A DNA stretch of 64,000 nt from a virus. Under the pieces are notes generated by a model that ran no database searches, was not told where the DNA came from, and saw nothing but the letters and a program-made list of their open reading frames with translations. A program made the position numbers and the translations under genes. Position 1 is the first letter of the stretch, and the number at the start of each line of letters is the position of its first letter. The stretch lies in the IMG/VR virus record IMGVR_UViG_3300011008_000186, one strand, 5' to 3'. Positions 1 to 64,000 of the stretch are shown here, piece after piece.

Positions 1-105
1 GAATATAATCCCCCGGAGATTTTTCAAAGACCGCGCCGATCGCCTAGGGGGTGGGTTTTCGCGAGGGCCTCCCCCGGTGCCACCATATGAGTGGTTCCGA
101 GGAAA
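1..105 (-). ncRNA. GC-rich non-coding island, candidate structured RNA; continues past the left window edge
   Basis: No ORF. GC-rich in an AT-rich genome (CCCCCGG twice, GGGGG/CCCCC complementary runs). Read on the minus strand it shares ordered blocks with 32866..33030: CACCCCC, GGCGC, CTTTGAAA, ATTATATTC. Confidence 0.3.
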
Positions 106-299
106 GCAAACTCTTTTTTTGTTTTTTTTTCACTAAAAATTACTATTTTTTCTATTTTTATTTTGTTTTTTTTTCATTTTTTAACTTTTCGAAGTCAATT
201 AATCTATTTTCAATTAAAAACTAGTTTGGAAATGTATGAATCTAGTCCTTAGTTATTCTATCTTCATTTGTTTTTTTCTTTTAAAAGTAATTGTTCGAC

Positions 300-575
300 A
301 CTCAATACAACTTTTCGTTTAAACTTTTTTGTTTAGAATTCAAAGAAAGTTTGAGAAAACTGAAACTTTAAACTTTTTAAAGTTTTTGTAATAAAGTTTG
401 CAAATTCTTTTAATTATTTTTTTGCTAAAAACTTCGAATAATCATTAAAACTTTTTGTTTTTTCGTTTTTGTAAACAAACTTTTAAAAAAGTTTTCGAAC
501 TTTAAGAAACTTTAAAGCTTTAAAACTTTTTTCTTAAAACTTTAAAACTTTTCCAAAAACTAAACTTTAAGCTTT
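300..575. repeat. Field of AAACTTT / AAAGTTT heptamers (about 12 copies, some as inverted pairs)
   Basis: Examples: aaactttttaaagttt at 371-386 and aaacttttaaaaaagtttt at 478-496, plus many direct AAACTTT copies. Non-coding, downstream of the last leftward gene. Could be an origin, a pac/cos region or a protein-binding array. Confidence 0.6.
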
Positions 576-854
576 TTCGAATTCAATTACTTTTTTGTAA
601 TAAACTTTTTCTGCATTCGGCCCAAAAGCGAAACCATAATCGATGATCTCATCAATTGCTCTTTCGATTTCAGCGCTTTGTTCGTCGTCATCCATTTCAT
701 CAGAAACATTTGCAATTCGATCCAAATAATTACAGGTTCCATAACCTTTTTGTGAATCGAAAGTCAACCACTCATCAAACTGAGTCAAAGGATTAAATGG
801 ATTGTCAGTTGTTGTGATGCCAACAAGACGACGCTTTTTAGTTGCATTAGCCAT
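567..854 (-). CDS. hypothetical protein
   Basis: 95-aa ORF with AAGGAGG 7 nt upstream of the ATG. Acidic stretch DEMDDDEQSAEIE. No domain recognised. Confidence 0.6.
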   Translation of the reverse strand: MANATKKRRLVGITTTDNPFNPLTQFDEWLTFDSQKGYGTCNYLDRIANVSDEMDDDEQSAEIERAIDEIIDYGFAFGPNAEKVYYKKVIEFEKA

Positions 855-867
855 CTTTTTACCTCCT

Positions 868-3711
868 TTACGACTCTTTCAAATATTTTCTGATGGTAGA
901 TTCAGAACGTCCCATAACCTCAGCTATTTCTGATACGGTGTAGCCAGATGCATTGAAGCTGCGGATTCTGTTTACTTCTGAATTACTAAGCGTTAATGTT
1001 TGACGAGGAGTTGCAAGCTGCCTGATTAAAGTCGAGTCAGTGTATTTTAGAATTTGCTGGAGCTTATTCTCACTTATAGCCCCATTCCGAATGGCTTCCC
1101 ACTCCTTGTCGGTTATGTCTATAGACGTACGATGCGCACCAACTTTAGATCGGGCCTTATTTAGTTCCACGGTCCTCAATTTAGATTCCTCCTTAGATGA
1201 TAGTTCCAGGGAGGCGGTCTTTTCTTTTACAGCGGAGGTGGCCATTCTTTGTGCCACCCTCTCTTTGGGGGCATTAGCCTGGGCATCCGCCAGCTTATTC
1301 ATAAGGGAGGTAACTTCATTCGAATATTGGGCCTTAGCCTCTTTATTCACCTTCAAATTGCCCGTATTTATCATTTCCAAACGGGCCTTATTCGCTAAGT
1401 CTTTCATAGCATTAGCATAGTCGGCGTATGCTTTTTCTTTTCTTGTACCGGACGATAATGTGTGTGCGTCATTGGTATCTTCCATACGAGTGGTTGTTGA
1501 AAAAGCAGGGCGAGTTATTGTTTTCTCATCCGTCACCTTTACCGTTTCGCCACTTGAATTCTTATAATAAACACCATCTTTTCTAGTTGAACCGGGGATT
1601 TCTTCTTTTGTTACCGGGTCTATTACATTTGTATATTCGCGCCCCGATTGTTTGTAATAAATCTCTCCAGTTTCCTTATTAATCTGTGGCGAACCCTGGC
1701 GTTCTGGAACTCGCACTTCACTTTTGGCTCCTGATATCAATGTAGATGCGCCAGTACTATAATGACCGGTATAAGGATCTATGTGGCCTTGATAAATATC
1801 TTTTAATTCCTTGATATTATTATCTTTTTCCGATTGAACGTAATCTAGTTTATGCTTTTCTGCATCTATAACAACCATTGAATGTCGAATCGCGGCAGCT
1901 AACTCATCTTCGCTCGCGCCTTTGAGAGTCATATCCGTGATCAAATTTGAAACCATACCCATTTGTTTCTGAGTATTATCTTTTGTCATTATCTTGACTT
2001 TTTTGCCGTCTTCGTTCGTATAGATTGTTTTTCCATTTTTATCAGTAGTTTCAATAGTACTATAAGCAGACTTGGGATCAAATCCAACAAGCCCCCTTAG
2101 AGTATTCTTTGATGATATTCGAACTTTGTCGTTTACTGGTATAACCAGGACCGTGTCACCATCGAAATCTGCTCCAGATAACCGATCAGCAACGTGCTTA
2201 TTTATTCCAACCGCATCCGTTGCTGTACCAATTACTGATTTTCCCTCTTTCTGGTTATTATTAACTGTAAGAATTGGGATCTCGGATATTGATCCATGAG
2301 GATATCTCACAAGTGCTACTTTTTCACCGTTATGGTAATTAGGGGCTGCTATTTCATCGTCTTTCAAACTAGTAACTGGTAATATAACTTGCCAATTCTG
2401 TCTAGGAAGAGCTGCGGCTCTCAAATGCACTGCTGCACTATCGCACTCACTGGCGAATGTCTGCAACATATTCTTTTTTACTGTAACATTTGTCAAATTA
2501 CAAATTTTATCAAACTCATCAGCGCTCTCGGCATATGACAAATTCAGCTGTCTTTTTATCAAACTTTCGGGCTGCTTTGATAAAAACTGTGCGGACAATG
2601 TATCTCTGTAATTATCCCAGTCACCTTCTTCTTTAACTTTATTAATAACGCGAAGATGTTTTTCACCATTCGAGTCAGTCCAATATGACTGACCGCCAGG
2701 ATCTTTTATTAAAGCGCCGAATGGGTTATCATTATCAATAGAACCATCAGCATTCGTCTTCATCGGCTTTAATACTTTAGTCATTGGTGTGCCAACATGT
2801 TTGTTGGTATTAAACAAAACGTCAACGCCATCAGGAAGATCGTCAGAATATACGGCCATTCCTTTCAGATAATGAGTTCCATCGACAGCAATTCGAACCT
2901 GAGCATAATTAGAATTTCCAAGCGAAATATCATCCACGCCTCGACGAAGTTCTATTACTCCATCCTTTTGATCGCCACCTTCTTCAGAATATCTTATTTT
3001 TAACCTTGAAGAATCAAGACTCTTTGGTGGCTGGAACGTTCTATACGTCGCCCCACCGTCATCTGAATGATAATCTGTAACCGACTTAATGTCACCAATA
3101 TGCTGATAAACATATCCTTCAGTATATGTCGGATCGGGCGGAGTAATTACTGTCGTTATAGTCTGCTGCCCTTTGTTTGTCAGCTGCCCGACGCCAATTG
3201 GATAGACATTGTACCCTTCGATGTTTAATATCAATAGTGCTTCTTTCATTGTATCGGAAGAAACACCGAGTTCGGCTTCCACACCCTTACCAACATCCAG
3301 CATGCCTTTTTCTTTAATTTGGGCAGCAAGGAGCTCTGCCGTTTTTTCACCTCTATTTGCATTGTATTCTCGCAATGGATTAAGAAGAGATCTAACCGTA
3401 GATTCATTAACACCCAATTCTCGTCCGATTTCGGTTGCTCCCATTCCTTCGGCCTGCATCTTTTTAGCTAAAGCCACATCTTCTCTACGAATAGCATTCT
3501 TTGCAAGACGCTTCATTGTAGCGAGCTGGGATACTGTCATCTTCTGCTCTTCTGCAAATTCTTTTTCGGTTTTTCCCTCAAGGATCGCCTGTTTGTACGC
3601 ATTCATAAATCCCTTCGGATCATGTTGAAAAGGATTTTCTCCACTTCCATAAGGATATCTTCCGGATCTGTACTTCATGCCATAGTGCATAATTACTCGT
3701 CTGTCGCCCAT
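868..3711 (-). CDS. putative single-subunit two-barrel RNA polymerase (YonO / RdRP-like) with terminal HTH domains
   Basis: 947 aa. The central segment KVALVRYPHGSISEIPILTV...VADRLSGADFDGDTVLVIPV matches the R-x-P ... ADFDGD metal-binding loop of double-psi beta-barrel RNAPs (beta-prime NADFDGD; QDE-1-type LSGGDYDGD). HTH-like segments lie at both ends (GATEIGRELGVNESTVRSLL and GYTVSEIAEVMGRSESTIRKYL). Motif-level call only. Confidence 0.55.
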   Translation of the reverse strand: MGDRRVIMHYGMKYRSGRYPYGSGENPFQHDPKGFMNAYKQAILEGKTEKEFAEEQKMTVSQLATMKRLAKNAIRREDVALAKKMQAEGMGATEIGRELGVNESTVRSLLNPLREYNANRGEKTAELLAAQIKEKGMLDVGKGVEAELGVSSDTMKEALLILNIEGYNVYPIGVGQLTNKGQQTITTVITPPDPTYTEGYVYQHIGDIKSVTDYHSDDGGATYRTFQPPKSLDSSRLKIRYSEEGGDQKDGVIELRRGVDDISLGNSNYAQVRIAVDGTHYLKGMAVYSDDLPDGVDVLFNTNKHVGTPMTKVLKPMKTNADGSIDNDNPFGALIKDPGGQSYWTDSNGEKHLRVINKVKEEGDWDNYRDTLSAQFLSKQPESLIKRQLNLSYAESADEFDKICNLTNVTVKKNMLQTFASECDSAAVHLRAAALPRQNWQVILPVTSLKDDEIAAPNYHNGEKVALVRYPHGSISEIPILTVNNNQKEGKSVIGTATDAVGINKHVADRLSGADFDGDTVLVIPVNDKVRISSKNTLRGLVGFDPKSAYSTIETTDKNGKTIYTNEDGKKVKIMTKDNTQKQMGMVSNLITDMTLKGASEDELAAAIRHSMVVIDAEKHKLDYVQSEKDNNIKELKDIYQGHIDPYTGHYSTGASTLISGAKSEVRVPERQGSPQINKETGEIYYKQSGREYTNVIDPVTKEEIPGSTRKDGVYYKNSSGETVKVTDEKTITRPAFSTTTRMEDTNDAHTLSSGTRKEKAYADYANAMKDLANKARLEMINTGNLKVNKEAKAQYSNEVTSLMNKLADAQANAPKERVAQRMATSAVKEKTASLELSSKEESKLRTVELNKARSKVGAHRTSIDITDKEWEAIRNGAISENKLQQILKYTDSTLIRQLATPRQTLTLSNSEVNRIRSFNASGYTVSEIAEVMGRSESTIRKYLKES

Positions 3712-4271
3712 CAGATATCTCCTTCCTGCTCCATTTGTGAAATGACTTTATCGTTAAATTTAATTTTCTCTATGATTTCCTCAATATCATAGTGATCCGG
3801 TTCATGCAGAAGGATTTCATTCTCCTGATATATACGTAATTCCGCACGAATATCTTCCGGACGAATGTGATAATCCAAACAAAAAAGAGCAGCATATACT
3901 TCAAGCTGCTCCATGTGAACCGGTGAAATGCCAGTTTTCAAATCATTGATTCGCAAAACATTTTTGTTAAAACTTATAGCATCAGTTGTTCCAAAACAGT
4001 TCTCACTAAAATATAATGGAACTTCTGGCGTCATCCGATAGCCAAGAGAATCATTAACATACATATTTAATGTTCTCTGTGATCGTGGAAGTTTTTGTCC
4101 AAGCCTAATTGTCTGCGCTGCCCAATCGTGAAGGATCGTTCCGCGCTCTGCTGCCTTAGAAGTACGATATCTTTCTCTAAGCTTTTCTTCAGTGTAGTTC
4201 AACCAGTACGGACTACTTGGAGCTAGAAACGCGTGTCTTCCGATTAGATTTGAATGATTGTGAAAGTTCAT
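3711..4271 (-). CDS. PD-(D/E)xK nuclease, Cas4/RecB-like exonuclease family
   Basis: 186 aa. Pattern GTILHDW ... TDAISF ... LRINDLKTG ... QLEVYA fits a D...(D/E)xK core. GGAGG lies before the ATG at 4271. Confidence 0.6.
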   Translation of the reverse strand: MNFHNHSNLIGRHAFLAPSSPYWLNYTEEKLRERYRTSKAAERGTILHDWAAQTIRLGQKLPRSQRTLNMYVNDSLGYRMTPEVPLYFSENCFGTTDAISFNKNVLRINDLKTGISPVHMEQLEVYAALFCLDYHIRPEDIRAELRIYQENEILLHEPDHYDIEEIIEKIKFNDKVISQMEQEGDI

Positions 4272-4542
4272 CTAAAATCTCCTCCTTGTTTTCTGGGAAT
4301 ATCAATCTCGAAAACGACATGTCATTCATTTTCGAAATATAATATTCTTGGTTTGGTCTTTTGGTGGCTGTGGATGATTTTTTACATTCAAGAGATGCCC
4401 ATTTGTCTTTATACAAAACAAGTAAATCGGGAATGCCCTGAATATAATTCGGATCGTTTTTAAGAACCATGCATCCTGGGAATCTCTGTTTAAGCTCTTT
4501 AATCAAGCCAGCTTGAAATTCGCTTTCTTTTTTATTTGCCAT
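4213..4542 (-). CDS. VRR-NUC domain nuclease
   Basis: 109 aa. GIPDLLVL ... ASLECKK ... Q is the VRR-NUC type PD-(D/E)xK core. The 3' end overlaps the next gene by 59 nt. Confidence 0.6.
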   Translation of the reverse strand: MANKKESEFQAGLIKELKQRFPGCMVLKNDPNYIQGIPDLLVLYKDKWASLECKKSSTATKRPNQEYYISKMNDMSFSRLIFPENKEEILDELSQSFKSNRKTRVSSSK

Positions 4543-4749
4543 GACGATGCTCCTTAAAAATTTTTACAAAAAAAAAGAGAATAGGTTACACGAATTCTCA
4601 AATATCAATATTCGTGGCATTTATACCCTCTCCTCTCCATAAAAGGATAACTTTTTTTCGCGAATCAAACGTAATCTCAAATTCAAACAAAAAAAAAGAC
4701 AGGATCACAAAATTTGACGAAAACGCCTTAATAAAAACTCGCAAAAATT

Positions 4750-5045
4750 GCCTCTGTCCACTTTGCCCACTTTTTTTGGCATTTTTATTTATATATATAA
4801 AAATTTTTTATATAATAAATAGAGAAAAAAAGTGGACAAGTGGGCAGAAACCTCAAAAAAGCCCGTAAAATCAACGTTTTTTCATGTCCACTTTTTGTCC
4901 ACTTTGCCCACTTTTGCCCAAAAATTTTTTATTTGTGACCACAAAAAAAGCAATTTTTTCAAATAAATGTGTCCACAAAAACGAATAAATGTGGCCACAA
5001 ATATTACTAAAAGTGGACAAAAACGAATAAATGTGGCCACAACTA
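4750..5045. repeat. Iteron field around an AT-rich core (candidate origin or RHH-protein binding array)
   Basis: G(T/C)CCACTTT units at 4756-4775 and 4887-4918, and inverted copies (AAAGTGGAC AAGTGGGC) at 4829-4846. These flank the pure A/T stretch 4781-4825. There are three copies of AAATGTG(T/G)CCACAA, two inside a repeated AAACGAATAAATGTGGCCACAA (4978-4999 and 5022-5043). Confidence 0.65.
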
Positions 5046-5054
5046 TTTTAAATA

Positions 5055-5228
5055 TCAATAATCGGTATAACCATATTTTCTGCATCTTTCATCAACACAA
5101 AAACGTAGAAAATCGGATTTACTGATCTGCAATATGTCACAAACAAAATTTAGTTTTCTCTCCTCGGATTTATTCAATCGAACACGAATTGTCACATCTC
5201 TTGGATCCTTAATTTTAGTTCGTCCCAA
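5055..5228 (-). CDS. ribbon-helix-helix (CopG/Arc/MobC-like) DNA-binding protein
   Basis: 57-codon ORF below the ORF-track cutoff. TTG start 8 nt after GAGAGG. The sequence GRTKIKDPRDVTIRVRLNKSEERKLNFVCDILQISKSDFLRFCVDE fits the strand-helix-helix pattern. It lies directly upstream of the iteron field. Confidence 0.5.
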   Translation of the reverse strand: MGRTKIKDPRDVTIRVRLNKSEERKLNFVCDILQISKSDFLRFCVDERCRKYGYTDY

Positions 5229-5229
5229 T

Positions 5230-5550
5230 TTAATTACCTCTCAATCTTAACACTCCATCAATATCAATATTGCCCTGAGCTACTGGCGGAACATCCATTA
5301 GAAAATCCTCAAGATCGGTCATGTCATACTTCCACATGTTCTTATCAGTGAAAGCATATTCAAGAAGATCTTTTTCATCATAAAGCTTTCCATGTTTTCC
5401 AAGATCTTTAAGCGGGCACCAATCAGGACGGCCTATTACATTACTGCAAACTTTTTCACAAAGAATACAAATTCCATTAGGATTAAACGTGCATTCAATT
5501 CCGTTATTTGGAACTTCGATACTAACACCTTCAAGTAAAATATCAGTCAT
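5230..5550 (-). CDS. hypothetical protein
   Basis: 106-aa ORF with an SD-like AGGAGA upstream. Cys cluster CILCEKVC...WCP. Confidence 0.6.
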   Translation of the reverse strand: MTDILLEGVSIEVPNNGIECTFNPNGICILCEKVCSNVIGRPDWCPLKDLGKHGKLYDEKDLLEYAFTDKNMWKYDMTDLEDFLMDVPPVAQGNIDIDGVLRLRGN

Positions 5551-5568
5551 TTTAATTCTCCTTTCTAA

Positions 5569-5829
5569 TCAAAGCGAAAACATCGTGCGATCGTTTTCAG
5601 GATTATTTATTCCGTTGACATATTTTAAAAGACGCTCCGGATGTATAAGAATATATTGTTCCCCATTTGTCGATTCAATATCAAAACCATGTTTTAATGC
5701 AAAACAAATGAGTTTGAACATTTCAAGATCTGAATCCGAATCATAAGGACACTGACGGTTTATTTCAATACGATAAGCTCCTTTTTTCTGAATAGCATTT
5801 TTGACTTTAGAATATAATGTTTTATTCAT
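5569..5829 (-). CDS. hypothetical protein
   Basis: Start moved to the internal ATG at 5829 (MNKTLYSK), which has AAGGAGA upstream and an ATGA overlap with the stop of the previous gene. Confidence 0.6.
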   Translation of the reverse strand: MNKTLYSKVKNAIQKKGAYRIEINRQCPYDSDSDLEMFKLICFALKHGFDIESTNGEQYILIHPERLLKYVNGINNPENDRTMFSL

Positions 5830-6098
5830 CGCATCTCCTTGAGAGTTTGTACCATTTTCTGTATTGCTGCATTCCATCCAGCCTTATACGATTTTTCCCG
5901 CATTTCATTAAAAAGTCGTTCATTTTCTTTAAGACGGTCTTTAATTTCATATGTAGGTGGAGCGTCTTTAAACTTGCTGTAATTTAGTAATATCAATTCG
6001 TTGATGAAGTCATTTACTATTGCTTCGTCGTTTTTTAAATATCTTTCTTCAAGCTCGCTAAGCTGTGTGCTATCGTCTGTCATCGGTTTCCTCCTCAT
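5826..6098 (-). CDS. hypothetical protein
   Basis: 90-aa ORF translationally coupled to its neighbours. Confidence 0.6.
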   Translation of the reverse strand: MRRKPMTDDSTQLSELEERYLKNDEAIVNDFINELILLNYSKFKDAPPTYEIKDRLKENERLFNEMREKSYKAGWNAAIQKMVQTLKEMR

Positions 6099-6333
6099 TC
6101 TTTTTAATCTTTTCTTTCATTTCTGTTACAACTTCATCAAGCATTTTCGCTGCCTCAGTCATCTTTTCGTGCGCCTCATTAATACCTTTTGTCTGGCGAT
6201 ACAGAACACGATATAAGTTAAATATCCAGAACAAACTAGCAATAAGAAGCCCAAAAATCACCCATTCCGAAATCGACGGACCAGACAACTTATTAACAAA
6301 AACAAAGATTGATGCTAATAATACAAATATCAT
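6070..6333 (-). CDS. small membrane protein
   Basis: 87 aa. Two N-terminal hydrophobic helices (IFVLLASIFVFV, VIFGLLIASLFWIF) followed by a charged helical tail. Confidence 0.6.
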   Translation of the reverse strand: MIFVLLASIFVFVNKLSGPSISEWVIFGLLIASLFWIFNLYRVLYRQTKGINEAHEKMTEAAKMLDEVVTEMKEKIKKNEEETDDRR

Positions 6334-6425
6334 TTATCCTTCACCTCTCATATCCGCTCCGATTGCGGAGCAAAATAGCATATAACTTGGCTGTGCAACC
6401 GTCCATCCATCTCGGTAGCTTGGTA

Positions 6426-6677
6426 TCATTCAGCATCATCTCCTCTCATATCTGCTCCACAATTTGGGCAGAAATTTGTTTTCATTGTTTTGCCACGTGC
6501 ATAGTTTCCGTAGTAGTCATCCGCCACAAATATGAATGGAGCATTTTTTCCGCATTCGGAACAATATGTTTGTTTTGTGTAATCCTCTTCTTTGGTTATC
6601 CACTTTCCGATCTTCCGTTTTGGCTGGGCATGCGGCAATATATCAATTGCATCCTGTTTGCTTATTAAGTCATTCAT
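6426..6677 (-). CDS. zinc-ribbon protein
   Basis: 83 aa with CSECG ... CPNCG. Confidence 0.6.
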   Translation of the reverse strand: MNDLISKQDAIDILPHAQPKRKIGKWITKEEDYTKQTYCSECGKNAPFIFVADDYYGNYARGKTMKTNFCPNCGADMRGDDAE

Positions 6678-6882
6678 CCCTCACCCTCCTATTCCATGCT
6701 TTGATGGCTTTTTCGTCGCTTGAATATCCATAACCAACAACAAAAAACTTCGTTGCGGCCGAGCACTCTTTACAACGACATTGACTTGCTGGCTGTGAAC
6801 AACTAATAATATGTTCTAAAACAGCTTCACTACCGCAAAATGGGCAAGGTCTTAATTCATTTATTTTATTGATCATCATCAT
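6670..6882 (-). CDS. Lar-like restriction-alleviation family protein
   Basis: 70 aa. PCPFCGS ... CRCKECSA ... AIKAWNRR matches the CPFCG / C-x2-C / AWNRR signature of Lar-family proteins. Confidence 0.55.
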   Translation of the reverse strand: MMMINKINELRPCPFCGSEAVLEHIISCSQPASQCRCKECSAATKFFVVGYGYSSDEKAIKAWNRRVRDE

Positions 6883-7211
6883 TCCTCCGCTTCTATTATT
6901 GACTTACAGTTCGATACTTCCACCTCGCTGATACATTTTTGTACAGAAAAATCAAGTGGTATCATTCGGCTTTTAACATCGTCAGCATCAATCAGCTGAC
7001 CATGTGGTGTTGGGACTTCTACCAAAGGACATTTAGGATGCCTTGTATCAATATAATCCAATGTCCTTTTAATATTTAATTTTGATCTCACATTACAAAA
7101 TCCGTTTTCTTTTAGTTCGGTTGCTGCCATGCAATCATAGTCTACCCAACGAAGAAAAGGACATTTAATGCAACCACCTGGCATCTTCATTCCTTTAATC
7201 AGTATGCTCAT
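6879..7211 (-). CDS. hypothetical protein (Cys-rich)
   Basis: 110-aa ORF. The KGMKMPGGCIKCPF N-terminus recurs in Firmicutes phage hypotheticals (from recollection). Confidence 0.6.
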   Translation of the reverse strand: MSILIKGMKMPGGCIKCPFLRWVDYDCMAATELKENGFCNVRSKLNIKRTLDYIDTRHPKCPLVEVPTPHGQLIDADDVKSRMIPLDFSVQKCISEVEVSNCKSIIEAEE

Positions 7212-7704
7212 TTTCTTCCTCCTTCACTTTATATCCAAAAGGAACCTCACCATTAATAATAGACTGCCAATGGGCGATCACATCCGGATGGGCATGTTCA
7301 CGATTTAATAAATTATCTTTTGCTTCTTTTTGTAATTGATCCCATGTGTATTTGGAAATTGTATTAGCAAAACGGCGGTCATATTGAGGATAAAGCATGT
7401 CGTCATAGTCAAGTATTTTTAATCCGGATTTATTTTGAGAGTACTGCCATTGTTTTATGAAATCCCACATAACGAAACTTGCTTGAAATCCAGAAATACC
7501 CGCAATCGAAGCTCCCATCGAACCTGCTCCTAATGCAATCGCAGCAACAGCATGCACAATAGTTCCGTAATCGTGGTTGTAATCATTTAATAAATGATCT
7601 GTAAACGTCTGCAGTTCTTCTTGTTTTTTTATTTTTTTCGCCTGTTTGAACCATGCGGCTTTAATATCAATAAATTCTTTGCTTTCTTCATCAAGTGTTA
7701 TCAT
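7195..7704 (-). CDS. hypothetical protein
   Basis: 169-aa ORF with AGGAGA upstream. Central Gly/Ala-rich hydrophobic segment. Confidence 0.6.
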   Translation of the reverse strand: MITLDEESKEFIDIKAAWFKQAKKIKKQEELQTFTDHLLNDYNHDYGTIVHAVAAIALGAGSMGASIAGISGFQASFVMWDFIKQWQYSQNKSGLKILDYDDMLYPQYDRRFANTISKYTWDQLQKEAKDNLLNREHAHPDVIAHWQSIINGEVPFGYKVKEEENEHTD

Positions 7705-7731
7705 TTTTATTGGATCTCCTTTCTTTTAATT

Positions 7732-7855
7732 AACCTCGGGTAAGGATTTGCACCTTACATGATGCGATGTTTTGCTCAGTTTGACTGGAATCATGTATGC
7801 ATCCATGTCGCATCTACCAGAATCCAATGCGTCTACCTATTCCGCCACCGAGGTT
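7732..7855 (-). ncRNA. tRNA-Leu-like element without a recognisable anticodon arm (copy 1)
   Basis: Minus strand reads AACCTCGG-TG-GCGGAATAGGTAGACGC ... GTAAGG-TGCAAAT-CCTTAC-CCGAGGTT. It has an 8-bp acceptor-like stem, a classic tRNA-Leu D-arm and a 6-bp T-like stem with the non-canonical loop TGCAAAT. The 70-nt central part contains the stem GATGCGA/TCGCATC. Paralogue at 38889..38975. Confidence 0.45.
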
Positions 7856-7860
7856 TGTAA

Positions 7861-8328
7861 TTATTCTTTTATTGAATCTTCTAAATAACTTGAAAAATCT
7901 GAAATATCTTGCTGAATTTCATCAGTTGTAAGTCGGACCGGAACAAGTGTTTGCGGCATGAATTCAATCTCATACGCATATCTGGATACACCAACGCCGG
8001 AAATATCTTCAACTGTATACATCGTCCAATCATTCAGATAAATATAATGTTTCTGATAAATGCCTTTTTCTCTGTCTAATTCGACAAGAACAGCAATTCC
8101 GTCAGTTACATCTTCAATTGAGATTTTGCCTGTCATTTGAAGAATGCATTTATCTGTACGAGTGTTGATCACAGTCACTCTTCTTGTTACATTAAAATTA
8201 TCTGCCTGCTTGCTAATGTTGTAAGAAACCTTAGTTGCTTCTCTGTCACAACCAGCTATAGTTAGCGCAACTAAAACCGGTACCATAATAAAAATTGCAG
8301 ATATCAATACTTTAATTCTATTTTTCAT
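7861..8328 (-). CDS. lipoprotein
   Basis: 155 aa. Signal peptide with lipobox LTIAGC. Confidence 0.65.
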   Translation of the reverse strand: MKNRIKVLISAIFIMVPVLVALTIAGCDREATKVSYNISKQADNFNVTRRVTVINTRTDKCILQMTGKISIEDVTDGIAVLVELDREKGIYQKHYIYLNDWTMYTVEDISGVGVSRYAYEIEFMPQTLVPVRLTTDEIQQDISDFSSYLEDSIKE

Positions 8329-8609
8329 TTGTTTTCCTTTCTTTTTTCATTAAGTTCAGATAGCATTTCTTTTAATATAGATTCGAATTTTATAAAATCC
8401 AGGATCATCAAATCATCGAAAGTTCTTCGGATAATCAAAACGTCTTCCGGTTCATCACCATTACTTCGATCGAGCATTGAAAATATAATATGGCCGTTCG
8501 TCACATACCAACAAATAGTAACATTATTAGCCTGCTCAAATGTGGTAATCATTAACTCGGCCATAGTACTGCCCTCAAAAAAGTTATGACCAAGTCGTAA
8601 TTCATCCAT
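8325..8609 (-). CDS. hypothetical protein
   Basis: Start moved to the ATG at 8609 (MDELRLGH), which is preceded by AAAGGAGG. Confidence 0.55.
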   Translation of the reverse strand: MDELRLGHNFFEGSTMAELMITTFEQANNVTICWYVTNGHIIFSMLDRSNGDEPEDVLIIRRTFDDLMILDFIKFESILKEMLSELNEKRKENK

Positions 8610-8631
8610 AGGCCGTCCTCCTTTTGAAATA

Positions 8632-8874
8632 TCAATATTTGTATCCGATAAGATACTGATTCCAAGTATAGGCATGACCATTATCTAACAAAAATGTATG
8701 CGGATACTTAGCAACAACTACCCCCGATATAGTTTCTTCCACGATGGTTTTTACCACATCGTTTTTTCTATTGTTTCTTTTTATTTTTGTGTACCAGCCG
8801 GTACGAAAGCTAACGCTATCGCCGACATGAGTGTAATCTTTTAATCTCTGAGCTTCTTCTATGCAGTTATACAT
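8632..8874 (-). CDS. hypothetical protein
   Basis: 80-aa ORF in the operon. Confidence 0.55.
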   Translation of the reverse strand: MYNCIEEAQRLKDYTHVGDSVSFRTGWYTKIKRNNRKNDVVKTIVEETISGVVVAKYPHTFLLDNGHAYTWNQYLIGYKY

Positions 8875-8876
8875 TT

Positions 8877-10043
8877 CTAATTCTCCTTTATAAAATCAAT
8901 TTCATTAAATTTTTTCTTTTCATTTAAGGCTTTGGTTATAGCTAAATCCAATCCTGATCTGCTTTTTAAATGGTAGTAATAAAGATCTGTATATGGCGTG
9001 TTCAATCTATCAATTCTTCCCGAGGCCTGGGCCATAACTTTATACGAATAGTTTTGAGAGTAAAATATAATCGTATCTGTTTTTACGCAGTTCCAACCCT
9101 CGCAACCCGCCGTATATTGCGTCAAATACACCCAAAAATCGCCATCAGGAAGCTCGTTGTGTTTATGACCATTCCACTCAGCTATCTCGTATTCTGGGCC
9201 ATAATCCAAGCCTCTGAGAAGTTCCAGTTCGTAATCGAAATTGTAAAATATAATTACTTTTTCTTTTTCGTGGACGATGTCCAGAACAGTATTGAGCCTA
9301 CTTTCATCACTGTTTACAACTTTTCTCAGAGCGTAACAGAACGCAGCAGCGTTTTGGAAAGGCTCGCCTGTATCAGGATCTTGTCTTGTTTTGATCACGT
9401 CTTTATACAGCATTCGATCGTAATCGACATAAATATCTACATGATGCGGAACAGTATGCCGTTTGAAATCCATATCTACAAGAACCGCTCTTCGCAGACG
9501 AATCAGCCGTCCAGTATTTAAATATCTATCAACTTTTGGATAATTTGTGTAACGACTGTATACGACGTGATCTCTTAAAAATTGACTGCGATTTCTAAAA
9601 AAGCCATTAGCAATAAACACTGGAGCATAATCCAGCCATGTATCTCCTGGCGTAGCTGATAAAATTATCCAGTTATTGTTTTTAGCGATTTTTAGAAACG
9701 ATTTGACCCAAACACCTTTCCCGGTTACCTTATCTTCGTCAAATATAAAAAAAGCTCTTGAAACGTCTGTATATTTTTTAATATTGTTCCAAGAGTCTAT
9801 CTTTATTTTGTTGTCGTAATAATTAGTTTCTGGATCGGTGCTTAAACCAAATACTGCCAGCTCGTAATCCCATTCACAATTGTCACGTTTCTGAGCAGTT
9901 GTAATAATATAAAGATCCTGAGGATTGAACATTGGTCGAAAAGTTCCTATACGATTGCCACCATTTTCCTTAAAGTAGTAATATAACGCGGTTCTTGACT
10001 TTCCAGATCCAACTGTTCCTTTTAAAATACAGCCATTCCGCAT
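8877..10043 (-). CDS. SF2 helicase (DEAD/SNF2-like)
   Basis: Motif I GTVGSGKS, motif II IFDEDK, SAT-like LSATPG and motif VI QASGRIDR. The in-frame upstream codons encode LIEDFLREHQIDAVRK (the helicase Q/Ia-type motif) but contain no ATG/GTG/TTG. The true start may be the ATT at 10088, 7 nt after GAGGTG. Confidence 0.7.
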   Translation of the reverse strand: MRNGCILKGTVGSGKSRTALYYYFKENGGNRIGTFRPMFNPQDLYIITTAQKRDNCEWDYELAVFGLSTDPETNYYDNKIKIDSWNNIKKYTDVSRAFFIFDEDKVTGKGVWVKSFLKIAKNNNWIILSATPGDTWLDYAPVFIANGFFRNRSQFLRDHVVYSRYTNYPKVDRYLNTGRLIRLRRAVLVDMDFKRHTVPHHVDIYVDYDRMLYKDVIKTRQDPDTGEPFQNAAAFCYALRKVVNSDESRLNTVLDIVHEKEKVIIFYNFDYELELLRGLDYGPEYEIAEWNGHKHNELPDGDFWVYLTQYTAGCEGWNCVKTDTIIFYSQNYSYKVMAQASGRIDRLNTPYTDLYYYHLKSRSGLDLAITKALNEKKKFNEIDFIKEN

Positions 10044-10099
10044 TTTTCTTACCGCATCTATTTGATGCTCTCTAAGAAAATCCTCAATAAGTCATCACC

Positions 10100-10423
10100 T
10101 CACTTTAATGCATTTTCTATAAGCGCCTCAATGACACTCGTGACTAAGCATAATGCCTGGTCTTCATTAAAGCCGGCCTTAAGATAGCAACTATAATGCG
10201 CGTACAGCGTGTCTGCTGCTTTTTGGAGTTTCGCATTATCTCCTATTTCTGCTGCAGTAGTACCTTGTTCGTCTTTGAAAATATTTTCCCAGAATGTTTT
10301 AAACTCTTCGTCGTTCATTTCTAAAGTCTCCTCTTCTTTATTGTCAATAAATATCAATTTAGCGTCGTCAATCGATAAATAGTCATCATCCAGCGGCGGC
10401 ATCATCGTCCTCCTCCGGATCAT
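10100..10423 (-). CDS. hypothetical acidic protein
   Basis: 107-aa ORF. Confidence 0.55.
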   Translation of the reverse strand: MIRRRTMMPPLDDDYLSIDDAKLIFIDNKEEETLEMNDEEFKTFWENIFKDEQGTTAAEIGDNAKLQKAADTLYAHYSCYLKAGFNEDQALCLVTSVIEALIENALK

Positions 10424-11042
10424 AATTTTCTTCGCATTTAATAAATTTTAATTTCCCGTTTTGCTCTTCATAGATAGCCGTATAACCTTCTTCGTATTCG
10501 CATGTGAACAATAACTCGGAACCGGGGAAGTCTTCACACATCTTTTTGAAAATTGGTTCTGGCGCCCGCCAGGCAGTTGTAAATTCAATTGAATTTTCAT
10601 TCCAACAAACTTCAAAAGCATTCCATTTAGTTCCCCAGTTTTTATTACACCATTCATACCAGGTTTTTGCACCATATTTTTTCCAATTATCGACAAGAGT
10701 TCTTCCTGTTTCATAGTTTGGATACTCACCTGCTTTAATACGCTTCACGATTCTCTTGTATATTTCATCGATCCATTCTGTTGAAAAATGATTACTTAAT
10801 AACAGCATTGTCAATGAATGCTTTTTCATTTCCTCTACTGGTATACTTAATTTTTCAGAGAGGTAATAATAAATATCAAGATCATTCGAACTACCGCTTT
10901 CAACATCAAGAGACTCCGGCATTGGTACAAGCTTATTAAAGTCAAAAGGTCTTTCTTCAGATGCGTAATACTTTTTCTTCATTTTTACAATCGTATCAGG
11001 GTTTGCGGAAATATAATTCCATGTATAATTAGGCATTTTCAA
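10386..11042 (-). CDS. hypothetical protein, possibly DUF1281/Api92-like
   Basis: 218 aa. The WYEWCNKNWGTKWNA motif is typical of that family (from recollection). Confidence 0.45.
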   Translation of the reverse strand: MKMPNYTWNYISANPDTIVKMKKKYYASEERPFDFNKLVPMPESLDVESGSSNDLDIYYYLSEKLSIPVEEMKKHSLTMLLLSNHFSTEWIDEIYKRIVKRIKAGEYPNYETGRTLVDNWKKYGAKTWYEWCNKNWGTKWNAFEVCWNENSIEFTTAWRAPEPIFKKMCEDFPGSELLFTCEYEEGYTAIYEEQNGKLKFIKCEENYDPEEDDDAAAG

Positions 11043-11051
11043 TCTCCTTTT

Positions 11052-11306
11052 CTAATTCATCAATTTTGCGTCCCAGTTTTTCCTTACTCCGTTTTCCTGC
11101 CAATCAGCGCACAGGTCTTCATTAACATTTCGACCAAGGCAACATCCATAATTGGTAAACGGTCTGAATGATCCGTCATAGAAATGTACACATATGCAAC
11201 ATTCTTTCTTTGCAATATTATCATCGGCAATGCGCTTTAAAAGTTTAAGGACGGATAAAGTTTGCTTTTTTCTCGGATCTAAATGTATCGTTAAAACAAT
11301 TTTCAA
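11052..11306 (-). CDS. hypothetical Cys-rich protein
   Basis: 84-aa ORF. Confidence 0.55.
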   Translation of the reverse strand: MKIVLTIHLDPRKKQTLSVLKLLKRIADDNIAKKECCICVHFYDGSFRPFTNYGCCLGRNVNEDLCADWQENGVRKNWDAKLMN

Positions 11307-11332
11307 ATTCCATAATCAAACCTTCCTAATTA

Positions 11333-11381
11333 AAAAAGACCGGCTCCCAAACGAGAACCGGCCCGCAATAAATATAATATT
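11333..11381 (-). terminator. intrinsic terminator, copy A of a perfect 49-bp direct repeat
   Basis: Minus strand: GCCGGTTCTCG TTT GGGAGCCGGTC followed by TTTTT. Identical to 12137..12185. Confidence 0.7.
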
Positions 11382-11390
11382 CAGTTAAAG

Positions 11391-11792
11391 TTAATTTGAT
11401 GGAATGGTCTGACTATCGGATGTCTTTTTTAATATAGCCGTAGCATCCTCGGATAATGGTAAACAGAATCTTCCCTGCTCATCTATATAACATCCTTCCA
11501 TGTAGCCAATAGTCAACTTATTTTCGGCATCAAGTTCCCAATCGCCAATATCCGAGCTTCCTCCGCTTCGAACATAAACCGATCCGCCTTTCTTGATCAC
11601 GAGCATCATGTCGCAGAATCCGGCGTCGTCTCCGATTGCCTCTACTTCTTCAATGGCGTATTCGGATCCCCCGAGAATGAGAATATCTGCCTCCCATGTT
11701 CCATAATACTTTTCGGCTGGATCCGAAGAACCGCATGCTGCAAGACTTAATATCATTGCTAACGACATAATAATACAAATAATTTTTTTCAT
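11391..11792 (-). CDS. lipoprotein (moron-like)
   Basis: 133 aa. Lipobox LSLAAC. Bracketed by the two identical terminators. Confidence 0.7.
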   Translation of the reverse strand: MKKIICIIMSLAMILSLAACGSSDPAEKYYGTWEADILILGGSEYAIEEVEAIGDDAGFCDMMLVIKKGGSVYVRSGGSSDIGDWELDAENKLTIGYMEGCYIDEQGRFCLPLSEDATAILKKTSDSQTIPSN

Positions 11793-11859
11793 TTGCTGTT
11801 ACCTCCTATTTGATGTTGATTATTCTATAACAAGTTTGATTAAATATCAATAGTTCTAT

Positions 11860-12108
11860 TTACCGTTTGTTCATGCGATCGCATTCATCGATTCGTTTAA
11901 GAACTTCTATTGCCGATTCACTTACGCGAAAAGTTACCAATTCGTCATTGTCTAGTGCATCTAATGTCACATTGCAATGATCAAATTCGCCGCGTGGTGT
12001 CAAAATATCTATGGCATGAAGTATTTTGCTGCCATCAACAATCACGTCGGTTGTCTGACTATAAACATCCACTATTCCAGTTAATAAAATATGTTTCATT
12101 GGTTGCAA
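11860..12108 (-). CDS. hypothetical protein
   Basis: 82-aa ORF with AAGGAGA upstream. Confidence 0.55.
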   Translation of the reverse strand: MQPMKHILLTGIVDVYSQTTDVIVDGSKILHAIDILTPRGEFDHCNVTLDALDNDELVTFRVSESAIEVLKRIDECDRMNKR

Positions 12109-12136
12109 ATCTCCTTACTATTTTTTATTCTAGTTC

Positions 12137-12185
12137 AAAAAGACCGGCTCCCAAACGAGAACCGGCCCGCAATAAATATAATATT
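12137..12185 (-). terminator. intrinsic terminator, copy B of the perfect 49-bp direct repeat
   Basis: Identical to 11333..11381. It abuts the stop codon of the SSB-like gene. Confidence 0.7.
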
Positions 12186-12717
12186 ACATGTTAAAAGGAT
12201 CATCGCCAGGAGCAAGATCATCCTCCGGCACTTCTTCGAGAGCATACTTTTCGCTAAGTCTATTCTCCTCGACAACTACATAGATGGTATTTGCATATGC
12301 TTTATATGTTCCATCATCTTTGGTGCTGGGGGAAAGGATAATATCAATGTATTTAATCTGTTTATTATCCAGTGTTCCGACTGCATTCTCACTGATAGGA
12401 ACGGCCTTTCCATTGGACTTGACGATGTATACCTGGGGGGGATTCTTCACAGGGTTACCGTAGCGATCCTTGTATTTGACTGTTACTGGTATAAAATACT
12501 TTCCAGTATCTTCCGGATGATCCTCTCTCGGCTCAAGACGACGAACATCCCAACCAGCATCCTTCATACTAATTGCAAGATCGCTATCTTCAATAAACAT
12601 GCAGAAGTTTCTGTTGCCTGCTACATTGAAATCATGTGCTTTACCTGCAAAGTTAGGACTAGTCTTAGAATACATAATTGTTGCATTTTCGATAGTTACT
12701 GAATTTCTGTTTATCAT
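12184..12717 (-). CDS. putative single-stranded DNA-binding protein
   Basis: 177 aa. Sits directly after the polymerase gene. The acidic C-terminal tail EDDLAPGDDPFNM resembles SSB tails (DDDIPF). Fold not verified. Confidence 0.5.
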   Translation of the reverse strand: MINRNSVTIENATIMYSKTSPNFAGKAHDFNVAGNRNFCMFIEDSDLAISMKDAGWDVRRLEPREDHPEDTGKYFIPVTVKYKDRYGNPVKNPPQVYIVKSNGKAVPISENAVGTLDNKQIKYIDIILSPSTKDDGTYKAYANTIYVVVEENRLSEKYALEEVPEDDLAPGDDPFNM

Positions 12718-12741
12718 TTTATAAACTCCTTAAAAATATAA

Positions 12742-15700
12742 TTATTTGTTGATAAATTCATCTACATCACCATGGACACTTATTGCTTTTCTAGCTTCAA
12801 CTACTAAATAATCATAATAATCTCTTGCTATTGGTGTGTTTAGATTGTTTGCTACATCTGCTTCGAGCCATCTATACGTTTTCTTTATTTTTACAATCTT
12901 TCCGTTATGTTCCTCTTCAAGTTCAATGCTGGATCCGGCCACGGAATAATATTTGCCATCTTTACAACGATACAATAATCCGCCACCGCATCCATCTTTT
13001 ACTGGACAGAAACTACTAACGCGTCCTACAAACTGATAGTTATGACCTTTAGCAATTTGATTTGACAATTGATCGAGATCTTCTCTCAAAATATCATTGT
13101 CGTTTTTGTTAAGTTCTTTTAGTTTTTTGTCATACTCTTTTTCAAGCTCACTCACGTCGGGAAGGAACTCGTTCATGTCCAAATATAATGCTGAATCCCC
13201 AGTAACAGATTTAGTTTCGCACATATCGGAAAACTCGATCGGCTCTTTTGAGAACAATGTTTTAAATACATATGGAACTTGGAATTGAGTTCCGGTTGCA
13301 TCCCATTTACCGTCGTGATAGCAAATGTAAACAGCATTATTCGCAAGACACATTTTGTCATATGTAGCTTCGTGCTCGAAGTTGTATCCATAAAGCTTTC
13401 CATAATCCATAACAAATTGAATTATTTCTGGCGTGGCATTAGGAATCTTAATCGAGTCGGTTTTGATATGGGCTACTGTAAAGCCTCTTTTCTGAACCTG
13501 ATGCTTGAGATTTATCATAAACAAAGCACCACGCTTGGCTACGATGTTGTCTTTGTTTCTTGGATCTTTGAATGGATTCTCGAAACTTGCTGAAGTTAAA
13601 CCATAGACCGAATTAATTGCAATTTTCAAAGCCTGGGCCAACTGTTTTGCTTGATCAGGATCATCCAAATACTTGGCTAATTTACCATTAAATAGCTTCT
13701 TAGCCGATTCAAAGTCCTTATGCTTAATGAAAATTCTGGCATTAACTATATCCTGAAAATTCTGAGTATATTTTCCGAATAACCATTCTGCTATAGCTGA
13801 TGACGGATGCATAGATGCAATATCAAGAAGAGCTACATTATAGTAAATTCCAGGTTCTGCGTATACATATCCGCCTTCGCCAACTTCTTCGCCTCGATAG
13901 AGCGATTTAAATGCCCCTTTTTCGGTCTTTCCATTCTTAGACAATATCTTTACGTATTTGTACTCATAACCCGGAAATACGGGCTTCTCATCGCTTGTGA
14001 AGCATGTATACTCATCATCAAATAAGCAATGATCGGCACCTTCCGCCATGTTACGATAATTGAAACTTGATTGCGGATGCCTTTCGTTACCAAATATAAT
14101 CTTTTGAGTCAGTTTAAATACTGCTTCGGTTGCTAATACATCATTGCAGCAATAACTAGCAACTTCTTCCCATCTGCTTTCCGGAACCGGTTCGTCCCAA
14201 GGAATACCAAGTTCTTTATGAACAATAGGCTGATACGGTTTTGAAATATAAAGTTGAACCGTATCTATAGGGATGTCGAGTTTTTTCGAAATTTCTTCAT
14301 CACTTAGTCCGTCTTTATGGAACTTGTTAGCTTTGTCGTAATCGGACTGACATTTATTATTAAGCTCTATCTCCCATTTCTTAAGACTTTGCTTTTTACT
14401 ACAATAATCATAAATATCAGTGTACGACATGTCGTAAGCCGGACCATAAAATACAGACTTACTTTTATTTAGAATAATAGACTGTGATAATTCAAATAAT
14501 CCCTCAAGGGTTAAATGCTGAATACGACCATAAACAATATGATTATCGTATTTTCGACAGTTAAACCCTACCAGTTTCTTTTTAGAAAATTCCAAACATT
14601 CATCTGGTGTAGGATTGATCATAGTGATCACTGGCATATCAACGTCGTAGTATTTCCAACAGATTACAAAAAGATTTTTAAATGTTTCGACATCATAAAT
14701 TGTTACTGGCTCATTATCGTTTTCAACTTCGGCCACAGACCAATCAGTAATTTCTGAAACCTCTTCTTCGTGATCTTTGGACTTAAATTTAATAGTGTCA
14801 AGTAAGCCGAGACAATAATCTGCATGATGAGTGCTATTTGCTGCAAAATCCCAAATAAGTTCGTACATATCTGATAAATCGTATGAAATATCAGAATTGT
14901 AAGCATCTTGAAAAAGCTTTACGATGAAATCCATACTTGGTTTGGTACCAGGTTGGTATTCTTTGTGCATGGAATTAATTATCAATCGTCGTAAATGCTT
15001 TTCGTTTTGTATTTCCTTGCTGTTTACCACCTGGACCTCCTTTTTCAATGGTAAACCACTACTAATTGTTGCTATCGGCTGATCGTTGCATCGTGTGAGT
15101 TTTCGACGTAAAGCCCTCTTGCCTTCGCATATTTTTATCTCTATGTTTTCCGCATATATGTTATCCAGCTTCGACACGTCTCCTGTATAAATATAATGAA
15201 GATGTATTCCGGCATCGGACTTACTTGTTTCTGCATATGTTTTAGGCCAAGTGGATGCTGCTTTCTTATTTAGTTCAAAACTTTTATTTCCGTTTTCGTC
15301 TTTAAGATCAAAGTCAACAAAAATATGTGCCATCCCATTGATTTCCGGAGCTAAAATATAATGAAGCTTCGTAGTATCAAGATCTGATAATTTTGTTTTT
15401 ACTTTATCCCATGCCGTTCTTGGGCGATCACGTCCATCAGCTAATACCGTGGCATATTGTGCAGTACAGTCCTTTAAAATATCATCAAGAATGCTGTCTC
15501 TTAGTTTCAGATCAAGCCAATCGTTTGGGGAAGTTTTTTCTGAATTTTCACCCTGGGAATTTTCTTCAAAACTTTTATAGTTTTTCTTGAAAAGTCCGGT
15601 TTTAAATCCAGAATAGACTGATCTGGTACGAGCATTGTCGTTTGAACGAATATCAAATTTTTCGAAATAATTTTTCAATTCTTCTTTGAACGCTCTTTTA

Positions 15701-16896
15701 GAAAATGGATAAGGTACCTTAGCATCTTCGCAGTATTCTTTGTACATTTCGTAAGCTGTAGCCAATGAGATCGAATCTTCTTTTTTAAAAACGAAATACG
15801 AGTCAAGAACAAAATCGTAGAAATCATTTGATGCATCGATCATAGTTTCGGGAATATAATCATCATATGCACTGGGATCGGATTCATAAACCTGTTTACA
15901 ATGATATGCTATCCCTCCTAATTCGAAGTCAATGTCTTTTATCAAACGCCTGTATTCTTTTGGTGGGATTAATTTTCCGGTTGGACTTACGTCAATCAAA
16001 CGTCTGATGATGCCGGACTTTGCATCGGTAATCCTGACTGGTTTATTAGTTCCCATAAATAAAAAAGAATTAAATCGCATGTTATATAAACCTTTGAACT
16101 TTTCATTCACTGGCATTTCCTCATGTGATGTTAAAGAATTTAATTTGGTATTGTCTTCGATTCGTGATAGATCGCCGTCATGCTGTATGGCGACTAGTGG
16201 ATTGTCTTTCAATGACTCCAAAGCAAATGCGTTTCCTGCTTGTCCCAAAGCCTTTGCGTCGAACGTTCCGTAATATCCAGCGAATAGCTTTTGAATGATA
16301 TTAAGAACAGTTGACTTTCCTGTTCCACTTGCGCCATACAGCACTAAAAACTTTTGAATTTTCTTACTGGCACCATTTATTATAGCACCAATCGCCCATT
16401 CAATTTTCTTACGCTCTTTCTCGGAATATAATACGGACATCAGAGTATCGTATGCTGGCGTTTTACATTCTTCCAAAGCATATTCTACTCTCTTTGATGA
16501 GTAGTCGCTTTTCTCCGTTTTATCGTTTAAGAATATAATTTTTTCATCAAGAGGTTTCCAGTTTTCTCTTAAATCTTTCGTGCAGTATGTATGCCACGAG
16601 TTTATTATTCTTGTTGACGATGCCTTTATATGGAGAACTTTAACTCTGGGAACGTCTTCGTATTTGTTTTTTAACTCCTCCCGATACTTTTCGGCGTAAT
16701 TGTCCAGTTCTCTATCGATAATATCAAGCACATCTTGCTCGTCAGTGCTCCAACGATGTTCTTCCTCCAGCCAAATAGCATAGAAGTCTTTTCCTCGAAT
16801 CATTAAATCTTTCGACTTAATTATCTTAAATTCCGGATAGACTTCCACAACTCCTTTCTTCCCGGGACGGGTTAAAATTTGAAGGAAGTCGAACAC
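12742..16896 (-). CDS. fused SF3 (D5-like) helicase - AEP primase - family B DNA polymerase
   Basis: 1384 aa. Motifs: Walker A GASGTGKST; AEP-like HIFVDFD and SDAGIHLHY; PolB ExoI YDVETF, ExoII FNCRKYD, ExoIII YCCNDV; motif A LDIASMHPS; motif B KIAINSVYG; motif C HIKTDS. Confidence 0.85.
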   Translation of the reverse strand: MFDFLQILTRPGKKGVVEVYPEFKIIKSKDLMIRGKDFYAIWLEEEHRWSTDEQDVLDIIDRELDNYAEKYREELKNKYEDVPRVKVLHIKASSTRIINSWHTYCTKDLRENWKPLDEKIIFLNDKTEKSDYSSKRVEYALEECKTPAYDTLMSVLYSEKERKKIEWAIGAIINGASKKIQKFLVLYGASGTGKSTVLNIIQKLFAGYYGTFDAKALGQAGNAFALESLKDNPLVAIQHDGDLSRIEDNTKLNSLTSHEEMPVNEKFKGLYNMRFNSFLFMGTNKPVRITDAKSGIIRRLIDVSPTGKLIPPKEYRRLIKDIDFELGGIAYHCKQVYESDPSAYDDYIPETMIDASNDFYDFVLDSYFVFKKEDSISLATAYEMYKEYCEDAKVPYPFSKRAFKEELKNYFEKFDIRSNDNARTRSVYSGFKTGLFKKNYKSFEENSQGENSEKTSPNDWLDLKLRDSILDDILKDCTAQYATVLADGRDRPRTAWDKVKTKLSDLDTTKLHYILAPEINGMAHIFVDFDLKDENGNKSFELNKKAASTWPKTYAETSKSDAGIHLHYIYTGDVSKLDNIYAENIEIKICEGKRALRRKLTRCNDQPIATISSGLPLKKEVQVVNSKEIQNEKHLRRLIINSMHKEYQPGTKPSMDFIVKLFQDAYNSDISYDLSDMYELIWDFAANSTHHADYCLGLLDTIKFKSKDHEEEVSEITDWSVAEVENDNEPVTIYDVETFKNLFVICWKYYDVDMPVITMINPTPDECLEFSKKKLVGFNCRKYDNHIVYGRIQHLTLEGLFELSQSIILNKSKSVFYGPAYDMSYTDIYDYCSKKQSLKKWEIELNNKCQSDYDKANKFHKDGLSDEEISKKLDIPIDTVQLYISKPYQPIVHKELGIPWDEPVPESRWEEVASYCCNDVLATEAVFKLTQKIIFGNERHPQSSFNYRNMAEGADHCLFDDEYTCFTSDEKPVFPGYEYKYVKILSKNGKTEKGAFKSLYRGEEVGEGGYVYAEPGIYYNVALLDIASMHPSSAIAEWLFGKYTQNFQDIVNARIFIKHKDFESAKKLFNGKLAKYLDDPDQAKQLAQALKIAINSVYGLTSASFENPFKDPRNKDNIVAKRGALFMINLKHQVQKRGFTVAHIKTDSIKIPNATPEIIQFVMDYGKLYGYNFEHEATYDKMCLANNAVYICYHDGKWDATGTQFQVPYVFKTLFSKEPIEFSDMCETKSVTGDSALYLDMNEFLPDVSELEKEYDKKLKELNKNDNDILREDLDQLSNQIAKGHNYQFVGRVSSFCPVKDGCGGGLLYRCKDGKYYSVAGSSIELEEEHNGKIVKIKKTYRWLEADVANNLNTPIARDYYDYLVVEARKAISVHGDVDEFINK

Positions 16897-16902
16897 ATCG
16901 CT

Positions 16903-17352
16903 TTACCCCCTTTTGTTGAGGTCATCGATTTTGTGATCGAGATAAGAAACTTCACTCTTGAGTTCATCAACATCGGAATTAAGTCTCTCTTTTTCCTTTT
17001 CTAACTTTGTGAGTTGCTTATTGATAACCATAAGACTAATAAAAGTACCAATCATGCCGATGCCCACTCCGATTATTGCTCTATTATGTGCGACAGCTAA
17101 TTTGTTCATGCCTTTCGCCATCGATACGTCATTTGACGATAGTGTCGATGATAGCGTCAGTAAACCTGTGCCAATCACAGCTTGACTTTCTTTGAGATCA
17201 CCGATATCCCTCGTATTAGTGATAACCTGATCACTTAAACTGTTAGGTTTGTCTCCGTTTCCATACGGATATCTTCCAGATTTGGGCTGCTGTATATTGG
17301 TGCTATTCTTATTTTCATTGCTCATTAAAATATCATCCTTTCTAAATTTCAT
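16903..17352 (-). CDS. membrane-anchored coiled-coil protein with N-terminal SGRYPYGNG motif
   Basis: 149 aa. One TM segment (AIIGVGIGMIGTFISLMVI) and a C-terminal coiled coil. Shares SGRYPYGxG(D/E)xP with the N-terminus of 868..3711. Confidence 0.6.
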   Translation of the reverse strand: MKFRKDDILMSNENKNSTNIQQPKSGRYPYGNGDKPNSLSDQVITNTRDIGDLKESQAVIGTGLLTLSSTLSSNDVSMAKGMNKLAVAHNRAIIGVGIGMIGTFISLMVINKQLTKLEKEKERLNSDVDELKSEVSYLDHKIDDLNKRG

Positions 17353-17860
17353 CTAAATAATATTGCATCTGATACCAAATTTCGATTCGTCTCATATCAA
17401 CGTTTCGCGATTTGATTGTAAATAATCCACCTCGACCATTGGCGTCATATTCACGATTTAAAAATCTGGATAAGATAAAATCGACATAATCGTCATTGAA
17501 ATTATCATTAGTCATATCTAACAGTTCCATACTGTCAATCATTTTCCAAAACCATTCGGAAGCTCGATTGCCTATATCCGGATCACTCATAATGTCAATT
17601 TCAATTCGATTAGCTAAAGCCACCATCATTTCGAGAACGCTACACGGCTTTTGTTCTAAATACTCCGGCCAAGTCAACAGTTCCATTTCACGCAGATAAT
17701 CTTTTCGCAAGTCGATTCCATCTTTTATCCGATTCACATCTAACAGAATTTTATATGTGAATTCCGTAGAATATAAAGTTTCTAATAACCTTGAATATTT
17801 ACGAATACTGGAGTTATCGCAAACCAGATTAGTTAACCAAATATAATATTCGTCGTGCAT
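17342..17860 (-). CDS. hypothetical protein
   Basis: 172-aa ORF. Confidence 0.6.
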   Translation of the reverse strand: MHDEYYIWLTNLVCDNSSIRKYSRLLETLYSTEFTYKILLDVNRIKDGIDLRKDYLREMELLTWPEYLEQKPCSVLEMMVALANRIEIDIMSDPDIGNRASEWFWKMIDSMELLDMTNDNFNDDYVDFILSRFLNREYDANGRGGLFTIKSRNVDMRRIEIWYQMQYYLDEI

Positions 17861-18483
17861 TATTCTCCATACGAATCCAGATCAAAGACAATCTTGTAAT
17901 CGGTTTCATACAGATCATTTCTCATGTACAGAATTTCCTGTCCATCTTCGAGATATGAAGCAAAATCAAGGCCGACGAATCGATCAATATCATTAGGGCT
18001 GAGCATTTCATCGTCTTCTGTAAAAAGATGAATCATATCATTGCAGCCCAGCTCAACACATGAATAATCTTCAATTGCTCCATAATCCGATTCGGATATA
18101 GGTCTCGGCAGCTGGCTGAATGAATTCTCAACTACTTCTTCGTCGTCAGGATCCAAATGTGTATATCCCTCCGGAAGATTATCGGTCGGATATTCTTCTT
18201 CGGCAGATGCAGGATCCACTGTCTTCGTATAGTCAACTTTGTTCGTTGAATAGTTTTCATAATATTCTGCCAGAGGCGTCTTATCATCAATGACGTTCGG
18301 TTTTTCTTCTTCCACGCCATTCGAATAGGTTGGTTCGTCTACGCCTAAATACTCGTGCAGCTGCTTTACTTCTTCTGTTAATCTGGATTCAAAATATAAT
18401 TTTTTAGCAAGAACATAACCGGCTGCGACTCCAGCACCCAGTCCGGTTATTCCACTAATTGCTATTAACGCATTTTTGTTCAT
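17860..18483 (-). CDS. membrane-anchored acidic protein
   Basis: 207 aa. N-terminal TM segment (ALIAISGITGLGAGVAAGYVLA). Confidence 0.6.
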   Translation of the reverse strand: MNKNALIAISGITGLGAGVAAGYVLAKKLYFESRLTEEVKQLHEYLGVDEPTYSNGVEEEKPNVIDDKTPLAEYYENYSTNKVDYTKTVDPASAEEEYPTDNLPEGYTHLDPDDEEVVENSFSQLPRPISESDYGAIEDYSCVELGCNDMIHLFTEDDEMLSPNDIDRFVGLDFASYLEDGQEILYMRNDLYETDYKIVFDLDSYGE

Positions 18484-18499
18484 AATTAGATCTCCTTAT

Positions 18500-18570
18500 T
18501 TAAATATAGCCATGGATAATCAAACATATCCTGATTTAAAATATAGCCATGGATAATCAAACATATCCTG
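18500..18570. repeat. tandem 35/36-bp direct repeat upstream of 17860..18483
   Basis: tttaaa(a)tatagccatggataatcaaacatatcctg occurs twice back to back. It contains CCATGG and lies 17 nt upstream of the SD. Confidence 0.7.
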
Positions 18571-18598
18571 TTCAGTTCCGCTCCCGAACCCGGCGATA

Positions 18599-19513
18599 TC
18601 AGGGCAACAATTGCCAAATTGGATGCTTGTCACAATTTAATCTAATCCAAATCCAAGGATCTTTTCCCTTTAAGAAATTGGACCATGATTCCGAGTCACG
18701 CATAAGATCGAAACTAACATGATTTTCAAGATTTGGATCGCTTGTATCATAAATCCAACCATATTTTTGTCCGTATTCAGTGCATTTAACTCTGAGCTTT
18801 TTACGAACATCATTCTGGAAGAGGATTTTGTCAGCTTTCAAATCTCTGTCACAGTCTTTTTCTATTGCCTGAAGCATGCTCAAAATAGATCCCGGATCTT
18901 CATCGTGCATCCAAAATGGATGCTTGCCTTTCTCGATTAAAATCGTATTAGTAATGTCAATCAGATCATTTTTAGGTTTGCGAATTGTAGTTGCGTTGCC
19001 GTCATTATCAACGTCAATATATTCTTCTACCTTATCGCCATCCCGAAGATCGTAATATGCTTCTTCTCCGTACTTTTCTTTGAATTTCTTTACAAATTCA
19101 TCGAACGTTGCAGAAAGCGCAGCATATGCGGATGTAGCAACTGCCAATCGGCCATCGACAATCTTCTTTGCAGAAAGCATGCTAATAATTGACGCCGCCT
19201 GAAGACCAACTGCTGGGGCGAATAAAATGGCTATCTTTCCAAGGTATCTTGCATAAATACGGGTCATTTCACGACCCATATCCCCGGGGTTATCCGAATA
19301 TCTTTCCTGACAATCGATAATCTCTGCTTTGAAGTCTTCAATGATCGGAGGAAGTTTCATGCCACCTCTGATCGCAAATGCCATACTACCGATACCAGTA
19401 GCAATCGATACGCCAGTTAATATCTCTGGCGATTTCTGTTGAACTTTTAACAGAAATTTGTTTTTGGGTACTACTAGATTGTTCAAAATATAATTCTCCT
19501 TTCTATCATTCAT
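18599..19513 (-). CDS. two-TM membrane protein, paralogue family member 1
   Basis: 304 aa. SPEILTGVSIATGIGSMAFAI plus a second TM segment. Similar N-terminal architecture to 20867..21640 and 22086..22757. Confidence 0.6.
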   Translation of the reverse strand: MNDRKENYILNNLVVPKNKFLLKVQQKSPEILTGVSIATGIGSMAFAIRGGMKLPPIIEDFKAEIIDCQERYSDNPGDMGREMTRIYARYLGKIAILFAPAVGLQAASIISMLSAKKIVDGRLAVATSAYAALSATFDEFVKKFKEKYGEEAYYDLRDGDKVEEYIDVDNDGNATTIRKPKNDLIDITNTILIEKGKHPFWMHDEDPGSILSMLQAIEKDCDRDLKADKILFQNDVRKKLRVKCTEYGQKYGWIYDTSDPNLENHVSFDLMRDSESWSNFLKGKDPWIWIRLNCDKHPIWQLLP

Positions 19514-20114
19514 CTAACGGAACAGCTTTGGGTAAATCCAAATACCATTTTCCTCCGGACGAAACAACTCGCGCCTCGTCTTCCGCAAGACTATACCAAC
19601 CATATCTTGCATCGGCCGGACTTCCAACAGGCTTTCCGTTTTCATCCATAGTTTCGGCAAGATCATACATATCTCGTACAGAACATACTTTGTATCTGTT
19701 TATTGCGGCTCGCATATTCATTAACACTTTTTCTGCTTTGCCCATCGAGGTAAATTCGACATCTGCATAATCATATACGGATGTATACTTTTTGTTCAGA
19801 CGAGACGATGAAGAAAGCTGGCTTTGGGTCGACGGCTTCTTATAATATCTTTCATAAGATACCGAATCTTCCCGGCTTCTCGATCTGGATACACCAGACG
19901 AATTACCCCAAAGCAAAGCGTGTGTTCCTTTACTTATAGTGTCATCGAGAAGATTTTTGACAGCTGGTATTAAAATATCTTTTACGATATAGTTTCCAAC
20001 CGACGCCAAACTTTCAGGAAAAAATGTTTTAACTGCACTCCTGGTCGAGTTTCTTTTTACAAGATACGTTTGATCTACTACTGGCTCTAAACGTTTTTCT
20101 TTTTCGTCGGCCAT
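19506..20114 (-). CDS. hypothetical protein
   Basis: 202-aa ORF. Confidence 0.6.
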   Translation of the reverse strand: MADEKEKRLEPVVDQTYLVKRNSTRSAVKTFFPESLASVGNYIVKDILIPAVKNLLDDTISKGTHALLWGNSSGVSRSRSREDSVSYERYYKKPSTQSQLSSSSRLNKKYTSVYDYADVEFTSMGKAEKVLMNMRAAINRYKVCSVRDMYDLAETMDENGKPVGSPADARYGWYSLAEDEARVVSSGGKWYLDLPKAVPLDE

Positions 20115-20315
20115 TTAGTAACTCCTTTCTATTTTTCCAGGTAACTCAATTTTAGTTTTCTGGATTTGATTATTGGATTTCTTAAATTGATACATAAAAT
20201 TCGATTTTGCTTTCTTTTCGGAAGGAGCCATTGTTTCTGCCTTCCAGTTGTAAGCCAATATCTTTCCAAACTGAGTCACCGGACCTGTATAACTATACTT
20301 GTACATTCGATCCAT
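20115..20315 (-). CDS. hypothetical basic protein
   Basis: 66 aa. GGAGG ATTATATTT ATG start context. Confidence 0.55.
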   Translation of the reverse strand: MDRMYKYSYTGPVTQFGKILAYNWKAETMAPSEKKAKSNFMYQFKKSNNQIQKTKIELPGKIERSY

Positions 20316-20346
20316 AAATATAATCCTCCTTCCTAATAAAAAAGCT

Positions 20347-20388
20347 GAAAAAAAAAGAAGAGGGCTCTAAAAAGAGCCGCTCCTCTTA
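20347..20388 (-). terminator. intrinsic terminator
   Basis: Minus strand: AAGAGGAGCGGCTC TTTTT AGAGCCCTCTTC followed by T9. Confidence 0.7.
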
Positions 20389-20418
20389 ATTGCTGAAACT
20401 AATTCTTAATTATTAGAA

Positions 20419-20760
20419 TTATTCTTCTTCGTCATCGGTTACATCATCAACAGAATTGATGATCTTATTGAGTTCTGCTTTTCTGTTGAGAATATCTCGG
20501 TAATCCTTCTCAAGACGTTTCTCTTTCTTCTCAAGCCGCTTATAAGCTCTTCTTGCTTTCTTGTCCTCTGGCGTGAGTTTGTTCACAAGTGTTATCACGC
20601 CATATGCAAGTGCAGGAATAGCTGCTGCTGCTCCGAGACCGCCTACGAGAATACTCTTGGTGTCAGGATGCCACTTTGTTGCTTCATCAACAGGAACCTC
20701 AATCTTTGATTCCATCATCTCTGCATTTACGATTTCTTCGTTAACCATGTTACTTTCCAT
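20419..20760 (-). CDS. single-TM protein with basic coiled-coil tail
   Basis: 113 aa. TM segment ILVGGLGAAAAIPALAYGVITLV. Confidence 0.6.
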   Translation of the reverse strand: MESNMVNEEIVNAEMMESKIEVPVDEATKWHPDTKSILVGGLGAAAAIPALAYGVITLVNKLTPEDKKARRAYKRLEKKEKRLEKDYRDILNRKAELNKIINSVDDVTDDEEE

Positions 20761-20813
20761 TTTTAATTCCTCCTAAAATATAATTAATTTAAATTAGTTT
20801 TGAAGATTGATTA

Positions 20814-20844
20814 TCTTCATATAAGCATATTAATTTTTCGCGAA
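20814..20844 (-). promoter_or_regulatory. TTCGCGAA-box promoter-like motif (copy 1 of 10)
   Basis: Minus strand: TTCGCGAAAAATTAATATGCTTATATGAAGA, 54 nt upstream of the ATG at 20760. Confidence 0.5.
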
Positions 20845-20866
20845 GCATTCTTTTTAATTTAAAATA

Positions 20867-21640
20867 TCAACCATACCGATGCACATAATCAGCATGGAAA
20901 TCCACTCCGATCTCAACTACAATCGCAGCTTCGCCAGTTGCAGGACAAGAAACAGTATAATGTTCAATATCTAACGAGAGATTCTTAAGATCACCCTCAT
21001 CGAGTCCCAATTCCCATCCTATGCGACAATAATCAAGATCAAGAAAGTTTCTCCAATCATTTAATGCAGCATTACCGTTTGCTATTTCATCTTTTAATCT
21101 CGTGAAAGCTTCGGCCACCGCGGCGTGACTGGACCTAAAGAATTTATCACTTTGAGGTTCGTAGAATAGAATCTCTCCATGATTTGTCGTAGCTATATCG
21201 GATACATCGTAATGATCTTTATTGTCCTCAACAATTTCTTTACGAACTTGATCCTCTATAACTTTTGTTGCTTCCTCGCCAATTTGTTTCTTTGTTTCTT
21301 CCAAAAGTTTTTCTTTACTGGCTTCGGCCAAAGCAAGGCCTGCCTGAAGCGTATTAACACGTTTCTCTTGGTCGACATCCGAAACTACTATTGCCGACGT
21401 GGAAGCAATCGCTACGGAGAAGGGAACTACATAGTACTTCCATCCGATTTTAATAATTTGTTTTGGAGTAAGTTTATCAACCCCAAGACGTTCTTTTTCG
21501 GCATCTACTGCTCTCGTAGCTTTAACTGTTCTGCATACAGCCCAGACAGAAGCTCCCCACATGCCGGCAACACCAACGCCGGTTAATATTTTGCTTCGGT
21601 TTTGAGCCATAAACTTAGAAAAGTTACTGCTTGCTTTCAT
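20867..21640 (-). CDS. two-TM membrane protein, paralogue family member 2
   Basis: 257 aa. SKILTGVGVAGMWGASVWAV plus a second TM segment. Confidence 0.6.
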   Translation of the reverse strand: MKASSNFSKFMAQNRSKILTGVGVAGMWGASVWAVCRTVKATRAVDAEKERLGVDKLTPKQIIKIGWKYYVVPFSVAIASTSAIVVSDVDQEKRVNTLQAGLALAEASKEKLLEETKKQIGEEATKVIEDQVRKEIVEDNKDHYDVSDIATTNHGEILFYEPQSDKFFRSSHAAVAEAFTRLKDEIANGNAALNDWRNFLDLDYCRIGWELGLDEGDLKNLSLDIEHYTVSCPATGEAAIVVEIGVDFHADYVHRYG

Positions 21641-21642
21641 TG

Positions 21643-21825
21643 TTACTCCTTCCCTTCGGTGGTAACAGGTTCGTTTTTGTCTTTCTTGGGCAGAAGCTTA
21701 ATATCACAGATTCGCTTTGTCGGATCTATTACTGACGCTCCGATTGTTGCAAATCCGGCTATTGCGCCAAGTGATACAGATAGAATCTGTAGCCCTACTC
21801 CAATAGGCATGTTTTTGATTGACAT
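21643..21825 (-). CDS. small membrane protein
   Basis: 60 aa with a hydrophobic N-terminal half. Confidence 0.5.
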   Translation of the reverse strand: MSIKNMPIGVGLQILSVSLGAIAGFATIGASVIDPTKRICDIKLLPKKDKNEPVTTEGKE

Positions 21826-21857
21826 AGTTACAAATCTCCTTTCAATTAAAAATATAT

Positions 21858-21893
21858 AAAAAAGAAAAGAGGAGACTTTTTTAAATCTCCTCT
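21858..21893 (-). terminator. intrinsic terminator
   Basis: Minus strand: AGAGGAGA TTTAAAAAAG TCTCCTCT followed by TTTTCTTTTTT. Confidence 0.7.
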
Positions 21894-21901
21894 AATCTTA
21901 A

Positions 21902-22021
21902 TTAACCTTTTCTTCCAAATCGCTTGGAAGGATTTACACAAAAGGTACCAATAATAGTTACAATACTGCCCGCACATGTTAATACTGCTCCTGCAATTAA
22001 AACTAATACTACTACTAACAT
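21902..22021 (-). CDS. 39-aa hydrophobic peptide
   Basis: Below the ORF-track cutoff. GGAGG 8 nt before the ATG. Sequence MLVVVLVLIAGAVLTCAGSIVTIIGTFCVNPSKRFGRKG. Has a promoter-like motif upstream and a terminator downstream. Confidence 0.45.
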   Translation of the reverse strand: MLVVVLVLIAGAVLTCAGSIVTIIGTFCVNPSKRFGRKG

Positions 22022-22053
22022 TTTATTAATCCTCCTATTTTGTGAAAGTTTAT

Positions 22054-22084
22054 TCTTATCATAATAGAGGACTAAAATTTCGCG
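22054..22084 (-). promoter_or_regulatory. TTCGCGAA-box promoter-like motif (copy 2)
   Basis: Minus strand: CGCGAAATTTTAGTCCTCTATTATGATAAGA. Confidence 0.5.
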
Positions 22085-22085
22085 G

Positions 22086-22757
22086 CTAATGACAATCCTG
22101 GTAATCCGGTCTCGGCGGCTCCGGATAAGTTAAAATATAATAATACGATCCATCATCTCGAACCACCTTTTGATGCTGAAAGTCTATCCATTTACAAAAT
22201 TCTTTGTCCCAGCAATATACATCTCCTAATGCATTTCTTGGACGATCCTGCTGCAAAGATAAATAAAAATAAAAATCATTAAGATAAACTTTGTCGGACA
22301 ATGCGAATATCCGGTTGATGTCATACTCCGCAGCAAATAAATCCATCAATCGAATCTGAAACCAGCCGGCATTTTCTTCTTCGGATTCTCTTCTAAAATC
22401 TTCAAATATCCATACAAGGTCATCGAGATCTTCATCTATTATGATTTCCTGACGTTCGATCATTTCCTTTAAACCGGATGCAGCAAGTAAACCACCACCA
22501 GCCAAGGTCGACAGTAATGCAGCTTTTTGTTTTCTGTTTAGTACATCAGAAAATATAATAGACGCACCCGTAACACCAAACGATATAGATGTCGGTATGT
22601 AATGTTTCAGAATTTGCTTTTTAGGTTTGCCCGATTCGATATCTGTAAATGCCTTAAGAGTATCATGAATCGCCAAAGCAGTAGTTGTTGCTAAACCCGC
22701 CATGCTGGTTACGGTTAATATCGTCGACAATTTATTATTCATGGTCGTCGTCCTCAT
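22086..22757 (-). CDS. two-TM membrane protein, paralogue family member 3
   Basis: 223 aa. LSTILTVTSMAGLATTTALAI plus a second TM segment. Confidence 0.6.
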   Translation of the reverse strand: MRTTTMNNKLSTILTVTSMAGLATTTALAIHDTLKAFTDIESGKPKKQILKHYIPTSISFGVTGASIIFSDVLNRKQKAALLSTLAGGGLLAASGLKEMIERQEIIIDEDLDDLVWIFEDFRRESEEENAGWFQIRLMDLFAAEYDINRIFALSDKVYLNDFYFYLSLQQDRPRNALGDVYCWDKEFCKWIDFQHQKVVRDDGSYYYILTYPEPPRPDYQDCH

Positions 22758-23220
22758 TAATAGGCGGAGTCATTTTAGTAGAAAAATCTCCTTCCATTGC
22801 GCATATAAAAGCCATATTACATGCAGCATGTTTATAATGCGGAATGCCTGATTCTGAATCGACTCCTGCTGGATCATCAATATACGCAAGAAGATGACGA
22901 AGCAAAGCATCCACGTATCGTTTCTTTTCTACAGTCTTCCAATTGTCTGGATCACCATATTTTTTATTACCATACATTCTGACCTCAGCAATATCACGAA
23001 TGATCTGTGTTGGAACCAAGCTGATCTGAAGCTTTCCTTCATCCGCTTTCGCTGTCTGATTATCCAGAGACAATGACTTTTTAAAATAGTTTTCATATGA
23101 TACCGGTTCGGTTGCTAATACATCATCAAATAAGCAATGATCGGCACCTTCCGCCATGTTACGATAATTGAAACTTGATTGCGGATGCCTTTCGTTACCA
23201 AATATAATCTTTTGAGTCAC
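22735..23220 (-). CDS. dATP/dGTP pyrophosphohydrolase-like (DUF5664-type) protein with a chimeric 5' end
   Basis: The C-terminal 100 aa (LQISLVPTQIIRDIAEVRMYGNKKYGDPDNWK...LLRHLLAY...ESGIPHYKHAACNMAFI) match that family as I recall it. The first 33 codons are a copy of polymerase codons (TQKIIFGNERHPQSSFNYRNMAEGADHCLFDD). The start codon is uncertain (GTG). Confidence 0.5.
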   Translation of the reverse strand: MTQKIIFGNERHPQSSFNYRNMAEGADHCLFDDVLATEPVSYENYFKKSLSLDNQTAKADEGKLQISLVPTQIIRDIAEVRMYGNKKYGDPDNWKTVEKKRYVDALLRHLLAYIDDPAGVDSESGIPHYKHAACNMAFICAMEGDFSTKMTPPINEDDDHE

Positions 23221-23257
23221 GAGCTAAGAAATCGCCTTGAGTATGTTTAAATACTGC
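23107..23257. repeat. permuted copy of a 126-nt internal segment of the polymerase gene (14024..14149)
   Basis: 98-nt identical block (23122..23219 = 14024..14121). The 15-nt block that follows in pol (14135..14149) precedes it here (23107..23121). The 13-nt block 14122..14134 reappears at 23245..23257 after a 25-nt insert. Confidence 0.85.
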
Positions 23258-23587
23258 TTTGCGACATATCGGCGGTATTCCGTATGTAGAATTTAATGCA
23301 TTTATCGGCATGCGTTTTTGCAATTTTAAACTATTTTTGTAATCATTATCTTTTATTGCGGGTACCGCTCGGCCATCCAAATATTTAATAATAAAATCAC
23401 CGATATTAACTGAGTGAATTTGAGGCAAAGCAATAGAGTTAATATCTGGCGAAGATTCATAAAATAAGATCGATACACTAAAATCTTCAAGATGCATATG
23501 AGTTCTAATAAAGCGATCACCTAAAAATTTTTTAACGGAATCCAAATTCTGTCCGGTGTATTCGATTACCTTCAACTTATTATCCAT
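23195..23587 (-). CDS. hypothetical protein (3' end runs into the duplicated polymerase fragment)
   Basis: 130-aa ORF with GGAGG upstream. The C-terminal AVFKHTQ echoes polymerase AVFKLTQ. Confidence 0.55.
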   Translation of the reverse strand: MDNKLKVIEYTGQNLDSVKKFLGDRFIRTHMHLEDFSVSILFYESSPDINSIALPQIHSVNIGDFIIKYLDGRAVPAIKDNDYKNSLKLQKRMPINALNSTYGIPPICRKAVFKHTQGDFLARDSKDYIW

Positions 23588-23611
23588 TTTTCTAATTCCT
23601 CCTAAATATAA

Positions 23612-23800
23612 TTAAGCTTTGGGCTTACCTACTATACCTTCGTCCCATGCTTTCCAAGCCTCTTTCGGCGTTTCATATCCATACGAAGTTCGTTTTCGGC
23701 AGTTTGGACAGCTGATCCAATAAACATCCATACTTCTTTCATCAGCAGAAGTTTTATGATACTCATTTACTTTCGGAACTTTTCCGCAGCACTTTCGCAT
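23612..23800 (-). CDS. small zinc-ribbon protein, Lar-like C-terminus
   Basis: 62 aa. CPNCRK ... EAWKAWDEG. AAAGGAGA lies before the ATG. Confidence 0.5.
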   Translation of the reverse strand: MRKCCGKVPKVNEYHKTSADERSMDVYWISCPNCRKRTSYGYETPKEAWKAWDEGIVGKPKA

Positions 23801-23960
23801 CCGAATCTCCTTTCTTCCAGTGAACCGGTTTATGTGAATTAGTATTCACCGGCTCGTCGAGGCAGTCATCGCATGGGCTGTCTTCTTCTGCTTTGCCGTA
23901 GAATCTGCAAGTAGGACAATAAACATCAAAAAACACTTCCTTGAGTTCGTTTACTTCCAT
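23763..23960 (-). CDS. zinc-ribbon protein
   Basis: 65 aa with CPTCRF ... CDDC. Confidence 0.55.
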   Translation of the reverse strand: MEVNELKEVFFDVYCPTCRFYGKAEEDSPCDDCLDEPVNTNSHKPVHWKKGDSDAKVLRKSSESK

Positions 23961-23962
23961 TA

Positions 23963-24583
23963 TTAATTCTCCTTTTTTCGTATATCGATACGACCGTAGT
24001 CATAAATATCAATAGCAACTTCAAAATCCGCATGTGGCGAATTCAATACAACTTCGTCTATCTGTGTATCGAATATCGGACTATTCGAAAAATTCTCCGT
24101 GAACTTACTAACATTTTCAGCAAATGCCTCTGCGTCTTCTTTCCTTCTGAAGAAATAATAATCTTCAAACGGATCGCCATCATCATATGGGTTATCAGAC
24201 AGTACCGTGCATCGATAAGTTGTAATATCGCATCCATAAAGTGATTGTAAGCGGTTTACATCTTTTGAAGTGTGGCCATCCCAATGCTTAGCTGTTTCGA
24301 GTTCCTGGCATGTAAACTTATACCAATGCTTAAGTTCATAATGATAAGTATATGATCCTCTTGGCGTATCGATCCCGACTATAAAGTATTCACCATTAAA
24401 ACATGGACTTCCATCTTCATGTCTTTTGCTTTTCCAAGATCGCTCAGGATAAGCATCAACTAAAGCTATTGTTAAATATAATCTCTGCTCATAAAGATCG
24501 TTGAATGTATGATAACCATCGGACAACTCTCCGATTCCACCCTCTGGTATTTTTGTTAATAAATCTCTAGCTAACTCTGCCAT
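23963..24583 (-). CDS. hypothetical protein
   Basis: 206-aa ORF with GGAGG upstream. Confidence 0.6.
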   Translation of the reverse strand: MAELARDLLTKIPEGGIGELSDGYHTFNDLYEQRLYLTIALVDAYPERSWKSKRHEDGSPCFNGEYFIVGIDTPRGSYTYHYELKHWYKFTCQELETAKHWDGHTSKDVNRLQSLYGCDITTYRCTVLSDNPYDDGDPFEDYYFFRRKEDAEAFAENVSKFTENFSNSPIFDTQIDEVVLNSPHADFEVAIDIYDYGRIDIRKKEN

Positions 24584-24614
24584 TTTAATTACCTCCTATT
24601 TTTAGACAATAAAA

Positions 24615-24643
24615 AGGAGCGGTTTAAAGTCTCGCTCCAAGAC
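24615..24643 (-). terminator. conserved hairpin element, divergent copy
   Basis: Minus strand: GTCTTGGAGCGAGACTTTAAACCGCTCCTTTTT. The stem GGAGCG/CGCTCC covaries with GAGCA/TGCTC of the other five copies. Confidence 0.5.
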
Positions 24644-24670
24644 TGTTTTAGTGGTTTAAAATATAATTAA

Positions 24671-25006
24671 TTATTCATCGAATGCCGGACAACTCGCTTT
24701 ACATTCTGGATAAGGTCCACCACAATTAGCGCATCCCCATGGGATATCACTAGTGTCTTCATATTCCCAATCGTCTTCGTCCATAGTATATCCGCAATTA
24801 AAGCATTTAAATTCTCGTTCCAAATTGCTGTATCTCATCTCAATACCGCATTCGGGGCAATTTGGACAAAAGCCGGAATAATCAGGAATATCATGATAAC
24901 CTTCGTCATCATCATCGGGACCATATCCGTGAAGTCGATCGTGCGCATATGAGCTTTCCGGATGATCGCCAGAACCAGAAAATATATTACCTAAAAACTT
25001 GAACAT
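24671..25006 (-). CDS. multi-zinc-ribbon protein
   Basis: 111 aa with CPNCPECG, CFNCG and CANCG ... CKASC. Confidence 0.6.
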   Translation of the reverse strand: MFKFLGNIFSGSGDHPESSYAHDRLHGYGPDDDDEGYHDIPDYSGFCPNCPECGIEMRYSNLEREFKCFNCGYTMDEDDWEYEDTSDIPWGCANCGGPYPECKASCPAFDE

Positions 25007-25068
25007 TGTGCAACCTCCTCTTAATTTGTAAGGAGATTATACAATGTTTCAACAAGTTTTACTATATT

Positions 25069-26055
25069 TTATTTCGATTCTTCCAAAATGTTTATTCCGA
25101 TTTTTTCTTTGACTTTTAGCGCAATTTCATTGATCGATTTACGTCCAAGATTCCTAATATTTTGGAGTTGTTCAAGATGAGATTTTCCCGGACGCGAATC
25201 CAAATAGCACAATAGATCGTCAATTGTATGTATCCCTTTCCGGATAAGACAGTTGCGGGATCTTACTGACAGTTCAAGTTCATCGATGGACTCTAAATAT
25301 AAATTTATTTCGTTGACGTCCACATCTTTCGAATTAATTAATTGAGTTTTTCTTTTAATATATTCTTCATACTCTTTTTCAAAAAGCTCAATCTCTTTCT
25401 TTCGCTGACATCCATTATAGCCATATAATATCAATGCGCTACGAGAACTATGACGCATTTTTCGAACAGCTTTGGCAATTATCTGCCGTATTCGCTCTCT
25501 AGTAACATGAAACTTTTTTGCAATTTCATCATACGTCTCATTATTCTGATAGTAGCAAATAATACAATCCCTTTCTCTCTGTGAAAGCATCTGCAGCGCA
25601 TTTGCTAAACCTTGTTCCTGATCGTTAGTAAGCATAGAGTTGCCATTCAAATAATCGCTTCCGTTAAAAATAACATCGAGCAGGTTATAAGGATAAGGAG
25701 CAATAAAACCATCCGGTATTTCAATAGTTTTATTCTTATTCCTTGGAACTTTCTGAGAATAAAGATACTGTTCATATGAATTTCTACGGGCTAAATTGTA
25801 AAAATTAGCAAGTAACATCTTTATATCATGTTCTTCTAATTCGGTCAGGTTCGTTCTTCCTAAAATATAATCTGTCGGAACCATAAAGAAATCGGCCATC
25901 GCCATCAAAGTATTAACAGTCGGAGCTGCGTACATGCCGATGTAATTTTTTAACTGAGTTTCCTTGATTCCTATTTTTCTAGCGAGATCTCTTTGCGAAA
26001 TCTGAGCCAAATCCATTAGTTCTTTTAATTTACTTGAATCCCATTTTTTATTCAT
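25069..26055 (-). CDS. chimeric transcription factor: XRE-HTH + sigma-70 region 4 + RNAP alpha C-terminal-domain-like module
   Basis: 328 aa. Three modules: the N-terminus ISQRDLARKIGIKETQLKNYI (XRE HTH); the middle LSQRERDCIICYYQNNETYDEIAKKFHVTRERIRQIIAKAVRKMR (sigma region 4.2 pattern); and the C-terminus ELELSVRSRNCLIRKGIHTIDDL...NIRNLGRKSINEI, which is nearly the E. coli alpha-CTD pattern [22 protein letters not shown]...NLGKKSLTEI. Confidence 0.7.
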   Translation of the reverse strand: MNKKWDSSKLKELMDLAQISQRDLARKIGIKETQLKNYIGMYAAPTVNTLMAMADFFMVPTDYILGRTNLTELEEHDIKMLLANFYNLARRNSYEQYLYSQKVPRNKNKTIEIPDGFIAPYPYNLLDVIFNGSDYLNGNSMLTNDQEQGLANALQMLSQRERDCIICYYQNNETYDEIAKKFHVTRERIRQIIAKAVRKMRHSSRSALILYGYNGCQRKKEIELFEKEYEEYIKRKTQLINSKDVDVNEINLYLESIDELELSVRSRNCLIRKGIHTIDDLLCYLDSRPGKSHLEQLQNIRNLGRKSINEIALKVKEKIGINILEESK

Positions 26056-26057
26056 AT

Positions 26058-26420
26058 CTAATTCTCCTTATTTTGTTTTTTTTTTTGGCACCAAATCGGT
26101 TGATTATCATTTTCATCAATATCATCGTTCTCTGAAAATTTATGAAGCGTATTCAATCCAAAGCATTCGTTCGTGAATAGATCCATACACCCTAAACATC
26201 CGGAAGGAATGATACTTTTCAATGGTTTTTCGTTATCTCTGATAAGAAAGCCACAATTCTGCATGTCATTAATATACTCTTCGAATACGGTGCCCTGAAA
26301 TAAAGAAGAGAGAGGGATAAATTGATCCCCCTCGTCGTTCATGATTAATCCAAAATTCCGTTTAATTATTGCAAATTGATTACGAAATTCACTTTTATCT
26401 AGTTCTGCTGCTAAAATCAT
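26058..26420 (-). CDS. hypothetical protein
   Basis: 120-aa ORF. Confidence 0.55.
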   Translation of the reverse strand: MILAAELDKSEFRNQFAIIKRNFGLIMNDEGDQFIPLSSLFQGTVFEEYINDMQNCGFLIRDNEKPLKSIIPSGCLGCMDLFTNECFGLNTLHKFSENDDIDENDNQPIWCQKKKQNKEN

Positions 26421-26440
26421 ATTCTAGTCCTCCATTTTTA

Positions 26441-26854
26441 CTATTCATTTTCCCGAAGTACTTTTTCAAAGGCCAGATCAAGACCAACTGCTACAGCCAT
26501 TAATAATTCTTTGGATCCCTGCGGATCTGTGGCTATACTATCTATGAATTCCAATATTTCTTTTTCAGAATTGCTTTTTGAAAGAGCTTCTTTGGTTCCA
26601 ACATCAATTTTCAAACTTTCAAAAATCATTAACATCGTTTCCTTAGCTTTACTCGGATTAATATCTATCAAATCCACAAGCATATTTATCGATTTGTAAA
26701 ACTGCGGAAAACCATCGAAAATCCGGTTCCCATCGGTACTTTTAACTATTCGAGAGACCGATGGATAAACTGAATTTGTAAACTCCATAAGATCATTTGT
26801 GCGAAGATTTCCAGAAGTGAATACCTCGTTAAGTCTTTCCTGTGTTGTTAACAT
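26441..26854 (-). CDS. hypothetical protein
   Basis: 137-aa ORF with GGAGGAG upstream. Confidence 0.6.
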   Translation of the reverse strand: MLTTQERLNEVFTSGNLRTNDLMEFTNSVYPSVSRIVKSTDGNRIFDGFPQFYKSINMLVDLIDINPSKAKETMLMIFESLKIDVGTKEALSKSNSEKEILEFIDSIATDPQGSKELLMAVAVGLDLAFEKVLRENE

Positions 26855-26898
26855 GTTTCTACTCCTCCTAGTTTGAAATATAATTTAAGAAAAATAAA

Positions 26899-26925
26899 AG
26901 AGCAGTTTAAAGTCTTGCTCAGGAC
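26899..26925 (-). terminator. conserved 27-nt hairpin element (copy)
   Basis: Minus strand: GTCCTGAGCAAGACTTTAAACTGCTCT followed by TTTATTTTT. Confidence 0.5.
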
Positions 26926-26945
26926 TTTTTACAATGTAAGGTTTC

Positions 26946-27092
26946 TTAAAATAGAGCTAAGACACCTACTGTTATTATAATTGTAAATATAGTACCTCCC
27001 ATTATTACCCCAGCTATAGTGCCGCTAGTGAATAATATTACAGCAATAGTTACAAATAATACAAATGCTACAATAAATGCTAAAAATCTCAT
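26946..27092 (-). CDS. 48-aa hydrophobic peptide
   Basis: Below the ORF-track cutoff. GAGGAGG before the ATG. Sequence MRFLAFIVAFVLFVTIAVILFTSGTIAGVIMGGTIFTIIITVGVLALF. Confidence 0.45.
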   Translation of the reverse strand: MRFLAFIVAFVLFVTIAVILFTSGTIAGVIMGGTIFTIIITVGVLALF

Positions 27093-27105
27093 TTCATTCA
27101 CCTCC

Positions 27106-27134
27106 TCGTATTAGGGAGTCAAAATTTCGCGAAA
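27106..27134 (-). promoter_or_regulatory. TTCGCGAA-box promoter-like motif (copy 3)
   Basis: Minus strand: TTTCGCGAAATTTTGACTCCCTAATACGA. Confidence 0.5.
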
Positions 27135-27164
27135 AGAAAAAGAGCCTCTTAGAATCGAGACTCT
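27132..27164 (-). terminator. intrinsic terminator
   Basis: Minus strand: AGAGTCTC GATTCTAA GAGGCTCT followed by TTTTCTTTT. Confidence 0.65.
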
Positions 27165-27188
27165 TCGTCTTAAAATATAATCTTCGAG

Positions 27189-27569
27189 TTACTTCTTTAA
27201 TGGTAAGCTGAAAAGATTTCTTTTCATGGTTTTTCCATATTCAGTTGTATCGATCATACCTGCCGCATTAATCGAATCAGCATGCTTAATCGCAAATGCC
27301 TGTGCACCAACACCGATACCAGTTGTTGCCAATGTTGTCGCTATACTAACTTTAGAAATAACATTTTTGGCTTTCTCAACCTCTAATGCATCTCTTTTGT
27401 CTCTGATTTCCGACAATTCTTTAGCATTACTAATAAAGGTATTAGCGTCATCGGGATCACTGCTATTAGCAGCCTTCTCCAATTGCGCAACCATAAGATC
27501 GTCAATCTGGTTACGAATTTCCTGTTCATGTTTCTTTTTTTCTTTCCTTTCTTTAAACCATCTAAACAT
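27189..27569 (-). CDS. hypothetical protein with C-terminal hydrophobic segment
   Basis: Start moved to the ATG at 27569 (MFRWFKERKE), preceded by AAAGGAGG. The upstream 10 codons lie inside the promoter-like motif. Confidence 0.55.
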   Translation of the reverse strand: MFRWFKERKEKKKHEQEIRNQIDDLMVAQLEKAANSSDPDDANTFISNAKELSEIRDKRDALEVEKAKNVISKVSIATTLATTGIGVGAQAFAIKHADSINAAGMIDTTEYGKTMKRNLFSLPLKK

Positions 27570-27593
27570 ATCGTTACCTCCTTTGATTTTATA

Positions 27594-27623
27594 TTTCATA
27601 ATAGTGCTATAATTTTTCGCGAA
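27594..27623 (-). promoter_or_regulatory. TTCGCGAA-box promoter-like motif (copy 4)
   Basis: Minus strand: TTCGCGAAAAATTATAGCACTATTATGAAA. Confidence 0.5.
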
Positions 27624-27659
27624 TACAGAATATAATAAATTGTTGTCACCTGCGTCGGA

Positions 27660-27869
27660 TTATTCGATCAGACTTTGTTCGGCTTTATCTAAACCATCTA
27701 ACCATAACATAAATTTTCTACAGCATGATGGGCATAAGTCAAGTTCGGACTCGTCGTACTTTGCCAGCTCATCATCGCAGAACCGAGCAACACTCGCGTC
27801 AATAGTGACGACGACCCGATGATAGTCGTCTACTATTCTGCGACATTTGTCACAAAAATGTTTTACCAT
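27660..27869 (-). CDS. zinc-ribbon protein
   Basis: 69 aa starting MVKHFCDKC, with CPSCC. AAGGAGG lies before the ATG at 27869. The longer 169-aa track ORF is a read-through artefact. Confidence 0.55.
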   Translation of the reverse strand: MVKHFCDKCRRIVDDYHRVVVTIDASVARFCDDELAKYDESELDLCPSCCRKFMLWLDGLDKAEQSLIE

Positions 27870-27963
27870 ATTTAATCCTCCTTGTTTGAAAATAGTAATA
27901 CAAAAGCGATAAAACCCAAGTTGCCTCCTAAAAGAAATGCAATTGGTAAATACCACCACGGTA

Positions 27964-28230
27964 TCATAATTCTTCTCCTTTCTCTTCGTAGTATTCATCG
28001 TCTTCAAATACTTTTCTAAAATTAACAGCATGGCGAACGTCAGTAGTTCGTTTACAATCCGGAAAGCATTTACCATCTTCGCATCTCTGCCGATCGCAAA
28101 TATAAGTAACTTTAGGACAAATAGGCATATTTTTAATAACTGTAATAACCCAGGTGGGTACATCGGCATTAATTTTTTCAGATATACTAAGTCTTTTTAA
28201 AAGATCATTTTTATCGATATATTCGTTCAT
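27964..28230 (-). CDS. Cys-rich hypothetical protein
   Basis: 88-aa ORF. Confidence 0.55.
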   Translation of the reverse strand: MNEYIDKNDLLKRLSISEKINADVPTWVITVIKNMPICPKVTYICDRQRCEDGKCFPDCKRTTDVRHAVNFRKVFEDDEYYEEKGEEL

Positions 28231-28257
28231 AATGGTAGTTAACCTTTCATTATTTAT

Positions 28258-28605
28258 TTATCCTCTATCGTTTATCATGGTAGTTCCTATAGCATATGTT
28301 CTTCCGCAATAAGGACACATAAATATATGCTTATTGGCGTTCAGTTCTATTGTTCCTCCACAAGAATTGCATTTGTGTTCCAGAACAGGAACTTCTGATA
28401 AAGATTGCATGAATTCTTCGAATAATGCTTTCTTAACATTATCTGACAAATTAATTTCAAATTCTCCTTGCGAAACGCGTATCTTATTAATGAACCGATG
28501 ATCACTCGAAGTTGCTGGCTCATAAATTTTGGAGTTTCTTCTCCCTCCTGGTGTGGTAATTAACGTATTCGACATATCACTTACATTAATTGTAGCTTGG
28601 TCCAT
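28258..28605 (-). CDS. zinc-ribbon protein
   Basis: 115 aa with CNSCGG ... CPYCG. GGAG ATTATATTT ATG start context. Confidence 0.6.
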   Translation of the reverse strand: MDQATINVSDMSNTLITTPGGRRNSKIYEPATSSDHRFINKIRVSQGEFEINLSDNVKKALFEEFMQSLSEVPVLEHKCNSCGGTIELNANKHIFMCPYCGRTYAIGTTMINDRG

Positions 28606-28637
28606 AAATATAATCTCCTTTCATTATTAAAATGAAA

Positions 28638-28709
28638 CAACGGCAGCAGGAATCGAACCTACATATACTGGGTCAAAGCCAGTCACACTCACCATTGTGC
28701 TATGCCGCT
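28638..28709 (-). tRNA. tRNA-Gln (anticodon UUG)
   Basis: Hand-folded cloverleaf. Acceptor AGCGGCA/TGCCGTT; D stem GCAC/GTGT; anticodon stem ACTGG/CCAGT with loop CTTTGAC; T arm GTAGG-TTCGATT-CCTGC; no encoded CCA. Confidence 0.8.
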
Positions 28710-28713
28710 AAAA

Positions 28714-28740
28714 AGAGCAGTTTAAAGTCTTGCTCAGGAC
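28714..28740 (-). terminator. conserved 27-nt hairpin element (copy)
   Basis: Identical core. Its T-run ends 4 nt before the 5' end of tRNA-Gln. Confidence 0.5.
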
Positions 28741-28749
28741 TACTTCGTA

Positions 28750-29265
28750 TTACTCTATTTTTATTCCGGTTATTTCTTCAAAAATATCCGCATCAAAATT
28801 GGGTAATGCCTTGATTTTTTCTTCATCGCCGTCAATAAGTGTTTTATCATTTATGCGGCAGCATAATTTGCAAAAATTATAATCAAGCGCATTCAGCCAT
28901 TCACTTCTTGTCATGTCATATTCCCGGTTAAATGCTCTCAGCTTCGGTTCGTTCGTATTGAATATTCCACTGTTGTAGTTTCCACTGTTGTAGTTTCCGC
29001 TGTTCCAGTTTCCACTGTTGCAGTTTCCGCTGTTGTGTCTTCCACTGTTCCAGTTTCCGCTGTTCCAGTCTCCACTGTTCCAGTGTCCACTGTTGCGCAT
29101 TCCGCTGTTGTAGTATCCACTATTGTGCATTCCGCTGTTGCAGTTTCCGCTGTTGCAGTTTCCGCTGTTGCCGTTTCCGCTGTTGCAGTTTCCACTGTTG
29201 CGCATTCCGCTGTTGTAGTATCCACTATTGTAGTTTCCACCAAAACTTTGTCCCTTCCTGTTCAA
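28750..29265 (-). CDS. pentapeptide-repeat protein (C-terminal part of a split gene)
   Basis: About 20 consecutive x-N-S-G-x pentapeptides (NSGYY NSGMR NSGNC NSGNG ...), followed by a 70-aa tail. No ATG; the track start is TTG. Confidence 0.6.
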   Translation of the reverse strand: MNRKGQSFGGNYNSGYYNSGMRNSGNCNSGNGNSGNCNSGNCNSGMHNSGYYNSGMRNSGHWNSGDWNSGNWNSGRHNSGNCNSGNWNSGNYNSGNYNSGIFNTNEPKLRAFNREYDMTRSEWLNALDYNFCKLCCRINDKTLIDGDEEKIKALPNFDADIFEEITGIKIE

Positions 29266-29470
29266 TATTCCCTAATGCTTCTATTACGGCAATCTTAGTC
29301 TCGCCGTCCATTGGATAATAGCCGAATACGTCTATTGGGTTTGCGCAAAAGTGGAATCCGCATTTGCACATCTTTAACTTTTCTCCCTCGGCAAGTTCAT
29401 ATGTCTTTCCGATTTCATACTGGAAATCTCTACACGTCCAATCTTTGTTAAATGCCTTATACCCTTTCAT
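29225..29470 (-). CDS. N-terminal part of the same split gene (KAFNKDWTCRDFQYEIGKTYE domain)
   Basis: 81 aa with a good SD. As I recall, this domain is normally fused to pentapeptide repeats. The frames are joined by skipping one T of the T4 run at 29242..29245. Confidence 0.6.
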   Translation of the reverse strand: MKGYKAFNKDWTCRDFQYEIGKTYELAEGEKLKMCKCGFHFCANPIDVFGYYPMDGETKIAVIEALGNIEQEGTKFWWKLQ

Positions 29471-29492
29471 TTTTAATTCCTCCTAATTTTTA

Positions 29493-30332
29493 TTAATTCC
29501 AGCAATAAATGCCTCTTTCTGTGTAAATATAATCGTTCGGAATTGTGCAGCCATTACAATATTTACAATACGTAGGATCCTGATAACACATAAGTAAATA
29601 ATCATATGCGTAATCAGCAATTCCAAGACTATCCATCCAGGTTCCATATTGGGTGTCTATTTCGCCAAAAGCAGAATATAAATTTCCATACCCCCAATAG
29701 TCTTCCGTTGCACGAACCCAACAGCAACATGCGACATAATAGCTGAGCATGCTCTCTCCGTAACCTTCATAGGTTATAAGCTTAAGTGTTCTTTCAGTGT
29801 CTAAGTGACTAATACCATACCGATCAAGCCCAAGTTCAAATACATCATCAGATGAATCGAACACAATTGGCTGATCAGGAATCTCGGCATAAGCTAAAGA
29901 TTCTTGTATATTATTATTACTCGCGATTTTAGGGGTAATATGCGAACATAATTCGTCTATTGCTTGCTGCACTTCATCGAATCGATCACCGAGAGCTATT
30001 TTTCTTTCCTCGCCATTGCCAAAAGATCCTTGAAGCACTGCATCAATGAGTTCGTCAATAGTCATGGAAGAAATATAATCTTCCGTTTCGATTTTTACAT
30101 TAACTTCTACATCGGTTTCTTCCACAAAAGTTTCTTCCGAGTCAGATGACGATTCTGGAAATTCTTCGGCAACGGCGACTCTCGGTATCGAGGTCTCCAA
30201 AATAGTTTCGGTTGTTTCTTGAGTCGTTTCCTCGATTAGTTCATTTGAGTTATTATGCTCACTTATAAATACCAATGTTGCAGCTGAGATAATAACTACA
30301 ATAATACATATTACTGCGTACTTTGCTTTCAT
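29493..30332 (-). CDS. membrane-anchored/secreted protein with CW_7 (Cpl-7-like) cell-wall-binding motif and a Cys/aromatic-rich C-terminal domain
   Basis: 279 aa. N-terminal TM segment. AVLQGSFGNGEERKIALGDRFDEVQQAI fits the CW_7 repeat. The C-terminal YEGYGESMLSYYVACCCWVRA is possibly SleB-like hydrolase (weak). Confidence 0.5.
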   Translation of the reverse strand: MKAKYAVICIIVVIISAATLVFISEHNNSNELIEETTQETTETILETSIPRVAVAEEFPESSSDSEETFVEETDVEVNVKIETEDYISSMTIDELIDAVLQGSFGNGEERKIALGDRFDEVQQAIDELCSHITPKIASNNNIQESLAYAEIPDQPIVFDSSDDVFELGLDRYGISHLDTERTLKLITYEGYGESMLSYYVACCCWVRATEDYWGYGNLYSAFGEIDTQYGTWMDSLGIADYAYDYLLMCYQDPTYCKYCNGCTIPNDYIYTERGIYCWN

Positions 30333-30360
30333 GTTTCATACTCCTTTAAATAAAAATAAA

Positions 30361-30387
30361 AGAGCAGTTTAAAGTCTTGCTCAGGAC
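30361..30387 (-). terminator. conserved 27-nt hairpin element (copy)
   Basis: Identical core, 25 nt upstream of the ATG at 30332. Confidence 0.5.
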
Positions 30388-30446
30388 TTATACAAAGGAG
30401 TACGATTATGGACATACTCCTTCTGATCTAATTAAAAAGAAGAGCC

Positions 30447-30536
30447 TTAGTAGGCCCTTCCCTTATGCATAAACTCGATTATTGCTTTTATAATACCCCG
30501 TACTGTTTCTATTGCTAGTTCAATTCTAATCGTCAT
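30447..30536 (-). CDS. 29-aa peptide cassette
   Basis: MTIRIELAIETVRGIIKAIIEFMHKGRAY. AAAGGAGA lies 7 nt before the ATG. Promoter-like motif upstream, hairpin plus T-run downstream. Confidence 0.35.
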   Translation of the reverse strand: MTIRIELAIETVRGIIKAIIEFMHKGRAY

Positions 30537-30573
30537 GGCGTATTCTCCTTTCTGTAAAAAACATAATCTTGTT

Positions 30574-30606
30574 TCTGCATAATAGGACAACTAAAAATCG
30601 CGAAAA
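30574..30606 (-). promoter_or_regulatory. TTCGCGAA-box promoter-like motif (copy 5, TTTCGCGATT variant)
   Basis: Minus strand: TTTCGCGATTTTTAGTTGTCCTATTATGCAGAA. Confidence 0.45.
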
Positions 30607-30641
30607 AAAAAGAGAGCCCACGCCCTCTTAACTATTTGCAA

Positions 30642-30947
30642 TTAATATTCAATGACGCTTATAGTACCGTCATCGTTAATAACTGTCTGATAGTTAGAGT
30701 TCATAGACTCCTCTTTTTTGCTAACAATTTCTTTTGCTTCTTTCAAGACTTTAAGTCCATTCGTTACTCGTTTTGCGTGCCAAGGCAATAAAACTACCTC
30801 AGCGATCGTTGCTGCTGTTAGAACTGCTGCAGTCTTCTTAACTGCTTTTTCATCTGCAAGCATGTCAAACGTTTCTGCAAGATCTTCTGAGGCCTGTTTA
30901 AAATCATCCTCGGTTACTCCAAAACCTAAATATCTTTTAATGTTCAT
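30642..30947 (-). CDS. hypothetical protein
   Basis: 101-aa ORF with AAAGGAGA upstream. Confidence 0.6.
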   Translation of the reverse strand: MNIKRYLGFGVTEDDFKQASEDLAETFDMLADEKAVKKTAAVLTAATIAEVVLLPWHAKRVTNGLKVLKEAKEIVSKKEESMNSNYQTVINDDGTISVIEY

Positions 30948-30986
30948 AATGTTCTCCTTTCATATATAAGCAAACACTAATAGTTA

Positions 30987-31018
30987 TCTTCATATAAGGA
31001 GACCAAAATTTCGCGAAA
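30987..31018 (-). promoter_or_regulatory. TTCGCGAA-box promoter-like motif (copy 6)
   Basis: Minus strand: TTTCGCGAAATTTTGGTCTCCTTATATGAAGA. Confidence 0.55.
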
Positions 31019-31029
31019 AAAAAAAAAAG

Positions 31030-31056
31030 AGAGCAGTTTAAAGTCTTGCTCAGGAC
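31030..31056 (-). terminator. conserved 27-nt hairpin element (copy)
   Basis: Identical core followed by T14, then the promoter-like motif. Confidence 0.5.
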
Positions 31057-31071
31057 TTTGAATATTATTAA

Positions 31072-31386
31072 TTAACTGATATACTCCGATCTTATTTTCT
31101 GAAGCACAATACTTAGTACTCTGTTCTCTGCCATTGTGTTTAGTTTTCTTGTGACAAATGGTGCCAAAGCAAATTGCAGAGCGTAACCAACATTAAACAT
31201 CGCTTCCTCTTCATCTAAGTTTGATATAAGTTCATCAAAATCAAATGTCTCGTCATCGATCATTTGTTGTATTGCATTCTCTGCAGCTTTTGCTGCAACA
31301 TCATTATCCAATAAAACTTTTATAGCATTAAACGGAGTTCCTGGTAAAAATGTTCTGATAATAAATTTTTTAATGCCCTTATTCAT
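31072..31386 (-). CDS. hypothetical protein
   Basis: 104-aa ORF with GGAGG upstream. Confidence 0.6.
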   Translation of the reverse strand: MNKGIKKFIIRTFLPGTPFNAIKVLLDNDVAAKAAENAIQQMIDDETFDFDELISNLDEEEAMFNVGYALQFALAPFVTRKLNTMAENRVLSIVLQKIRSEYIS

Positions 31387-31415
31387 ATCAATTACCTCCT
31401 AAAATATAATATTAT

Positions 31416-31444
31416 TCTTCATATAAGGAGACTAAAATTTCGCG
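31416..31444 (-). promoter_or_regulatory. TTCGCGAA-box promoter-like motif (copy 7)
   Basis: Minus strand: CGCGAAATTTTAGTCTCCTTATATGAAGA. It overlaps the 3' end of the ATPase ORF. Confidence 0.5.
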
Positions 31445-32082
31445 TTCCGATATCTTCTATCTTTTGTTTTCTTGGTCTTTAAAATATAATCTCGATACTC
31501 TTCGTAATTAGCAAAAGTAATATATTTGCCAACTGCTACATCAAGACATTTTTCACCGCGAGCAAGTTCGTATTCATTTGCTGCCGCAACAATATAAATT
31601 GCAACATTTTTATTAGTATCAATAATGGCATCGAACAATTCTTTGAGCTCGATAATGCCATCAATCGAAAAACCAGAATCTACAGAATCCATTAATATCC
31701 ATATTTCCTCAATACCAATGCGAGCACGAATATTTGTACCTATCTTTTTAGCAAATAAATGTAAATTCTGTTTTATACGTTCGCCTTCTGACGACATTAC
31801 TTGATCGGCGAGAAGATCGTAACGTTGAAGTTGCAAGAATTGCTGCCAATTATTTCCGCTGCCATCATGTAAATTATCATATGCTATATATAAAACATTA
31901 TGCTTCTTACATTGTTCCTCTATATTATTTAATAAAGTAGTTTTGCCAATTCCGTTGCACCCGACAAGAACAGTCAGACCGAGCTCAAATTGTATCTCTC
32001 GTTTATAGGTTGTCGAGAATCCAATATCATAAGGATCCCTCCAAGTTTTTATCAGCCCATTTAATTTTCCAAACGAGTTCAT
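31432..32082 (-). CDS. minimal ABC/SMC-type ATPase
   Basis: 216 aa from the ATG at 32082 (AAAGGAGA upstream). Walker A GCNGIGKTT, signature-like SSEGE, Walker B plus D-loop IWILMDSVDSGFS. Confidence 0.6.
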   Translation of the reverse strand: MNSFGKLNGLIKTWRDPYDIGFSTTYKREIQFELGLTVLVGCNGIGKTTLLNNIEEQCKKHNVLYIAYDNLHDGSGNNWQQFLQLQRYDLLADQVMSSEGERIKQNLHLFAKKIGTNIRARIGIEEIWILMDSVDSGFSIDGIIELKELFDAIIDTNKNVAIYIVAAANEYELARGEKCLDVAVGKYITFANYEEYRDYILKTKKTKDRRYRNAKF

Positions 32083-32160
32083 TATGCGATCTCCTTTCTG
32101 CAAAAAAAAAATAAGAAAAGAAAAAGAGGACATCATTTCTAATGTCCTCAACATTTCTAT

Positions 32161-32436
32161 TTAGTCTACTGAGTGAAACTCGATGTTCGTGAAATGCGGA
32201 TCTGATGACATGTTAAATTCGAATTCAATTCCTGCTGCATCAAACGTCATTGATAATTTATCATCTTTTACCAACATACAATAACTACCACCATCGGGCG
32301 TCATCATTGCTACGCCGTAATTTTTCTCATTATCAATAATGTTAATTACAACATTATTGTATTCGCCGTTACTGTCAATAAATCCAGCTTCAACTAAAGA
32401 TGTTCCTCTTTGTACTGAAATAAAATGTTTCTGCAT
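32161..32436 (-). CDS. hypothetical protein
   Basis: 91 aa from the ATG at 32436 (AAAGGAGG upstream). The longer track ORF reads through the repeat elements. Confidence 0.55.
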   Translation of the reverse strand: MQKHFISVQRGTSLVEAGFIDSNGEYNNVVINIIDNEKNYGVAMMTPDGGSYCMLVKDDKLSMTFDAAGIEFEFNMSSDPHFTNIEFHSVD

Positions 32437-32477
32437 TGTTAAGTTCCTCCTTTTCGTTTTTACAAAATTGTTATATA

Positions 32478-32512
32478 TCTTTTCATATAAGGAGACCAAA
32501 ATTTCGTGAGAA
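32478..32512 (-). promoter_or_regulatory. TTCGCGAA-box promoter-like motif (copy 8, TCACGAA variant)
   Basis: Minus strand: TTCTCACGAAATTTTGGTCTCCTTATATGAAAAGA. Confidence 0.5.
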
Positions 32513-32519
32513 AAACAAA

Positions 32520-32546
32520 AGAGCAGTTTAAAGTCTTGCTCAGGAC
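32520..32546 (-). terminator. conserved 27-nt hairpin element (copy)
   Basis: Identical core. Confidence 0.5.
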
Positions 32547-32564
32547 TATACCGATGGTTATAAT

Positions 32565-32780
32565 TTACCAAATAGACATTAAGGTTTCTTTAATAAAAAG
32601 TGCATCTTCATCGCCGTCTCTTATCGAGTCGTTCAACCATTCAATCGTGCAATCTCTATGTTCATCATCGGTGTTTCTTATAGCATCGATGATATCGGGA
32701 TTACAAGCTTTTAAATAATTAATAAACTCTTCTTGCTCGACATTTTCGCAAATATTGTTTGCACATACAGTAATTTCCAT
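32565..32780 (-). CDS. hypothetical acidic protein
   Basis: 71 aa from the ATG at 32780 (AAAGGAGA upstream). Confidence 0.55.
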   Translation of the reverse strand: MEITVCANNICENVEQEEFINYLKACNPDIIDAIRNTDDEHRDCTIEWLNDSIRDGDEDALFIKETLMSIW

Positions 32781-32818
32781 AATGTTCTCCTTTCCCCATT
32801 GACGCAAATTAATATTCA

Positions 32819-32852
32819 TCTTTTCATATAAGGAAACCAAAATTTCGCGAAA
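32819..32852 (-). promoter_or_regulatory. TTCGCGAA-box promoter-like motif (copy 9)
   Basis: Minus strand: TTTCGCGAAATTTTGGTTTCCTTATATGAAAAGA. Confidence 0.55.
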
Positions 32853-32865
32853 AAAAAATAGAGAG

Positions 32866-33030
32866 AAACAAGAATGGCTGGACCGCCACTTATTATGCAC
32901 TTTAACCGAATATAATTCGTAACTCCTTGCGGATATTTATTTCAAAGCTTCGGCGCCCTTACATCTTGGGGGTGCATTACCTGCCCCGAAGGCCAATTAA
33001 CAGTATACATTCCTGTATACCTGACACATT
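32866..33030 (-). ncRNA. ORF-less cassette: GC-rich candidate small RNA (about 160 nt)
   Basis: Lies between promoter-like motif copy 10 and a T9 run. There is no SD-preceded ORF. Local hairpins include GTATAC-AGGAAT-GTATAC, GCC-TTCGG-GGC, GGGG...CCCC and TCC-GCAA-GGA. It shares ordered blocks with 1..105. Confidence 0.4.
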
Positions 33031-33031
33031 C

Positions 33032-33066
33032 TTGTTCGTATAAGGAGACCAAAATTTCGCGAGAAA
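33032..33066 (-). promoter_or_regulatory. TTCGCGAA-box promoter-like motif (copy 10)
   Basis: Minus strand: TTTCTCGCGAAATTTTGGTCTCCTTATACGAACAA. Confidence 0.5.
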
Positions 33067-33093
33067 AAGAGGAGACCAAATCAGGACTCCTCT
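33063..33093 (-). terminator. intrinsic terminator
   Basis: Minus strand: AGAGGAGTCCTGATTTGGTCTCCTCT followed by TTTTT. Confidence 0.65.
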
Positions 33094-33101
33094 GACTACA
33101 T

Positions 33102-33227
33102 CTACTTTATATAGTCTACTGCTTCTTTTATGCCTTCTTTGATCTCCTCTTTAGCATCTTCAATGCCTTCTCCAATTTCTTTTGCTGCATCTTTTACGCT
33201 ATCAATTATTTCTCTTAAAAATCCCAT
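33102..33227 (-). CDS. 41-aa charged helical peptide
   Basis: MGFLREIIDSVKDAAKEIGEGIEDAKEEIKEGIKEAVDYIK. TAATG overlap with the upstream stop codon. Confidence 0.4.
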   Translation of the reverse strand: MGFLREIIDSVKDAAKEIGEGIEDAKEEIKEGIKEAVDYIK

Positions 33228-33331
33228 TATTTCTTCTCCTCTCGACGTATTAATAGATATAATGTTGCTACTGAATTAACTATGGACCCAATAGATCCAA
33301 CAGTCAATCCGATTAATAAACCTAATAACAT
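33227..33331 (-). CDS. 34-aa single-TM peptide
   Basis: Start moved to the ATG at 33331 (MLLGLLIGLTVGSIGSIV...), preceded by AAAGGAGA. Confidence 0.45.
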   Translation of the reverse strand: MLLGLLIGLTVGSIGSIVNSVATLYLLIRREEKK

Positions 33332-33374
33332 ATCGCTATCTCCTTTCTTAATGGTTTTCATTATAGAGCGAGAA

Positions 33375-33782
33375 TTATTCGCGAATCTTATTGAGTATCC
33401 AGAAAAACTTCCTATATTCTTCATAGTAAACATCTCTCGAAATTGAAATATTCGTATTCATTGACAAATATGTATACGATAGACCGTAAATCACAGCTTT
33501 TAAAATATAATCGCCATCTTCTACTTGTGCCGCTGCCCGTTCGACCATTTTCATTCGTGTCTGGTAAAAATCTCTGGCGACTGCGGTCCGTCCTGTAGGA
33601 TCAGAAAATCCGGTGCCTCTAATGCCAGATCCATCGATTATGCGTTTAGACAATCCGTCCAGACTATAATAAGCACTTTGCCATATTGGATACTGCATAC
33701 AAAAATGCTTCAGCTCATAATATCGATGCTTGGGAATATAATATTTATTTTTGTATGAAATCTCTGGTCTAACCTGATTCAT
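33375..33782 (-). CDS. putative early transcriptional regulator (family uncertain)
   Basis: 135 aa. Second gene of the rightmost leftward early operon. The YYELKHFCMQYPIWQ pattern recalls phage ArpU/RinA-like or sigma-like activators (weak recollection). Confidence 0.35.
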   Translation of the reverse strand: MNQVRPEISYKNKYYIPKHRYYELKHFCMQYPIWQSAYYSLDGLSKRIIDGSGIRGTGFSDPTGRTAVARDFYQTRMKMVERAAAQVEDGDYILKAVIYGLSYTYLSMNTNISISRDVYYEEYRKFFWILNKIRE

Positions 33783-33970
33783 TTAAGCGCCCTCCTGTAT
33801 TTCTCATAAAGCACTGGATCGATGAGGAATTTGCTATTCTGAGCAGTCCCCGACCGCATAGTAAATCTTTCTGCATACTCGCTGTGGAGCATTTTGTCTA
33901 CTTGAGTCTTTGGATACCCTCTTTCGATCATTTCTTTTCTCGTGTACCAAACTTTTTGTTTTCCAATCAT
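33779..33970 (-). CDS. Cro/excisionase-like small DNA-binding protein
   Basis: 63 aa. First gene transcribed divergently from the repressor gene. Basic, with an HTH-like YTRKEMIERGYPKTQVDKML. Confidence 0.5.
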   Translation of the reverse strand: MIGKQKVWYTRKEMIERGYPKTQVDKMLHSEYAERFTMRSGTAQNSKFLIDPVLYEKYRRALK

Positions 33971-33989
33971 TATTAATACCTCTTTTCTG

Positions 33990-34019
33990 AATATAATTAA
34001 GTTCAGCTTAATCTGTCAA
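33990..34019 (-). promoter_or_regulatory. leftward early promoter P1 (sigma-A type)
   Basis: Minus strand: TTGACA - 18 nt - TATATT, about 20 nt upstream of the ATG at 33970. Confidence 0.6.
33997..34011. promoter_or_regulatory. operator candidate O1 (TTAAG-N5-CTTAA)
   Basis: Inverted repeat ttaagttcagcttaa inside the P1 spacer. Confidence 0.5.
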
Positions 34020-34024
34020 GCAGC

Positions 34025-34053
34025 ATTTTACAGATGAATTTTTTAAAAGTCAA
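34025..34053 (-). promoter_or_regulatory. leftward promoter P2 (sigma-A type)
   Basis: Minus strand: TTGACT - 17 nt - TAAAAT. Confidence 0.5.
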
Positions 34054-34060
34054 GCGGATT

Positions 34061-34075
34061 TTAAGCAAAACTTAA
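34061..34075. promoter_or_regulatory. operator candidate O2 (TTAAG-N5-CTTAA)
   Basis: Inverted repeat ttaagcaaaacttaa between the divergent promoters, 64 bp from O1. Confidence 0.5.
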
Positions 34076-34085
34076 TCAAATTCAG

Positions 34086-34114
34086 TTGAACTTTACTAAA
34101 AAGTGGAATATAAT
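34086..34114 (+). promoter_or_regulatory. rightward repressor/integrase promoter
   Basis: TTGAAC - 17 nt - TATAAT, then AAGGAGG and a GTG start at 34147. Confidence 0.6.
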
Positions 34115-34146
34115 ACAGCTAAAACAAATTAAAAGGAGGCAAAAAA

Positions 34147-34485
34147 GTGAATAATGATCTATTTTCTAAACGTTTTAATCGGGCTATAAAAAGCAAAAAT
34201 ATAACACAGAAAGAATTAGCTAAATTGACGAATTTATCTCCTGCAGCGATCAATCAGTATGTTAAAGGAATATATCAGCCAAATCGGGAGAATCTTAAAA
34301 AAATAGCAAATGCTCTTGAGGTTGATATTGTATGGCTGCAAGGATACGACAAAGACGAAATACCGCCAAACGGGGAAAAATTTAAAAGAGTAATAGAAAT
34401 TTGCGATCAGTTAAATGCAACAGGGCTTGATCGTCTAATTGAATATGGAAAAGACATTCTCGGAAAATACGGAAAGGAGCAATAA
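34147..34485 (+). CDS. XRE-family (CI-like) repressor
   Basis: 112 aa. ITQKELAKLTNLSPAAINQYVKG is an HTH. Divergent from the Cro-like gene. Confidence 0.75.
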   Translation: MNNDLFSKRFNRAIKSKNITQKELAKLTNLSPAAINQYVKGIYQPNRENLKKIANALEVDIVWLQGYDKDEIPPNGEKFKRVIEICDQLNATGLDRLIEYGKDILGKYGKEQ

Positions 34486-35535
34486 ATGGCCAAATATAGT
34501 AAATATATAACATTAGGGTATAATTCGGACGGAAACCGTGTAAGGAAACGAGCTTACGGCAACACAAAAATCGAATTGGAATCAAATATAGCCAGGTTAA
34601 AAAGAGAATATCTTGAATCGATTGCCAATAATCACGTAACGTTTAAAAAGTATGCACAAACTTGGCTCAACACATATAAAAAAGGGACCTCGCCGAGAAC
34701 TTATGATATGTATGATCAGTTATTGAAGAAGTGCAAAGAGCTCGATCCGTTCGAAATGATGGAGATCAAACGATCCGATATACAAAATCTGATGAATGAT
34801 TTAATAGATAGACCGAATCTGCATAACAAAGTATTAATGTGCCTTAATCAGGTGTTTGAGTCGGCAATAATGGACGAAATCGTTCGAATTAATCCGGTAA
34901 AAGGAATATCAAAGCAAAAAACAATAGTAAAAGAAAAACGTGCGTTGACAACAAACGAGAAAAGAATACTAGCAACTATCAACTTCGAGCCGAAAGAACA
35001 GATGTTTATTGATCTGCTTCTCAATTTTGGATTACGTCCTGGAGAAGCACTTGCGTTAACAAAAGATGACTTCGATTTCGCAAATAATACATTGACCATC
35101 AGCAAGGCGATTACTTTCGTTACTAATGATCCTATATTAAAGGGTACAAAAACCGGGACAGTTAGAACGCTTCCCATCCCGGCTTCATTAGTACCCAAAA
35201 CGAAACAATACCTTGACGAATCTGAAAATATACTTTTTGACATGCAAAAACAAGGAGACTATGGATATATGACAAAAATGGCCTACCGAATATTCAAAAA
35301 TGAAATATTCGAGAAAATTAATATTGCATTAGGAGGTAACAATAATAATGACAAGTTAAACGGTATGACTTTTTATACTTTCCGACATAACAAAGCTACT
35401 GCTTTATACTATGTGGATGGGTTGAGTTTAAAAGCCAAGGCGGAGTATATGGGTCATTCGGTAAGCATGCTTCTTAAAATATATTCTCATATTGACAAGG
35501 AAAAGGAAAATAGCGAAAAATATAATGTGATTTAA
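34486..35535 (+). CDS. int: tyrosine recombinase / phage integrase
   Basis: 349 aa. N-terminal SAM-like core-binding region. Catalytic-domain landmarks GLRPGEALAL, YTFRHNKAT, MGHS and a C-terminal KIYSH (Tyr nucleophile). Confidence 0.85.
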   Translation: MAKYSKYITLGYNSDGNRVRKRAYGNTKIELESNIARLKREYLESIANNHVTFKKYAQTWLNTYKKGTSPRTYDMYDQLLKKCKELDPFEMMEIKRSDIQNLMNDLIDRPNLHNKVLMCLNQVFESAIMDEIVRINPVKGISKQKTIVKEKRALTTNEKRILATINFEPKEQMFIDLLLNFGLRPGEALALTKDDFDFANNTLTISKAITFVTNDPILKGTKTGTVRTLPIPASLVPKTKQYLDESENILFDMQKQGDYGYMTKMAYRIFKNEIFEKINIALGGNNNNDKLNGMTFYTFRHNKATALYYVDGLSLKAKAEYMGHSVSMLLKIYSHIDKEKENSEKYNVI

Positions 35536-35573
35536 GTGAACCAAAATTGAACCACTGAACCAAAAATGCACCA
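35536..35573 (+). repeat. arm-type integrase binding sites (P arm)
   Basis: GTGAACCAAAATTGAACCACTGAACCAAAAATGCACCA contains four TG(A/C)ACCA units. The first 19 nt recur at 35801..35820. Confidence 0.55.
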
Positions 35574-35679
35574 TTATTTAAGCTCGAATCATTTTAAATC
35601 GAACAATGAGAAAAGCACGTAAATACAACGTTTTTGCAAAATATAATCGTTTTTAGATTCGAATAAAAATAGTATTTTT

Positions 35680-35726
35680 TCTGACTCTTAATCAGGGTGT
35701 GCAGGGTTCGAGCCCCTGGAGGTGCA
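35680..35726 (+). other. attP core: 3' portion of a tRNA-Lys(CUU) gene
   Basis: Anticodon arm TCTGA-CTCTTAA-TCAGG, T arm CAGGG-TTCGAGC-CCCTG, 3' acceptor strand GAGGTGC plus A. No D arm or 5' acceptor strand lies upstream. Confidence 0.7.
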
Positions 35727-35737
35727 CGCTAAGAAAA

Positions 35738-35769
35738 GCCCTAGAATTCAATGATTCTGGGGTTTTTTA
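35738..35769 (+). terminator. terminator hairpin following the tRNA fragment
   Basis: GCCCTAGAAT tcaatg ATTCTGGGGT followed by TTTTT. Confidence 0.6.
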
Positions 35770-35800
35770 TTTCTAATTATGAGCGTTCTAATTACGAAAA

Positions 35801-35820
35801 GTGAACCGAAATTGAACCAA
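35801..35820 (+). repeat. arm-type integrase binding site (P' arm)
   Basis: GTGAACCGAAATTGAACCAA, a direct repeat of 35536..35555 with one mismatch. Confidence 0.55.
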
Positions 35821-35848
35821 AGAAAAATATAATTACATATTAAATCAG

Positions 35849-36022
35849 TTAATAATACCAATTAAATTTGCCCTGCCGCGCATCATGCAGGACTCTATAT
35901 ACACCATTAATGGTCGTAGCATTTCTTATTTTATCTACAACCACCGGGGGATAGCCTAATTCTATCGCTGTGTTTTCGGATTCTTTTTTAACCCGTCGAA
36001 GCTCTGCTTTATTTTCATCCAT
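35849..36022 (-). CDS. 57-aa hypothetical protein
   Basis: Below the ORF-track cutoff. GGAG 7 nt before the ATG. Sequence MDENKAELRRVKKESENTAIELGYPPVVVDKIRNATTINGVYRVLHDARQGKFNWYY. Confidence 0.4.
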   Translation of the reverse strand: MDENKAELRRVKKESENTAIELGYPPVVVDKIRNATTINGVYRVLHDARQGKFNWYY

Positions 36023-36278
36023 GTAAAGTCTCCATCAATTCTTACTTATGGTCAAGCGATACGACCACTATTGCCATAAGAAGACAAAATATAATGATTT
36101 TTATTACTAATTCTGACATATAAATACCTCAATAAACGGCCCGCACTAGTAGATGAGCCTTACTGTGGTGGGTGAAAAAAAAGAATGCTAGAGAAAGAAA
36201 GTGCGGACCGCCTATTACAAATATTACAAAATCGGTTTAACGTCACGATTCCTCAGTTGTCGAGCTTTTTGAACGTAT

Positions 36279-36854
36279 TCATTTCTGACAAATATAATCG
36301 CTAATACGATCAATTTTCTCACAATAAAGATCACGCATCTCTTTTTGACACGGAATAATAACGCTTAAATCATAGTCAATAGACTTTGCATTAATATGTT
36401 CGTTTGTAGCGAATGCTAATTCGTCATCAACATCAAGAATATAATCCTCTAGCATTAGAGCATCCGCAACATTTCCAGCAGCGACAAACTCGGCATGCAT
36501 GTTCTCATATAATTCTTTAGTTTCCGACTCCCAGTCGACCCACAACTTCATTCCATGTTCTATTGCCGATCTTTTTGTTTTCGGATCGACATCTTGTTTA
36601 GTATAGTCAAACCAACCATTTGGAATTATTTGTGGGGTCTCGACCTTGCTATTTCGTATCAAGCGATCGTGATGTGACATATAATACTGGCATAATTTGC
36701 GATAAGAAACAGATTCACTGATATAATGATACTCATGACACTTTGCATAGCCCTCCAAATTCAAGAAAGCATAATAATTAGCAAGTAATTCATGAGTCAT
36801 GAACCCTTTTATCATATGTGCAGCCAATTCGGAGAATATGTTTTCTACATCCAT
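36279..36854 (-). CDS. hypothetical protein (possibly ferritin-like helical bundle)
   Basis: 191-aa ORF. The helical H/E/Y-rich N-terminal half is only weakly suggestive. Confidence 0.5.
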   Translation of the reverse strand: MDVENIFSELAAHMIKGFMTHELLANYYAFLNLEGYAKCHEYHYISESVSYRKLCQYYMSHHDRLIRNSKVETPQIIPNGWFDYTKQDVDPKTKRSAIEHGMKLWVDWESETKELYENMHAEFVAAGNVADALMLEDYILDVDDELAFATNEHINAKSIDYDLSVIIPCQKEMRDLYCEKIDRISDYICQK

Positions 36855-36870
36855 CTATTTTTACCAATAA

Positions 36871-37272
36871 TCAGCTCTTTTCAGCTCTAAATGACACATT
36901 AGTAACTACGCCCGGGCCGGCAATAAGCTCGCAAGTGATTGTGGAGAGCGAATCACAGCACTTGTTTCTTATAGTCGCTATCAAAGGAAGTGTCACGGGG
37001 GTATTTGCTGCGGCAGCATATCCAGAAGCAATCGCGCCGGGGATCTGAATGCCATTGCAATATAATACTACAGTTACTTCTCCTGCTGCGGTTGGCTCAA
37101 CTGTTACTGCTGCTTCCATTGGATAATATCCATCGCCGGCCAGTTCTATACCATTTCCGGAAAGTCTGCAATTACAGCCGTAACGTCTCACTACGGAACC
37201 GAAAGAAATATCGCCATTTAGAACGACGTTTTGCGTTGTCTGATTTACTGTTTGAATTAATGATTTTGACAT
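36871..37272 (-). CDS. hypothetical beta-rich Cys-containing protein
   Basis: 133-aa ORF with GGAGG upstream. Confidence 0.55.
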   Translation of the reverse strand: MSKSLIQTVNQTTQNVVLNGDISFGSVVRRYGCNCRLSGNGIELAGDGYYPMEAAVTVEPTAAGEVTVVLYCNGIQIPGAIASGYAAAANTPVTLPLIATIRNKCCDSLSTITCELIAGPGVVTNVSFRAEKS

Positions 37273-37367
37273 ATAGTTTAAATAAACCTCCAGTCTTAAA
37301 TACAGGGGCTGTCACTTAAGACAACCCCCGAAACCTCGCTGTTATTAGCGTAAGGATACGACGATCC

Positions 37368-38018
37368 TCAGATGTTCATCATACATCCATTATTGCATGT
37401 GCAGAACGGGCTTGTTCCAGCATTGTATGTCCAGCTATTAGGATAACGAACAACGTTGCTAGTAGCAGCCTGCAGTTCAAGTGAATTCACTCTTGCCTGA
37501 AGAGCATCCATCTTGTTCTGCGAAATTGCATCGAGAACTTTCTGGGTGTTCATGGCGGCATCATACCTATTCTGAGCGCTTGTTTCTGCAATAAGCATCT
37601 TAATATCGCAGCAACACCGATCCTGGCTGGCCATTCCCTGCTGTTGAGCAAGAGCTACGCCAGCAATATCTCTCTGGAGCTCGGTGTACTTATCTGATAG
37701 CATATTTACAGTGTCATGATAAGTTTGATTTGTTGCTGCAACAGTCTGAGCCGTTCCGTTAGTCACAGCTGCAAGAATCTCACGCTGATTTGCCATGGAA
37801 TTCTGATTGTCGAATCCACGCTGAACTTCGCTGGAAGTTGCAAGATTCTCGTAACCAATCGCATTAGCAAAACCATTATTGCCCCAATTGTTAAATCCGC
37901 CACCGGCAAGAGCAATAAGAGCGAAAAGCCAAATGATAGCGTTTCCGCCCCAATCGTTGTTGCGATCCATAAGAGCAAGATCGCCAGTTGATAATCCTGA
38001 ATCCATAAGAATTACCAT
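37368..38018 (-). CDS. N/Q/A-rich single-TM protein with CCC motif
   Basis: 216 aa. TM segment AIIWLFALIALAGGGF, a long Q/A-rich helical region, and Cys clusters CCCD and CTCNNGC. Confidence 0.55.
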   Translation of the reverse strand: MVILMDSGLSTGDLALMDRNNDWGGNAIIWLFALIALAGGGFNNWGNNGFANAIGYENLATSSEVQRGFDNQNSMANQREILAAVTNGTAQTVAATNQTYHDTVNMLSDKYTELQRDIAGVALAQQQGMASQDRCCCDIKMLIAETSAQNRYDAAMNTQKVLDAISQNKMDALQARVNSLELQAATSNVVRYPNSWTYNAGTSPFCTCNNGCMMNI

Positions 38019-38094
38019 CCTTTCAAAAATTTTATTTATAAACTTTGCGCAAGAGTTTATTTTGAAAGATTAGAAAAAATAGAAAGTTAGAAAA

Positions 38095-38337
38095 TTAGAA
38101 TCTGTTTCTTAACTGATTAAGAATCGTATTCGGATTTACGCCACGTTGACTGGCTCTTTGATAAAACATATCTTTAAGTGTCATGCCGCTTGCTTGGGCC
38201 TCTCGTAATATCTGAGCAGCCATTGGATTCGTACTGGCTATGGCAGTAAATCGCGGATCCGAAGAAAACGAATTATTCGGCGTCTGATTGGATTGATTGC
38301 CACAGCCATTTAATTCGTTATACAGACTGCTTGCCAT
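38095..38337 (-). CDS. hypothetical protein
   Basis: 80-aa ORF. Confidence 0.5.
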   Translation of the reverse strand: MASSLYNELNGCGNQSNQTPNNSFSSDPRFTAIASTNPMAAQILREAQASGMTLKDMFYQRASQRGVNPNTILNQLRNRF

Positions 38338-38689
38338 TGTTATTTCTACCTCCTCGAACTTCTTTTATCGCATTAGCCAGCTCTTCTTTTGTTACATACT
38401 GAGACATGTCGATTGTCGGCATTTCCGGTTGGACAGTAGCAGGAGCCGTGGCATCAAATACCTCGTTATAATGGAATGTTCTGAGTGTGCAGAAACCGAC
38501 ATTATCTGAGATTTTAATGTAAAAGACGCCTTCGTTTTCGCTGTCCATGAGAATAACACTTGCATTCGGAGCCATCATGAATGCTTTGGCGCCTTCAATG
38601 CCCTGAACCCAAATTATTCCAGGATTAAAACGTTGGTATGGATTATTAATATAGTTAGGTTGTGGGAAATAATTATTCATTTTAGTCAT
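38318..38689 (-). CDS. hypothetical protein
   Basis: 123-aa ORF with AAGGAGA upstream. Confidence 0.55.
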   Translation of the reverse strand: MTKMNNYFPQPNYINNPYQRFNPGIIWVQGIEGAKAFMMAPNASVILMDSENEGVFYIKISDNVGFCTLRTFHYNEVFDATAPATVQPEMPTIDMSQYVTKEELANAIKEVRGGRNNNGKQSV

Positions 38690-38712
38690 CTCCTTAAAAA
38701 TATAATCGTGAA

Positions 38713-38859
38713 TTACTTCTGATCAGTATCTTTCTTCAGGACATGCTTTCTGTAAAAATCTTCATCAGTAATTGTCTCAACTACTGCTTCGATCGCCGCA
38801 TCCCATGCCGCTTTATACAGATCTTTAGTTTCGAGTTTTCCAGGATCAGGTTTCGCCAT
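38713..38859 (-). CDS. 48-aa hypothetical protein
   Basis: Below the ORF-track cutoff. AAAGGAG ATTATATTT ATG. Sequence MAKPDPGKLETKDLYKAAWDAAIEAVVETITDEDFYRKHVLKKDTDQK. Confidence 0.45.
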   Translation of the reverse strand: MAKPDPGKLETKDLYKAAWDAAIEAVVETITDEDFYRKHVLKKDTDQK

Positions 38860-38888
38860 AAATATAATCTCCTTTCTTATTTCATATT

Positions 38889-38975
38889 TACATCAGATAA
38901 GGATTTGCACCTTATATGTTCGGTCTTTCCTGTACACCAACTTTCCATGCGTCTACCTATTCCGCCACAGATGTA
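38889..38975 (-). ncRNA. tRNA-Leu-like element without a recognisable anticodon arm (copy 2)
   Basis: Minus strand reads TACATCTG-TG-GCGGAATAGGTAGACGC-(33 nt)-ATAAGG-TGCAAAT-CCTTAT-CTGATGTA. The D-arm and T-loop are the same as in copy 1. The acceptor and sixth T-stem pairs differ in a compensatory way. It starts 8 nt after the endolysin stop codon. Confidence 0.45.
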
Positions 38976-38982
38976 TCGAATA

Positions 38983-39849
38983 TCAACTTTTTCCGAGCCT
39001 AATAACTTTCCAGCTATTCGGGCCTATTTCGCCGTCTACATAAAGCTTATTTGCTTTCTGCCAAGTTTCGGCAGCTGCTTTTGTCGCGGGGCCATAAATA
39101 CCATCAATATCGCCGGTATAATATTTAAACCAAGCAAGATATTGCTGAACGAATACAGTATCAAGATAGTTTGCGCTTCCGACTTTCAGATAATGAGCAG
39201 GGTCATTGATGAACTGATCGACCATCCAATTTTCCTGATACGTTAGTTCTCTAGCTGGCGTAAGATCGTTAGCTATTGGCTTAATCGTCATAGTTGCTTC
39301 TTGCGATAATACAGAACAGTCAATCAGTGAATTCATACTGCCATGTCTTGTCCATTTGGATTTAACATAGCCTCCTTTGTGATTCATTCGATTGCCGGAT
39401 GCATCTACATAGCTAAATATAATCCCATCATGGCCAACGTCTCCGGTCCATGCGGTACACTCGACAACGTTGTATGTATTTCCATACGCTGTAACCTCGT
39501 ATCCAAGATACGTTCCAACATGACCGGACATATAAAGTACATGCGGCTCTTTCTGCAGAAGAATCTTGGAGAAATTCGTTGTTACATTTTCGCATTTACT
39601 AAGTAATCCATATTCTGTAACATCACCGGTAACACTGAGATTGCTCTGATACGATCCTGCTTTTGCATCTTTTATTTCTCTACCATTGACCAATGCCTTT
39701 ATCAGGTTATTGCAATCGGCAGAAAAACGTCCATTACCATAACAATACAATAAATTATATGGCCATTTGTTTTTGTAAAAAGTATCGCTCCAAGCTAATG
39801 TGATTAGATCTTCACAATACTTCTTGGCTGTAGTTTTGAACGTTGCCAT
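38983..39849 (-). CDS. endolysin: Cys/His peptidoglycan hydrolase (Amidase_5 / NlpC-P60-like) + PG_binding_1 domain
   Basis: 288 aa. FSADCNNLIKAL and MSGHVGTYLG are candidate catalytic Cys and His. The C-terminal YTGDIDGIYGPATKAAAETWQKANKLYVDGEIGPNSW matches the peptidoglycan-binding repeat. Confidence 0.75.
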   Translation of the reverse strand: MATFKTTAKKYCEDLITLAWSDTFYKNKWPYNLLYCYGNGRFSADCNNLIKALVNGREIKDAKAGSYQSNLSVTGDVTEYGLLSKCENVTTNFSKILLQKEPHVLYMSGHVGTYLGYEVTAYGNTYNVVECTAWTGDVGHDGIIFSYVDASGNRMNHKGGYVKSKWTRHGSMNSLIDCSVLSQEATMTIKPIANDLTPARELTYQENWMVDQFINDPAHYLKVGSANYLDTVFVQQYLAWFKYYTGDIDGIYGPATKAAAETWQKANKLYVDGEIGPNSWKVIRLGKS

Positions 39850-39863
39850 AAAATATAATCTCC

Positions 39864-41222
39864 TTATCCATGAACGTAATTCGTCCCAGAATCAAAAATG
39901 GATGTTACATCACTTTGTAACACCCATGAATCATTGACTTTTTTATAAGCCGCCGTAATTTCCTTCCAGGAACCATTATTTTTCCAGTATAGTTTTTCCG
40001 ACGCTTGAGTACCGATCACTACTGCTATTACCGAATCTCCAGACACTATATATGTATAAGTGTAATGATCAACTCCGCCACTTCCTGGAACATCGTATTC
40101 GACAAATACAGTGGCGCCATTAATTGCACCACCATAATAGCCTAGTCTGCATTGAAGTTTCATAGCAGCTAATTGTGCTACTGTGGGCAGAGTTTCCGCT
40201 TCGATAGTTTGAGTACTATTTGACGTGCCAACATCTTTGAAATTTAGTTCTTCTGACAGTTCTGTACTTCCGCTAATTAGTTGTGCACACATGTATTCAC
40301 TTGAGTTAGATGTGCTCTCGGCATGCCCATTAACCATAGCGTATAATCTTGTAACATTAGCATTTGACGGGATGGTTATTCCGACATCATATGTAAATAC
40401 CGCAATAGTACTAGAACCACCAGAGTAATAATTGCTGGTAGTTGTCTCCGAAGTATCATGGCCATTTCCAACGATCCCCTGAAACCAACTTTCGCCTGAA
40501 TTAAAACTACCGGAAACAAGAGTATAACTTCCAAGAACTGTATTTGCAGAATTTTCAGTGCCATGAGCTACTAATTGACTGGTTATATCAACTCCATCTT
40601 TGGTCGCCGTGACTGTATCGCTCTTATTAGTTGGAGTAATGGTAAGTGTGTATTCGACGCCTTCGTATGTGGAATATGCTCCGGATGGAGATATGGTTCC
40701 ATCGCCGGTTAAAGTCGAAGTGACCGTTGCCGGATCTGGAACAGTATAATCAACCTCAATCTCGGCACCATAAATATAAACATAACCTGCCGTATTTCTA
40801 CTGGCTCGTCTGCAATCTATTCTTATACCAAAGTTATTACCATATCCAACTATATCTTCCCAACTTGCTGTTAATCCACTAAATGTATAGACCGAAGCCG
40901 ACGTAGTGATGGCCGAACATGAACCGTTGATTGCTGTGGTTCCATTTGCAAGATATGGTTTGTACGAATCAGAAGTTGATACACCACTCTCATAGGCTTT
41001 CAGTTTAACCGTAAAGCTATTGACGACTGCGGAGCTTGGTATATCGTTAAAATTAAAACCTCTTAAATAAATATAATAAGAAGAAGTACCAGTTCTAGAA
41101 TTGTATACAGTCGCATACGTAGTACTGTCGGTATTAGTATACATATTATCAGCATTGCTGACCGACAAATATGATGTACTGCTGAGATAATACGTAGAAG
41201 GAATGAGTCTAGCTGTTGCCAT
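39864..41222 (-). CDS. tail fibre / receptor-binding protein
   Basis: 452 aa, S/T/G-rich and beta-rich, located in the fibre cluster. Confidence 0.6.
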   Translation of the reverse strand: MATARLIPSTYYLSSTSYLSVSNADNMYTNTDSTTYATVYNSRTGTSSYYIYLRGFNFNDIPSSAVVNSFTVKLKAYESGVSTSDSYKPYLANGTTAINGSCSAITTSASVYTFSGLTASWEDIVGYGNNFGIRIDCRRASRNTAGYVYIYGAEIEVDYTVPDPATVTSTLTGDGTISPSGAYSTYEGVEYTLTITPTNKSDTVTATKDGVDITSQLVAHGTENSANTVLGSYTLVSGSFNSGESWFQGIVGNGHDTSETTTSNYYSGGSSTIAVFTYDVGITIPSNANVTRLYAMVNGHAESTSNSSEYMCAQLISGSTELSEELNFKDVGTSNSTQTIEAETLPTVAQLAAMKLQCRLGYYGGAINGATVFVEYDVPGSGGVDHYTYTYIVSGDSVIAVVIGTQASEKLYWKNNGSWKEITAAYKKVNDSWVLQSDVTSIFDSGTNYVHG

Positions 41223-42730
41223 TAGCTCACCACCTTCAAGTAAATATCGCCATTTGATCCTAAACTTGATGCGGGATCGGTTGTTCCCGTATAATACGTA
41301 ACTATCGGAATATACACATTAACCGAAGCATAATTGGTAACATCTTCCGTGCCATTACTATCAACCGTCAATGTTCCGGATACAAGTTCGGATGCAGACA
41401 CACTCACTGCAGTTCCAGTTTTGGTTCCACCGGAAATATAACCAGCGGTATTGGTTACAGATGGTGTGACGGTAACACTATGGTTACTTACCGTTCCTTT
41501 CGAAGCGGTTGGTGTACCTTCTGAACCAGATGCTATGGACTTACTAGCGGCTGTCGCATAGTAACCAGCGGGCACACTAACTGTTGCGCCGGACGTGGTG
41601 AGATCCGTCGAAGATCTTTGTGCCACATCACTGCCAATATAATTAGAATCAATAGCAGCAACAGTAACCTCACCAGTTGTATATACCCCCGAAGCCACTG
41701 CGGTTTGAGCGGATTCAGTTGGTGTCACAGTTTTAGCTACCTGGGTTGTAAGTTGAAGAGTGCTTGTTGTCGTATCTCCATCTTCTATTTGGCCAATTCC
41801 ACCGGTACCAGCAGCATCGACTACCGCAGTAGAGGTTATAAGACCATTAGCATTAATTGATGTGGTAACCTCGTTATGTGCAAAAGGTACCCATAAATCT
41901 ACAATATTCGGATAATACCCCGGCATAATAACAATCTCGTCTCCGCCGAAAGTCGGATACTCAAATAAGTTAGAACTTTCAGGTGCAGTTATACGCTCTA
42001 TTCCCGAACCCACATAAGTAGAACTGATCGCCCCAACTTCAACACTCGACAATCCATCATATCCAGAATCGGCTGTAATGGTTTGTGATGATTCGGAAGG
42101 GATTGCGGTTTTAGATTGAAGACTGGGAACAGTTGCAGGAACCGCCACATCTACAGATGCATAATTAGTTACATCGATTCCAGTACCATTGGTCGCAATA
42201 GATTTTGTTCCGCTAACTAGCTCACTAGCAGCTACAGTAACGGCCGTACCAGTTTTAGTGCCTCCGGAAATATAACCAGCCGTATTGGTTACAGATGGCG
42301 TGACGGTAACGCTATTGTTACTTACAGTTCCCTTCGAAGCAGTCGGAGTACCCTCTGTACCACTAGCTATAGATTTAGTAGCAGACGCAGAGTAATATCC
42401 AGCAGGGGCAGTTACCGTTGCCCCAGACGCAGTGAGATCACTTGAGCTTCTCTGAGTTATGCCACTGCCTACATAAGTAGAACTGATACCCTCAACAGTG
42501 ACCGTATCTAATCCAGTATATCCACTGTCCGCAGTCACTTCTTGTTGAGCTTCAGTAGGCGTTATAGTTTTATTTTGATTATTAATTGCAACTGGAGTAT
42601 AAGATCCAGTTCCTATTGTTCCATCATTTTGATGAAAGGTTTCAGATGCGAGCACCTCATTTTGCTCCGCAGTATCATTAGTGAGGTCAATAAGGGTCGT
42701 ACCGTTTAATATAACTTTTGAAAATGCCAT
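41222..42730 (-). CDS. tail fibre protein with internal duplication
   Basis: 502 aa. Shares the N-terminal MAFSKVILNGTTLIDLTNDT module. An approximately 80-aa block (SSxDLTxSGATVxxPAGYY...TNTAGYISGGTKTGTAV) occurs twice (nt 41420-41625 and 42258-42465). Confidence 0.7.
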   Translation of the reverse strand: MAFSKVILNGTTLIDLTNDTAEQNEVLASETFHQNDGTIGTGSYTPVAINNQNKTITPTEAQQEVTADSGYTGLDTVTVEGISSTYVGSGITQRSSSDLTASGATVTAPAGYYSASATKSIASGTEGTPTASKGTVSNNSVTVTPSVTNTAGYISGGTKTGTAVTVAASELVSGTKSIATNGTGIDVTNYASVDVAVPATVPSLQSKTAIPSESSQTITADSGYDGLSSVEVGAISSTYVGSGIERITAPESSNLFEYPTFGGDEIVIMPGYYPNIVDLWVPFAHNEVTTSINANGLITSTAVVDAAGTGGIGQIEDGDTTTSTLQLTTQVAKTVTPTESAQTAVASGVYTTGEVTVAAIDSNYIGSDVAQRSSTDLTTSGATVSVPAGYYATAASKSIASGSEGTPTASKGTVSNHSVTVTPSVTNTAGYISGGTKTGTAVSVSASELVSGTLTVDSNGTEDVTNYASVNVYIPIVTYYTGTTDPASSLGSNGDIYLKVVS

Positions 42731-42753
42731 GTACTAAACCTTCCTCTATCTTA

Positions 42754-43731
42754 TTATTTTGCTAATTTTTGAATATGTTTGAGCCAATTATCAATCGTTA
42801 CGGCTTCCATCATCATTCCTTCTGCGACACTACGCGACCGTACCTGATTTGATATGACCATCTTGTCATTGACAGGGATTTGGTTCCACATGCCACGCCG
42901 CTTTTTATAATAATTGGCGAATCTTTTTTCCGTGCTATCGCGATATTCTTTGTTTTCCTGGTTGATCCATTCCGGCTTGTTCATTGTATAGTAAGCATCA
43001 AATATCATGAACGCCGTATAAAACATCGCTTTATCTTGAACGCCACGCTTGACGAATTCGTCAATAAGTGCGTCATTACTGTCTATAAGATTTTTGTAAG
43101 TTTTTAGAATATACTTAGGATCATGTCTGCACACACTGTCGTCACGCCACTTCCAAAGGTAGAAAGCGACAGGGCAGTATTTAACATTCTGCGACAGATT
43201 CGAGCATTGTATATTAAAAAAACTATCCTCATGGATAGTTAGTTTTGGATTCCATCTTATTTTATTATCAATTAGATATTTCCTTCGGTGCACCTTTCCA
43301 TGTACGAAGGTACTGTCCATTTCATGATTAATATATGTTATTTCGTTTGAGTTTGGAATGCGGGTCTCTTCAAGAAACATTGAGGTCAGGCTATCAAACC
43401 CCCCATTTTGAATCTCTCTGAATATTATCCACAATCCACAAACATTGCAGAACATGTCATCTATGTCGCAAAACATAACATAGTCTGCGGTCGCTGCATC
43501 TAAACATGAATTGCGGGCAGCCGACACACCATTATGTTTCTGACGGATCTGTTTTATCTCAAATGGATATTCGACTGTGAAATCCAGATCCTGGGCTTCG
43601 TCGCCATCGTGGCAAATGATAACCCCGATTTCACTAAAATCTATATTTTGTTGTAGTGCTAGACTATCCAGCAAAGGTTTAATAACTTCCGCAGGTTCTT
43701 TATAATGCGGAACTAATATTTGTAATTTCAT
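42754..43731 (-). CDS. family 2 glycosyltransferase
   Basis: 325 aa. LVPHYKEP ... VIICHDGDE ... VSAARNSCLD ... FCDIDDMF (DxD). Confidence 0.75.
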   Translation of the reverse strand: MKLQILVPHYKEPAEVIKPLLDSLALQQNIDFSEIGVIICHDGDEAQDLDFTVEYPFEIKQIRQKHNGVSAARNSCLDAATADYVMFCDIDDMFCNVCGLWIIFREIQNGGFDSLTSMFLEETRIPNSNEITYINHEMDSTFVHGKVHRRKYLIDNKIRWNPKLTIHEDSFFNIQCSNLSQNVKYCPVAFYLWKWRDDSVCRHDPKYILKTYKNLIDSNDALIDEFVKRGVQDKAMFYTAFMIFDAYYTMNKPEWINQENKEYRDSTEKRFANYYKKRRGMWNQIPVNDKMVISNQVRSRSVAEGMMMEAVTIDNWLKHIQKLAK

Positions 43732-43828
43732 TTTTATCCTCCATAACGAATAAATAATAATATATAAATACGGCTTGCGTTATGGCGCATTACTCAGCGG
43801 TTCATGAATCCGCCGCTCCCCGTATTAA

Positions 43829-44798
43829 TTAAGTTGGATTATGTGTGCCATAATCTAATACGTTTTGTATTTCTGTATCAGTAAGCGATACAAATCTCTC
43901 AGAAAAATAGCTCCAATTTGTTGATGATATATAAGCATCATATAGTGATGCGGGCACAAATATACTTCCGTAGACACCATCAGTAGAAGTTGTGTATCCA
44001 CCTATAGGAGTTGATACAAAAGTTGTTGAACTAACTGATAATTGATATAAAGTATTTGCCAGTAAATATAAACTTAATAAATGATAACAACTTTGAAATG
44101 CATAAGTATATATTATGCCTTGAATAGTTGATGAATTACTAAAAACAGCAGTAGTTAATGCAGAACAATTTTGAAATGCACTCGCATAAATACTTGTACA
44201 TAATGGAAAACTTACTTCAGTTAATGCAGAACAAGTATAAAACGCATAAGCACGCATAAGCACCAATAGTCGTACATAATGGAAAACTTACTTCTGCTAA
44301 AGCAGAACAATTATAAAACGCATAAGCACCAATAGTCGTAGCACTTCCGCTAATAGTCCCACTAATAGTTCTCATTGCTATCTCATCAACAGTAAATCCA
44401 CCACCACCTTCAACATTAACTGTCACCTCATCATAAGCATGACCACTGCTCGCCGTATAAGTTCCATTACTTGTTATACTTAAAGGCTCTATATAAATCT
44501 CTTCATCAGTAGTTATCTCTCTAATTGTACCGCCGTGGGCATCTATAGTATCTCGAATCACAGCAGTTGCCGAACCACTAACATTAACATCGACACTAGC
44601 ATACTGTGCAACATCTATGCCTGATCCATTTTCAGTTATGGACATGGTTCCTTCCGGGCGAATAGCTGTGCCGACTATCACTGTTCCACTTTTATCATGG
44701 GCTGTTACGCCATTTTGAAGTGTATCAGCTGTCACGGTATCGGATGTTAGATCAATAAACACAGTACCGTTTGCTAATTCTACTTTGTTATAAGCCAA
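43829..44798 (-). pseudogene. BspA-type LRR tail-fibre gene split by a 10-bp tandem duplication
   Basis: cgcataagca occurs twice in tandem (44243-44252 and 44253-44262). The paralogous repeat unit 60 nt away has one copy. Removing one copy joins ORFs 44217..44798 and 43829..44266 in frame (…TTIGAYAFYTCSALTEV…). Confidence 0.7.
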
Positions 44799-45191
44799 TT
44801 AACTCACCTCATCCCATCCATATACTCCAGGCTCCCATACATTGGCGTCTACTGTTGATTCCCAGTGTTTACTATTACGTGTAACCTTGTCACCTTTCTG
44901 ATATGCGTCCTGAGCTCCAGTAGGCTGAATCCACTCAGAAAACTCTTCTATAGAAACTCGTGTCCAAAGCGCAGGAGCAACATCAGGAATCCAGTCCGCC
45001 TGTGACGTATGAGCCTGTACACATTTATATAAAATGTCTGAATACCGGATCCTATCTCCAACAGAATAAGCAGTGCCAACCCGCCACATCGGAAATAGTT
45101 CGATACCCGAGAGTGCTGTCTCATCATACAGAGAAACTGCAGCCCGTTCGATAAGCGCTCTCAACTCGTAAGCTCGTTCTCTACTGATCAT
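44799..45191 (-). CDS. CBM5/12-like carbohydrate-binding protein
   Basis: 130 aa. Two copies of the Y-x-GD-x-V ... W-x-P ... W pattern (YSVGDRIRYSDILYKCVQAHTSQADWIPDVAPALW and YQKGDKVTRNSKHWESTVDANVWEPGVYGW). Confidence 0.55.
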   Translation of the reverse strand: MISRERAYELRALIERAAVSLYDETALSGIELFPMWRVGTAYSVGDRIRYSDILYKCVQAHTSQADWIPDVAPALWTRVSIEEFSEWIQPTGAQDAYQKGDKVTRNSKHWESTVDANVWEPGVYGWDEVS

Positions 45192-45412
45192 GATAAACCT
45201 CCTGTAAGAATATCAACTATTTCCTCCGCGGTAGATTCTGTTCCGCCATCGCCTTCCATGACATTCCCTTCTTCATATAACCTGGCGAATTCTGAAGGAT
45301 CGTTGGCTTCACTATATTCAATGCCATCACGAACTACATATCGATTGGCATCTGAATACGTTTTAGTAAATTCCCTGCCATTAAGCATGTATTTTTCAGT
45401 AACTATTGCCAT
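45188..45412 (-). CDS. hypothetical protein
   Basis: 74-aa ORF with AAAGGAGA upstream. Confidence 0.55.
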   Translation of the reverse strand: MAIVTEKYMLNGREFTKTYSDANRYVVRDGIEYSEANDPSEFARLYEEGNVMEGDGGTESTAEEIVDILTGGLS

Positions 45413-45467
45413 TTTGAATCTCCTTTATTCCTCTTGTGGTATTGGCGTTCCGTCAGCATAATAATGT

Positions 45468-46090
45468 TCATACTCGGAACCTTCTCGGAGTATTCGCAAA
45501 AGCATTGATGTTAGATAAAATGAGGAAACTATTTTCCTGTCTTATTATCAATACATTGAATACAGAACAATTCCGAAATTCAAATTCTTTTATTCTATTT
45601 GCTACTTCATTTGTTCGTAGTGTCAATATATCTACTGACTCAAGTTTAGGATTAGCCTAGAATGCAAAACTAGTACTATTACCAAGATTTACTAATTTCT
45701 CCAAAACTAATATTCTTAATTTTTTGCATTCTGCCAAACAAGCTACTGCGTTATTCGCTGAAGTTAGTGATGAGAAATGTAACACTTCAGCGCCTATGTT
45801 ATCTAATGCATATGCTCCTATACTAGTAACATTAGGAACATCAACATTAGTTATTTTAGTATCGCCATAAAATGCATATGCCCCAATACTGGTTATCTCA
45901 TCATTCTTATAATCCCCTGCATATGTGCGATTCAGTATCTCTTTCTCATAATTCTGTCTGGCGTCGCCTTCAATAGCCTCTCCGCACTTATCGTGAGCGG
46001 TAGCTCCTTCGATCAGATGCCCTGGAATCACAGTTGCACCGCTTAAATCTATCAGTGTAGTCCGTCAAGAGTAACTTTCGATACTCCCAT
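45468..46090 (-). pseudogene. decayed LRR tail-fibre paralogue (frameshift plus in-frame TAG)
   Basis: ATG at 46090 with AAGGAG gives MGVSKVTLDGLH*. One missing base near 46061 restores MGVSKVTLDG-TTLIDLSGATVIPGHL.... The TAG at 45657-45659 is followed in frame by 62 more LRR-like codons (ANPKLESVDILTLRTNEV...FRNCSVFNVL...). Confidence 0.6.
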
Positions 46091-46100
46091 AGTTTACTCC

Positions 46101-46688
46101 TTATCCAATAGTTACAGTTTTGCCTCCAGCTGAGTTATCTGTCTCGGTATAAGGAATAGCATTAACTGTAACCTGTGCCAAATAGTTGTAACCAGTGCTC
46201 GGAGTTACAACCTGAACGCTGGTGGTTGGTGTTACTGTCGGCGATTCGGCGGTAACATCCTCTGTTCCCGACATAGTTCCTTCTACGCCAAGAATCGTAA
46301 TACCCTGCCTGATGTTCTCAGCAATGATCTTGGCCTGTTCGGTTGAATCGATCCCAACCTTACCCGATCCATCATGATAACCCTGCTGAATCGTATACTG
46401 GCCATTGAGAGTGCTGATTGTACCGGTTACAGAGCCACGATTAGGCATAGTACCTGTCAGTTTGGCTCCATTCTTATATGCAGTCTTTGTTGCAAGAATC
46501 TCAGCAGCTGTTGCGGTTGCATCACTGGTATCAGCATCGAACGTACAGGCACCTGTAGCTTCTGCACCACTGGGCAGATGAAATTTCTTACCAGTTAGGA
46601 CATCACTTGTCGTCACATCATCGCCAGTAAGATCAATTATTGTATTTCCACCATATATAACTTTGTTTACATACTGGTTTGTTGCCAT
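46101..46688 (-). CDS. tail fibre protein (shared N-terminal module)
   Basis: 195 aa starting MATNQYVNKVIYGGNTIIDLTGDDVT. Confidence 0.6.
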   Translation of the reverse strand: MATNQYVNKVIYGGNTIIDLTGDDVTTSDVLTGKKFHLPSGAEATGACTFDADTSDATATAAEILATKTAYKNGAKLTGTMPNRGSVTGTISTLNGQYTIQQGYHDGSGKVGIDSTEQAKIIAENIRQGITILGVEGTMSGTEDVTAESPTVTPTTSVQVVTPSTGYNYLAQVTVNAIPYTETDNSAGGKTVTIG

Positions 46689-46702
46689 ATTTATTTATCT
46701 CC

Positions 46703-46966
46703 TTAATCCCCAATAATAAAGGTCATACCTTTTTCGTTTTGCGTTAAATATGTCGGGATCTCCTCGACCACGACATCGTCCTTCATTATCTTGCCATCTG
46801 TTTCAAGAACTTGTTGAAGCTCGACAGCAGGTGTTACGACGTAAGGACCTTCATAGATGTCACGGTCAATTAATTTGGTATTGATGTATTCACTTGTTCC
46901 GAAATGGATGGGATCGTCGTCCACTATTTTTAATGGAATACGATTTTCAATGATCTGAACGTCCAT
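46703..46966 (-). CDS. hypothetical structural-region protein
   Basis: 87-aa ORF. Confidence 0.5.
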   Translation of the reverse strand: MDVQIIENRIPLKIVDDDPIHFGTSEYINTKLIDRDIYEGPYVVTPAVELQQVLETDGKIMKDDVVVEEIPTYLTQNEKGMTFIIGD

Positions 46967-46972
46967 TCATCG

Positions 46973-47299
46973 TCACCCCTCCCGTAGTATCTTTTCGAGC
47001 AGATTTCGGGTGAATAGGATTGTTTTTATCTCGGTGGCATTTCTCTCGCCGTCGAGCATCCAGTTTATTTGCACTTCGCCTTCTTTTTCAGCTTTGAATA
47101 AAGAGGAAAGCTCCTGCGAAAAATGAACGTTTATTACTGTACGATTATTTTCAGCATCATAATTTACACTGACATCGTCGCCAGTAAATGTATGCTCTAC
47201 TCGTCCTTGCTCAAACGTAACATATACCTCGGCAAGGCTGAGATTCACACCCTCAATAATAAATTCTGTTACGGGAGTGGTATATCTTCTTACGCTCAT
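46973..47299 (-). CDS. hypothetical structural-region protein
   Basis: 108-aa ORF. Confidence 0.5.
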   Translation of the reverse strand: MSVRRYTTPVTEFIIEGVNLSLAEVYVTFEQGRVEHTFTGDDVSVNYDAENNRTVINVHFSQELSSLFKAEKEGEVQINWMLDGERNATEIKTILFTRNLLEKILREG

Positions 47300-47326
47300 A
47301 TAGCCCCCTTAGTATAAAATATAATC

Positions 47327-47587
47327 TTATTTCGTTTCATCCTTAAACGGTGTTGTGTAATTTAGAGCTCTGGCGCTATCCGAAATTCCAGAAGTAGTCG
47401 GGTCGATAATAATGCCGGCCAGAACAAGAAGATCAACAATAGCCATCGCAATAGATACTATTCGTTCCTGAGAAAAGGCAGGAACAACTCCAGCGGCATC
47501 CAGGATCTGATAAGCCAAAGTGATAACACCAAGGATTATTGCTACTAGAGTAGCTTTATTTTTAAGTCTGAGTTTCCAATTGATCAT
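47327..47587 (-). CDS. holin, phi-LC3 family
   Basis: From the ATG at 47587 (GGAGG upstream): MINWKLRLKNKATLVAIILGVITLAYQIL...LLVLAGIIIDPTTSGISDSARAL matches the family pattern MINWKVRxKNK ... DPTTxGxSDS. Confidence 0.75.
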   Translation of the reverse strand: MINWKLRLKNKATLVAIILGVITLAYQILDAAGVVPAFSQERIVSIAMAIVDLLVLAGIIIDPTTSGISDSARALNYTTPFKDETK

Positions 47588-47601
47588 TTTGAATTTACCT
47601 C

Positions 47602-47976
47602 CTATACTTTGAACCATTCTGGTTTTGCCAGATCATTATCTTCGAGCCATTTATTGAACAGACTGGTCAAATACCAGTTTCCATTAATGTCTTTAAAATA
47701 ATGCTCAGCAAGTTTCATAATTTCTGAAATTTCGTGCGGATAATCTGCAATAAGCAAAAGAAGTTGCGTTCGTAATTCATCTTTTTCGCTGATCTTTTGC
47801 CGACTTTTTATCTGTTCCATATCAGATTTTAGAGTCTCAAAATTCTGTCGCATATGATCGTCGCGCTCTTTACTTTTGGTTATCCGTTCTCGTATAGGTT
47901 TTATAAAAAGAGCCGCTAACCCGAATATAGTCAGCAGCCCATCCGCAATAAGTACGGCTGTACTAAATATTTCCAT
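47602..47976 (-). CDS. N-terminally membrane-anchored protein
   Basis: 124 aa. TM segment VLIADGLLTIFGLAALFI followed by a coiled coil. Confidence 0.55.
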   Translation of the reverse strand: MEIFSTAVLIADGLLTIFGLAALFIKPIRERITKSKERDDHMRQNFETLKSDMEQIKSRQKISEKDELRTQLLLLIADYPHEISEIMKLAEHYFKDINGNWYLTSLFNKWLEDNDLAKPEWFKV

Positions 47977-47991
47977 GTATTTTCATTCCTT

Positions 47992-49101
47992 TTATGATGC
48001 GATTGCATCGGTTTTAACATAGATCAGTTGTACTGTGACTGTTGCTGATACTGATGCCGATGTAACGTTTCGTAGCGATAAGATTGCAGTTGACGTTCCA
48101 ACGAGACGCGGCTGCATTGATCTTATAACAACACCAGCATTGCCGGTAAGAACATTAGCAAAAGATAATGGAGCATATCCGCTGGGGGTTTCTACTCCAA
48201 GATCCGTACTGGCAATATTAGCACCAGTATTTGCTGCTAAGGTGTACGCATACTGATACTCAACGATCTTGAATAGATCGTCGGCTTTCTTTTCAGCTCT
48301 ATCGCTACTTACAAATCTATAATATGTTCCATCGTACACAAACGTTAATATATCGCCAACATCCCAAAATAAAGTGTTTGTGGCCGATGTAACTGCATTA
48401 TTTGCATACACATCTTTTGCGCCAGTGCTGTTAATGTTAAGAGTGATTTTGGCAGTGGCATAAGTATTTGCGGTGGTACATCTTAAAACCACAAAAGCGC
48501 CAGGCATCAATCTGAAGTTTGTAACAGTACCCACTTTTGCCTGAGTTGTAGCAGTAGTACTACAAGTACCATACCATGTTCCTGCACCGTCAGGAGGAAC
48601 CACAGAAGCTGCTGCTCTTGCTGAAATATAACGATAATATGTTCCATCGTACATAAATGTCAGCAATGTATTAGCACTCCATTTAAGAACATTTGTTGTT
48701 GCGTTTAATGTTCCTGTACCAGCATAAATGGCCAAGGCACCAGTACTATTTACATTTAATGTTGGGGTTGCTGCAGTATTTGCTGTAGAAAATAATACGG
48801 ATATAATAGCACCTTTAACTAAAGAAAAACCAGAGCATGCAACCACTTTTGCTGCTGTGCCTGCAGTGGTATTTGACGTTCCATACCATGTGGTTATTGT
48901 ATCATTGTCTGTTCCGCTTCCGGATACAGTCGCCCAGGTCCCATCACCTCTTAAAAATTTTCCCTCGTCACCAGCGGACGGAGCAGGAACAGCACCTGAC
49001 GAACCAGCATCTGTGCTTGATGCACCAGACATATTAGTAGTCTTCAGATTACAAACATCGCCATTAGGAAGAGATATTTTATTAATATTATATGTTGCCA
49101 T
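47992..49101 (-). CDS. tail fibre-like protein
   Basis: 369 aa, A/T/G-rich. N-terminus MATYNINKISLPNGDVCNLK. Internal duplicated block (...TLLTFMYDGTYYRYIS / ...DILTFVYDGTYYRFVS). Confidence 0.6.
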   Translation of the reverse strand: MATYNINKISLPNGDVCNLKTTNMSGASSTDAGSSGAVPAPSAGDEGKFLRGDGTWATVSGSGTDNDTITTWYGTSNTTAGTAAKVVACSGFSLVKGAIISVLFSTANTAATPTLNVNSTGALAIYAGTGTLNATTNVLKWSANTLLTFMYDGTYYRYISARAAASVVPPDGAGTWYGTCSTTATTQAKVGTVTNFRLMPGAFVVLRCTTANTYATAKITLNINSTGAKDVYANNAVTSATNTLFWDVGDILTFVYDGTYYRFVSSDRAEKKADDLFKIVEYQYAYTLAANTGANIASTDLGVETPSGYAPLSFANVLTGNAGVVIRSMQPRLVGTSTAILSLRNVTSASVSATVTVQLIYVKTDAIAS

Positions 49102-49117
49102 ATAACCCCCTCCTTAC

Positions 49118-50164
49118 TTAGCTAACTGTAATCGTTGCCTGAGTTCCGGTAAATGTAGGATTAGTAACTGTGCCTTCTGGCTTAATATTCAAGTCTACTG
49201 TTCCACCTGTGGAAATATTATTTACATTACCAGAAAGCGAAGTGACTGCATCTTTTGACGAAACTGAAACGCTACCTTCAGTTCCAGTGAATGTTGCAGA
49301 AACAGTGCCGGTTGGGGTGAATGTTCCGGTAGAAGTTAGTTTACTTCTATGATTTGTTATTCGTAAATATTTAGCGGTACCGGTAAATTTTCCGGGTGTA
49401 ACTACAATTGTTGCGTTATCTTCGCTCAAGGCGACACTAGTATCAAGTGTAGGCATAGATCCGGCATCCCACGATATCGCTAACGTTTCATTGTTTGTAT
49501 CGCCAACAGTAAATGTAAGAGTAGGAACCGATCCGTTTGAAGTAACCGCGTGAGGAGTTGGCTGACCTATTATTAGTGATGCTGTAGCTGTTGCAGACAT
49601 ATTACCTACCGAACCAGATGGCGTAATATCGACGTCATCCCCTCCGTTTGTACTATATGCTGCGATATCAACAGTAGTCAATACCGATGGAGCAGTAACA
49701 GTTATATTTTCATCTTCACTTGTTCCAGTAAAAGTCGCGGACACAGTACCAGATGGCGTAAAGTTACCAGTAGAAGTAGTAGTGTCTTTTATTGCTGTTA
49801 TATGAGCATATTTCTGCGTCCCGCTGAATGTTGCGGAAACAGTGCCGGCAGGTGTATAAGTTGCACTGGCTGTATCTTTAAAAGCTAACGCTTTAAGACC
49901 GGACATATCACCAAATTCTTGCCACTCGGAGCCATTAAATATAAATTCTTTACTGCCATAGTTCACAATATTTCCGGTTTTAGCCGTAACACTGCTTCCA
50001 GAAACAGTTATAGGATTCGTCGTAGCTCCGTCTGTTAATGCGGTAGTTGTAACGCCGAGATAGGCCGTATAATTATTGAGATCGGCAATAGCCTGTCGAG
50101 CGGTCGCATCCTTTATGTCATAAGTTGTTCCACTCGGTAATGTAATTTTACTAATATCTGCCAT
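49118..50164 (-). CDS. tail fibre-like protein
   Basis: From the ATG at 50164 (AAAGGAGA upstream): MADISKITLPSGTTYDIKD. Repeated TPxGTVSATFTGT units. Confidence 0.6.
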   Translation of the reverse strand: MADISKITLPSGTTYDIKDATARQAIADLNNYTAYLGVTTTALTDGATTNPITVSGSSVTAKTGNIVNYGSKEFIFNGSEWQEFGDMSGLKALAFKDTASATYTPAGTVSATFSGTQKYAHITAIKDTTTSTGNFTPSGTVSATFTGTSEDENITVTAPSVLTTVDIAAYSTNGGDDVDITPSGSVGNMSATATASLIIGQPTPHAVTSNGSVPTLTFTVGDTNNETLAISWDAGSMPTLDTSVALSEDNATIVVTPGKFTGTAKYLRITNHRSKLTSTGTFTPTGTVSATFTGTEGSVSVSSKDAVTSLSGNVNNISTGGTVDLNIKPEGTVTNPTFTGTQATITVS

Positions 50165-50180
50165 TTTGAAATCTCCTTTT

Positions 50181-50720
50181 CTAATTGGTTGTAAGAACCA
50201 GCGTTTCATCTTCCGTCAATGACAGATACGCACGGTTTTTATTATTCCAGAACTCTCGTTCAGTTTGCGTTATATGGATCGTACTATCATTAATGTGTTG
50301 CTTATAAAGCTTATCCGTAAACGGCAAGTCGACAACGTAAGCATTACCATTACCAATCTTAAATCCAGCCAGATCCAAATTACCAGATTGCTGATAATCG
50401 GTATAAATGTATACTGCGTTTCTCTCACTTACCAACGAAACCTGAGAATTCCAATTAGCCGTCGTGTCATAATATATAGCCACCGGACGTATGCCCAAAG
50501 CAACCAGCTTATCAGAAAGATCGGCTTCTGAAATCAATCCAAGTTGAGACCCGGTTTTGTTTCCGGACAATGTTACATTATTGATAGACGGTTTATTGAT
50601 CAAATCATTGTAATTACTTGTTCCGCCCGGAGAAGGAGAAGGTGTATCTCCACTCGGACTATCGGGTATTTCACCAATTTCGATGTCGGCATCGTTACCG
50701 CCGTAGCCAGGATCAATCAC
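50181..50720 (-). CDS. tail fibre / baseplate protein
   Basis: 179 aa. NYNDLINKPSINNVTLSGNKTGSQLGL is a common fibre N-terminal motif. Confidence 0.55.
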   Translation of the reverse strand: MIDPGYGGNDADIEIGEIPDSPSGDTPSPSPGGTSNYNDLINKPSINNVTLSGNKTGSQLGLISEADLSDKLVALGIRPVAIYYDTTANWNSQVSLVSERNAVYIYTDYQQSGNLDLAGFKIGNGNAYVVDLPFTDKLYKQHINDSTIHITQTEREFWNNKNRAYLSLTEDETLVLTTN

Positions 50721-50741
50721 GAGACCCTTCTCCTTTCATCA

Positions 50742-52520
50742 TCAGTATTTTCTAAATATAACCGGAATAGCACAATTGAGTTTTCCAGTGAAAGAACCGG
50801 AATAAGAATATAGACGAACGTGAGTTGATCCAATATAATCTCCAATTGTGACATCTTGCTTTATCTCGACCAAAACCGAAGCTGCACCATTCTGCGATGG
50901 AACCATTTGCCGAATATTATGCATAGCTAATAAATGATCAAATAGTCCGACTGTAAACCATTTGCCATTAGGTATTGCCGACTTTATATCGAGATGTATA
51001 CTTATATAGCCGAATTGACCACCGGCGCTTCGAGCGACGCAGGAATGTCTGGTACCTATAAACCAATCGGAACTCTCGGGATCGATATCCTCATCATTTT
51101 CATCCAGTAAAACCGGAAGTGAAGTTTCCGTTTGCGATTTGAATGAAGTGTTTGTAGCGGAAATCATAGGTGTCTTTATTCCCTCCGGATTCATGGACAC
51201 CATTGTAGCTTCTTGTTCATCGCCGTTACTATCTTGATAAACCAAAGTAATTTCTACTGGATTATCAGTTGAGTTTGAATGTACTTTAAATTGACCTCGA
51301 ACGACAAGGTTTTCACCGTTTTGCTCCCGCTGTCGTAATTCGCTCACGTCGTTGGCATCAACGTCGCCATCTTTATCCGTATCATACTTGTAAATATAAT
51401 CTGGTGTTCCACTATCGTATTCAGAACTTCCGGCAACATATCGCTGAGCTTCTGTTACATCGGCTTTTGTAACAAGTCTTGAATAAGCTATGTCCGAACT
51501 ATATCCATTTGGATCAACGTTAAGACCGCCTAACGTTCCTTCGTTAAATGCAACAGACCCATCGGTATTTATTTTGAAATACTCATTAGCAGTAACTGCA
51601 CCATTGATGTTGATTTTACTTGCATCTATTTGCAATCCTTCTTGGGATAGATTAATTTGGTTGATGATATCATTTGCCGATACTTTGGCCGAAATCATTC
51701 CATCCATAATACTAATGTTCGTTTCATTGTTACCAATCCGTATAGCAAGAGCTCCAGTCCCATCATGTGTTGACGCATAAGAATGTCGAATCTCGCCCGG
51801 CTCAAGCATTGGATAAAATGTTATACCGTCTTGAGGACATGCATATCCATCTTTTATCTGAGCATAAGCACAAATATATTTATAGCCATAATCTGTAACA
51901 ACTCCTGAGCCGTCTTCTATGAATGGAGTTCCGGTGTCGCCACTTGGATCATCTGTTTCAGCATATAATCTTCCACCTATCCAGTAATTAGGATTGTCTT
52001 CATCCTCGTTTGATGGACAACCACTTATTACATATTTATTAGTCGGATCAATAGTTAATACTGGGACTCGATTGCTGAACTCAGCATTACAGAATAAATA
52101 TCTAGTGATTCCCACAGCGGTTCCGGTTGCAGTAACCGAGCCATCCAGATTAACTGTCCACTTAATACCATGATCGGTGTCATCCCAAACTTTTCCATAA
52201 AGATCTTCATCATGATATACGGTTGGTAAAAGATTGTATCCGCCTTCTCCAGCAGAAATATCTGTATTGTTGCCAATTATTACGGCACTGTGTTTACTAA
52301 TGTTTAAAGTAACCCGATCGCCTTCACGAACCTTGGCAACAGTTGATGCGGGAGTCATTACCGTTGTATTAGAATCATCTAGCTTAACCGCTACACCATC
52401 TCCCGTAATGCTGGACACAGTTCCATATACAACTACTGTATCATCTTTATTATCGGGATTCTTATTACTGTTTACGGCTCGGGCAAAATCCATTAGCAGA
52501 TTATTATTAATCTTACTCAT
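50742..52520 (-). CDS. tail/baseplate structural protein
   Basis: 592 aa from the ATG at 52520, which overlaps the upstream stop codon. Confidence 0.6.
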   Translation of the reverse strand: MSKINNNLLMDFARAVNSNKNPDNKDDTVVVYGTVSSITGDGVAVKLDDSNTTVMTPASTVAKVREGDRVTLNISKHSAVIIGNNTDISAGEGGYNLLPTVYHDEDLYGKVWDDTDHGIKWTVNLDGSVTATGTAVGITRYLFCNAEFSNRVPVLTIDPTNKYVISGCPSNEDEDNPNYWIGGRLYAETDDPSGDTGTPFIEDGSGVVTDYGYKYICAYAQIKDGYACPQDGITFYPMLEPGEIRHSYASTHDGTGALAIRIGNNETNISIMDGMISAKVSANDIINQINLSQEGLQIDASKININGAVTANEYFKINTDGSVAFNEGTLGGLNVDPNGYSSDIAYSRLVTKADVTEAQRYVAGSSEYDSGTPDYIYKYDTDKDGDVDANDVSELRQREQNGENLVVRGQFKVHSNSTDNPVEITLVYQDSNGDEQEATMVSMNPEGIKTPMISATNTSFKSQTETSLPVLLDENDEDIDPESSDWFIGTRHSCVARSAGGQFGYISIHLDIKSAIPNGKWFTVGLFDHLLAMHNIRQMVPSQNGAASVLVEIKQDVTIGDYIGSTHVRLYSYSGSFTGKLNCAIPVIFRKY

Positions 52521-53604
52521 ATGTTTGCTCCCACAAATTCTTAGTATATGTTGCTTTTGCATTGATAGTACATCCAGACTTACAATCAATGTCTTGACTC
52601 ACTATCTTTGCCTTTACATCTCTTAATCCTGCCGAAATATAATTTAATCGAACACAATCACCTATTCGTACCGGACAATAACCGTGACTAAAAGATATGC
52701 TATATTCAAGCGATGACAAATGTCGCAAGAGTCTTTCGGCATAATTTCTAATCTGTGGCTCGGTCGCGACACCAGGAAGACTTGGATTGATTTCTCTATG
52801 AGTGATCACCCGGCCTCTGCTCTGAATCGAGGTTGGACTATTCGGATCATCGTTAACTACAACTGATCTGTAAGTATGATATGAAGTAGAATATAATACT
52901 TCCACCCTGTTCGGAATATTATAGAGATCGCGATCAACTGTAAGATCCGGCAACAATATCGAACTATTGCTGTCATCAAAAGTCCAAACCGGCTGCATTC
53001 TCGACGTCTCGATGATCGGAGCGAATTGTATTCTACCCATATCATCAAGATCAAATCTGTATTTAGCCGTGGAAATAAGAGAAGATAAATATGTAAGCCA
53101 TGTATCACTGGTATCAGCTACAAAATGATTATGCAGCTTCACTGTACATTCACCTTCAGAAAACCTGCTAACCGGAGGTCTACAGTTTTCGTCGGCCAAG
53201 ACAGATGCGTTATACATGACATCTGAATTTTTCATAACCGAGAACCCAAACGGAGGCGGATTCTCTTTTAATTCTAGAAGAGGAGTGTAAGCTTGAAGAC
53301 TATTTGTCACTCGTTTACCGTCGAATCCAAAAGATGGAGTCTGAACTAAAAAAGTTCCCAAAGGAAAACGTTCTGTAACTCCATTTTGAAGGACCACAAG
53401 ATAAATTCGTATATAGCATTCGCCAAGCGCTTCCTCTATCTCAAAATTTGCCGATCCAAGAGTATCTGTATTAAGATCTCTGGTTATCGACGAGCTTATA
53501 GCTGTATCTATTTTTCGTACATTCTGCCAGGTGTCTGGATCGACCACATAATATTCGAAAGTCTGCGACATGCTTGCTGTCCAATCAACGGCCATATCAA
53601 GCAC
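52513..53604 (-). CDS. tail/baseplate protein
   Basis: 363 aa. Position and size fit a siphovirus distal-tail or baseplate component. Confidence 0.55.
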   Translation of the reverse strand: MLDMAVDWTASMSQTFEYYVVDPDTWQNVRKIDTAISSSITRDLNTDTLGSANFEIEEALGECYIRIYLVVLQNGVTERFPLGTFLVQTPSFGFDGKRVTNSLQAYTPLLELKENPPPFGFSVMKNSDVMYNASVLADENCRPPVSRFSEGECTVKLHNHFVADTSDTWLTYLSSLISTAKYRFDLDDMGRIQFAPIIETSRMQPVWTFDDSNSSILLPDLTVDRDLYNIPNRVEVLYSTSYHTYRSVVVNDDPNSPTSIQSRGRVITHREINPSLPGVATEPQIRNYAERLLRHLSSLEYSISFSHGYCPVRIGDCVRLNYISAGLRDVKAKIVSQDIDCKSGCTINAKATYTKNLWEQTYE

Positions 53605-56140
53605 CTCCCTCGACTCTTGTTATATCTATAGAAACTGGTATCACCATATCAAGATGGTTAAGATTGTAACTAAGTTTAATATTTGCCCAAAAGCCAATTC
53701 CGGAAGGTTCTCTTACATAAACATCGCCCATATAGTTCATAAGCGCACGTATTTTAGCAAGAGTTTCTGTATCGCTTTTAACAACATCAGTACTCCACGA
53801 TGTAGTTTCGCCAAGTTGCGTTCCATAATAACTAACCGGATGCTGTCTTCCAACATACTCGACCAATGTAACATCCGGAGAATTACTACTGGAAATGTCT
53901 ATGTTAAATGGAAGCTTTAGTATCGATCCAGCATATGGATAATCTTCCGATCGCATACCTTCAGAATCGCTTTCGTAATAGTCAACCCAGTTCTCATCCC
54001 ATTGAATTACTATTGACTTATCGCCAAGATTAACATCATCTCCATTCGTGTCGAATATCTCGGACAAATAAAAATCAGTATAAGTCATAGATCCACTTAG
54101 TAACGACTTAGCAACCAGTCTGTAGCTTGCGTTATTTAATGCGGGATGAGGATCCACCACACTATGTGCTTCATCATTAGGAATGTTTTCACCGATAAGA
54201 GTAAATGTGCTGTCATAATTTCTTCTGTAAACAGCCATCACAACATCAGACGGAGCAGTATCGGAAGTATCATAAGCCCAAGGTCGTATAGACATGGTTA
54301 GAACTTCCGGATCGCCAGTAAAATCGGCACCAATTGAATATTCGTCGTCGTCAAGATGGACCCAGACTCCTATTGTTTTAGATACTTCGTTTGATGAGCT
54401 CATGATGACGTTCATTGTAATGATGTATCTAATGTTATTTTGAAAGTCTGCATCAGTAGCGGTAATATTCTTGGTAAGAGAATAGACGGTACGACTGCTC
54501 GTCTGCGTTTCGATCGTTCCGGATTTGTCGATAAATGCTGAATACACAATGGAATCTTTAGGAACATATTGCTCACGTCCTAAATAATCTATTGTTGTAT
54601 AGGGCATGTCGTTGGTCACGGTTATGTTATATGAGATTGGCTTTTGTGAATCCGTTACTGTTGTAATCATAGTAAGATCAATAGGAAATCTCACAATTTC
54701 ATACATGTCTTCCTCGCCATAAGCATCGAGATTGGAAGTCGAAAACGAAAACGTAATCTTTCCATAAATCTCAATTGTGCCGGCAACAGAGAAATCGCTT
54801 CGATAATCTGTACCACTGCTTACAACACCCCAAGTAGCAAGAAACCATCTAAGCTTTCCGCCTTTTGCAAAATTTGCTGCCGTGAATTGTTTTATGCCGC
54901 TTGTAGAGTCGACGCTTGAAAATTTCTTGGTAACTCCGAACCATGTGTATTCGCCCGTGGCAGTATTAATAGTAAGATCACTAGTATCATCTATATGCTC
55001 AAGATCAGTAGTATTTTCAAGAGGCAATGTACCGCTTATAGACGTTCCGTCTTTGAAAGTTAATGCGAGATACACCGAAGCTCGTGTCTGACTTGATCCA
55101 TCAGTAGCATTATGCACCCAATACAAATGAATGCTTTCACCAACCTGCATGGCGGTTCTCGAAGACCAGGCAGTCGGAGCAGCTGGTTTACTGCCAAGAA
55201 CAATAGACATAACACTTGAATAAGCGCTAATACCAGTCGAATTGACAGCTGCTACTCGAACAAAGTATCTTTTGCCTGTTTCTAAACCGCTTCTTAAAAA
55301 TAAGTACAGATTAGTATTGTTATCCGTTTCCTGGGATGAAATATAATCTGTAGCATTATCGTCAAAGTATTGCTGAGATGTAGCATACTCAACGCGATAC
55401 TTTTCCGGAGGAACACCATCCGAAGCACTCCACTCTACATAGATTGTTGTAGGATTAACTGTTTCCTGATCGGCATAAGCTTGGACTTTCTTAAGCGCAA
55501 CTGCCTTGGGAACCGAATAAAACGCATCGGAGAATTCACTGTAATCACTCCATACGCCGCTTTTCTTTCGCGCTCTAGCCCTGACTTTGTATTCTCGTCC
55601 GGGTATTAAGGTTAAAGTAAATGAACAACTTCTTGTAGTGCTTACAGCAACAATTTCTGAACTGCATTTGGTTGTATTACTATGGAAAGTCTGAAAATTA
55701 ACGTAGTCAGTATCCGAATTAATATTAGTTAAAGTATAAGTAGCAGTCCCATCAGCATTAATAGTAACAGATGGGACGTCTGGAATTGTAGGGATTGCGG
55801 CATTTTGAATGTTGAAAGATGCCGATACCCACTCATATTGGTATAAGTCTTTACCATTATTATCTTGTTTAGGAACGGGGGCAACTGTAACTCTAACTGA
55901 AATGGCTTCTTCGGGATAAGAATAGGTAAATACCTTTGCAGCACCGACATCGATCGTCTGCTCTTCGTATCCCATTTCTTGTCCATCTGGACGAGTATAC
56001 CACCAGTGAGCTTTCAGCTGATCAGTTTTGCTATTATTCGAAGAATTCCAACTAAATTTAGCTAGTAGTTGCCCCTCATTATACTGGTCAGGGGAGATGC
56101 TCAAACCAGTAACTTTTACTTTTGTAGACACATTAGCCAT
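53597..56140 (-). CDS. large tail protein with fibronectin-III-like repeats
   Basis: 847 aa immediately downstream of the tape measure gene. FN3-like segments (…YKVRARARKKSGVWSDYSE…, …RYFVRVAAVNSTGISAYS…). Confidence 0.6.
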   Translation of the reverse strand: MANVSTKVKVTGLSISPDQYNEGQLLAKFSWNSSNNSKTDQLKAHWWYTRPDGQEMGYEEQTIDVGAAKVFTYSYPEEAISVRVTVAPVPKQDNNGKDLYQYEWVSASFNIQNAAIPTIPDVPSVTINADGTATYTLTNINSDTDYVNFQTFHSNTTKCSSEIVAVSTTRSCSFTLTLIPGREYKVRARARKKSGVWSDYSEFSDAFYSVPKAVALKKVQAYADQETVNPTTIYVEWSASDGVPPEKYRVEYATSQQYFDDNATDYISSQETDNNTNLYLFLRSGLETGKRYFVRVAAVNSTGISAYSSVMSIVLGSKPAAPTAWSSRTAMQVGESIHLYWVHNATDGSSQTRASVYLALTFKDGTSISGTLPLENTTDLEHIDDTSDLTINTATGEYTWFGVTKKFSSVDSTSGIKQFTAANFAKGGKLRWFLATWGVVSSGTDYRSDFSVAGTIEIYGKITFSFSTSNLDAYGEEDMYEIVRFPIDLTMITTVTDSQKPISYNITVTNDMPYTTIDYLGREQYVPKDSIVYSAFIDKSGTIETQTSSRTVYSLTKNITATDADFQNNIRYIITMNVIMSSSNEVSKTIGVWVHLDDDEYSIGADFTGDPEVLTMSIRPWAYDTSDTAPSDVVMAVYRRNYDSTFTLIGENIPNDEAHSVVDPHPALNNASYRLVAKSLLSGSMTYTDFYLSEIFDTNGDDVNLGDKSIVIQWDENWVDYYESDSEGMRSEDYPYAGSILKLPFNIDISSSNSPDVTLVEYVGRQHPVSYYGTQLGETTSWSTDVVKSDTETLAKIRALMNYMGDVYVREPSGIGFWANIKLSYNLNHLDMVIPVSIDITRVEGGA

Positions 56141-56146
56141 AGATTA

Positions 56147-59100
56147 TCACATCCTCCCTTCCACAGTAATTGCGCCTATGAGCGCTGATATAGCATTTGA
56201 AACCGTGCTACCATCGTCATAGGTTATTCCGTTAACGTTATAAGTATTTGTAGGATTGCTAGTTATAGTACGTTTAAGATCATTTATTGCAGAAACAAGC
56301 TGACTATCGCCAGTATTTCTTATACCGGATTGAACATTAGAGCTCAATGCATAAGACATTCCACTTCCTATTGCCATTCCGCTGTACATTCGATTAACCT
56401 CGGAAATACCGCTTCGAATATTACTTGAATCAAACACGGGTCGAATAACCGGTTGCATATCCATATCGCTGTCCATCATAGACATTATCTTGTCTACAGA
56501 TTTAGACATGATCGCGATAGACTCTGAACCAAGTTTATCGCCAGCGTTGCGTATAACCTGAATATTGTCGAGCATACCATTAGCGTAGCCGACATCATTA
56601 TACATGCCGAGACGTGAAAATTCTTTCGAAGGTGACTGAGTCAGAGTGGCTCTGGCTGTTGCATCTAAGGCCGTTTTACCAAGTTGATAAGCTGCATTAT
56701 ATACATCTTGATTTTTGGATTTCATGCCTTCGATATAACCATTAACATTATACTTACCGAGCTGAATCCACCGGAACTGAAGATTCTGTAACGCTTTGAC
56801 TCCATCGGACACAAGAGCGAACAGCGCAGTCTCGAAATCTGTTTTTCCGTCTTTAAATGCATTACAAAAATCTTCAATACTTGTTGTTGCAACTTCCCTT
56901 AAAATATCAGGAAAGTTTGTTGCTCCTTTGTACTCTTGCTGAGAAATGTATACTAATGTGTTTGTAATGCTACGAAATTCGGATAATGCGGTTTCGATTT
57001 TATCTTTATCCATATCTTTAATGTCAAGATAAAATATCCGATATGCTGTTCCGAAATCTGCTAAACGATCACCAAGATCTTTAAATTCTTTACCAGGATC
57101 TTTATTTTCTTTAAAAATTGAGTTTTCAGAGGATACAACCGTATTAGCCGAACTTAATGCCTGTTCTACGTTTGTAGTATCAGCGCCAGAAACACTATTG
57201 ACAAACGATTTGAAATTGCTGCCATAGTTCTTTAAATTATTTCCAATGGTTTTGAGAATTGACAGATCATTATCGCAAACGATTGTTTTTACATCGGTTA
57301 CCATTGTGGCGGCAGCCTTCACAGCATCTATACCCGCTTGAAAATCGACACCCGTTACCAATCCATTATAATCAATTAAACCTTGCCCAAGATCTTTTAG
57401 TTTCTTGCCAAATTGGCCAAAGTCCATCGTACTCTTTCCAAATAATTTTGAAAAGAAACTACCTTCTTCGGGAAGATTAATGTTGGCCAAAGCCACAATA
57501 ACATCTGTAGCGTCTTTAGCGGCTTCAGTATCGATGTTACCTTTAGATATGATATTCGCAAAGCCAACTATACCATTCGCCAAATAAGGCATCTGCGCAC
57601 CGAATGTTTCGAAGTCGATAGATCCGCCAAATATCTTTCCAATAAGTCCTTTATCGACTGGTATATCTTCGGCCAGTGCTGCGATAATTCCTGCCGCATC
57701 TGCCGCTGTATCAACAGCATTAGGATCAACTTTACCAGTGACAGAACTTGAAAAGTCAGCGATTCCTTCGCCAAAGCTCTTAAGCTGATTTCCGAATTTG
57801 CCAAGATCCTTTGTTCCACCGAATAACCATCCAATGACGCCAGTACTATCAGGAATGTCCTTCGCCAACGTAGCCATTATCTCGCCAGCTAATGCTGCAA
57901 CCTGTGCTGATGTAGGATCGACTTTGCCCCGAACCGATTCAGAGAATTTAGCAATTCCGTCACCGAAGCTAGCTAATTGATCTCCGAATTCGCCAAGATC
58001 CTTTTTACCACCAAATAGCCATCCTAAAACTCCAGAACTGTCAGGAATGTCTTTTGCTAATGCGGCCATCATCTCGCCAGCCTCGACAGCAATATTTACT
58101 GCATTAGGATCGACTTTTCCTGATACTTTATCTGAAAACTTAGCTATTCCGGCACCAAAGTCAACTATTTGTCTGCTAAATTCAGAGAAATCTTTGGACC
58201 CTCCGAACAGCCAATCAAGAACACCAGAGCCTTCTGGAATGTCTTTTGCTAATGCTATCAATATTTCACCAGCTATAGCAGCAACAAGAACTGAAGCTAA
58301 ATTAACTCTGCCTTTAACGATCTGCGAGAAATCAGCAATACCATTACCAAACGCAATTAATTTACTAGCCCATAAGTCCATTGCGGTTTTGCCAAATATC
58401 GAATCAATAAAGTTCGAACCAGTAGGCATGTCTTGAGATAATATTCTCGCCACTCCTGCGGCACAGGCCATTAGCAATAGAGCCGTGGCATTCAAACCAC
58501 CGTCACGCATTATATGATAAGCTTCAGTTATGGCCGTAATATACGCCTTTACTTTTTCTCCAAAGACGCCAATATCTGAAGTACCTATTAATTGTTCAAA
58601 GAATCCGCCAGTCAAAGGTATTGTCTGAGCCAGATCACTCATTGCGTGTCCAACATCGGCAGCCATTTTGAACATTGATACATCATCGTCGGATAGACCA
58701 AATGCTCTAAGCCCATTGACACTCATGTTGATAGCTCTAATATATGTTTTTACTTTCTCTCCGAAGTCACCTAAATCTTTTTCGCCAACGAGTTCCTGAA
58801 CAATACCACCAGTTCGAGGAATCGTCTCTGCTAAGTCGGACATAGCCTTGCCCATTGTCGCAGCACGATCGAACAATTCGACGTCCGTATCGGCAATATT
58901 CATGAATCTAAGACCCATGACAGAAAGATTGATCGCTCGTATATATGCTTGTACTTTATTACCAAAGTCGCCTATATCCTGCTCACCAATAATCTTCTGC
59001 AGCCATCCACCCGATCGAGGAATTGATTTGGCTAATTCGGCCATTGCGGTACCCATAGCAGCTGCTCGATTGAACAATTCAACATCGGAATCTTGAAGAC

Positions 59101-62100
59101 CAATAATTCTAATATAATTAGTACAGAGGCCGAGCGCAGCAATAAAGGCCATCATCTTCTTGCCGAAATCATCCATATCCTTTTCGCCGATGATATCCTG
59201 AAGAATACCGCCGGTTCGAGGAATGGCATTAGCAAAAGTGGCCATAGTTACAGCTGCATCCGCTGCCAATTGAGTTTTATTTAAATCATTCTCAGAGAGT
59301 ACGCTTACAGCTGTTGTAAATCCAACAATTGCTGCTGCAAACGAAACCAAGTCGTTCGCAAGATCAGTAAATGAACGTCCTCCACCAAACGTAAGTAATG
59401 GATTATGAGCAAACGCGTCAATTAATTCTGCTACAGATAATGCAAGAAGAACTGCCACAAGGCATTCAACGCCCTTTATAGTACTATCATCGATGTTCTT
59501 TGCACCATTGATAAATGGCTGGAATGCATCCATGAACGCACTAAGAGCTGCGCCAATAGCAGGTAATGCTTCCATAGCAAATCCAGCAACCAAACCGCCA
59601 AAGAATTTGCCGATAGCTGTGGCCAAGGCACCGAGCAGATCACCTAACTGATTAACAGTATCTATGATCTGTGCCATGTCTGTTGCCCCGCCGGAAATAG
59701 CTTTGATGGCTTCGAATATGCCATACGTCGCGGCAATAATAACTCCAACTCCGGCTATCACTATGCCCATTGCAGCTATGCCATATAGTGCGCCAGTTAT
59801 AGCACCGGCGCCAAAAGTATTACCTATTATAGTTAATACTGCAGTCATAGCAGTAAAAGCTAGAAGCGCCATGGTTAATGATATAGCAGCCTTTAGCAAT
59901 TTACCCGAATCAAACATCGTAAGAACACCGAGAATCGCTGCTATCGATGCCATAGCAAGGATCATTATGCCCAGGCTTACCAATGACTTTTGATATACTT
60001 CTCTATTTTTACCTAAGAAATATAACATTGCGCCAAATGCCACAAAGGCACCTGCCAGAATCCCAAGATTCTTTATGCCAATTCCTTTTATACATTCAGC
60101 TAATGCTATAATTATTTCTTGAACAATCTTAAATACTTTTTCTACAATTTCCGGAGCGCGTTCGGTCAATTTATCCAATACCATAGAGATAATATCCATT
60201 ACGAGATCAATGATAGGACCAAGATTATCTCTAATCATCGTTAGACCGGATATAATTAAATTCAAAAGCGCATCGCCAATCTGAGGTATGTGTGCAACTA
60301 ATGACCCAAGAAATGCTTCTATCAATCCGCTAATCAACGCTGCTGCACTCGACTTAAATGTATCTTTTGCCGCAGCTAACCCTTCAGCAATTGTTACTAA
60401 TATTTTTGGAACTTTCCATGCTGATTCATATAAAATATCTATCGCTTTTGCAAATGCTAATAAACCGACGCCAGTGCCGGCTACCAAGATCCCCAAACCG
60501 GCCGCAGCCATTCCGAATCCTTTTAGTCGCTCTTCAATTGCGCCCATTCCCTTAAGCGCAAATCCGATCCCGACCATTATGCTGGCAAATCCAGCTAAAG
60601 CCGCACCAGCTTTTAAAAGATCGTCCCAACTAACTAATGAAAAAGCTTTAACTATAATAACTAATGAGGACATTACGCCAACAAAAGCCAGCATAGGAAG
60701 CAAACTCTTCTTGGTATCGAGAGTGCCCATTACATGAGAAACTCCAGCCAATATTGACGAGAATGCCAATAAAGTAACAGCAAACTTACCAATTCCTTCC
60801 CAAGATATCTTAGCAATCTTTGTGGCGGCAAATGATACTAATACCATGGCTGCACCAAATGTCATTATAGCAAGTGCCGTCTCTCCAAGATTAGAGCCAT
60901 CCACGAATTTCGAAAAGATTGCAAGCGAAACACCAAATCCAACTAATATTGCACCAAATTTGCCAAGATCAGGCCAACTAATTGTAGCTATTATTTTAGC
61001 TGCTATAGCAAACATATTCATGGTTAAACCGAAAGCCATAACTGTTCCAGCAACTTTTGCTAGATCTTGTTCTTTGTATTTTCCAAGCAAAATAACGATC
61101 ATACCCATCGCAGCTAGCATAGCAAGTATAGCATCCAAACCTCTATACATCGATTCAGCATCTATCTTAGCAAGTATTTTTATTGAGAGTGATAAAATTA
61201 AAATCGATACTGAAAGTGCTTCAAGTGCTTGGCCTATGGCTTTAGTCTTTTTGCCAAAAATATCTTTAACATTATCAGCATATAAGAACATTGCGGCCAT
61301 TGCCGCCATAAGTGCTGCGACAATTATGCCTAGTCCTTCAATACCTTGGATAAATTCTCTGGTGTTTAATTTACCTATTATATAAACAGCTCCGGCTATA
61401 ATAGCGATAGCGGCAGCCACTTTCATTAAAGCCGAGCCGAGCATATTCATCTCGATGCCCGTAGCTATCTTATTTAAAAAATTGTTAACTCCATTTGCAA
61501 GGTTATTTACTATATTCTCCCATTTAAACGTACTGTCTTCGCTTTTTTCTATTTTAATATTGACTTTATCGATAATCGCAAACAGCACGGCCAGACCAGT
61601 AAATATAAAACCGAGAATGGCGATTGCTTCGTTTAATCGATCGCTATCGACCAAAGATAATGCAATAACCGAACCTGCTAAAATAGCTACCGCAACGGCT
61701 ATCTTTTTAAGAATATCCGCTTTTATTGTATTTTGATATTCGGTGAGAACGCCTTGAAGACTCTTAAACGTATTAACAACGGCTTCAGTTATTGTACCGA
61801 GAGGTCCTGCTGCGCCTTTTTTCTTAATATCATTGATCAGATCAATAATCTTTAGTATTAATGCGAATGCGCCGCCTTCGACAAGAACCTGAGTAACGCT
61901 CTTTCCGCCCATATAAGTATTCCAAAAGTCTCTAAGATAATCGCTAATTTGCCCAAATAAATCTTTTATAAATCCCCAAACAACTTTCACTACGCTCCAA
62001 ACTTTATCAACAACTTTTTTAAAGTTTTCCCATGCTTTTGAAAGTTTTTCGAGAATTGTGACCCAATCTATATTCTTAATAGATTCTCCAAGATTATCAA

Positions 62101-64000
62101 AGAATGCTTTGATTTTCTTACCAGTCTCACTTTGTTCGATACTATCGTTTATTTTTTTCAGACTGTTGGAAACTCTTTGACCAAATGTTTCGACTCCGGT
62201 TTCTTTCTTTCCGAAAACTTTTGATATAGCATCTTTAATATTATTAAATGCTGTACCAATATTTGAACCGAAATTACGAACGACCGGCCAAACTTTATCT
62301 ATGATTGATTTGATGTGCTCAAGAACATCTGCGAAAGTTGACCAACCGCCACCTTTCTTTTTCATGGTATCGGTAACTTTGCCAAAGAAATCCCCAAAAT
62401 CTTTAGATTCCTTAGTTAAATCAATAATAATATTTAACCATCGGGTAAATGCGTCTATTCCTTTATTAGCGCCTTCGCTTATCTTTTCTATACGTTCCCT
62501 TACTGGTGCTAGGAAATCATTTATTGCTTTAGCTGCATCTTTGAACCAAGTTACACTATCAAGCCAAGTATTAATTCGTTTTACTAAATTGCCGAAATGT
62601 TTTGTTATATTTAATATAACATCAACAATCCCTTTAAATGCGGGACCTAAAGTATTATCAAATATAGCTTTAAGTATTTCTTTTAAACCTTTTGCTAATT
62701 TCCAAATAACTGATAATGGACCGACAATAGCATAAGTTAAGCTTTTTATGTCATCCGCATGACTCTCGATAAATTCGGAGAACTGTTTCATCCTAGCTTG
62801 GAATCTGGTTGTTATATCAAATAAAAGTAGTGCTTGATCGGATGCCTCGCCAGCACCTTCTCCCATTTGATCATAAGCTTCGTATAGTACTTCCAAATAA
62901 TCAGGAACTGTATTAAACTCTTCCTGATATGCGGCTTGAATTTCGAGAATCTTTCCCGAAAGCCGTTCCATAAAAGACTCAGAAGCTTCGCCGACTTTTT
63001 CGGTGGTAGCTAATATAGGGAAAATGTCTGAAAGCGCATTACTAACAGTATCCAAAAAGCTTTTAATCGCATCGCCAAGATAATAAAATGCACCTATATC
63101 CTGATCGAATAAAAACTTTCTTCCACCAATATCTTTCCACTCAGCTATAGCGTCAGAAACAAACCATATAGGATCTACAAATATCTCATATAAATAATTG
63201 GCTAAATCTGTAAATAGTATTTTTGCTTCATCGTAGTTACCAATGATGGTTTTCCATACAAACATCCACCGAGAACTTGCGGCGTCGTTTACGGAGGCTA
63301 TAGCTTCTTCCCATGTTTTGGCCTCTTGCGCGGCGACAGCTGCTGCTTTGGCAGCCTCAGTCCAGCCCCAATCTTCGCCACTCATCTCTTGCATGGTTTC
63401 GGCAAGCTGCTTAGCCTCGCCAAATGTCATACCAAATACGGTTTCCAAGTTCATGATATCATCCATGTACTTGCCAAATCCGTTAAGCGCCTTCATAATT
63501 ACGTCGTTTGAAAGCCACTGGGAACTAAGTGTAGAAGCAAAATTCTTGGTGCTAACGTCGTCGAACTGTTTTTTTGCTTCGGTTACTGTTCGTAAGTATT
63601 CTACTCCGGTTTCTTCATCGACATATCTTTCAAGCGTGCCCAGTGCTTCGCCCGCTTCAATAAATGCTGAGGTCAAAGCCGTACCAGTCATCTTAGCAGT
63701 ACTGAACCATTTCCAGTTATTGTTTGCCAAGTATCCCTGCGCCATACCGCCAACCAGACCAGATAGAGCATGCTGTGCATTTCCGGCATTTACACCCATA
63801 AGAGCCGCTGCAGCATTGAAACCTTCCAACGCTCTAGTCGAATCAGACAAATCTAAATCATAAGTAGTGAATTTTGCAATAGCATCAACCATACTGCTAT
63901 AATCATATGAGGTTTCATCAGCAAAAGTCATTAACTTAGCAAGATTGTGCTCAACTGTATCAAGATCATAACCGGCATTAACCATCATCTGAACTGATGA
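56147..64000 (-). CDS. tape measure protein (5' end open at window edge)
   Basis: More than 2613 aa, with the reading frame still open at 64000. Long central block of hydrophobic helices. Two tandem repeat families. C-terminal region typical of tape measure proteins. Confidence 0.8.
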   Translation of the reverse strand, partial: SSVQMMVNAGYDLDTVEHNLAKLMTFADETSYDYSSMVDAIAKFTTYDLDLSDSTRALEGFNAAAALMGVNAGNAQHALSGLVGGMAQGYLANNNWKWFSTAKMTGTALTSAFIEAGEALGTLERYVDEETGVEYLRTVTEAKKQFDDVSTKNFASTLSSQWLSNDVIMKALNGFGKYMDDIMNLETVFGMTFGEAKQLAETMQEMSGEDWGWTEAAKAAAVAAQEAKTWEEAIASVNDAASSRWMFVWKTIIGNYDEAKILFTDLANYLYEIFVDPIWFVSDAIAEWKDIGGRKFLFDQDIGAFYYLGDAIKSFLDTVSNALSDIFPILATTEKVGEASESFMERLSGKILEIQAAYQEEFNTVPDYLEVLYEAYDQMGEGAGEASDQALLLFDITTRFQARMKQFSEFIESHADDIKSLTYAIVGPLSVIWKLAKGLKEILKAIFDNTLGPAFKGIVDVILNITKHFGNLVKRINTWLDSVTWFKDAAKAINDFLAPVRERIEKISEGANKGIDAFTRWLNIIIDLTKESKDFGDFFGKVTDTMKKKGGGWSTFADVLEHIKSIIDKVWPVVRNFGSNIGTAFNNIKDAISKVFGKKETGVETFGQRVSNSLKKINDSIEQSETGKKIKAFFDNLGESIKNIDWVTILEKLSKAWENFKKVVDKVWSVVKVVWGFIKDLFGQISDYLRDFWNTYMGGKSVTQVLVEGGAFALILKIIDLINDIKKKGAAGPLGTITEAVVNTFKSLQGVLTEYQNTIKADILKKIAVAVAILAGSVIALSLVDSDRLNEAIAILGFIFTGLAVLFAIIDKVNIKIEKSEDSTFKWENIVNNLANGVNNFLNKIATGIEMNMLGSALMKVAAAIAIIAGAVYIIGKLNTREFIQGIEGLGIIVAALMAAMAAMFLYADNVKDIFGKKTKAIGQALEALSVSILILSLSIKILAKIDAESMYRGLDAILAMLAAMGMIVILLGKYKEQDLAKVAGTVMAFGLTMNMFAIAAKIIATISWPDLGKFGAILVGFGVSLAIFSKFVDGSNLGETALAIMTFGAAMVLVSFAATKIAKISWEGIGKFAVTLLAFSSILAGVSHVMGTLDTKKSLLPMLAFVGVMSSLVIIVKAFSLVSWDDLLKAGAALAGFASIMVGIGFALKGMGAIEERLKGFGMAAAGLGILVAGTGVGLLAFAKAIDILYESAWKVPKILVTIAEGLAAAKDTFKSSAAALISGLIEAFLGSLVAHIPQIGDALLNLIISGLTMIRDNLGPIIDLVMDIISMVLDKLTERAPEIVEKVFKIVQEIIIALAECIKGIGIKNLGILAGAFVAFGAMLYFLGKNREVYQKSLVSLGIMILAMASIAAILGVLTMFDSGKLLKAAISLTMALLAFTAMTAVLTIIGNTFGAGAITGALYGIAAMGIVIAGVGVIIAATYGIFEAIKAISGGATDMAQIIDTVNQLGDLLGALATAIGKFFGGLVAGFAMEALPAIGAALSAFMDAFQPFINGAKNIDDSTIKGVECLVAVLLALSVAELIDAFAHNPLLTFGGGRSFTDLANDLVSFAAAIVGFTTAVSVLSENDLNKTQLAADAAVTMATFANAIPRTGGILQDIIGEKDMDDFGKKMMAFIAALGLCTNYIRIIGLQDSDVELFNRAAAMGTAMAELAKSIPRSGGWLQKIIGEQDIGDFGNKVQAYIRAINLSVMGLRFMNIADTDVELFDRAATMGKAMSDLAETIPRTGGIVQELVGEKDLGDFGEKVKTYIRAINMSVNGLRAFGLSDDDVSMFKMAADVGHAMSDLAQTIPLTGGFFEQLIGTSDIGVFGEKVKAYITAITEAYHIMRDGGLNATALLLMACAAGVARILSQDMPTGSNFIDSIFGKTAMDLWASKLIAFGNGIADFSQIVKGRVNLASVLVAAIAGEILIALAKDIPEGSGVLDWLFGGSKDFSEFSRQIVDFGAGIAKFSDKVSGKVDPNAVNIAVEAGEMMAALAKDIPDSSGVLGWLFGGKKDLGEFGDQLASFGDGIAKFSESVRGKVDPTSAQVAALAGEIMATLAKDIPDSTGVIGWLFGGTKDLGKFGNQLKSFGEGIADFSSSVTGKVDPNAVDTAADAAGIIAALAEDIPVDKGLIGKIFGGSIDFETFGAQMPYLANGIVGFANIISKGNIDTEAAKDATDVIVALANINLPEEGSFFSKLFGKSTMDFGQFGKKLKDLGQGLIDYNGLVTGVDFQAGIDAVKAAATMVTDVKTIVCDNDLSILKTIGNNLKNYGSNFKSFVNSVSGADTTNVEQALSSANTVVSSENSIFKENKDPGKEFKDLGDRLADFGTAYRIFYLDIKDMDKDKIETALSEFRSITNTLVYISQQEYKGATNFPDILREVATTSIEDFCNAFKDGKTDFETALFALVSDGVKALQNLQFRWIQLGKYNVNGYIEGMKSKNQDVYNAAYQLGKTALDATARATLTQSPSKEFSRLGMYNDVGYANGMLDNIQVIRNAGDKLGSESIAIMSKSVDKIMSMMDSDMDMQPVIRPVFDSSNIRSGISEVNRMYSGMAIGSGMSYALSSNVQSGIRNTGDSQLVSAINDLKRTITSNPTNTYNVNGITYDDGSTVSNAISALIGAITVEGRM
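57400..59280. repeat. tandem coding repeats inside the tape measure gene
   Basis: About six units of roughly 180 nt (…DIPxxxGVLxWLFGGxKDLxxFG…) at about 57.4-58.5 kb, and four units of about 200 nt (…IPRTGGxxQxxIGEKDxxDFGxK…) at about 58.55-59.28 kb. Confidence 0.75.

Follow-up and report, generated by a model that had tools for sequence, protein, structure and literature searches.

tRNA-Leu-derived elements without an anticodon arm apparently form a large, unannotated family in phages of Bacillota

Mimicry of tRNA is well documented, with examples from plant RNA viruses, herpesviruses, tmRNA, and Y RNAs. tmRNA combines an acceptor and a T-arm without an anticodon arm, carries a long insert between its two halves, and is processed by RNase P. 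The mascRNA of MALAT1 and the tRNA-like elements of murine gammaherpesvirus 68 are non-decoding and are released by RNase P and RNase Z, and the latter are linked to functional small-RNA cargo. The bacterial Y RNA YrlA, present in some phages too and located next to rsr, joins a D/T-type elbow mimic to a Ro-binding stem. Among RNAs encoded in phage tRNA clusters, we know of only two that are comparable to the elements described here, the small stable T4 species 1 RNA (rnaC) and, likewise small, stable, and in the T4 tRNA cluster, species 2 RNA (rnaD), and we know of no established function for either. The yjdF riboswitch is tRNA-derived, and tRNA-shaped leaders enhance translation (PMC9142559).

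The window, a 64,000-nucleotide stretch of viral DNA (IMG/VR record IMGVR_UViG_3300011008_000186), carries two tRNA-like elements, copies 1 and 2 (Table 1), which apparently belong to a large family, unannotated to date, in phages of Gram-positive (Bacillota) bacteria. An earlier note had described copy 1 as an acceptor stem followed by TG, a tRNA-Leu-type D-arm, a linker, a long central hairpin, and a T-like arm stacked on the acceptor strand, and all of these features are present on the minus strand to the base. The two copies have in common the acceptor helix, U8-G9, the tRNA-Leu D-arm, the dinucleotide AU, a 6-bp T stem, and a UGCAAAU loop. The window contains the 17-nt D-arm exactly two times against a shuffle expectation of 0.06, and two occurrences were reached in none of 100 shuffles. 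In copy 1, the D-arm consists of a 3-bp stem (GCG/CGC) and a loop holding A14, A15, G18, G19, and A20a, and the linker at the position of the anticodon arm may fold into a weak 5-bp mini-hairpin (AUUGG/CUGGU, three pairs of which are G.U, with a 3-nt loop). The closing hairpin of its central domain comes from a computed fold, and by analogy with tRNA-Leu the U of its AU is likely U48, the Levitt partner of A15. The acceptor is followed by an unpaired A at 7731, the sequence running on as AAUU, with no CCA encoded. Copy 2 has an acceptor (ACAUCUG/CUGAUGU) with a single U.U mismatch at 6:67 and an additional U-1:A73 pair, and its centre runs from a linker (AUGGAAAG) through a short hairpin (UUGGU...ACCGA, loop GUACAGGAAAG) to ACAU. 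The sixth pair of its T stem is A-U, compared with G-C in copy 1, in line with the compensatory change that had been claimed for this copy. No third copy was found in the window in a scan with covariance model R1, which represents the core only, cannot bridge the variable centre, and breaks each element into halves.

Table 1. Coordinates of the two tRNA-like elements and their parts in the window
Feature	Coordinates	Strand	Details
Copy 1, entire tRNA-like element	7732..7855	-	124 nt; tRNA numbering -1 to 73
Copy 1, acceptor helix	7855-7848 with 7739-7732	-	AACCTCGG paired with CCGAGGTT; read from the sequence
Copy 1, acceptor 5' strand	7848..7855	-	Positions 1-7 = 7854-7848 (ACCTCGG)
Copy 1, extra A (position -1)	7855	-	Paired with U73 (7732)
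Copy 1, acceptor 3' strand	7732..7739	-	Positions 66-72 = 7739-7733; U73 = 7732
Copy 1, U8-G9 connector (TG)	7846..7847	-	TG in 91/92 family members
Copy 1, D-arm, tRNA-Leu type	7829..7845	-	GCGGAATAGGTAGACGC; 17 nt
Copy 1, linker at anticodon-arm position	7815..7828	-	AUUGGAUUCUGGUA; 14 nt
Copy 1, enlarged variable-arm-like domain	7761..7814	-	Closing helix GAUGCGA (7814-7808)/UCGCAUC (7767-7761)
Copy 1, A-U dinucleotide 5' of T stem	7759..7760	-	U = likely U48
Copy 1, T-arm	7740..7758	-	6-bp stem GUAAGG/CCUUAC; loop UGCAAAU; G at position 55
Copy 2, entire element	38889..38975	-	87 nt
Copy 2, D-arm	38949..38965	-	Identical to copy 1 D-arm
Copy 2, centre	38916..38948	-	33 nt
Copy 2, T-arm	38897..38915	-	AUAAGG-UGCAAAU-CCUUAU; read from the sequence

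The elements descend from tRNA-Leu. The copy 1 D-arm is identical to that of a genuine phage tRNA-Leu(UAA) in another locus (L059), and in its closing helix (GAUG..CAUC) copy 1 corresponds to the variable arm of phage tRNA-Leu(UAA). Relative to the class II tRNA-Leu(UAA) of the same phages, U8-G9 and the D-arm are identical, the variable-arm helix is homologous, the order of the arms is alike, and the arrays are shared. In real tRNA-Leu the anticodon arm is a 5-bp stem with the loop CUUAAAA, the T stem has 5 bp and the T-loop reads UUCRANU, G1-C72 and A73 are present, and CCA is often encoded. None of these features is conserved in the elements, which depart likewise from the canonical 12-bp (7 + 5) stack and the U54-U55-C56 T-loop. 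Decoding has been lost. As the note had it, no anticodon arm (a 5-bp stem with a 7-nt loop between D-arm and variable region) can be drawn in copy 1, and the same is true of copy 2. ARAGORN and Rfam 15 call neither window copy; the sole ARAGORN call in the window is a tRNA-Gln (28637-28710), and it calls none of the elements in 60 loci. A 401-nt search with the Rfam tRNA model (RF00005, gathering threshold 29 bits) does not report copy 1 at a cutoff as loose as E<=10, and thus a standard anticodon arm cannot be drawn; in 15 further loci the elements have no Rfam tRNA match, whereas neighbouring real tRNAs score 34-75 bits.

We scanned IMG/VR, the GenBank phages, and the GTDB genomes and obtained 143 distinct elements on 140 loci, all of them in Bacillota phages or prophages. 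The GenBank carriers are phages of Listeria, Enterococcus, Lactobacillus, Leuconostoc, Weissella, and Paenibacillus, as well as B. subtilis phage phi3T, in which the element is located immediately 3' of yonN; Listeria phage B054 and Leuconostoc phage Ln-9 are among them. Near-identical copies of copy 1 are present in two public assemblies, reached via a flanking protein. Centre-specific exact patterns returned no orthologues of copies 1 and 2 from IMG/VR, and an exact pattern of the copy 1 acceptor, D-arm, and T-arm with the centre left free returned none from the JGI metagenomes. Megablast of the flanks of both window loci gave no match among GenBank phages, so the window phage is without a close sequenced relative there at both loci. 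Full-text literature searches with the conserved sequences and with descriptions of such an element gave nothing specific, and a catalogue of ~10,000 viral RNA candidates, in its accessible part, mentions tRNA-like ones in general terms only (PMC10690425).

The core of the family is maintained by pairing. In the acceptor helix, 88-100% of members form each of the seven conserved pairs, all of which covary, pair 3:70 being mostly U-A or A-U. The 8-bp acceptor of the earlier note thus stands for both window copies but not for the family, in which the eighth pair (-1:73) is found in 71% of members. The D stem also covaries, with pair 11:24 changing from C-G to U-A in eight members. The T stem is 6 bp throughout the family, with covariation at all six pairs, five of which also covary in a sample not selected on the T-arm, and a sixth pair that is GC in 75 members, AU in 9, and GU in 6, so that the acceptor/T stack is 13 bp long where the canonical one is 12 (7 + 5). 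The covariation score is 0.539, compared with 0.140 for shuffled and 0.06-0.13 for slid controls, and 0.704 versus 0.156 in the sample chosen without reference to the T-arm. Standard pairs occupy 96-99% of helix cells, with numerous compensatory changes. G.U pairs are far commoner in the family stems than A.C pairs (~30 versus 2), and the structure therefore forms in RNA, on the strand of the element. A U lies 5' of the T stem in all 143 elements, and AU in 130 of them. The T-loop is UGCAAAU in most members, with G replacing U55, and of the two features first pointed out in copy 1, the 6-bp T stem is common to the whole family and G55 to most of it. Also kept are U8, G18 and G19 of the D-arm, and the elbow partners C56 and U54/A58. 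The discriminator is A73 in 71 of the 143 members (50%), among them copy 2, and U73 in copy 1, taking the predicted 3' end of the RNA; CCA is encoded in only 2 of the 143, and position 74 is U in 51%.

The centres vary from 23 to 199 nt, and a single acceptor sequence is found with centres of several lengths. Conversely, one class of centre sits on differing acceptor and T stems (loci L045/L089 versus L161/L191/L232), with seemingly compensatory changes, as judged by eye, in its inner hairpin. A helix ends exactly 2 nt 5' of the T stem in 75% of members, compared with 24-40% at control offsets, and the ends of the linker pair beyond shuffled linkers (1.71 versus 0.61 nested pairs). The mean folding z-score of the centres is -0.81 (n=139). 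GUGUAC and GGUUG are enriched in the centres, and neither motif led to a target or known fold. At the gathering threshold, Rfam finds no known RNA in the long centres of 15 loci, reporting only real tRNAs and one nearby drum RNA.

T4 rnaC resembles the family in being phage encoded in line with tRNA genes, as are the array members of the family, and in having an acceptor-like stem stacked on a T-arm, a structured centre of ~100 nt, and no anticodon arm. In five loci (L033, L047, L049, L050, and L032) elements with such acceptor-like termini on the T-arm lie only 3-9 nt from real same-strand tRNAs. However, rnaC has a 5-bp T stem, a UUCGAAU loop, and an imperfect acceptor with two U.U mismatches, lacks the tRNA-Leu D-arm, comes from a phage of a Gram-negative host, and has no sequence similarity to the family. 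With tmRNA the elements share the acceptor and T-arm and the long structured insert between 5' and 3' halves, but tmRNA has a stemless reduced D-loop, G3.U70, an encoded or added CCA, a tag frame, pseudoknots, and SmpB. Neither ARAGORN nor the Rfam models call a tmRNA at any element, the 3:70 pair differs, and the centres are too short and varied for a tag frame; tmRNA was thus rejected. The yjdF riboswitch (tRNA-Lys-derived, in Bacillota) keeps a D-loop/T-loop elbow and lies just 5' of a ribosome-binding site, like the element. It differs in its fixed gene association, in having a pocket for a ligand, and in that its T-loop, in the off state, is base-paired to the Shine-Dalgarno sequence, whereas the family has variable neighbours and occurs in tRNA arrays; with no Rfam yjdF match and no constant downstream gene family, this identity was discarded too. 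mascRNA and the gammaherpesvirus 68 elements are likewise tRNA-shaped, non-decoding, and embedded in longer transcripts, but they are eukaryotic and non-homologous, depend on pol III/nuclear processing, and have their cargo downstream rather than in a variable arm. YrlA is modular in the same sense, with an elbow mimic and a second module, but its topology is reversed, with RNA ends in the Ro-binding stem and a loop-closed acceptor-like stem, and it has no Rfam match here.

The elements sit inside operons or tRNA arrays, within ~200 nt of a tRNA in about a dozen of 60 loci; most, including both window copies, are not adjacent to one. No promoter or terminator was found adjoining either window copy, and PHROG scans of most of the larger ORFs of the window give no tRNA-processing enzyme among the matches listed. 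The explanation that we favour, and hold with roughly even confidence, is that the element is the gene for a non-decoding RNA derived from tRNA-Leu(UAA), which host RNase P and RNase Z would excise to give a stable molecule of L shape with its variable arm as a payload acting in trans; T4 rnaC offers a precedent. The L shape would be kept through the 7-bp acceptor, U8/A14, A15 with a U, and G18 and G19 opposite a U-G-N-R-A-type T-loop, the anticodon arm having presumably been reduced to a linker of ~10 nt or a mini-hairpin and the variable arm expanded into a lineage-specific structured domain of 20 to ~190 nt. Transcription would occur within phage operons or tRNA arrays, without a promoter or terminator of the element's own. 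We infer processing, stability, and the trans-acting payload: host RNase P would cut on the 5' side and, because CCA is not encoded and position 74 is mostly U, RNase Z on the 3' side, freeing a stable tRNA-shaped RNA incapable of decoding and, as a side effect of excision, separating the flanking cistrons. Processing by RNase P/Z, one of the functions offered in the earlier note, is plausible from the anatomy and the tRNA arrays, and a primer role, also offered there, is without support. The 13-bp stack and the A/U-rich 1:72 are unlike standard RNase P/Z substrates, which makes cleavage sites and efficiency uncertain. The enlarged variable arm would work on a host or phage partner, which would make the element a naturally occurring tRNA scaffold, and the structured centre, which is probably under selection, lends support to this. 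No target, partner protein, or conserved neighbour gene was found in the family neighbourhoods, so the argument for a payload is one from structural conservation. The great diversity of the centres makes a single common trans function hard to picture, and part of it could be neutral.

A cis-acting role, which we consider possible but doubtful, would have the elements serve either as RNase P/Z punctuation between cistrons or as uncleaved tRNA-shaped leaders boosting translation of the next gene; the RNA, once released, would do nothing by itself, and drift of the centre would be largely unconstrained. Both window copies start 5-7 nt past the stop codon of the upstream gene and end 27-29 nt 5' of the next start codon, each start being preceded by a strong AAAGGAGA ribosome-binding site, and this proximity fits a cis role equally well. 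About half of the family lies within ~40 nt of a downstream same-strand ORF, elements are often at the early/late gene boundary ahead of HNH endonuclease and terminase genes, and tRNAs grafted 5' of a Shine-Dalgarno sequence raise translation 2- to 6.3-fold in vitro in an elbow G-G-dependent manner (PMC9142559). However, downstream and neighbouring genes are heterogeneous across the family, the window's downstream gene has homologues in five other phages, none of them preceded by an element, and within tRNA arrays the elements are followed by a tRNA rather than an ORF. An ordinary tRNA would moreover suffice for such a role, which leaves the 6-bp T stem, G55, the lost anticodon arm, and the kept central domain unexplained. 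It is unlikely that the tRNA core is itself the active part, with the centre secondary, as a decoy or substrate for a tRNA-binding host factor such as leucyl-tRNA synthetase (LeuRS), the CCA-adding enzyme, RNase P, or a toxin targeting the tRNA acceptor end or elbow. LeuRS tolerates the absence of the anticodon and variable arms, and the leucine identity set includes discriminator A73 and the G18:U55 hinge (PMC9976931). Most of the requirements of E. coli LeuRS are kept in the elements (A14, A15 with its U48 equivalent, G18 and G19, A20a, U54:A58, and G19-C56), U55 being the only member of the hinge set missing from the sequence, and the elements lie in accessory-gene hot spots, such as beside HicAB in Paenibacillus phage Pd_22F. 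Against this, A73, crucial for leucylation, is present in only half of the members and is U73 in copy 1, G18:U55 is lost in most of them, and CCA is not encoded; because A73 and U55 are not conserved, the LeuRS decoy proposed in the earlier note is less likely family-wide. No defence system targeting the tRNA elbow or tRNA-Leu was identified here, and a pure decoy would not explain a selected centre structure.

The remaining readings deny the element a function, give it a decoding one, or place its function in the DNA. A functionless, decaying tRNA-Leu pseudogene would agree with the clear tRNA-Leu descent and the missing anticodon arm and is nonetheless very improbable, being contradicted by the covariation data: there are 143 distinct copies in phages of many genera with one non-canonical architecture, near-complete standard pairing with many compensatory changes, and family-specific invariants (the 6-bp T stem and the U immediately 5' of it), and junk is not kept so consistently in compact phage genomes. 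The earlier preference for a functional non-decoding mimic is strongly supported by the same 143 elements of like architecture, by the acceptor, D, and T covariation, by the strand-specific G.U pairs, and by the kept central helix. In cyanobacteria and plastids a group I intron interrupts tRNA-Leu(UAA) genes, and the insert here is located roughly at the position of the anticodon arm, but a decoding tRNA-Leu with a spliced intron has hardly any probability. The flanks cannot form an anticodon stem, the smallest centres (23-33 nt, copy 2 among them) are too short for an anticodon and a variable arm, most centres are far below the size of group I or group II introns, no Rfam intron family matches, and the T stem and T-loop are unlike those of real tRNA-Leu genes of the same phages. 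An intron-bearing standard tRNA, the outcome that the note had set against its own proposal, is predicted neither by ARAGORN nor by the Rfam covariance models. Least probable of all is a DNA-level site, whether a tRNA-derived attachment site or a packaging or replication signal. tRNA genes are frequent integration targets of temperate phages, and some elements are near genome ends or terminase genes, but the strand-asymmetric covariation, with its excess of G.U over A.C, contradicts this reading and fits RNA folding on one strand. The acceptor sequence is also free to vary with pairing kept, whereas an att core must match the host gene, and the two copies per genome are at unrelated positions.

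A bolder extension of the favoured trans-acting RNA, which we put forward tentatively as a doubtful proposition, is that Bacillota phages carry widespread tRNA-scaffolded effector RNAs. In these the tRNA-Leu core would recruit host tRNA processing and lend the RNA tRNA-like stability, the 13-bp stack, G55, and missing anticodon arm would keep the RNA from translation, and the variable arm would bind or sequester host or rival-phage factors. The hypervariable domain, sometimes tipped with extra T-loops, would evolve fast and could serve, for example, as an RNA-based anti-defence or takeover module, and such effectors would also offer a functional model for the T4 species 1 and 2 RNAs. The family is abundant and is found in phages of hosts with medical and industrial importance (Listeria, Enterococcus, lactobacilli, Leuconostoc, and gut Clostridia), and its presence in phi3T places it in a phage of the genetically tractable B. 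subtilis. It is a natural example of a tRNA scaffold with a variable RNA domain and opens an experimental route to the role of non-decoding tRNA-shaped RNAs in infection; its 7/6 stems are an unusual natural test of how RNase P, RNase Z, and the CCA-adding enzyme measure their substrates. Standard pipelines miss the family, which is rejected by tRNA finders and has no Rfam 15 model, and its recognition would correct phage annotations, as in several GenBank records hypothetical ORFs have been placed over the elements.

The minus-strand sequence of copy 1 matches exactly the anatomy described in the earlier note, that of a tRNA-Leu-like element lacking an anticodon arm, and its 17-nt D-arm occurs twice in the window against 0.06 occurrences expected from shuffles. 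Copy 2 has a different acceptor stem (ACAUCUG/CUGAUGU) that still pairs, with one U.U, and a centre (the variable part between D-arm and T-arm) of only 33 nt; the compensatory change claimed for this copy is present as A-U at the sixth T-stem pair. The sole ARAGORN call in the window is a tRNA-Gln, neither element copy being called, and with Rfam 15 neither the gathering threshold nor a local search at E<=10 gives a match at the element, such that, as anticipated, no standard tRNA is predicted there by these tools.

Coordinates of the element copies, their parts, and other features
Feature	Location	Strand	Sequence or basis
Copy 1, whole	window 7855-7732	minus	read from sequence
Copy 1, 5' part		minus	AACCUCGG, then UG (sequence read)
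Copy 1, segment after UG		minus	GCGGAAUAGGUAGACGC (sequence read)
Copy 1, middle		minus	14-nt linker, hairpin closed by GAUGCGA/UCGCAUC, then AU (sequence read)
Copy 1, T-arm		minus	GUAAGG-UGCAAAU-CCUUAC (sequence read)
Copy 1, 3' end		minus	CCGAGGUU, then A (sequence read)
Copy 2, whole	window 38975-38889	minus	D-arm and T-arm as in copy 1
GTGTAC in copy 2 centre	window 38932-38937
tRNA-Gln(UUG)	window 28637-28710	minus	ARAGORN; 64.9 bits
Two large ORFs considered for polymerase match	window 868-3711 and 12742-16896	minus	PHROG batch scan
phi3T element	L238:1994-2128 (KY030782 about 50193-50327)	minus
T4 rnaC	L246:1409-1547
Tandem elements	L054 about 7600-7812
Odd tRNA-like genes flanking an element	L060:1106-1219 and 524-607		Rfam tRNA model, ~41 bits
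Miniature tmRNA-like gene	L117:9136-9240		Rfam tmRNA model, 21 bits, E = 2e-6
drum RNA	L047:2574-2692		Rfam RF02958, 46 bits
CUA-anticodon tRNAs (labelled tRNA-Pyl)	L033:1716-1801 and L047:542-616		ARAGORN

Relatives of the two copies are widespread, and annotation systematically misses them. In distant BLAST searches of GenBank phages, copy 1 gives two-piece matches (a D-arm side and a T-arm side) in phages of Leuconostoc, Listeria, Lactobacillus, Weissella, Paenibacillus, Enterococcus, and a Tenericutes bacterium, and copy 2 as query adds Bacillus phage phi3T, Brochothrix, and others. An exact T-arm scan of IMG/VR yields at least 120 loci, and about 90 of those listed have both the D-arm, 28 to 184 nt upstream, and, on the downstream side, a complementary acceptor strand. 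Anchoring a second scan on the D-arm, which avoids bias towards any T-arm, gives at least ~60 further elements, with only ~9 genuine tRNA-Leu genes among the matches listed. Both scans combined provide at least 143 distinct elements on 140 loci, and among species-representative genomes the pattern occurs only in Weissella, Lachnospiraceae, and other Clostridia and Bacilli. Reading of the phi3T locus confirms that a complete element immediately follows yonN, an HU-like gene; direct tests of the family are feasible in phi3T and B. subtilis. The T-arm of this phi3T element is overlapped by phi3T_57, an annotated hypothetical ORF, and the matches in Listeria phage B054 and Lactobacillus phage LP65 likewise lie under annotated ORFs (gp75 and orf80, respectively); all three are probably mis-annotations. 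Locus L054 has two elements in tandem, the first with a variant T-arm (GAGGTGCAAATCCTAAC) and the second, ~20 nt after it, complete.

The shared anatomy includes U8-G9 (91/92 members), a D-arm with a 3-bp stem and the loop AAUAGGUAGA, and a 6-bp T stem with the loop UGCAAAU (rarely UGCGAAU, UGUAAAU, or UUCAAAU). All 143 listed elements have U directly before the T stem, preceded by A in 130, and only two encode CCA; the commonest bases at position 73 are A (50%) and U (34%), and 51% have U at position 74. This 7/6 stem arrangement is unusual, and 71% of members share with both window copies the extra -1:73 pair. In the T-arm-selected sample, all seven acceptor pairs are formed in 88 to 100% of members with 4 to 6 pair types each, and D-stem pair 11:24 changes from C-G to U-A eight times. 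The 78-sequence core alignment of this sample has 96.5% of cells paired versus 76% in shuffles, and a covariation score of 0.539 versus 0.140 shuffled and 0.06 to 0.13 with partners slid. In the D-arm-selected sample, the T stem is 6 bp in every member, five of its six pairs have substitutions on both strands (U-A/C-G, A-U/G-C/U-A/C-G, among others), and the covariation score is 0.704 versus 0.156; because extraction demanded a fully paired hairpin adjoining a complementary acceptor strand, the percentage paired is partly by construction here, whereas the variety of pair types is not. Acceptor-stem G.U pairs far outnumber A.C pairs (~30 versus 2), and therefore the fold belongs to RNA made from the window's minus strand and a DNA-level signal is excluded. 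Selection acts on this structure at the RNA level, on that strand.

The family descends from phage tRNA-Leu(UAA). Genuine tRNA-Leu(UAA) genes of the same phages have an identical UGGCGGAAUAGGUAGACGC and a variable arm CGAUG..CAUCG followed by 1 to 2 bases and the T stem. The central helix of the elements mostly has G first, commonly as GAU..AUC, and ends exactly two bases 5' of the T stem; it is at least 5 bp in 75% of members versus 24 to 40% at control positions, and its 5' strand most often starts 10 to 12 nt past the D stem. From this placement and its likeness to the tRNA-Leu(UAA) variable arm, the central hairpin is therefore read as an enlarged variable arm. We read the linker, the 5' stretch of the centre, as a putative remnant of the 18-nt anticodon arm. 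Its ends form at least three nested pairs in 38% of 8- to 14-nt linkers (mean 1.71 versus 0.61 in shuffles), and the 14-nt linker of copy 1 is predicted to form a mini-hairpin, AUUGG/CUGGU. Three near-identical copies of copy 1 differ only by a linker G-to-C change, CUGG to CUGC (L245 ~772, JGI 3300011002; window 7817), which would weaken both this mini-hairpin and an alternative CUGG/CCAG pseudoknot, a single case that is not informative.

Centre lengths run from 23 to 199 nt, and folding is more stable than for shuffled sequence (mean z-score -0.81, 139 centres). A given centre class can be combined with differing acceptor and T stems, and a given acceptor sequence with centres of differing lengths. 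Eight elements (L047, L143, L155, L162, L207, L216, L228, and L234) have within the enlarged variable arm an extra T-arm-type motif, G-K-UCRAN-UC, with the U55 typical of a canonical T-arm, and such an RNA would possess two T-loops and one D-loop. Several of these motifs look by eye like hairpins, such as ACGG-UUCGAUU-CCGU in L228. Short sequences also recur among 84 otherwise unrelated centres: GTGTAC, present in copy 2, in 10 (1.4 expected), GTTGGT in 8 (1.2 expected), and GGTTG in 16 (5.6 expected).

Both window copies sit between same-strand genes, starting 5 to 7 nt past a stop codon and ending 27 to 29 nt before the next start codon, and no promoter-like or terminator-like site was found beside either. 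Upstream neighbours across the family are mostly replication or regulatory genes, and downstream neighbours are enriched in HNH endonuclease, terminase subunit, and head genes; this corresponds to the early/late boundary, a common place for accessory genes and tRNAs to build up. No neighbour is constant across the loci, and the window's downstream gene has homologues without the element in five other phages. In roughly one-fifth of 60 loci examined, the element is within ~200 nt of same-strand genuine tRNA genes, and in five it is just 3 to 9 nt from the next tRNA. The commonest companion is tRNA-Gln(UUG), also the window's only standard tRNA.

Other unusual RNA genes accompany some elements. 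The two that flank the element in L060 (IMG/VR contig 3300021255_002052) have anticodon stems enclosing 48 nt and 22 nt rather than a 7-nt loop, and insert-bearing tRNA scaffolds may be more widespread among these phages. In L117, ~460 nt downstream of a family member, is a 105-nt tmRNA-like gene with an acceptor stem, a canonical T-arm, and encoded ACCA, with only 44 nt in place of the tmRNA's about 300. A drum RNA lies in the same tRNA array as the L047 element, ~200 nt upstream. The CUA-anticodon tRNAs, in large element-bearing arrays, may be amber suppressors, which, if true, would hint at stop-codon recoding.

The element RNA cannot decode, and it retains the acceptor/T helix and D/T elbow, which are recognised by RNase P, RNase Z, and the CCA-adding enzyme. 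By gene layout, the elements lie within polycistronic or tRNA-array transcripts, and, like Bacillus RNase Z substrates, they lack CCA. Host tRNA-processing enzymes could thus excise the element from a longer transcript, leaving a stable L-shaped RNA that would be kept out of translation by its 13-bp stack, G55, A/U-rich first pair, and missing anticodon arm, with the enlarged variable arm as the functional, lineage-specific part acting in trans. We infer the processing and the trans function, and give this most economical mechanism about an even chance as a whole. Its main rival is a role in cis, as cistron punctuation or a tRNA-shaped translational enhancer, which has an in vitro precedent in the enhancement of translation by grafted tRNAs (PMC9142559) and which we consider rather unlikely. 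A decoy or LeuRS substrate is more doubtful still, since A73 and U55, which both matter for leucine identity (PMC9976931), are not conserved in the family. A pseudogene, an intron-containing tRNA, and a DNA-level element were each rejected by direct tests of the copies, the family, covariation, and anatomy.

The family belongs among non-decoding tRNA-derived RNAs, and its nearest functional analogue is phage T4 species 1 RNA (rnaC), annotated within the T4 tRNA cluster, with an acceptor-like stem stacked on a canonical T-arm and a centre of ~100 nt. To our knowledge, the function of species 1 RNA has been unknown for decades. It folds far better than shuffled sequence (z = -4.57), with the T-arm CCGGG-UUCGAAU-CCCGG on a 7-bp terminal stem with two U.U mismatches; T4 rnaD gives no such signal (z = -0.83). 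For the Rfam tRNA, tmRNA, and yjdF families, defining tests failed or there was no hit, and no YrlA hit was recovered for the element. No earlier description of the family was found in Rfam 15 or the searchable literature, an absence that is not proof.

The window is a temperate siphophage of gut Clostridia type. It encodes an integrase, a tape measure protein, and holins, and its helicase shares 62% identity with the one in Faecalibacterium phage FP_oengus. One of the large ORFs in the scanned batch matches, at E = 0, a PHROG annotated as RNA-dependent RNA polymerase. In Pfam, a 1384-aa ORF matches DUF5906 only, and a 947-aa ORF has a sigma-70 region 4 helix-turn-helix at its C-terminal end.

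Follow-up and report, generated by a model that had tools for sequence, protein, structure and literature searches.

Copies of the element in the window

The window, the 64-kb stretch of viral DNA analyzed here, carries on its minus strand five exact copies of a 27-mer, GTCCTGAGCAAGACTTTAAACTGCTCT (26899-26925, 28714-28740, 30361-30387, 31030-31056, and 32520-32546), where 100 shuffles gave an expectation of 0. A looser pattern recovered a diverged sixth copy at 24622-24644 on the same strand, in which stem 2 (GGAGCG/CGCTCC) carries a compensatory change. The initial annotation had described five identical copies and one diverged copy with these compensatory bases, and had seen in them an RNA-structured element at cassette ends with T-runs; all of this was confirmed, a T-run lying directly 3' of 6/6 copies. 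The functional unit starts 1 base before the 27-mer (AGTC...) and ends ...TGCTC.

Copy 1 (32521..32547, minus strand; AGUC-CU-GAGCA-A-GACU-UUAAAC-UGCUC) starts 17 nt past the TAA of ORF 32565..32780 and is followed at 32494..32520 (minus) by a U-tract (UUUUGUUUUU) and then the upstream half of a promoter-like motif (CACGAAATTTTGGTC). Copy 2 (31031..31057, minus) starts 14 nt past the TAA of ORF 31072..31386; after it, at 30989..31030 (minus), come a U-tract (UCUUUUUUUUUUUUU) and an exact promoter-like motif, CGCGAAATTTTGGTCTCCTTATATGAA (30989-31015). This strongly repeated phage motif directly follows copies 1 and 2 (32547 and 31057) exactly as it follows each of the canonical terminators at 33090, 30629, and 27166. 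Copy 3 (30362..30388, minus) lies 58 nt past the stop of the small ORF 30447..30590, with two ordinary hairpins standing between them; on its 3' side is UUUUAUUUUU and then, 29 nt on, the ATG of ORF 29493..30332, which encodes a CW_7 repeat protein.

Copy 4 (28715..28741, minus) starts 8 nt past the TAA of the pentapeptide-repeat ORF 28750..29265 and is followed at 28637..28714 (minus) by a UUUU spacer (28711-28714) and tRNA-Gln(UUG) (28637-28710; Rfam boundaries, 28638-28709). The tRNA had been placed 4 nt after the T-run, which is wrong: its 5' end is 4 nt past stem 2, and the T-run (4-5 nt) is itself the spacer. Copy 5 (26900..26926, minus) starts 19 nt past the TAA of the small membrane ORF 26946..27101, and UUUUAUUUUU again adjoins its 3' side, with the ATG of ORF 26441..26854 45 nt farther on. 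The diverged copy 6 (24616..24644, minus; AGUC-UU-GGAGCG-A-GACU-UUAAAC-CGCUCC) starts 26 nt past the TAA of the Zn-ribbon ORF 24671..25006 and is followed by UUUUUAUUG and, after 32 nt, by the ATG of the WDGH-domain ORF 23963..24583.

Four of the copies thus lack any promoter-like motif ahead of the following gene or tRNA, as originally noted, and the accompanying argument is valid: were termination fully efficient there, tRNA-Gln and the downstream genes without promoters would be silenced. The description of the element as resembling a weak terminator holds if it is read as one hairpin, stem 2 on its own having a stability of -5.1 kcal/mol compared with -11 to -16 kcal/mol for the canonical terminators of the window.

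An H-type pseudoknot and its family

Each copy is one compact H-type RNA pseudoknot of 27-29 nt on the coding (minus) strand, the strand assignment resting on G-U pairs. The two stems occupy disjoint bases (1-4/13-16 and 7-11/23-27) in the order S1a-S2a-S1b-S2b and are therefore interleaved without common bases, which defines an H-type pseudoknot. In the window copies, stem 1 is AGUC/GACU (4 bp), loop 1 (L1) is CU, stem 2 is GAGCA/UGCUC, the junction is 1 nt, and the A-rich L3 ends in AAAC. The consensus for the family is NNNC-CU-GAGCA-N-GNNN-(N1-4)AAAC-UGCUC, with an invariant C-G pair closing stem 1.

Both stems are supported by covariation. When stem 1 was left unconstrained in the search, all 4 pairs formed in 100 of 125 viral instances and 3 of 4 formed in the other 25, and these 125 instances included 37 distinct stem-1 sequences. 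Leaving stem 2 unconstrained yielded the compensatory variants GACCA/TGGTC, TGGCA/TGCCA, GGGGCA/TGCCCC, AAGCA/TGCTT, and GGGAGC/GCTCTC. A structural scan gave 259 matches, compared with 0 in reversed sequence. In a formal covariation count, 96.0% of cells were paired, compared with 79.7% after shuffling and 25-38% when the partners were slid; double changes were found at 7/9 pairs, and the covariation score of 0.408 (versus 0.108) was matched by 0 of 500 shuffles. With both loops unconstrained, L1 was still CU (as in >95% of instances) and L3 still ended in AAAC. The conserved bases are concentrated at the helical junction, a clustering consistent with loop-helix triples. We regard the structure and the family membership as very nearly certain.

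The family to which the element belongs is very large and apparently undescribed. Its members are found in tailed-phage genomes and prophages of many phyla. Hundreds of unrelated viral contigs carry the motif, as do cultured phages of Firmicutes, Actinobacteria, Cyanobacteria, and Proteobacteria, many bacterial MAGs, and a few archaeal ones. No match to the element was found in Rfam 15, ribozyme families included, and no description matching it was found in the literature searched.

Placement and possible functions

The context of the element was examined in instances chosen by a pairing-based scan from loci retrieved with sequence patterns, so that the following counts describe a biased sample. 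A same-strand ORF ends no more than 300 nt upstream in 230/237 instances, and the gap between its stop codon and the pseudoknot has a mode of 5-8 nt (74/230). The gap is <4 nt in only 3 instances, in which the stop codon overlaps stem 1, and the spacers show no reading-frame preference. Starts of the next gene are spread over a broad range of distances from the pseudoknot (10-400 nt), and the motif is thus anchored to the upstream stop codon rather than to downstream starts. In one family, a UGA inside the pseudoknot is the stop codon of a conserved 20-aa micro-ORF. Several families have the element within 5' leaders, 15-40 nt ahead of start codons; in phages KC5a and D6E, it lies just upstream of the scaffold and major-head genes; and sigma-70-like promoters follow it in the L121 group.

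What adjoins the 3' side varies. A run of at least four T's begins no more than 18 nt downstream in 145/446 instances (33%), compared with 32/446 in a control window, mostly at an offset of 0-3. The 5' end of a same-strand tRNA lies 2-13 nt downstream in 40/482 instances (8%), including the tRNA-Gln described above, and no tRNA end was found <25 nt upstream of the element in these 482. A type III hammerhead begins on the final base of stem 2 in L210 (twice) and L257, and the DUF2800 RNA (RF02960) starts 1-2 nt past the element in L316 and L259 and directly after the motif in L236. Stem 2 is followed by A in 56% of instances, by ACC in 42/446 (5.2 expected; many unrelated contigs), and by ACCA in 24/446 (1.7 expected; 0-3 at other offsets). 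Family-wide, 57% of instances are followed by none of a U-tract, a tRNA, an ACC tail, and a hammerhead core.

These features suggest, at a probability of about 0.45, that the element is a gene-3'-end module that marks and protects mRNA 3' ends. The pseudoknot would fold just past the stop codon, as near as the terminating ribosome permits, and would end up at, or a few bases from, the 3' end of the upstream RNA, where its compact fold would block 3'-to-5' exonucleases. How the end itself is made would depend on what is locally available: a U-tract next to the element would allow intrinsic termination, a tRNA starting 2-13 nt farther on would allow cleavage by RNase P, and an abutting hammerhead would cut itself.

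In this phage, the module would be a terminator, reinforced by the pseudoknot and probably leaky, that also caps the 3' end; its termination, its leakiness, and the protection it gives are properties that we infer. Stem 2, buttressed by stem 1, would form the stem of a pseudoknot-type, probably leaky intrinsic terminator, and because stem 2 alone is so weak, any terminator activity would need the pseudoknot. Copies 1 and 2 fill exactly the slot that is taken by ordinary hairpin terminators ahead of the repeated phage promoter motif. Polymerase reading through copies 3, 5, and 6 would allow the promoter-less genes beyond them to be expressed; reading through copy 4, followed by RNase P cleavage at tRNA-Gln, would produce an upstream mRNA that ends in pseudoknot-UUUU.

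Several observations sit less well with a gene-3'-end module. The origin of the 3' end is unexplained by it in the 57% of instances followed by none of the features listed above. In the close relatives L045, L043, and L141, 3-5 nt separate stem 2 from the T-run, which is poor geometry for intrinsic termination, and the T-run there may be part of the promoter that comes next. A plain GC-rich hairpin would suffice for such a role, so that the near-invariance of the loops across distant phages hints at a more specific function. Finally, the ACC(A) enrichment and the abutting tRNA, hammerhead, and DUF2800 RNA would fit a role in processing or insulation just as well.

A processing site, cut by RNase P or by self-cleavage, is a live alternative, and a processing site was among the options offered by the initial annotation. 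The element could be a tRNA-acceptor mimic in which the RNase P cut falls within loop 1, after the invariant U (-1) and before the G (+1) that opens stem 2; it would then be an mRNA processing site usable in any host, separating cistrons and starting the downstream RNA with a hairpin. Such a substrate is matched by the S1a-L1-S2a-S1b-L3-S2b order with an A after it, and the ACC and ACCA excess agrees, as do an L1 that ends in U and a stem 2 that usually begins with a G paired to C, both of which RNase P prefers. The pseudoknot-to-tRNA spacing (4-7 nt) also resembles that between tRNAs in the same loci (mode, 3 nt), and the position just upstream of the KC5a and D6E head genes points the same way. 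There is experimental precedent, in that E. coli RNase P cleaves loop 1 of a small H-type pseudoknot with a 3' RCCA; the occurrence of such cleavage in vivo was called an open question, and the published cleavage depended on the RCCA (PMC12710915). However, CCA follows 0/6 window copies, and ACC(A) is present on only 5-9% of instances, whereas CCA is encoded in 48% of the real tRNA genes in the same loci. The element contains no T-loop or other mimic of the tRNA body; unlike a member of a tRNA array, it is anchored at an upstream stop codon and never lies <25 nt after a tRNA; and the invariance of L1 is stricter than the -1 preference of the enzyme and fits a structural role. We consider an RNase P substrate unlikely.

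The structured RNAs that abut the 3' side (tRNAs, hammerheads, and the DUF2800 RNA) might instead be what the element serves, as a protective 5' cap or folding insulator of these RNAs or of the next mRNA. A cap would shield the downstream RNA from 5'-to-3' decay by RNase J or 5'-end-dependent RNase E, and an insulator would shield it from ribosomes and misfolding arising from the upstream ORF. Placement in 5' leaders in several families and upstream of the highly expressed head genes of KC5a and D6E is in keeping with this idea. It is distinctly unlikely, however, given that the distance to the downstream start is broad and that to the upstream stop sharply peaked, and that the stretch separating the pseudoknot from the next gene often contains a promoter (as after window copies 1 and 2 and in the L121 group), which would put the element outside the downstream transcript. 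By a crude count, there are also 39 cases with only an opposite-strand ORF downstream.

The anchoring to stop codons raises the question of a target on the ribosome; with a stop codon occupying the A site, a pseudoknot at the modal gap lies at the mRNA entry channel. It would act there as a roadblock that modulates termination or that blocks read-through or post-termination scanning, or it would uncouple translation from downstream events. A pseudoknot 5-8 nt past the A-site codon has the geometry of frameshift and read-through stimulators, and the modal gap, with almost no gaps <4 nt, equals the spacer of -1 frameshift pseudoknots. The architecture is also like that of the luteoviral frameshift pseudoknots (an L1 of 2 nt starting with C, a 1-nt junction, and an A-rich L3), and the micro-ORF that stops within the pseudoknot would likewise agree. 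Nevertheless, this role is very unlikely, since about half of the instances and 5/6 window copies (14-58 nt) are too distant from the stop, neither a slippery heptamer nor an extended -1 or read-through ORF was found, and the spacers are indifferent to reading frame. The sharp lower bound is equally explained as the closest spot that does not block termination.

We think it highly improbable that the element is a new ribozyme of very small size, processing phage transcripts by self-cleavage at the boundaries between genes. It is present in multiple copies in phage genomes and adjoins hammerheads, a context in which other ribozyme classes were discovered, and a self-contained activity would account for its use across bacteria and archaeal MAGs. 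Against this, we know of no natural self-cleaving class anywhere near as small as 27 nt, the junction-clustered conserved bases are those expected of fold-stabilizing loop-helix triples, a second ribozyme would be redundant where a hammerhead already abuts, and the Rfam ribozyme families gave no match. The element does have the features of a "biochemically sophisticated" RNA, namely, occurrence in multiple phyla, a pseudoknot, and several near-invariant unpaired bases (PMC5737381).

Each stem can be drawn as its own hairpin and a U-tract follows in the window, and the element had accordingly been read as two mutually exclusive folds, either a weak terminator hairpin with a competing hairpin as a conditional switch or an N4-type DNA hairpin promoter. 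This reading is almost certainly wrong, because the stems share no nucleotides and covary at once in hundreds of sequences, so that both are kept together, and no sequence is present with which an alternative fold could pair; the G-U pairs, like the pseudoknot, point to selection at the RNA level on one strand, the coding strand; and, whereas N4-type promoters are DNA hairpins of 5-7 bp with 3-nt loops used by N4-like virion RNAPs, this genome encodes a YonO-like RNAP, and the motif is found in many unrelated phage lineages, anchored to the upstream stop codon.

Comparison with known systems

The preQ1-I riboswitch aptamer is likewise an H-type pseudoknot of ~30 nt, and it shares with the element a short L1 and an A-rich 3' loop whose last bases are ...AAAC. 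The element matches neither RF00522 nor any other Rfam family, its junction loop is a single variable base and thus leaves no ligand pocket of the preQ1-I type, and it follows genes in multiple copies rather than standing in the 5' leaders of queuosine genes.

The luteovirus pseudoknots that stimulate -1 frameshifting (BWYV, PEMV-1, and ScYLV) have a similar architecture, with two interleaved short stems in ~27-28 nt, a 2-nt L1 starting with C, one junction base, an A-rich L3, conservation clustered at the junction, and a typical distance of 5-8 nt from the ribosomal A-site codon. The phage element has a longer stem 2 (5 bp) and a shorter stem 1 (4 bp), follows a stop codon instead of a slippery heptamer, has no -1 ORF, and occurs in double-stranded DNA phages in many copies per genome, often at larger spacings.

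With the TYMV TLS and the biotin-aptamer pseudoknot cleaved by RNase P (PMC12710915), the element shares the order S1a-L1-S2a-S1b-L3-S2b, an A resembling a discriminator base directly after it, CCA in a subset of instances, a pyrimidine at -1, and a G at +1; real tRNAs lie a few nucleotides downstream. It differs in that CCA is present in 5-9% of instances and 0/6 window copies, that it has no mimic of the T arm or anticodon domain, that RNase P cleavage is hypothetical, and that it is internal to polycistronic DNA-phage transcripts rather than at the 3' end of an RNA genome. In the 40 cases with a tRNA 2-13 nt downstream, it recalls the MALAT1/MEN-beta triple helix and the tRNA-like mascRNA, in that both arrangements set a compact fold with A-rich contacts directly before a tRNA or tRNA-like element, where cutting by RNase P would define the 3' terminus of the RNA ahead of it. 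However, the MALAT1 triple helix belongs to a nuclear lncRNA of eukaryotes and sequesters that RNA's own A-rich 3' tail, whereas the 4-7 nt 3' tail of the phage element lies outside the fold and most instances have no tRNA.

Finally, the element differs from intrinsic (Rho-independent) terminators in its 5-bp stem and 12-nt "loop" (-5.1 kcal/mol), which need the pseudoknot for stability, in the lack of a U-tract in 2/3 of the family, and in a loop sequence conserved across phyla, which to our knowledge ordinary terminators never show. Like these terminators and 3' stabilizer hairpins, it lies just past stop codons on the coding strand, with a U-tract abutting the 3' stem in 6/6 window copies and ~1/3 of the family, and within the window it occupies the same slot ahead of promoters as the canonical terminators do.

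Structure and covariation of the repeated element

An exact 27-mer occurs five times on the minus strand of the window, at 32520-32546 (copy 1), 31030-31056 (copy 2), 30361-30387 (copy 3), 28714-28740 (copy 4) and 26899-26925 (copy 5), where chance would give none, and a looser pattern recovered a diverged copy (copy 6) at 24622-24644. Read on that strand, all six copies lie between genes, past a TAA stop codon, and each is then followed by a T-run. The initial annotation, which had made this observation, took the two stems of the element to be mutually exclusive hairpins. We found instead that the bases of the two stems (S1 and S2) are disjoint and interleave in the order S1a-L1-S2a-L2-S1b-L3-S2b, which is an H-type pseudoknot. 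In the window, the fold reads AGUC (positions 1-4), CU, GAGCA (7-11), A, GACU (13-16), UUAAAC and UGCUC (23-27), and both stems are kept in the diverged copy, as AGUC/GACU and GGAGCG/CGCUCC. The loop lengths are also compatible with H-type geometry, in which a short L1 would span the deep groove of stem 2, and L3, with a minimum of 3-4 nt, the shallow groove of stem 1.

The structure was tested through pattern searches of public collections in which one part of the element was left free each time. When stem 2 was left free, the bases past L3 complemented S2a in dozens of unrelated viral contigs, with both compensatory variants (GACCA/TGGTC, TGGCA/TGCCA, GGGGCA/TGCCCC, AAGCA/TGCTT and GGGAGC/GCTCTC) and G-U variants (GAGTA/TGCTC and GGGCA/TGTTC). 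When the loops were left free, L1 was CU in more than 95% of instances and L3 was 4-8 nt long, ending in AAAC; the L2 junction is 1 nt. Leaving stem 1 entirely free gave 125 viral instances with 37 distinct stem-1 sequences, and all four positions paired in 100 of them and three of four in the other 25 (chance pairing, ~5%). In 1.65 Mb of retrieved DNA, 259 instances were picked up by a structural scan, versus none in the reversed sequence. We then pooled two free-stem samples, with no filter for pairing, into an alignment (A1) in which 96.0% of cells were paired, compared with 79.7% after shuffling and 25-38% with slid partners. Double-sided changes were present in seven of the nine pairs, and the covariation score of 0.408 (versus 0.108) was matched by none of 500 shuffles. 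The family consensus is NNNC-CU-GAGCA-N-GNNN-(N1-4)AAAC-UGCUC.

Both interleaved stems are thus kept by compensatory change, and this covariation contradicts two of the interpretations offered initially, a switch between alternative folds and a hairpin promoter. The observation in the initial annotation stands, and its interpretation is upheld in part. Judged from the sequences, the element acts as RNA on the gene strand, because the opposite strand would have an A-C mismatch wherever this one has a G-U pair. An N4-type promoter, a DNA hairpin with a stem of 5-7 bp and a 3-nt loop that an N4-like virion RNA polymerase recognizes, is a poor likeness in any case: the stems here are 4 and 5 bp with "loops" of 8 and 12 nt, the G-U pairs show selection at the RNA level, and the genome encodes a YonO-like RNA polymerase (868-3711, phrog_4291).

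Known identities were also sought. No Rfam 15 family matched the element at an E value of ≤10 in 14 kb of the window, in an 81-nt query or in the six copies of a contig from another lineage (L064). The covariance models for the preQ1-I/II/III, SAM-II/V, fluoride and guanidine-III riboswitches and for the hammerhead, twister, pistol, hatchet and HDV-like ribozymes gave no match on it. A hammerhead core is further excluded by CUGAGCA, which misfits CUGANGA. A solitary CRISPR repeat was rejected on the irregular spacing and the pairing of stem 2 across L3, an integron attC site or MITE on the unconserved flanks and the G-U pairs, which indicate RNA, and a SECIS element on lack of similarity, the UGA of the motif showing no frame preference relative to the upstream open reading frame (ORF).

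Position at gene ends and distribution among phages

The window is an AT-rich phage genome (GC content, about 38%) with nearly all of its genes on the minus strand. Since it encodes a YorL-like DNA polymerase (12742-16896), a helicase and a tyrosine integrase (34486-35535, plus strand) in addition to the YonO-like single-subunit RNA polymerase, it is an SPbeta-like temperate phage. Megablast found no match for 24000-33200 among GenBank phages, and there was therefore no close relative for a synteny comparison. The 27-33 kb region consists of small cassettes in series, and the boundaries of many carry a hairpin terminator and T-run together with a promoter-like motif, TTCGCGAAA-N12-TCCTTATATGAA. 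This motif is repeated about ten times in the window, always on the gene strand, directly past terminator T-runs and 30-60 nt ahead of start codons; its cores lie at 33035-33061, 32823-32849, 32482-32508, 31418-31444 and 30989-31015, with looser copies near 30610, 27620, 27135, 20827 and 4647 (all minus strand), and a shorter version, TTTCGC-TCCTTATATGAA, occurs in related contigs L045 and L141. It fits the sigma-70 consensus poorly, and its reader may be a phage factor or the YonO-like polymerase, the promoter of which is still undefined in the literature (PMC5467207). A 328-amino-acid (aa) ORF at 25069-26055 (minus strand) is an unusual fusion for a transcription regulator, combining an N-terminal Cro/C1-type helix-turn-helix domain, sigma-70 region 4 and a C-terminal alpha-CTD-like domain (Pfam PF01381, PF04545 and PF03118, all exceeding the cutoff), and it could be the factor in question.

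Copies 1 and 2 begin 17 and 14 nt, respectively, past the upstream stop codon and are followed by the promoter-like motif, filling the exact slot taken elsewhere by hairpin terminators, as at 33090, 30629 and 27166. Copy 3 begins 58 nt past the stop, with an ATG 29 nt on; copy 5 begins 19 nt past it, with an ATG 45 nt on; and copy 6 begins 26 nt past it, with an ATG 32 nt on. Copy 4 begins 8 nt past the stop, and tRNA-Gln(UUG) (28637-28710, or 28638-28709 by Rfam; minus strand) lies 4 nt on. The stretch between the stop of a 47-aa ORF and copy 3 (30389-30446, minus strand) holds two extra hairpins, one with a T-run, so that three structured elements stand in a row within 85 nt before a promoter-less CW_7-repeat gene. 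The WDGH gene that follows copy 6 has relatives in unrelated contexts, and these lack the pseudoknot. Also on the minus strand, at 28750-29470, an N-terminal ORF ending in TAG (29225-29470) overlaps, in another frame, a pentapeptide-repeat ORF (28750-29265; Pfam Pentapeptide_2) made of a GGAAACTNCAACAG-type DNA repeat, and this region may be a frameshifted or slippage-prone gene.

Across the family, 230 of 237 pseudoknots have a same-strand ORF ending within 300 nt upstream. The spacing between the stop codon and the pseudoknot has its mode at 5-8 nt (74/230), whereas the distance from pseudoknot to next start is broadly spread, from 10 to 400 nt, and unbiased samples gave the same pattern. 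This difference implies that the element belongs to the end of the upstream gene. A gap of less than 4 nt was seen in only three instances, in which the stop codon overlaps stem 1, and the placement is about as near the stop codon as a terminating ribosome allows. The three bases preceding the pseudoknot are A-rich, and the base after stem 2 is A in 56% of instances. With crude ORF calling, an opposite-strand ORF alone follows the element in 39 cases, and convergent and divergent gene contexts differ by only a mild asymmetry. Clustering of the flanking proteins revealed diverse genes with no recurrent partner family, which makes a dedicated protein-binding role unlikely. In a number of bacterial metagenome-assembled genomes (MAGs; L184, L216, L227, L232, L235, L246, L266, L267, L277 and L283), the element accompanies a conserved micro-ORF of ~20 aa, MK[RK][FY]x[VI]PRxAHCxEGC[RK]xxS, the stop codon of which is the UGA within the invariant CC-UGA-GCA of the pseudoknot. 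This micro-ORF has its own sigma-70-like promoter and Shine-Dalgarno sequence and varies in a codon-like manner, and it had no match in Pfam or NCBIfam.

Short-query and composite BLAST searches of GenBank phages found the motif in about 40 cultured phages. They include Lactobacillus phages KC5a, Lj771, phi jlb1, phiEF-1.1 and several L. helveticus phages, Geobacillus phage D6E, Bacillus phage Edson, Mycobacterium phage Labelle, Arthrobacter phage Molivia, Paracoccus phage ParMal1, Lentibacter phages ICBM1-3, Celeribacter phage P12053L and the cyanophages S-EIVl, S-RIM4, Nostoc NMeng1 and Microcystis Mwe-JY13. In KC5a and D6E, the element is preceded by a protease or portal gene and followed by the genes for the scaffold and major head proteins; in Labelle and S-EIVl, it begins a few bases past the stop codon. 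Among the genome matches listed were Saccharibacteria and other CPR groups, Clostridia, Lachnospiraceae, Bacteroidota, Verrucomicrobiota, Cyanobacteria, Omnitrophota, Desulfobacterota and Pseudomonadota, as well as archaeal-labelled MAGs (Methanobrevibacter and Thalassarchaeaceae); a few were clear chance matches inside genes. Many contigs carry 4-6 copies with differing stem-1 sequences, and the counts from the collection scans are lower bounds (at least 120 loci per scan). Literature searched by topic, by literal sequence and for RAGATH motifs contained no description of the motif, which may be described outside those sources. The finding is larger than the repeat first noted: a pseudoknot motif of gene ends that is pan-phage and apparently undescribed.

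Downstream features and alternative functions

A run of at least four T residues begins within 18 nt downstream of the pseudoknot in 33% of instances, compared with 7% in a control window, mostly at offsets of 0-3. A same-strand tRNA (Asp, Ser, Arg, Met, Asn or Gln) begins 2-13 nt past stem 2 in 40 of 482 instances, with modes at 4 and 7 nt, and in the same 482 instances no tRNA ends less than 25 nt upstream. The tRNA-Gln arrangement in the window therefore exemplifies a general and directional rule. Type III hammerheads start on the last base of stem 2 twice in contig L210 (7541-7595 and 7271-7325, minus strand; 50.5 and 41.2 bits) and once in L257 (2285-2336, plus strand; 30.2 bits), and hammerhead cores are visible past the element in L129, L206 and L302. 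The 158-nt DUF2800 RNA (RF02960) begins 1-2 nt past the element in L316 (285-445) and L259 (5051-5208) and directly past it in L236 (5432-5592). Such abutting hammerhead and DUF2800 RNAs form a recurrent tandem of structured RNAs in prophage-like DNA. In 57% of instances, the pseudoknot is followed by neither a U-tract nor a tRNA, an ACC tail or a hammerhead core. One viral contig with the pseudoknot, L372, also has a borderline Rfam tmRNA match (11486-11558, plus strand; 47.3 bits against a gathering score of 47) that could be a phage-borne tmRNA or a tRNA-like fragment.

The rival that survives best is that the pseudoknot is an RNase P substrate that mimics a tRNA acceptor. Its topology, a U at −1, G at +1 and A at +73 fit such a mimic: L1 ends in U in all instances scanned, placing a pyrimidine at −1 ahead of a G(+1):C(+72) first pair, and the first pair of stem 2 is G-C in 117 of the 130 sequences of A1, although stem 2 was fixed by the search pattern in 110 of these sequences. 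Directly past stem 2, ACCA (24/446 versus 1.7 expected) and ACC (42/446 versus 5.2 expected) are enriched 8- to 14-fold over chance in many unrelated contigs, and in vitro E. coli RNase P cuts within loop 1 of a small H-type pseudoknot that carries RCCA (PMC12710915). However, CCA is rare across the family (ACCA, 5%; ACC, 9%), while 48% of the real tRNA genes in the same loci encode it; the window copies continue with UUUU in place of a 3' (R)CCA, and nothing mimics a tRNA body. Alternatively, the pseudoknot might be a 5' cap or insulator for the downstream RNA, as the adjoining structured RNAs would allow, but its anchoring is to the upstream stop codon and promoters intervene.

The 5-8-nt spacing matches frameshift geometry and so raises the prospect of a ribosome roadblock, yet the stop codon is too distant in about half of the instances and at five of the six copies in the window. 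A −1 frameshift stimulator was rejected, as a stop codon and variable sequence without a slippery heptamer precede the element, the window spacers run from 8 to 58 nt, the family shows no frame preference and intergenic sequence rather than a −1 ORF follows. Since L3 varies (UAAAAC, AUAAAC and ACUAAAAC), the match of its UUUAAAC to the coronavirus slippery heptamer is coincidental. A further rival is a new mini-ribozyme, which has the usual hallmarks of a sophisticated RNA and adjoining hammerheads in its favor but would be very small at 27 nt, with conserved bases that the stability of the fold already accounts for.

We consider it rather unlikely that the motif is a universal, host-independent RNA processing signal, whether as a pseudoknot that RNase P naturally cleaves in vivo or as the smallest self-cleaving ribozyme in nature. 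If it were such a signal, it would have thousands of uses across the virosphere, defining mRNA ends near stop codons, tRNAs and ribozymes; on the RNase P reading, a minimal tRNA-acceptor mimic would let phages of any host cut and cap their mRNAs. In 2025 it was stated to be an open question whether pseudoknots are in vivo targets of RNase P (PMC12710915), and the element is a concrete natural candidate.

A proposed module of gene 3' ends

Most likely, the pseudoknot is a gene-3'-end module, given its anchoring to stop codons, its directional pairing with three makers of 3' ends and its occurrence in front of promoters and opposite-strand ORFs. The three makers, U-tract termination, RNase P at a tRNA and hammerhead cleavage, each act within about 4-9 nt. 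Once folded, the pseudoknot would cap the upstream RNA as its last structure and in that position may protect it from 3' exonucleases.

In the window, stem 2 directly adjoins the U-tract at all six copies, past the stop codon as at a U-tract terminator, an arrangement that does not extend to the whole family. Stem 2 alone is not a GC-rich, stable, short-loop hairpin (5 bp with a 12-nt loop, −5.1 kcal/mol, versus −11.3 to −15.8 kcal/mol for the canonical terminators of the window), and a simple terminator scan of the window listed none of the six copies. Any terminator activity must therefore come from the whole pseudoknot and would probably be partial. Partial termination would resolve the difficulty seen in the initial annotation, namely, that a simple terminator would silence the downstream genes: read-through would allow the promoter-less genes past copies 3, 5 and 6 to be expressed, and at copy 4 it would reach tRNA-Gln, where RNase P processing would leave the upstream mRNA ending in pseudoknot-UUUU. 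The YonO-type polymerase of this phage lacks the flap domain, through which multisubunit RNA polymerases pause and terminate at hairpins (PMC5467207), and for this reason it might ignore these putative terminator sites.

We take the element to be a putative pseudoknot-based terminator and 3'-end element. If this is correct, one 27-nt RNA device with near base-perfect conservation would be common to phages of many bacterial phyla, with hosts among the Firmicutes, Actinobacteria, Cyanobacteria, Proteobacteria, CPR bacteria and possibly archaea, and a pseudoknot-based class would join the terminators and 3'-end stabilizers. Many apparently terminator-less phage gene boundaries would be explained, and the annotation of operons and terminators in viromes would improve. 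Because it is tiny, portable and apparently host independent, the element might also serve synthetic biology as an mRNA 3' cap or as an insulator between cistrons, tRNAs and ribozymes.

The most conserved bases of the motif ring the helical junction, comprising the S1-closing C-G pair, the CA/UG end of stem 2, the CU of L1 and the AAC of L3, a pattern that would be expected if loop bases dock into the helices. The predicted triples at the junction would involve a C+ in L1 and, in the minor groove of stem 1, the AAAC of L3. Loop bases dock in this way in the frameshift pseudoknots of luteoviruses, the conservation of which is comparably clustered at the junction.
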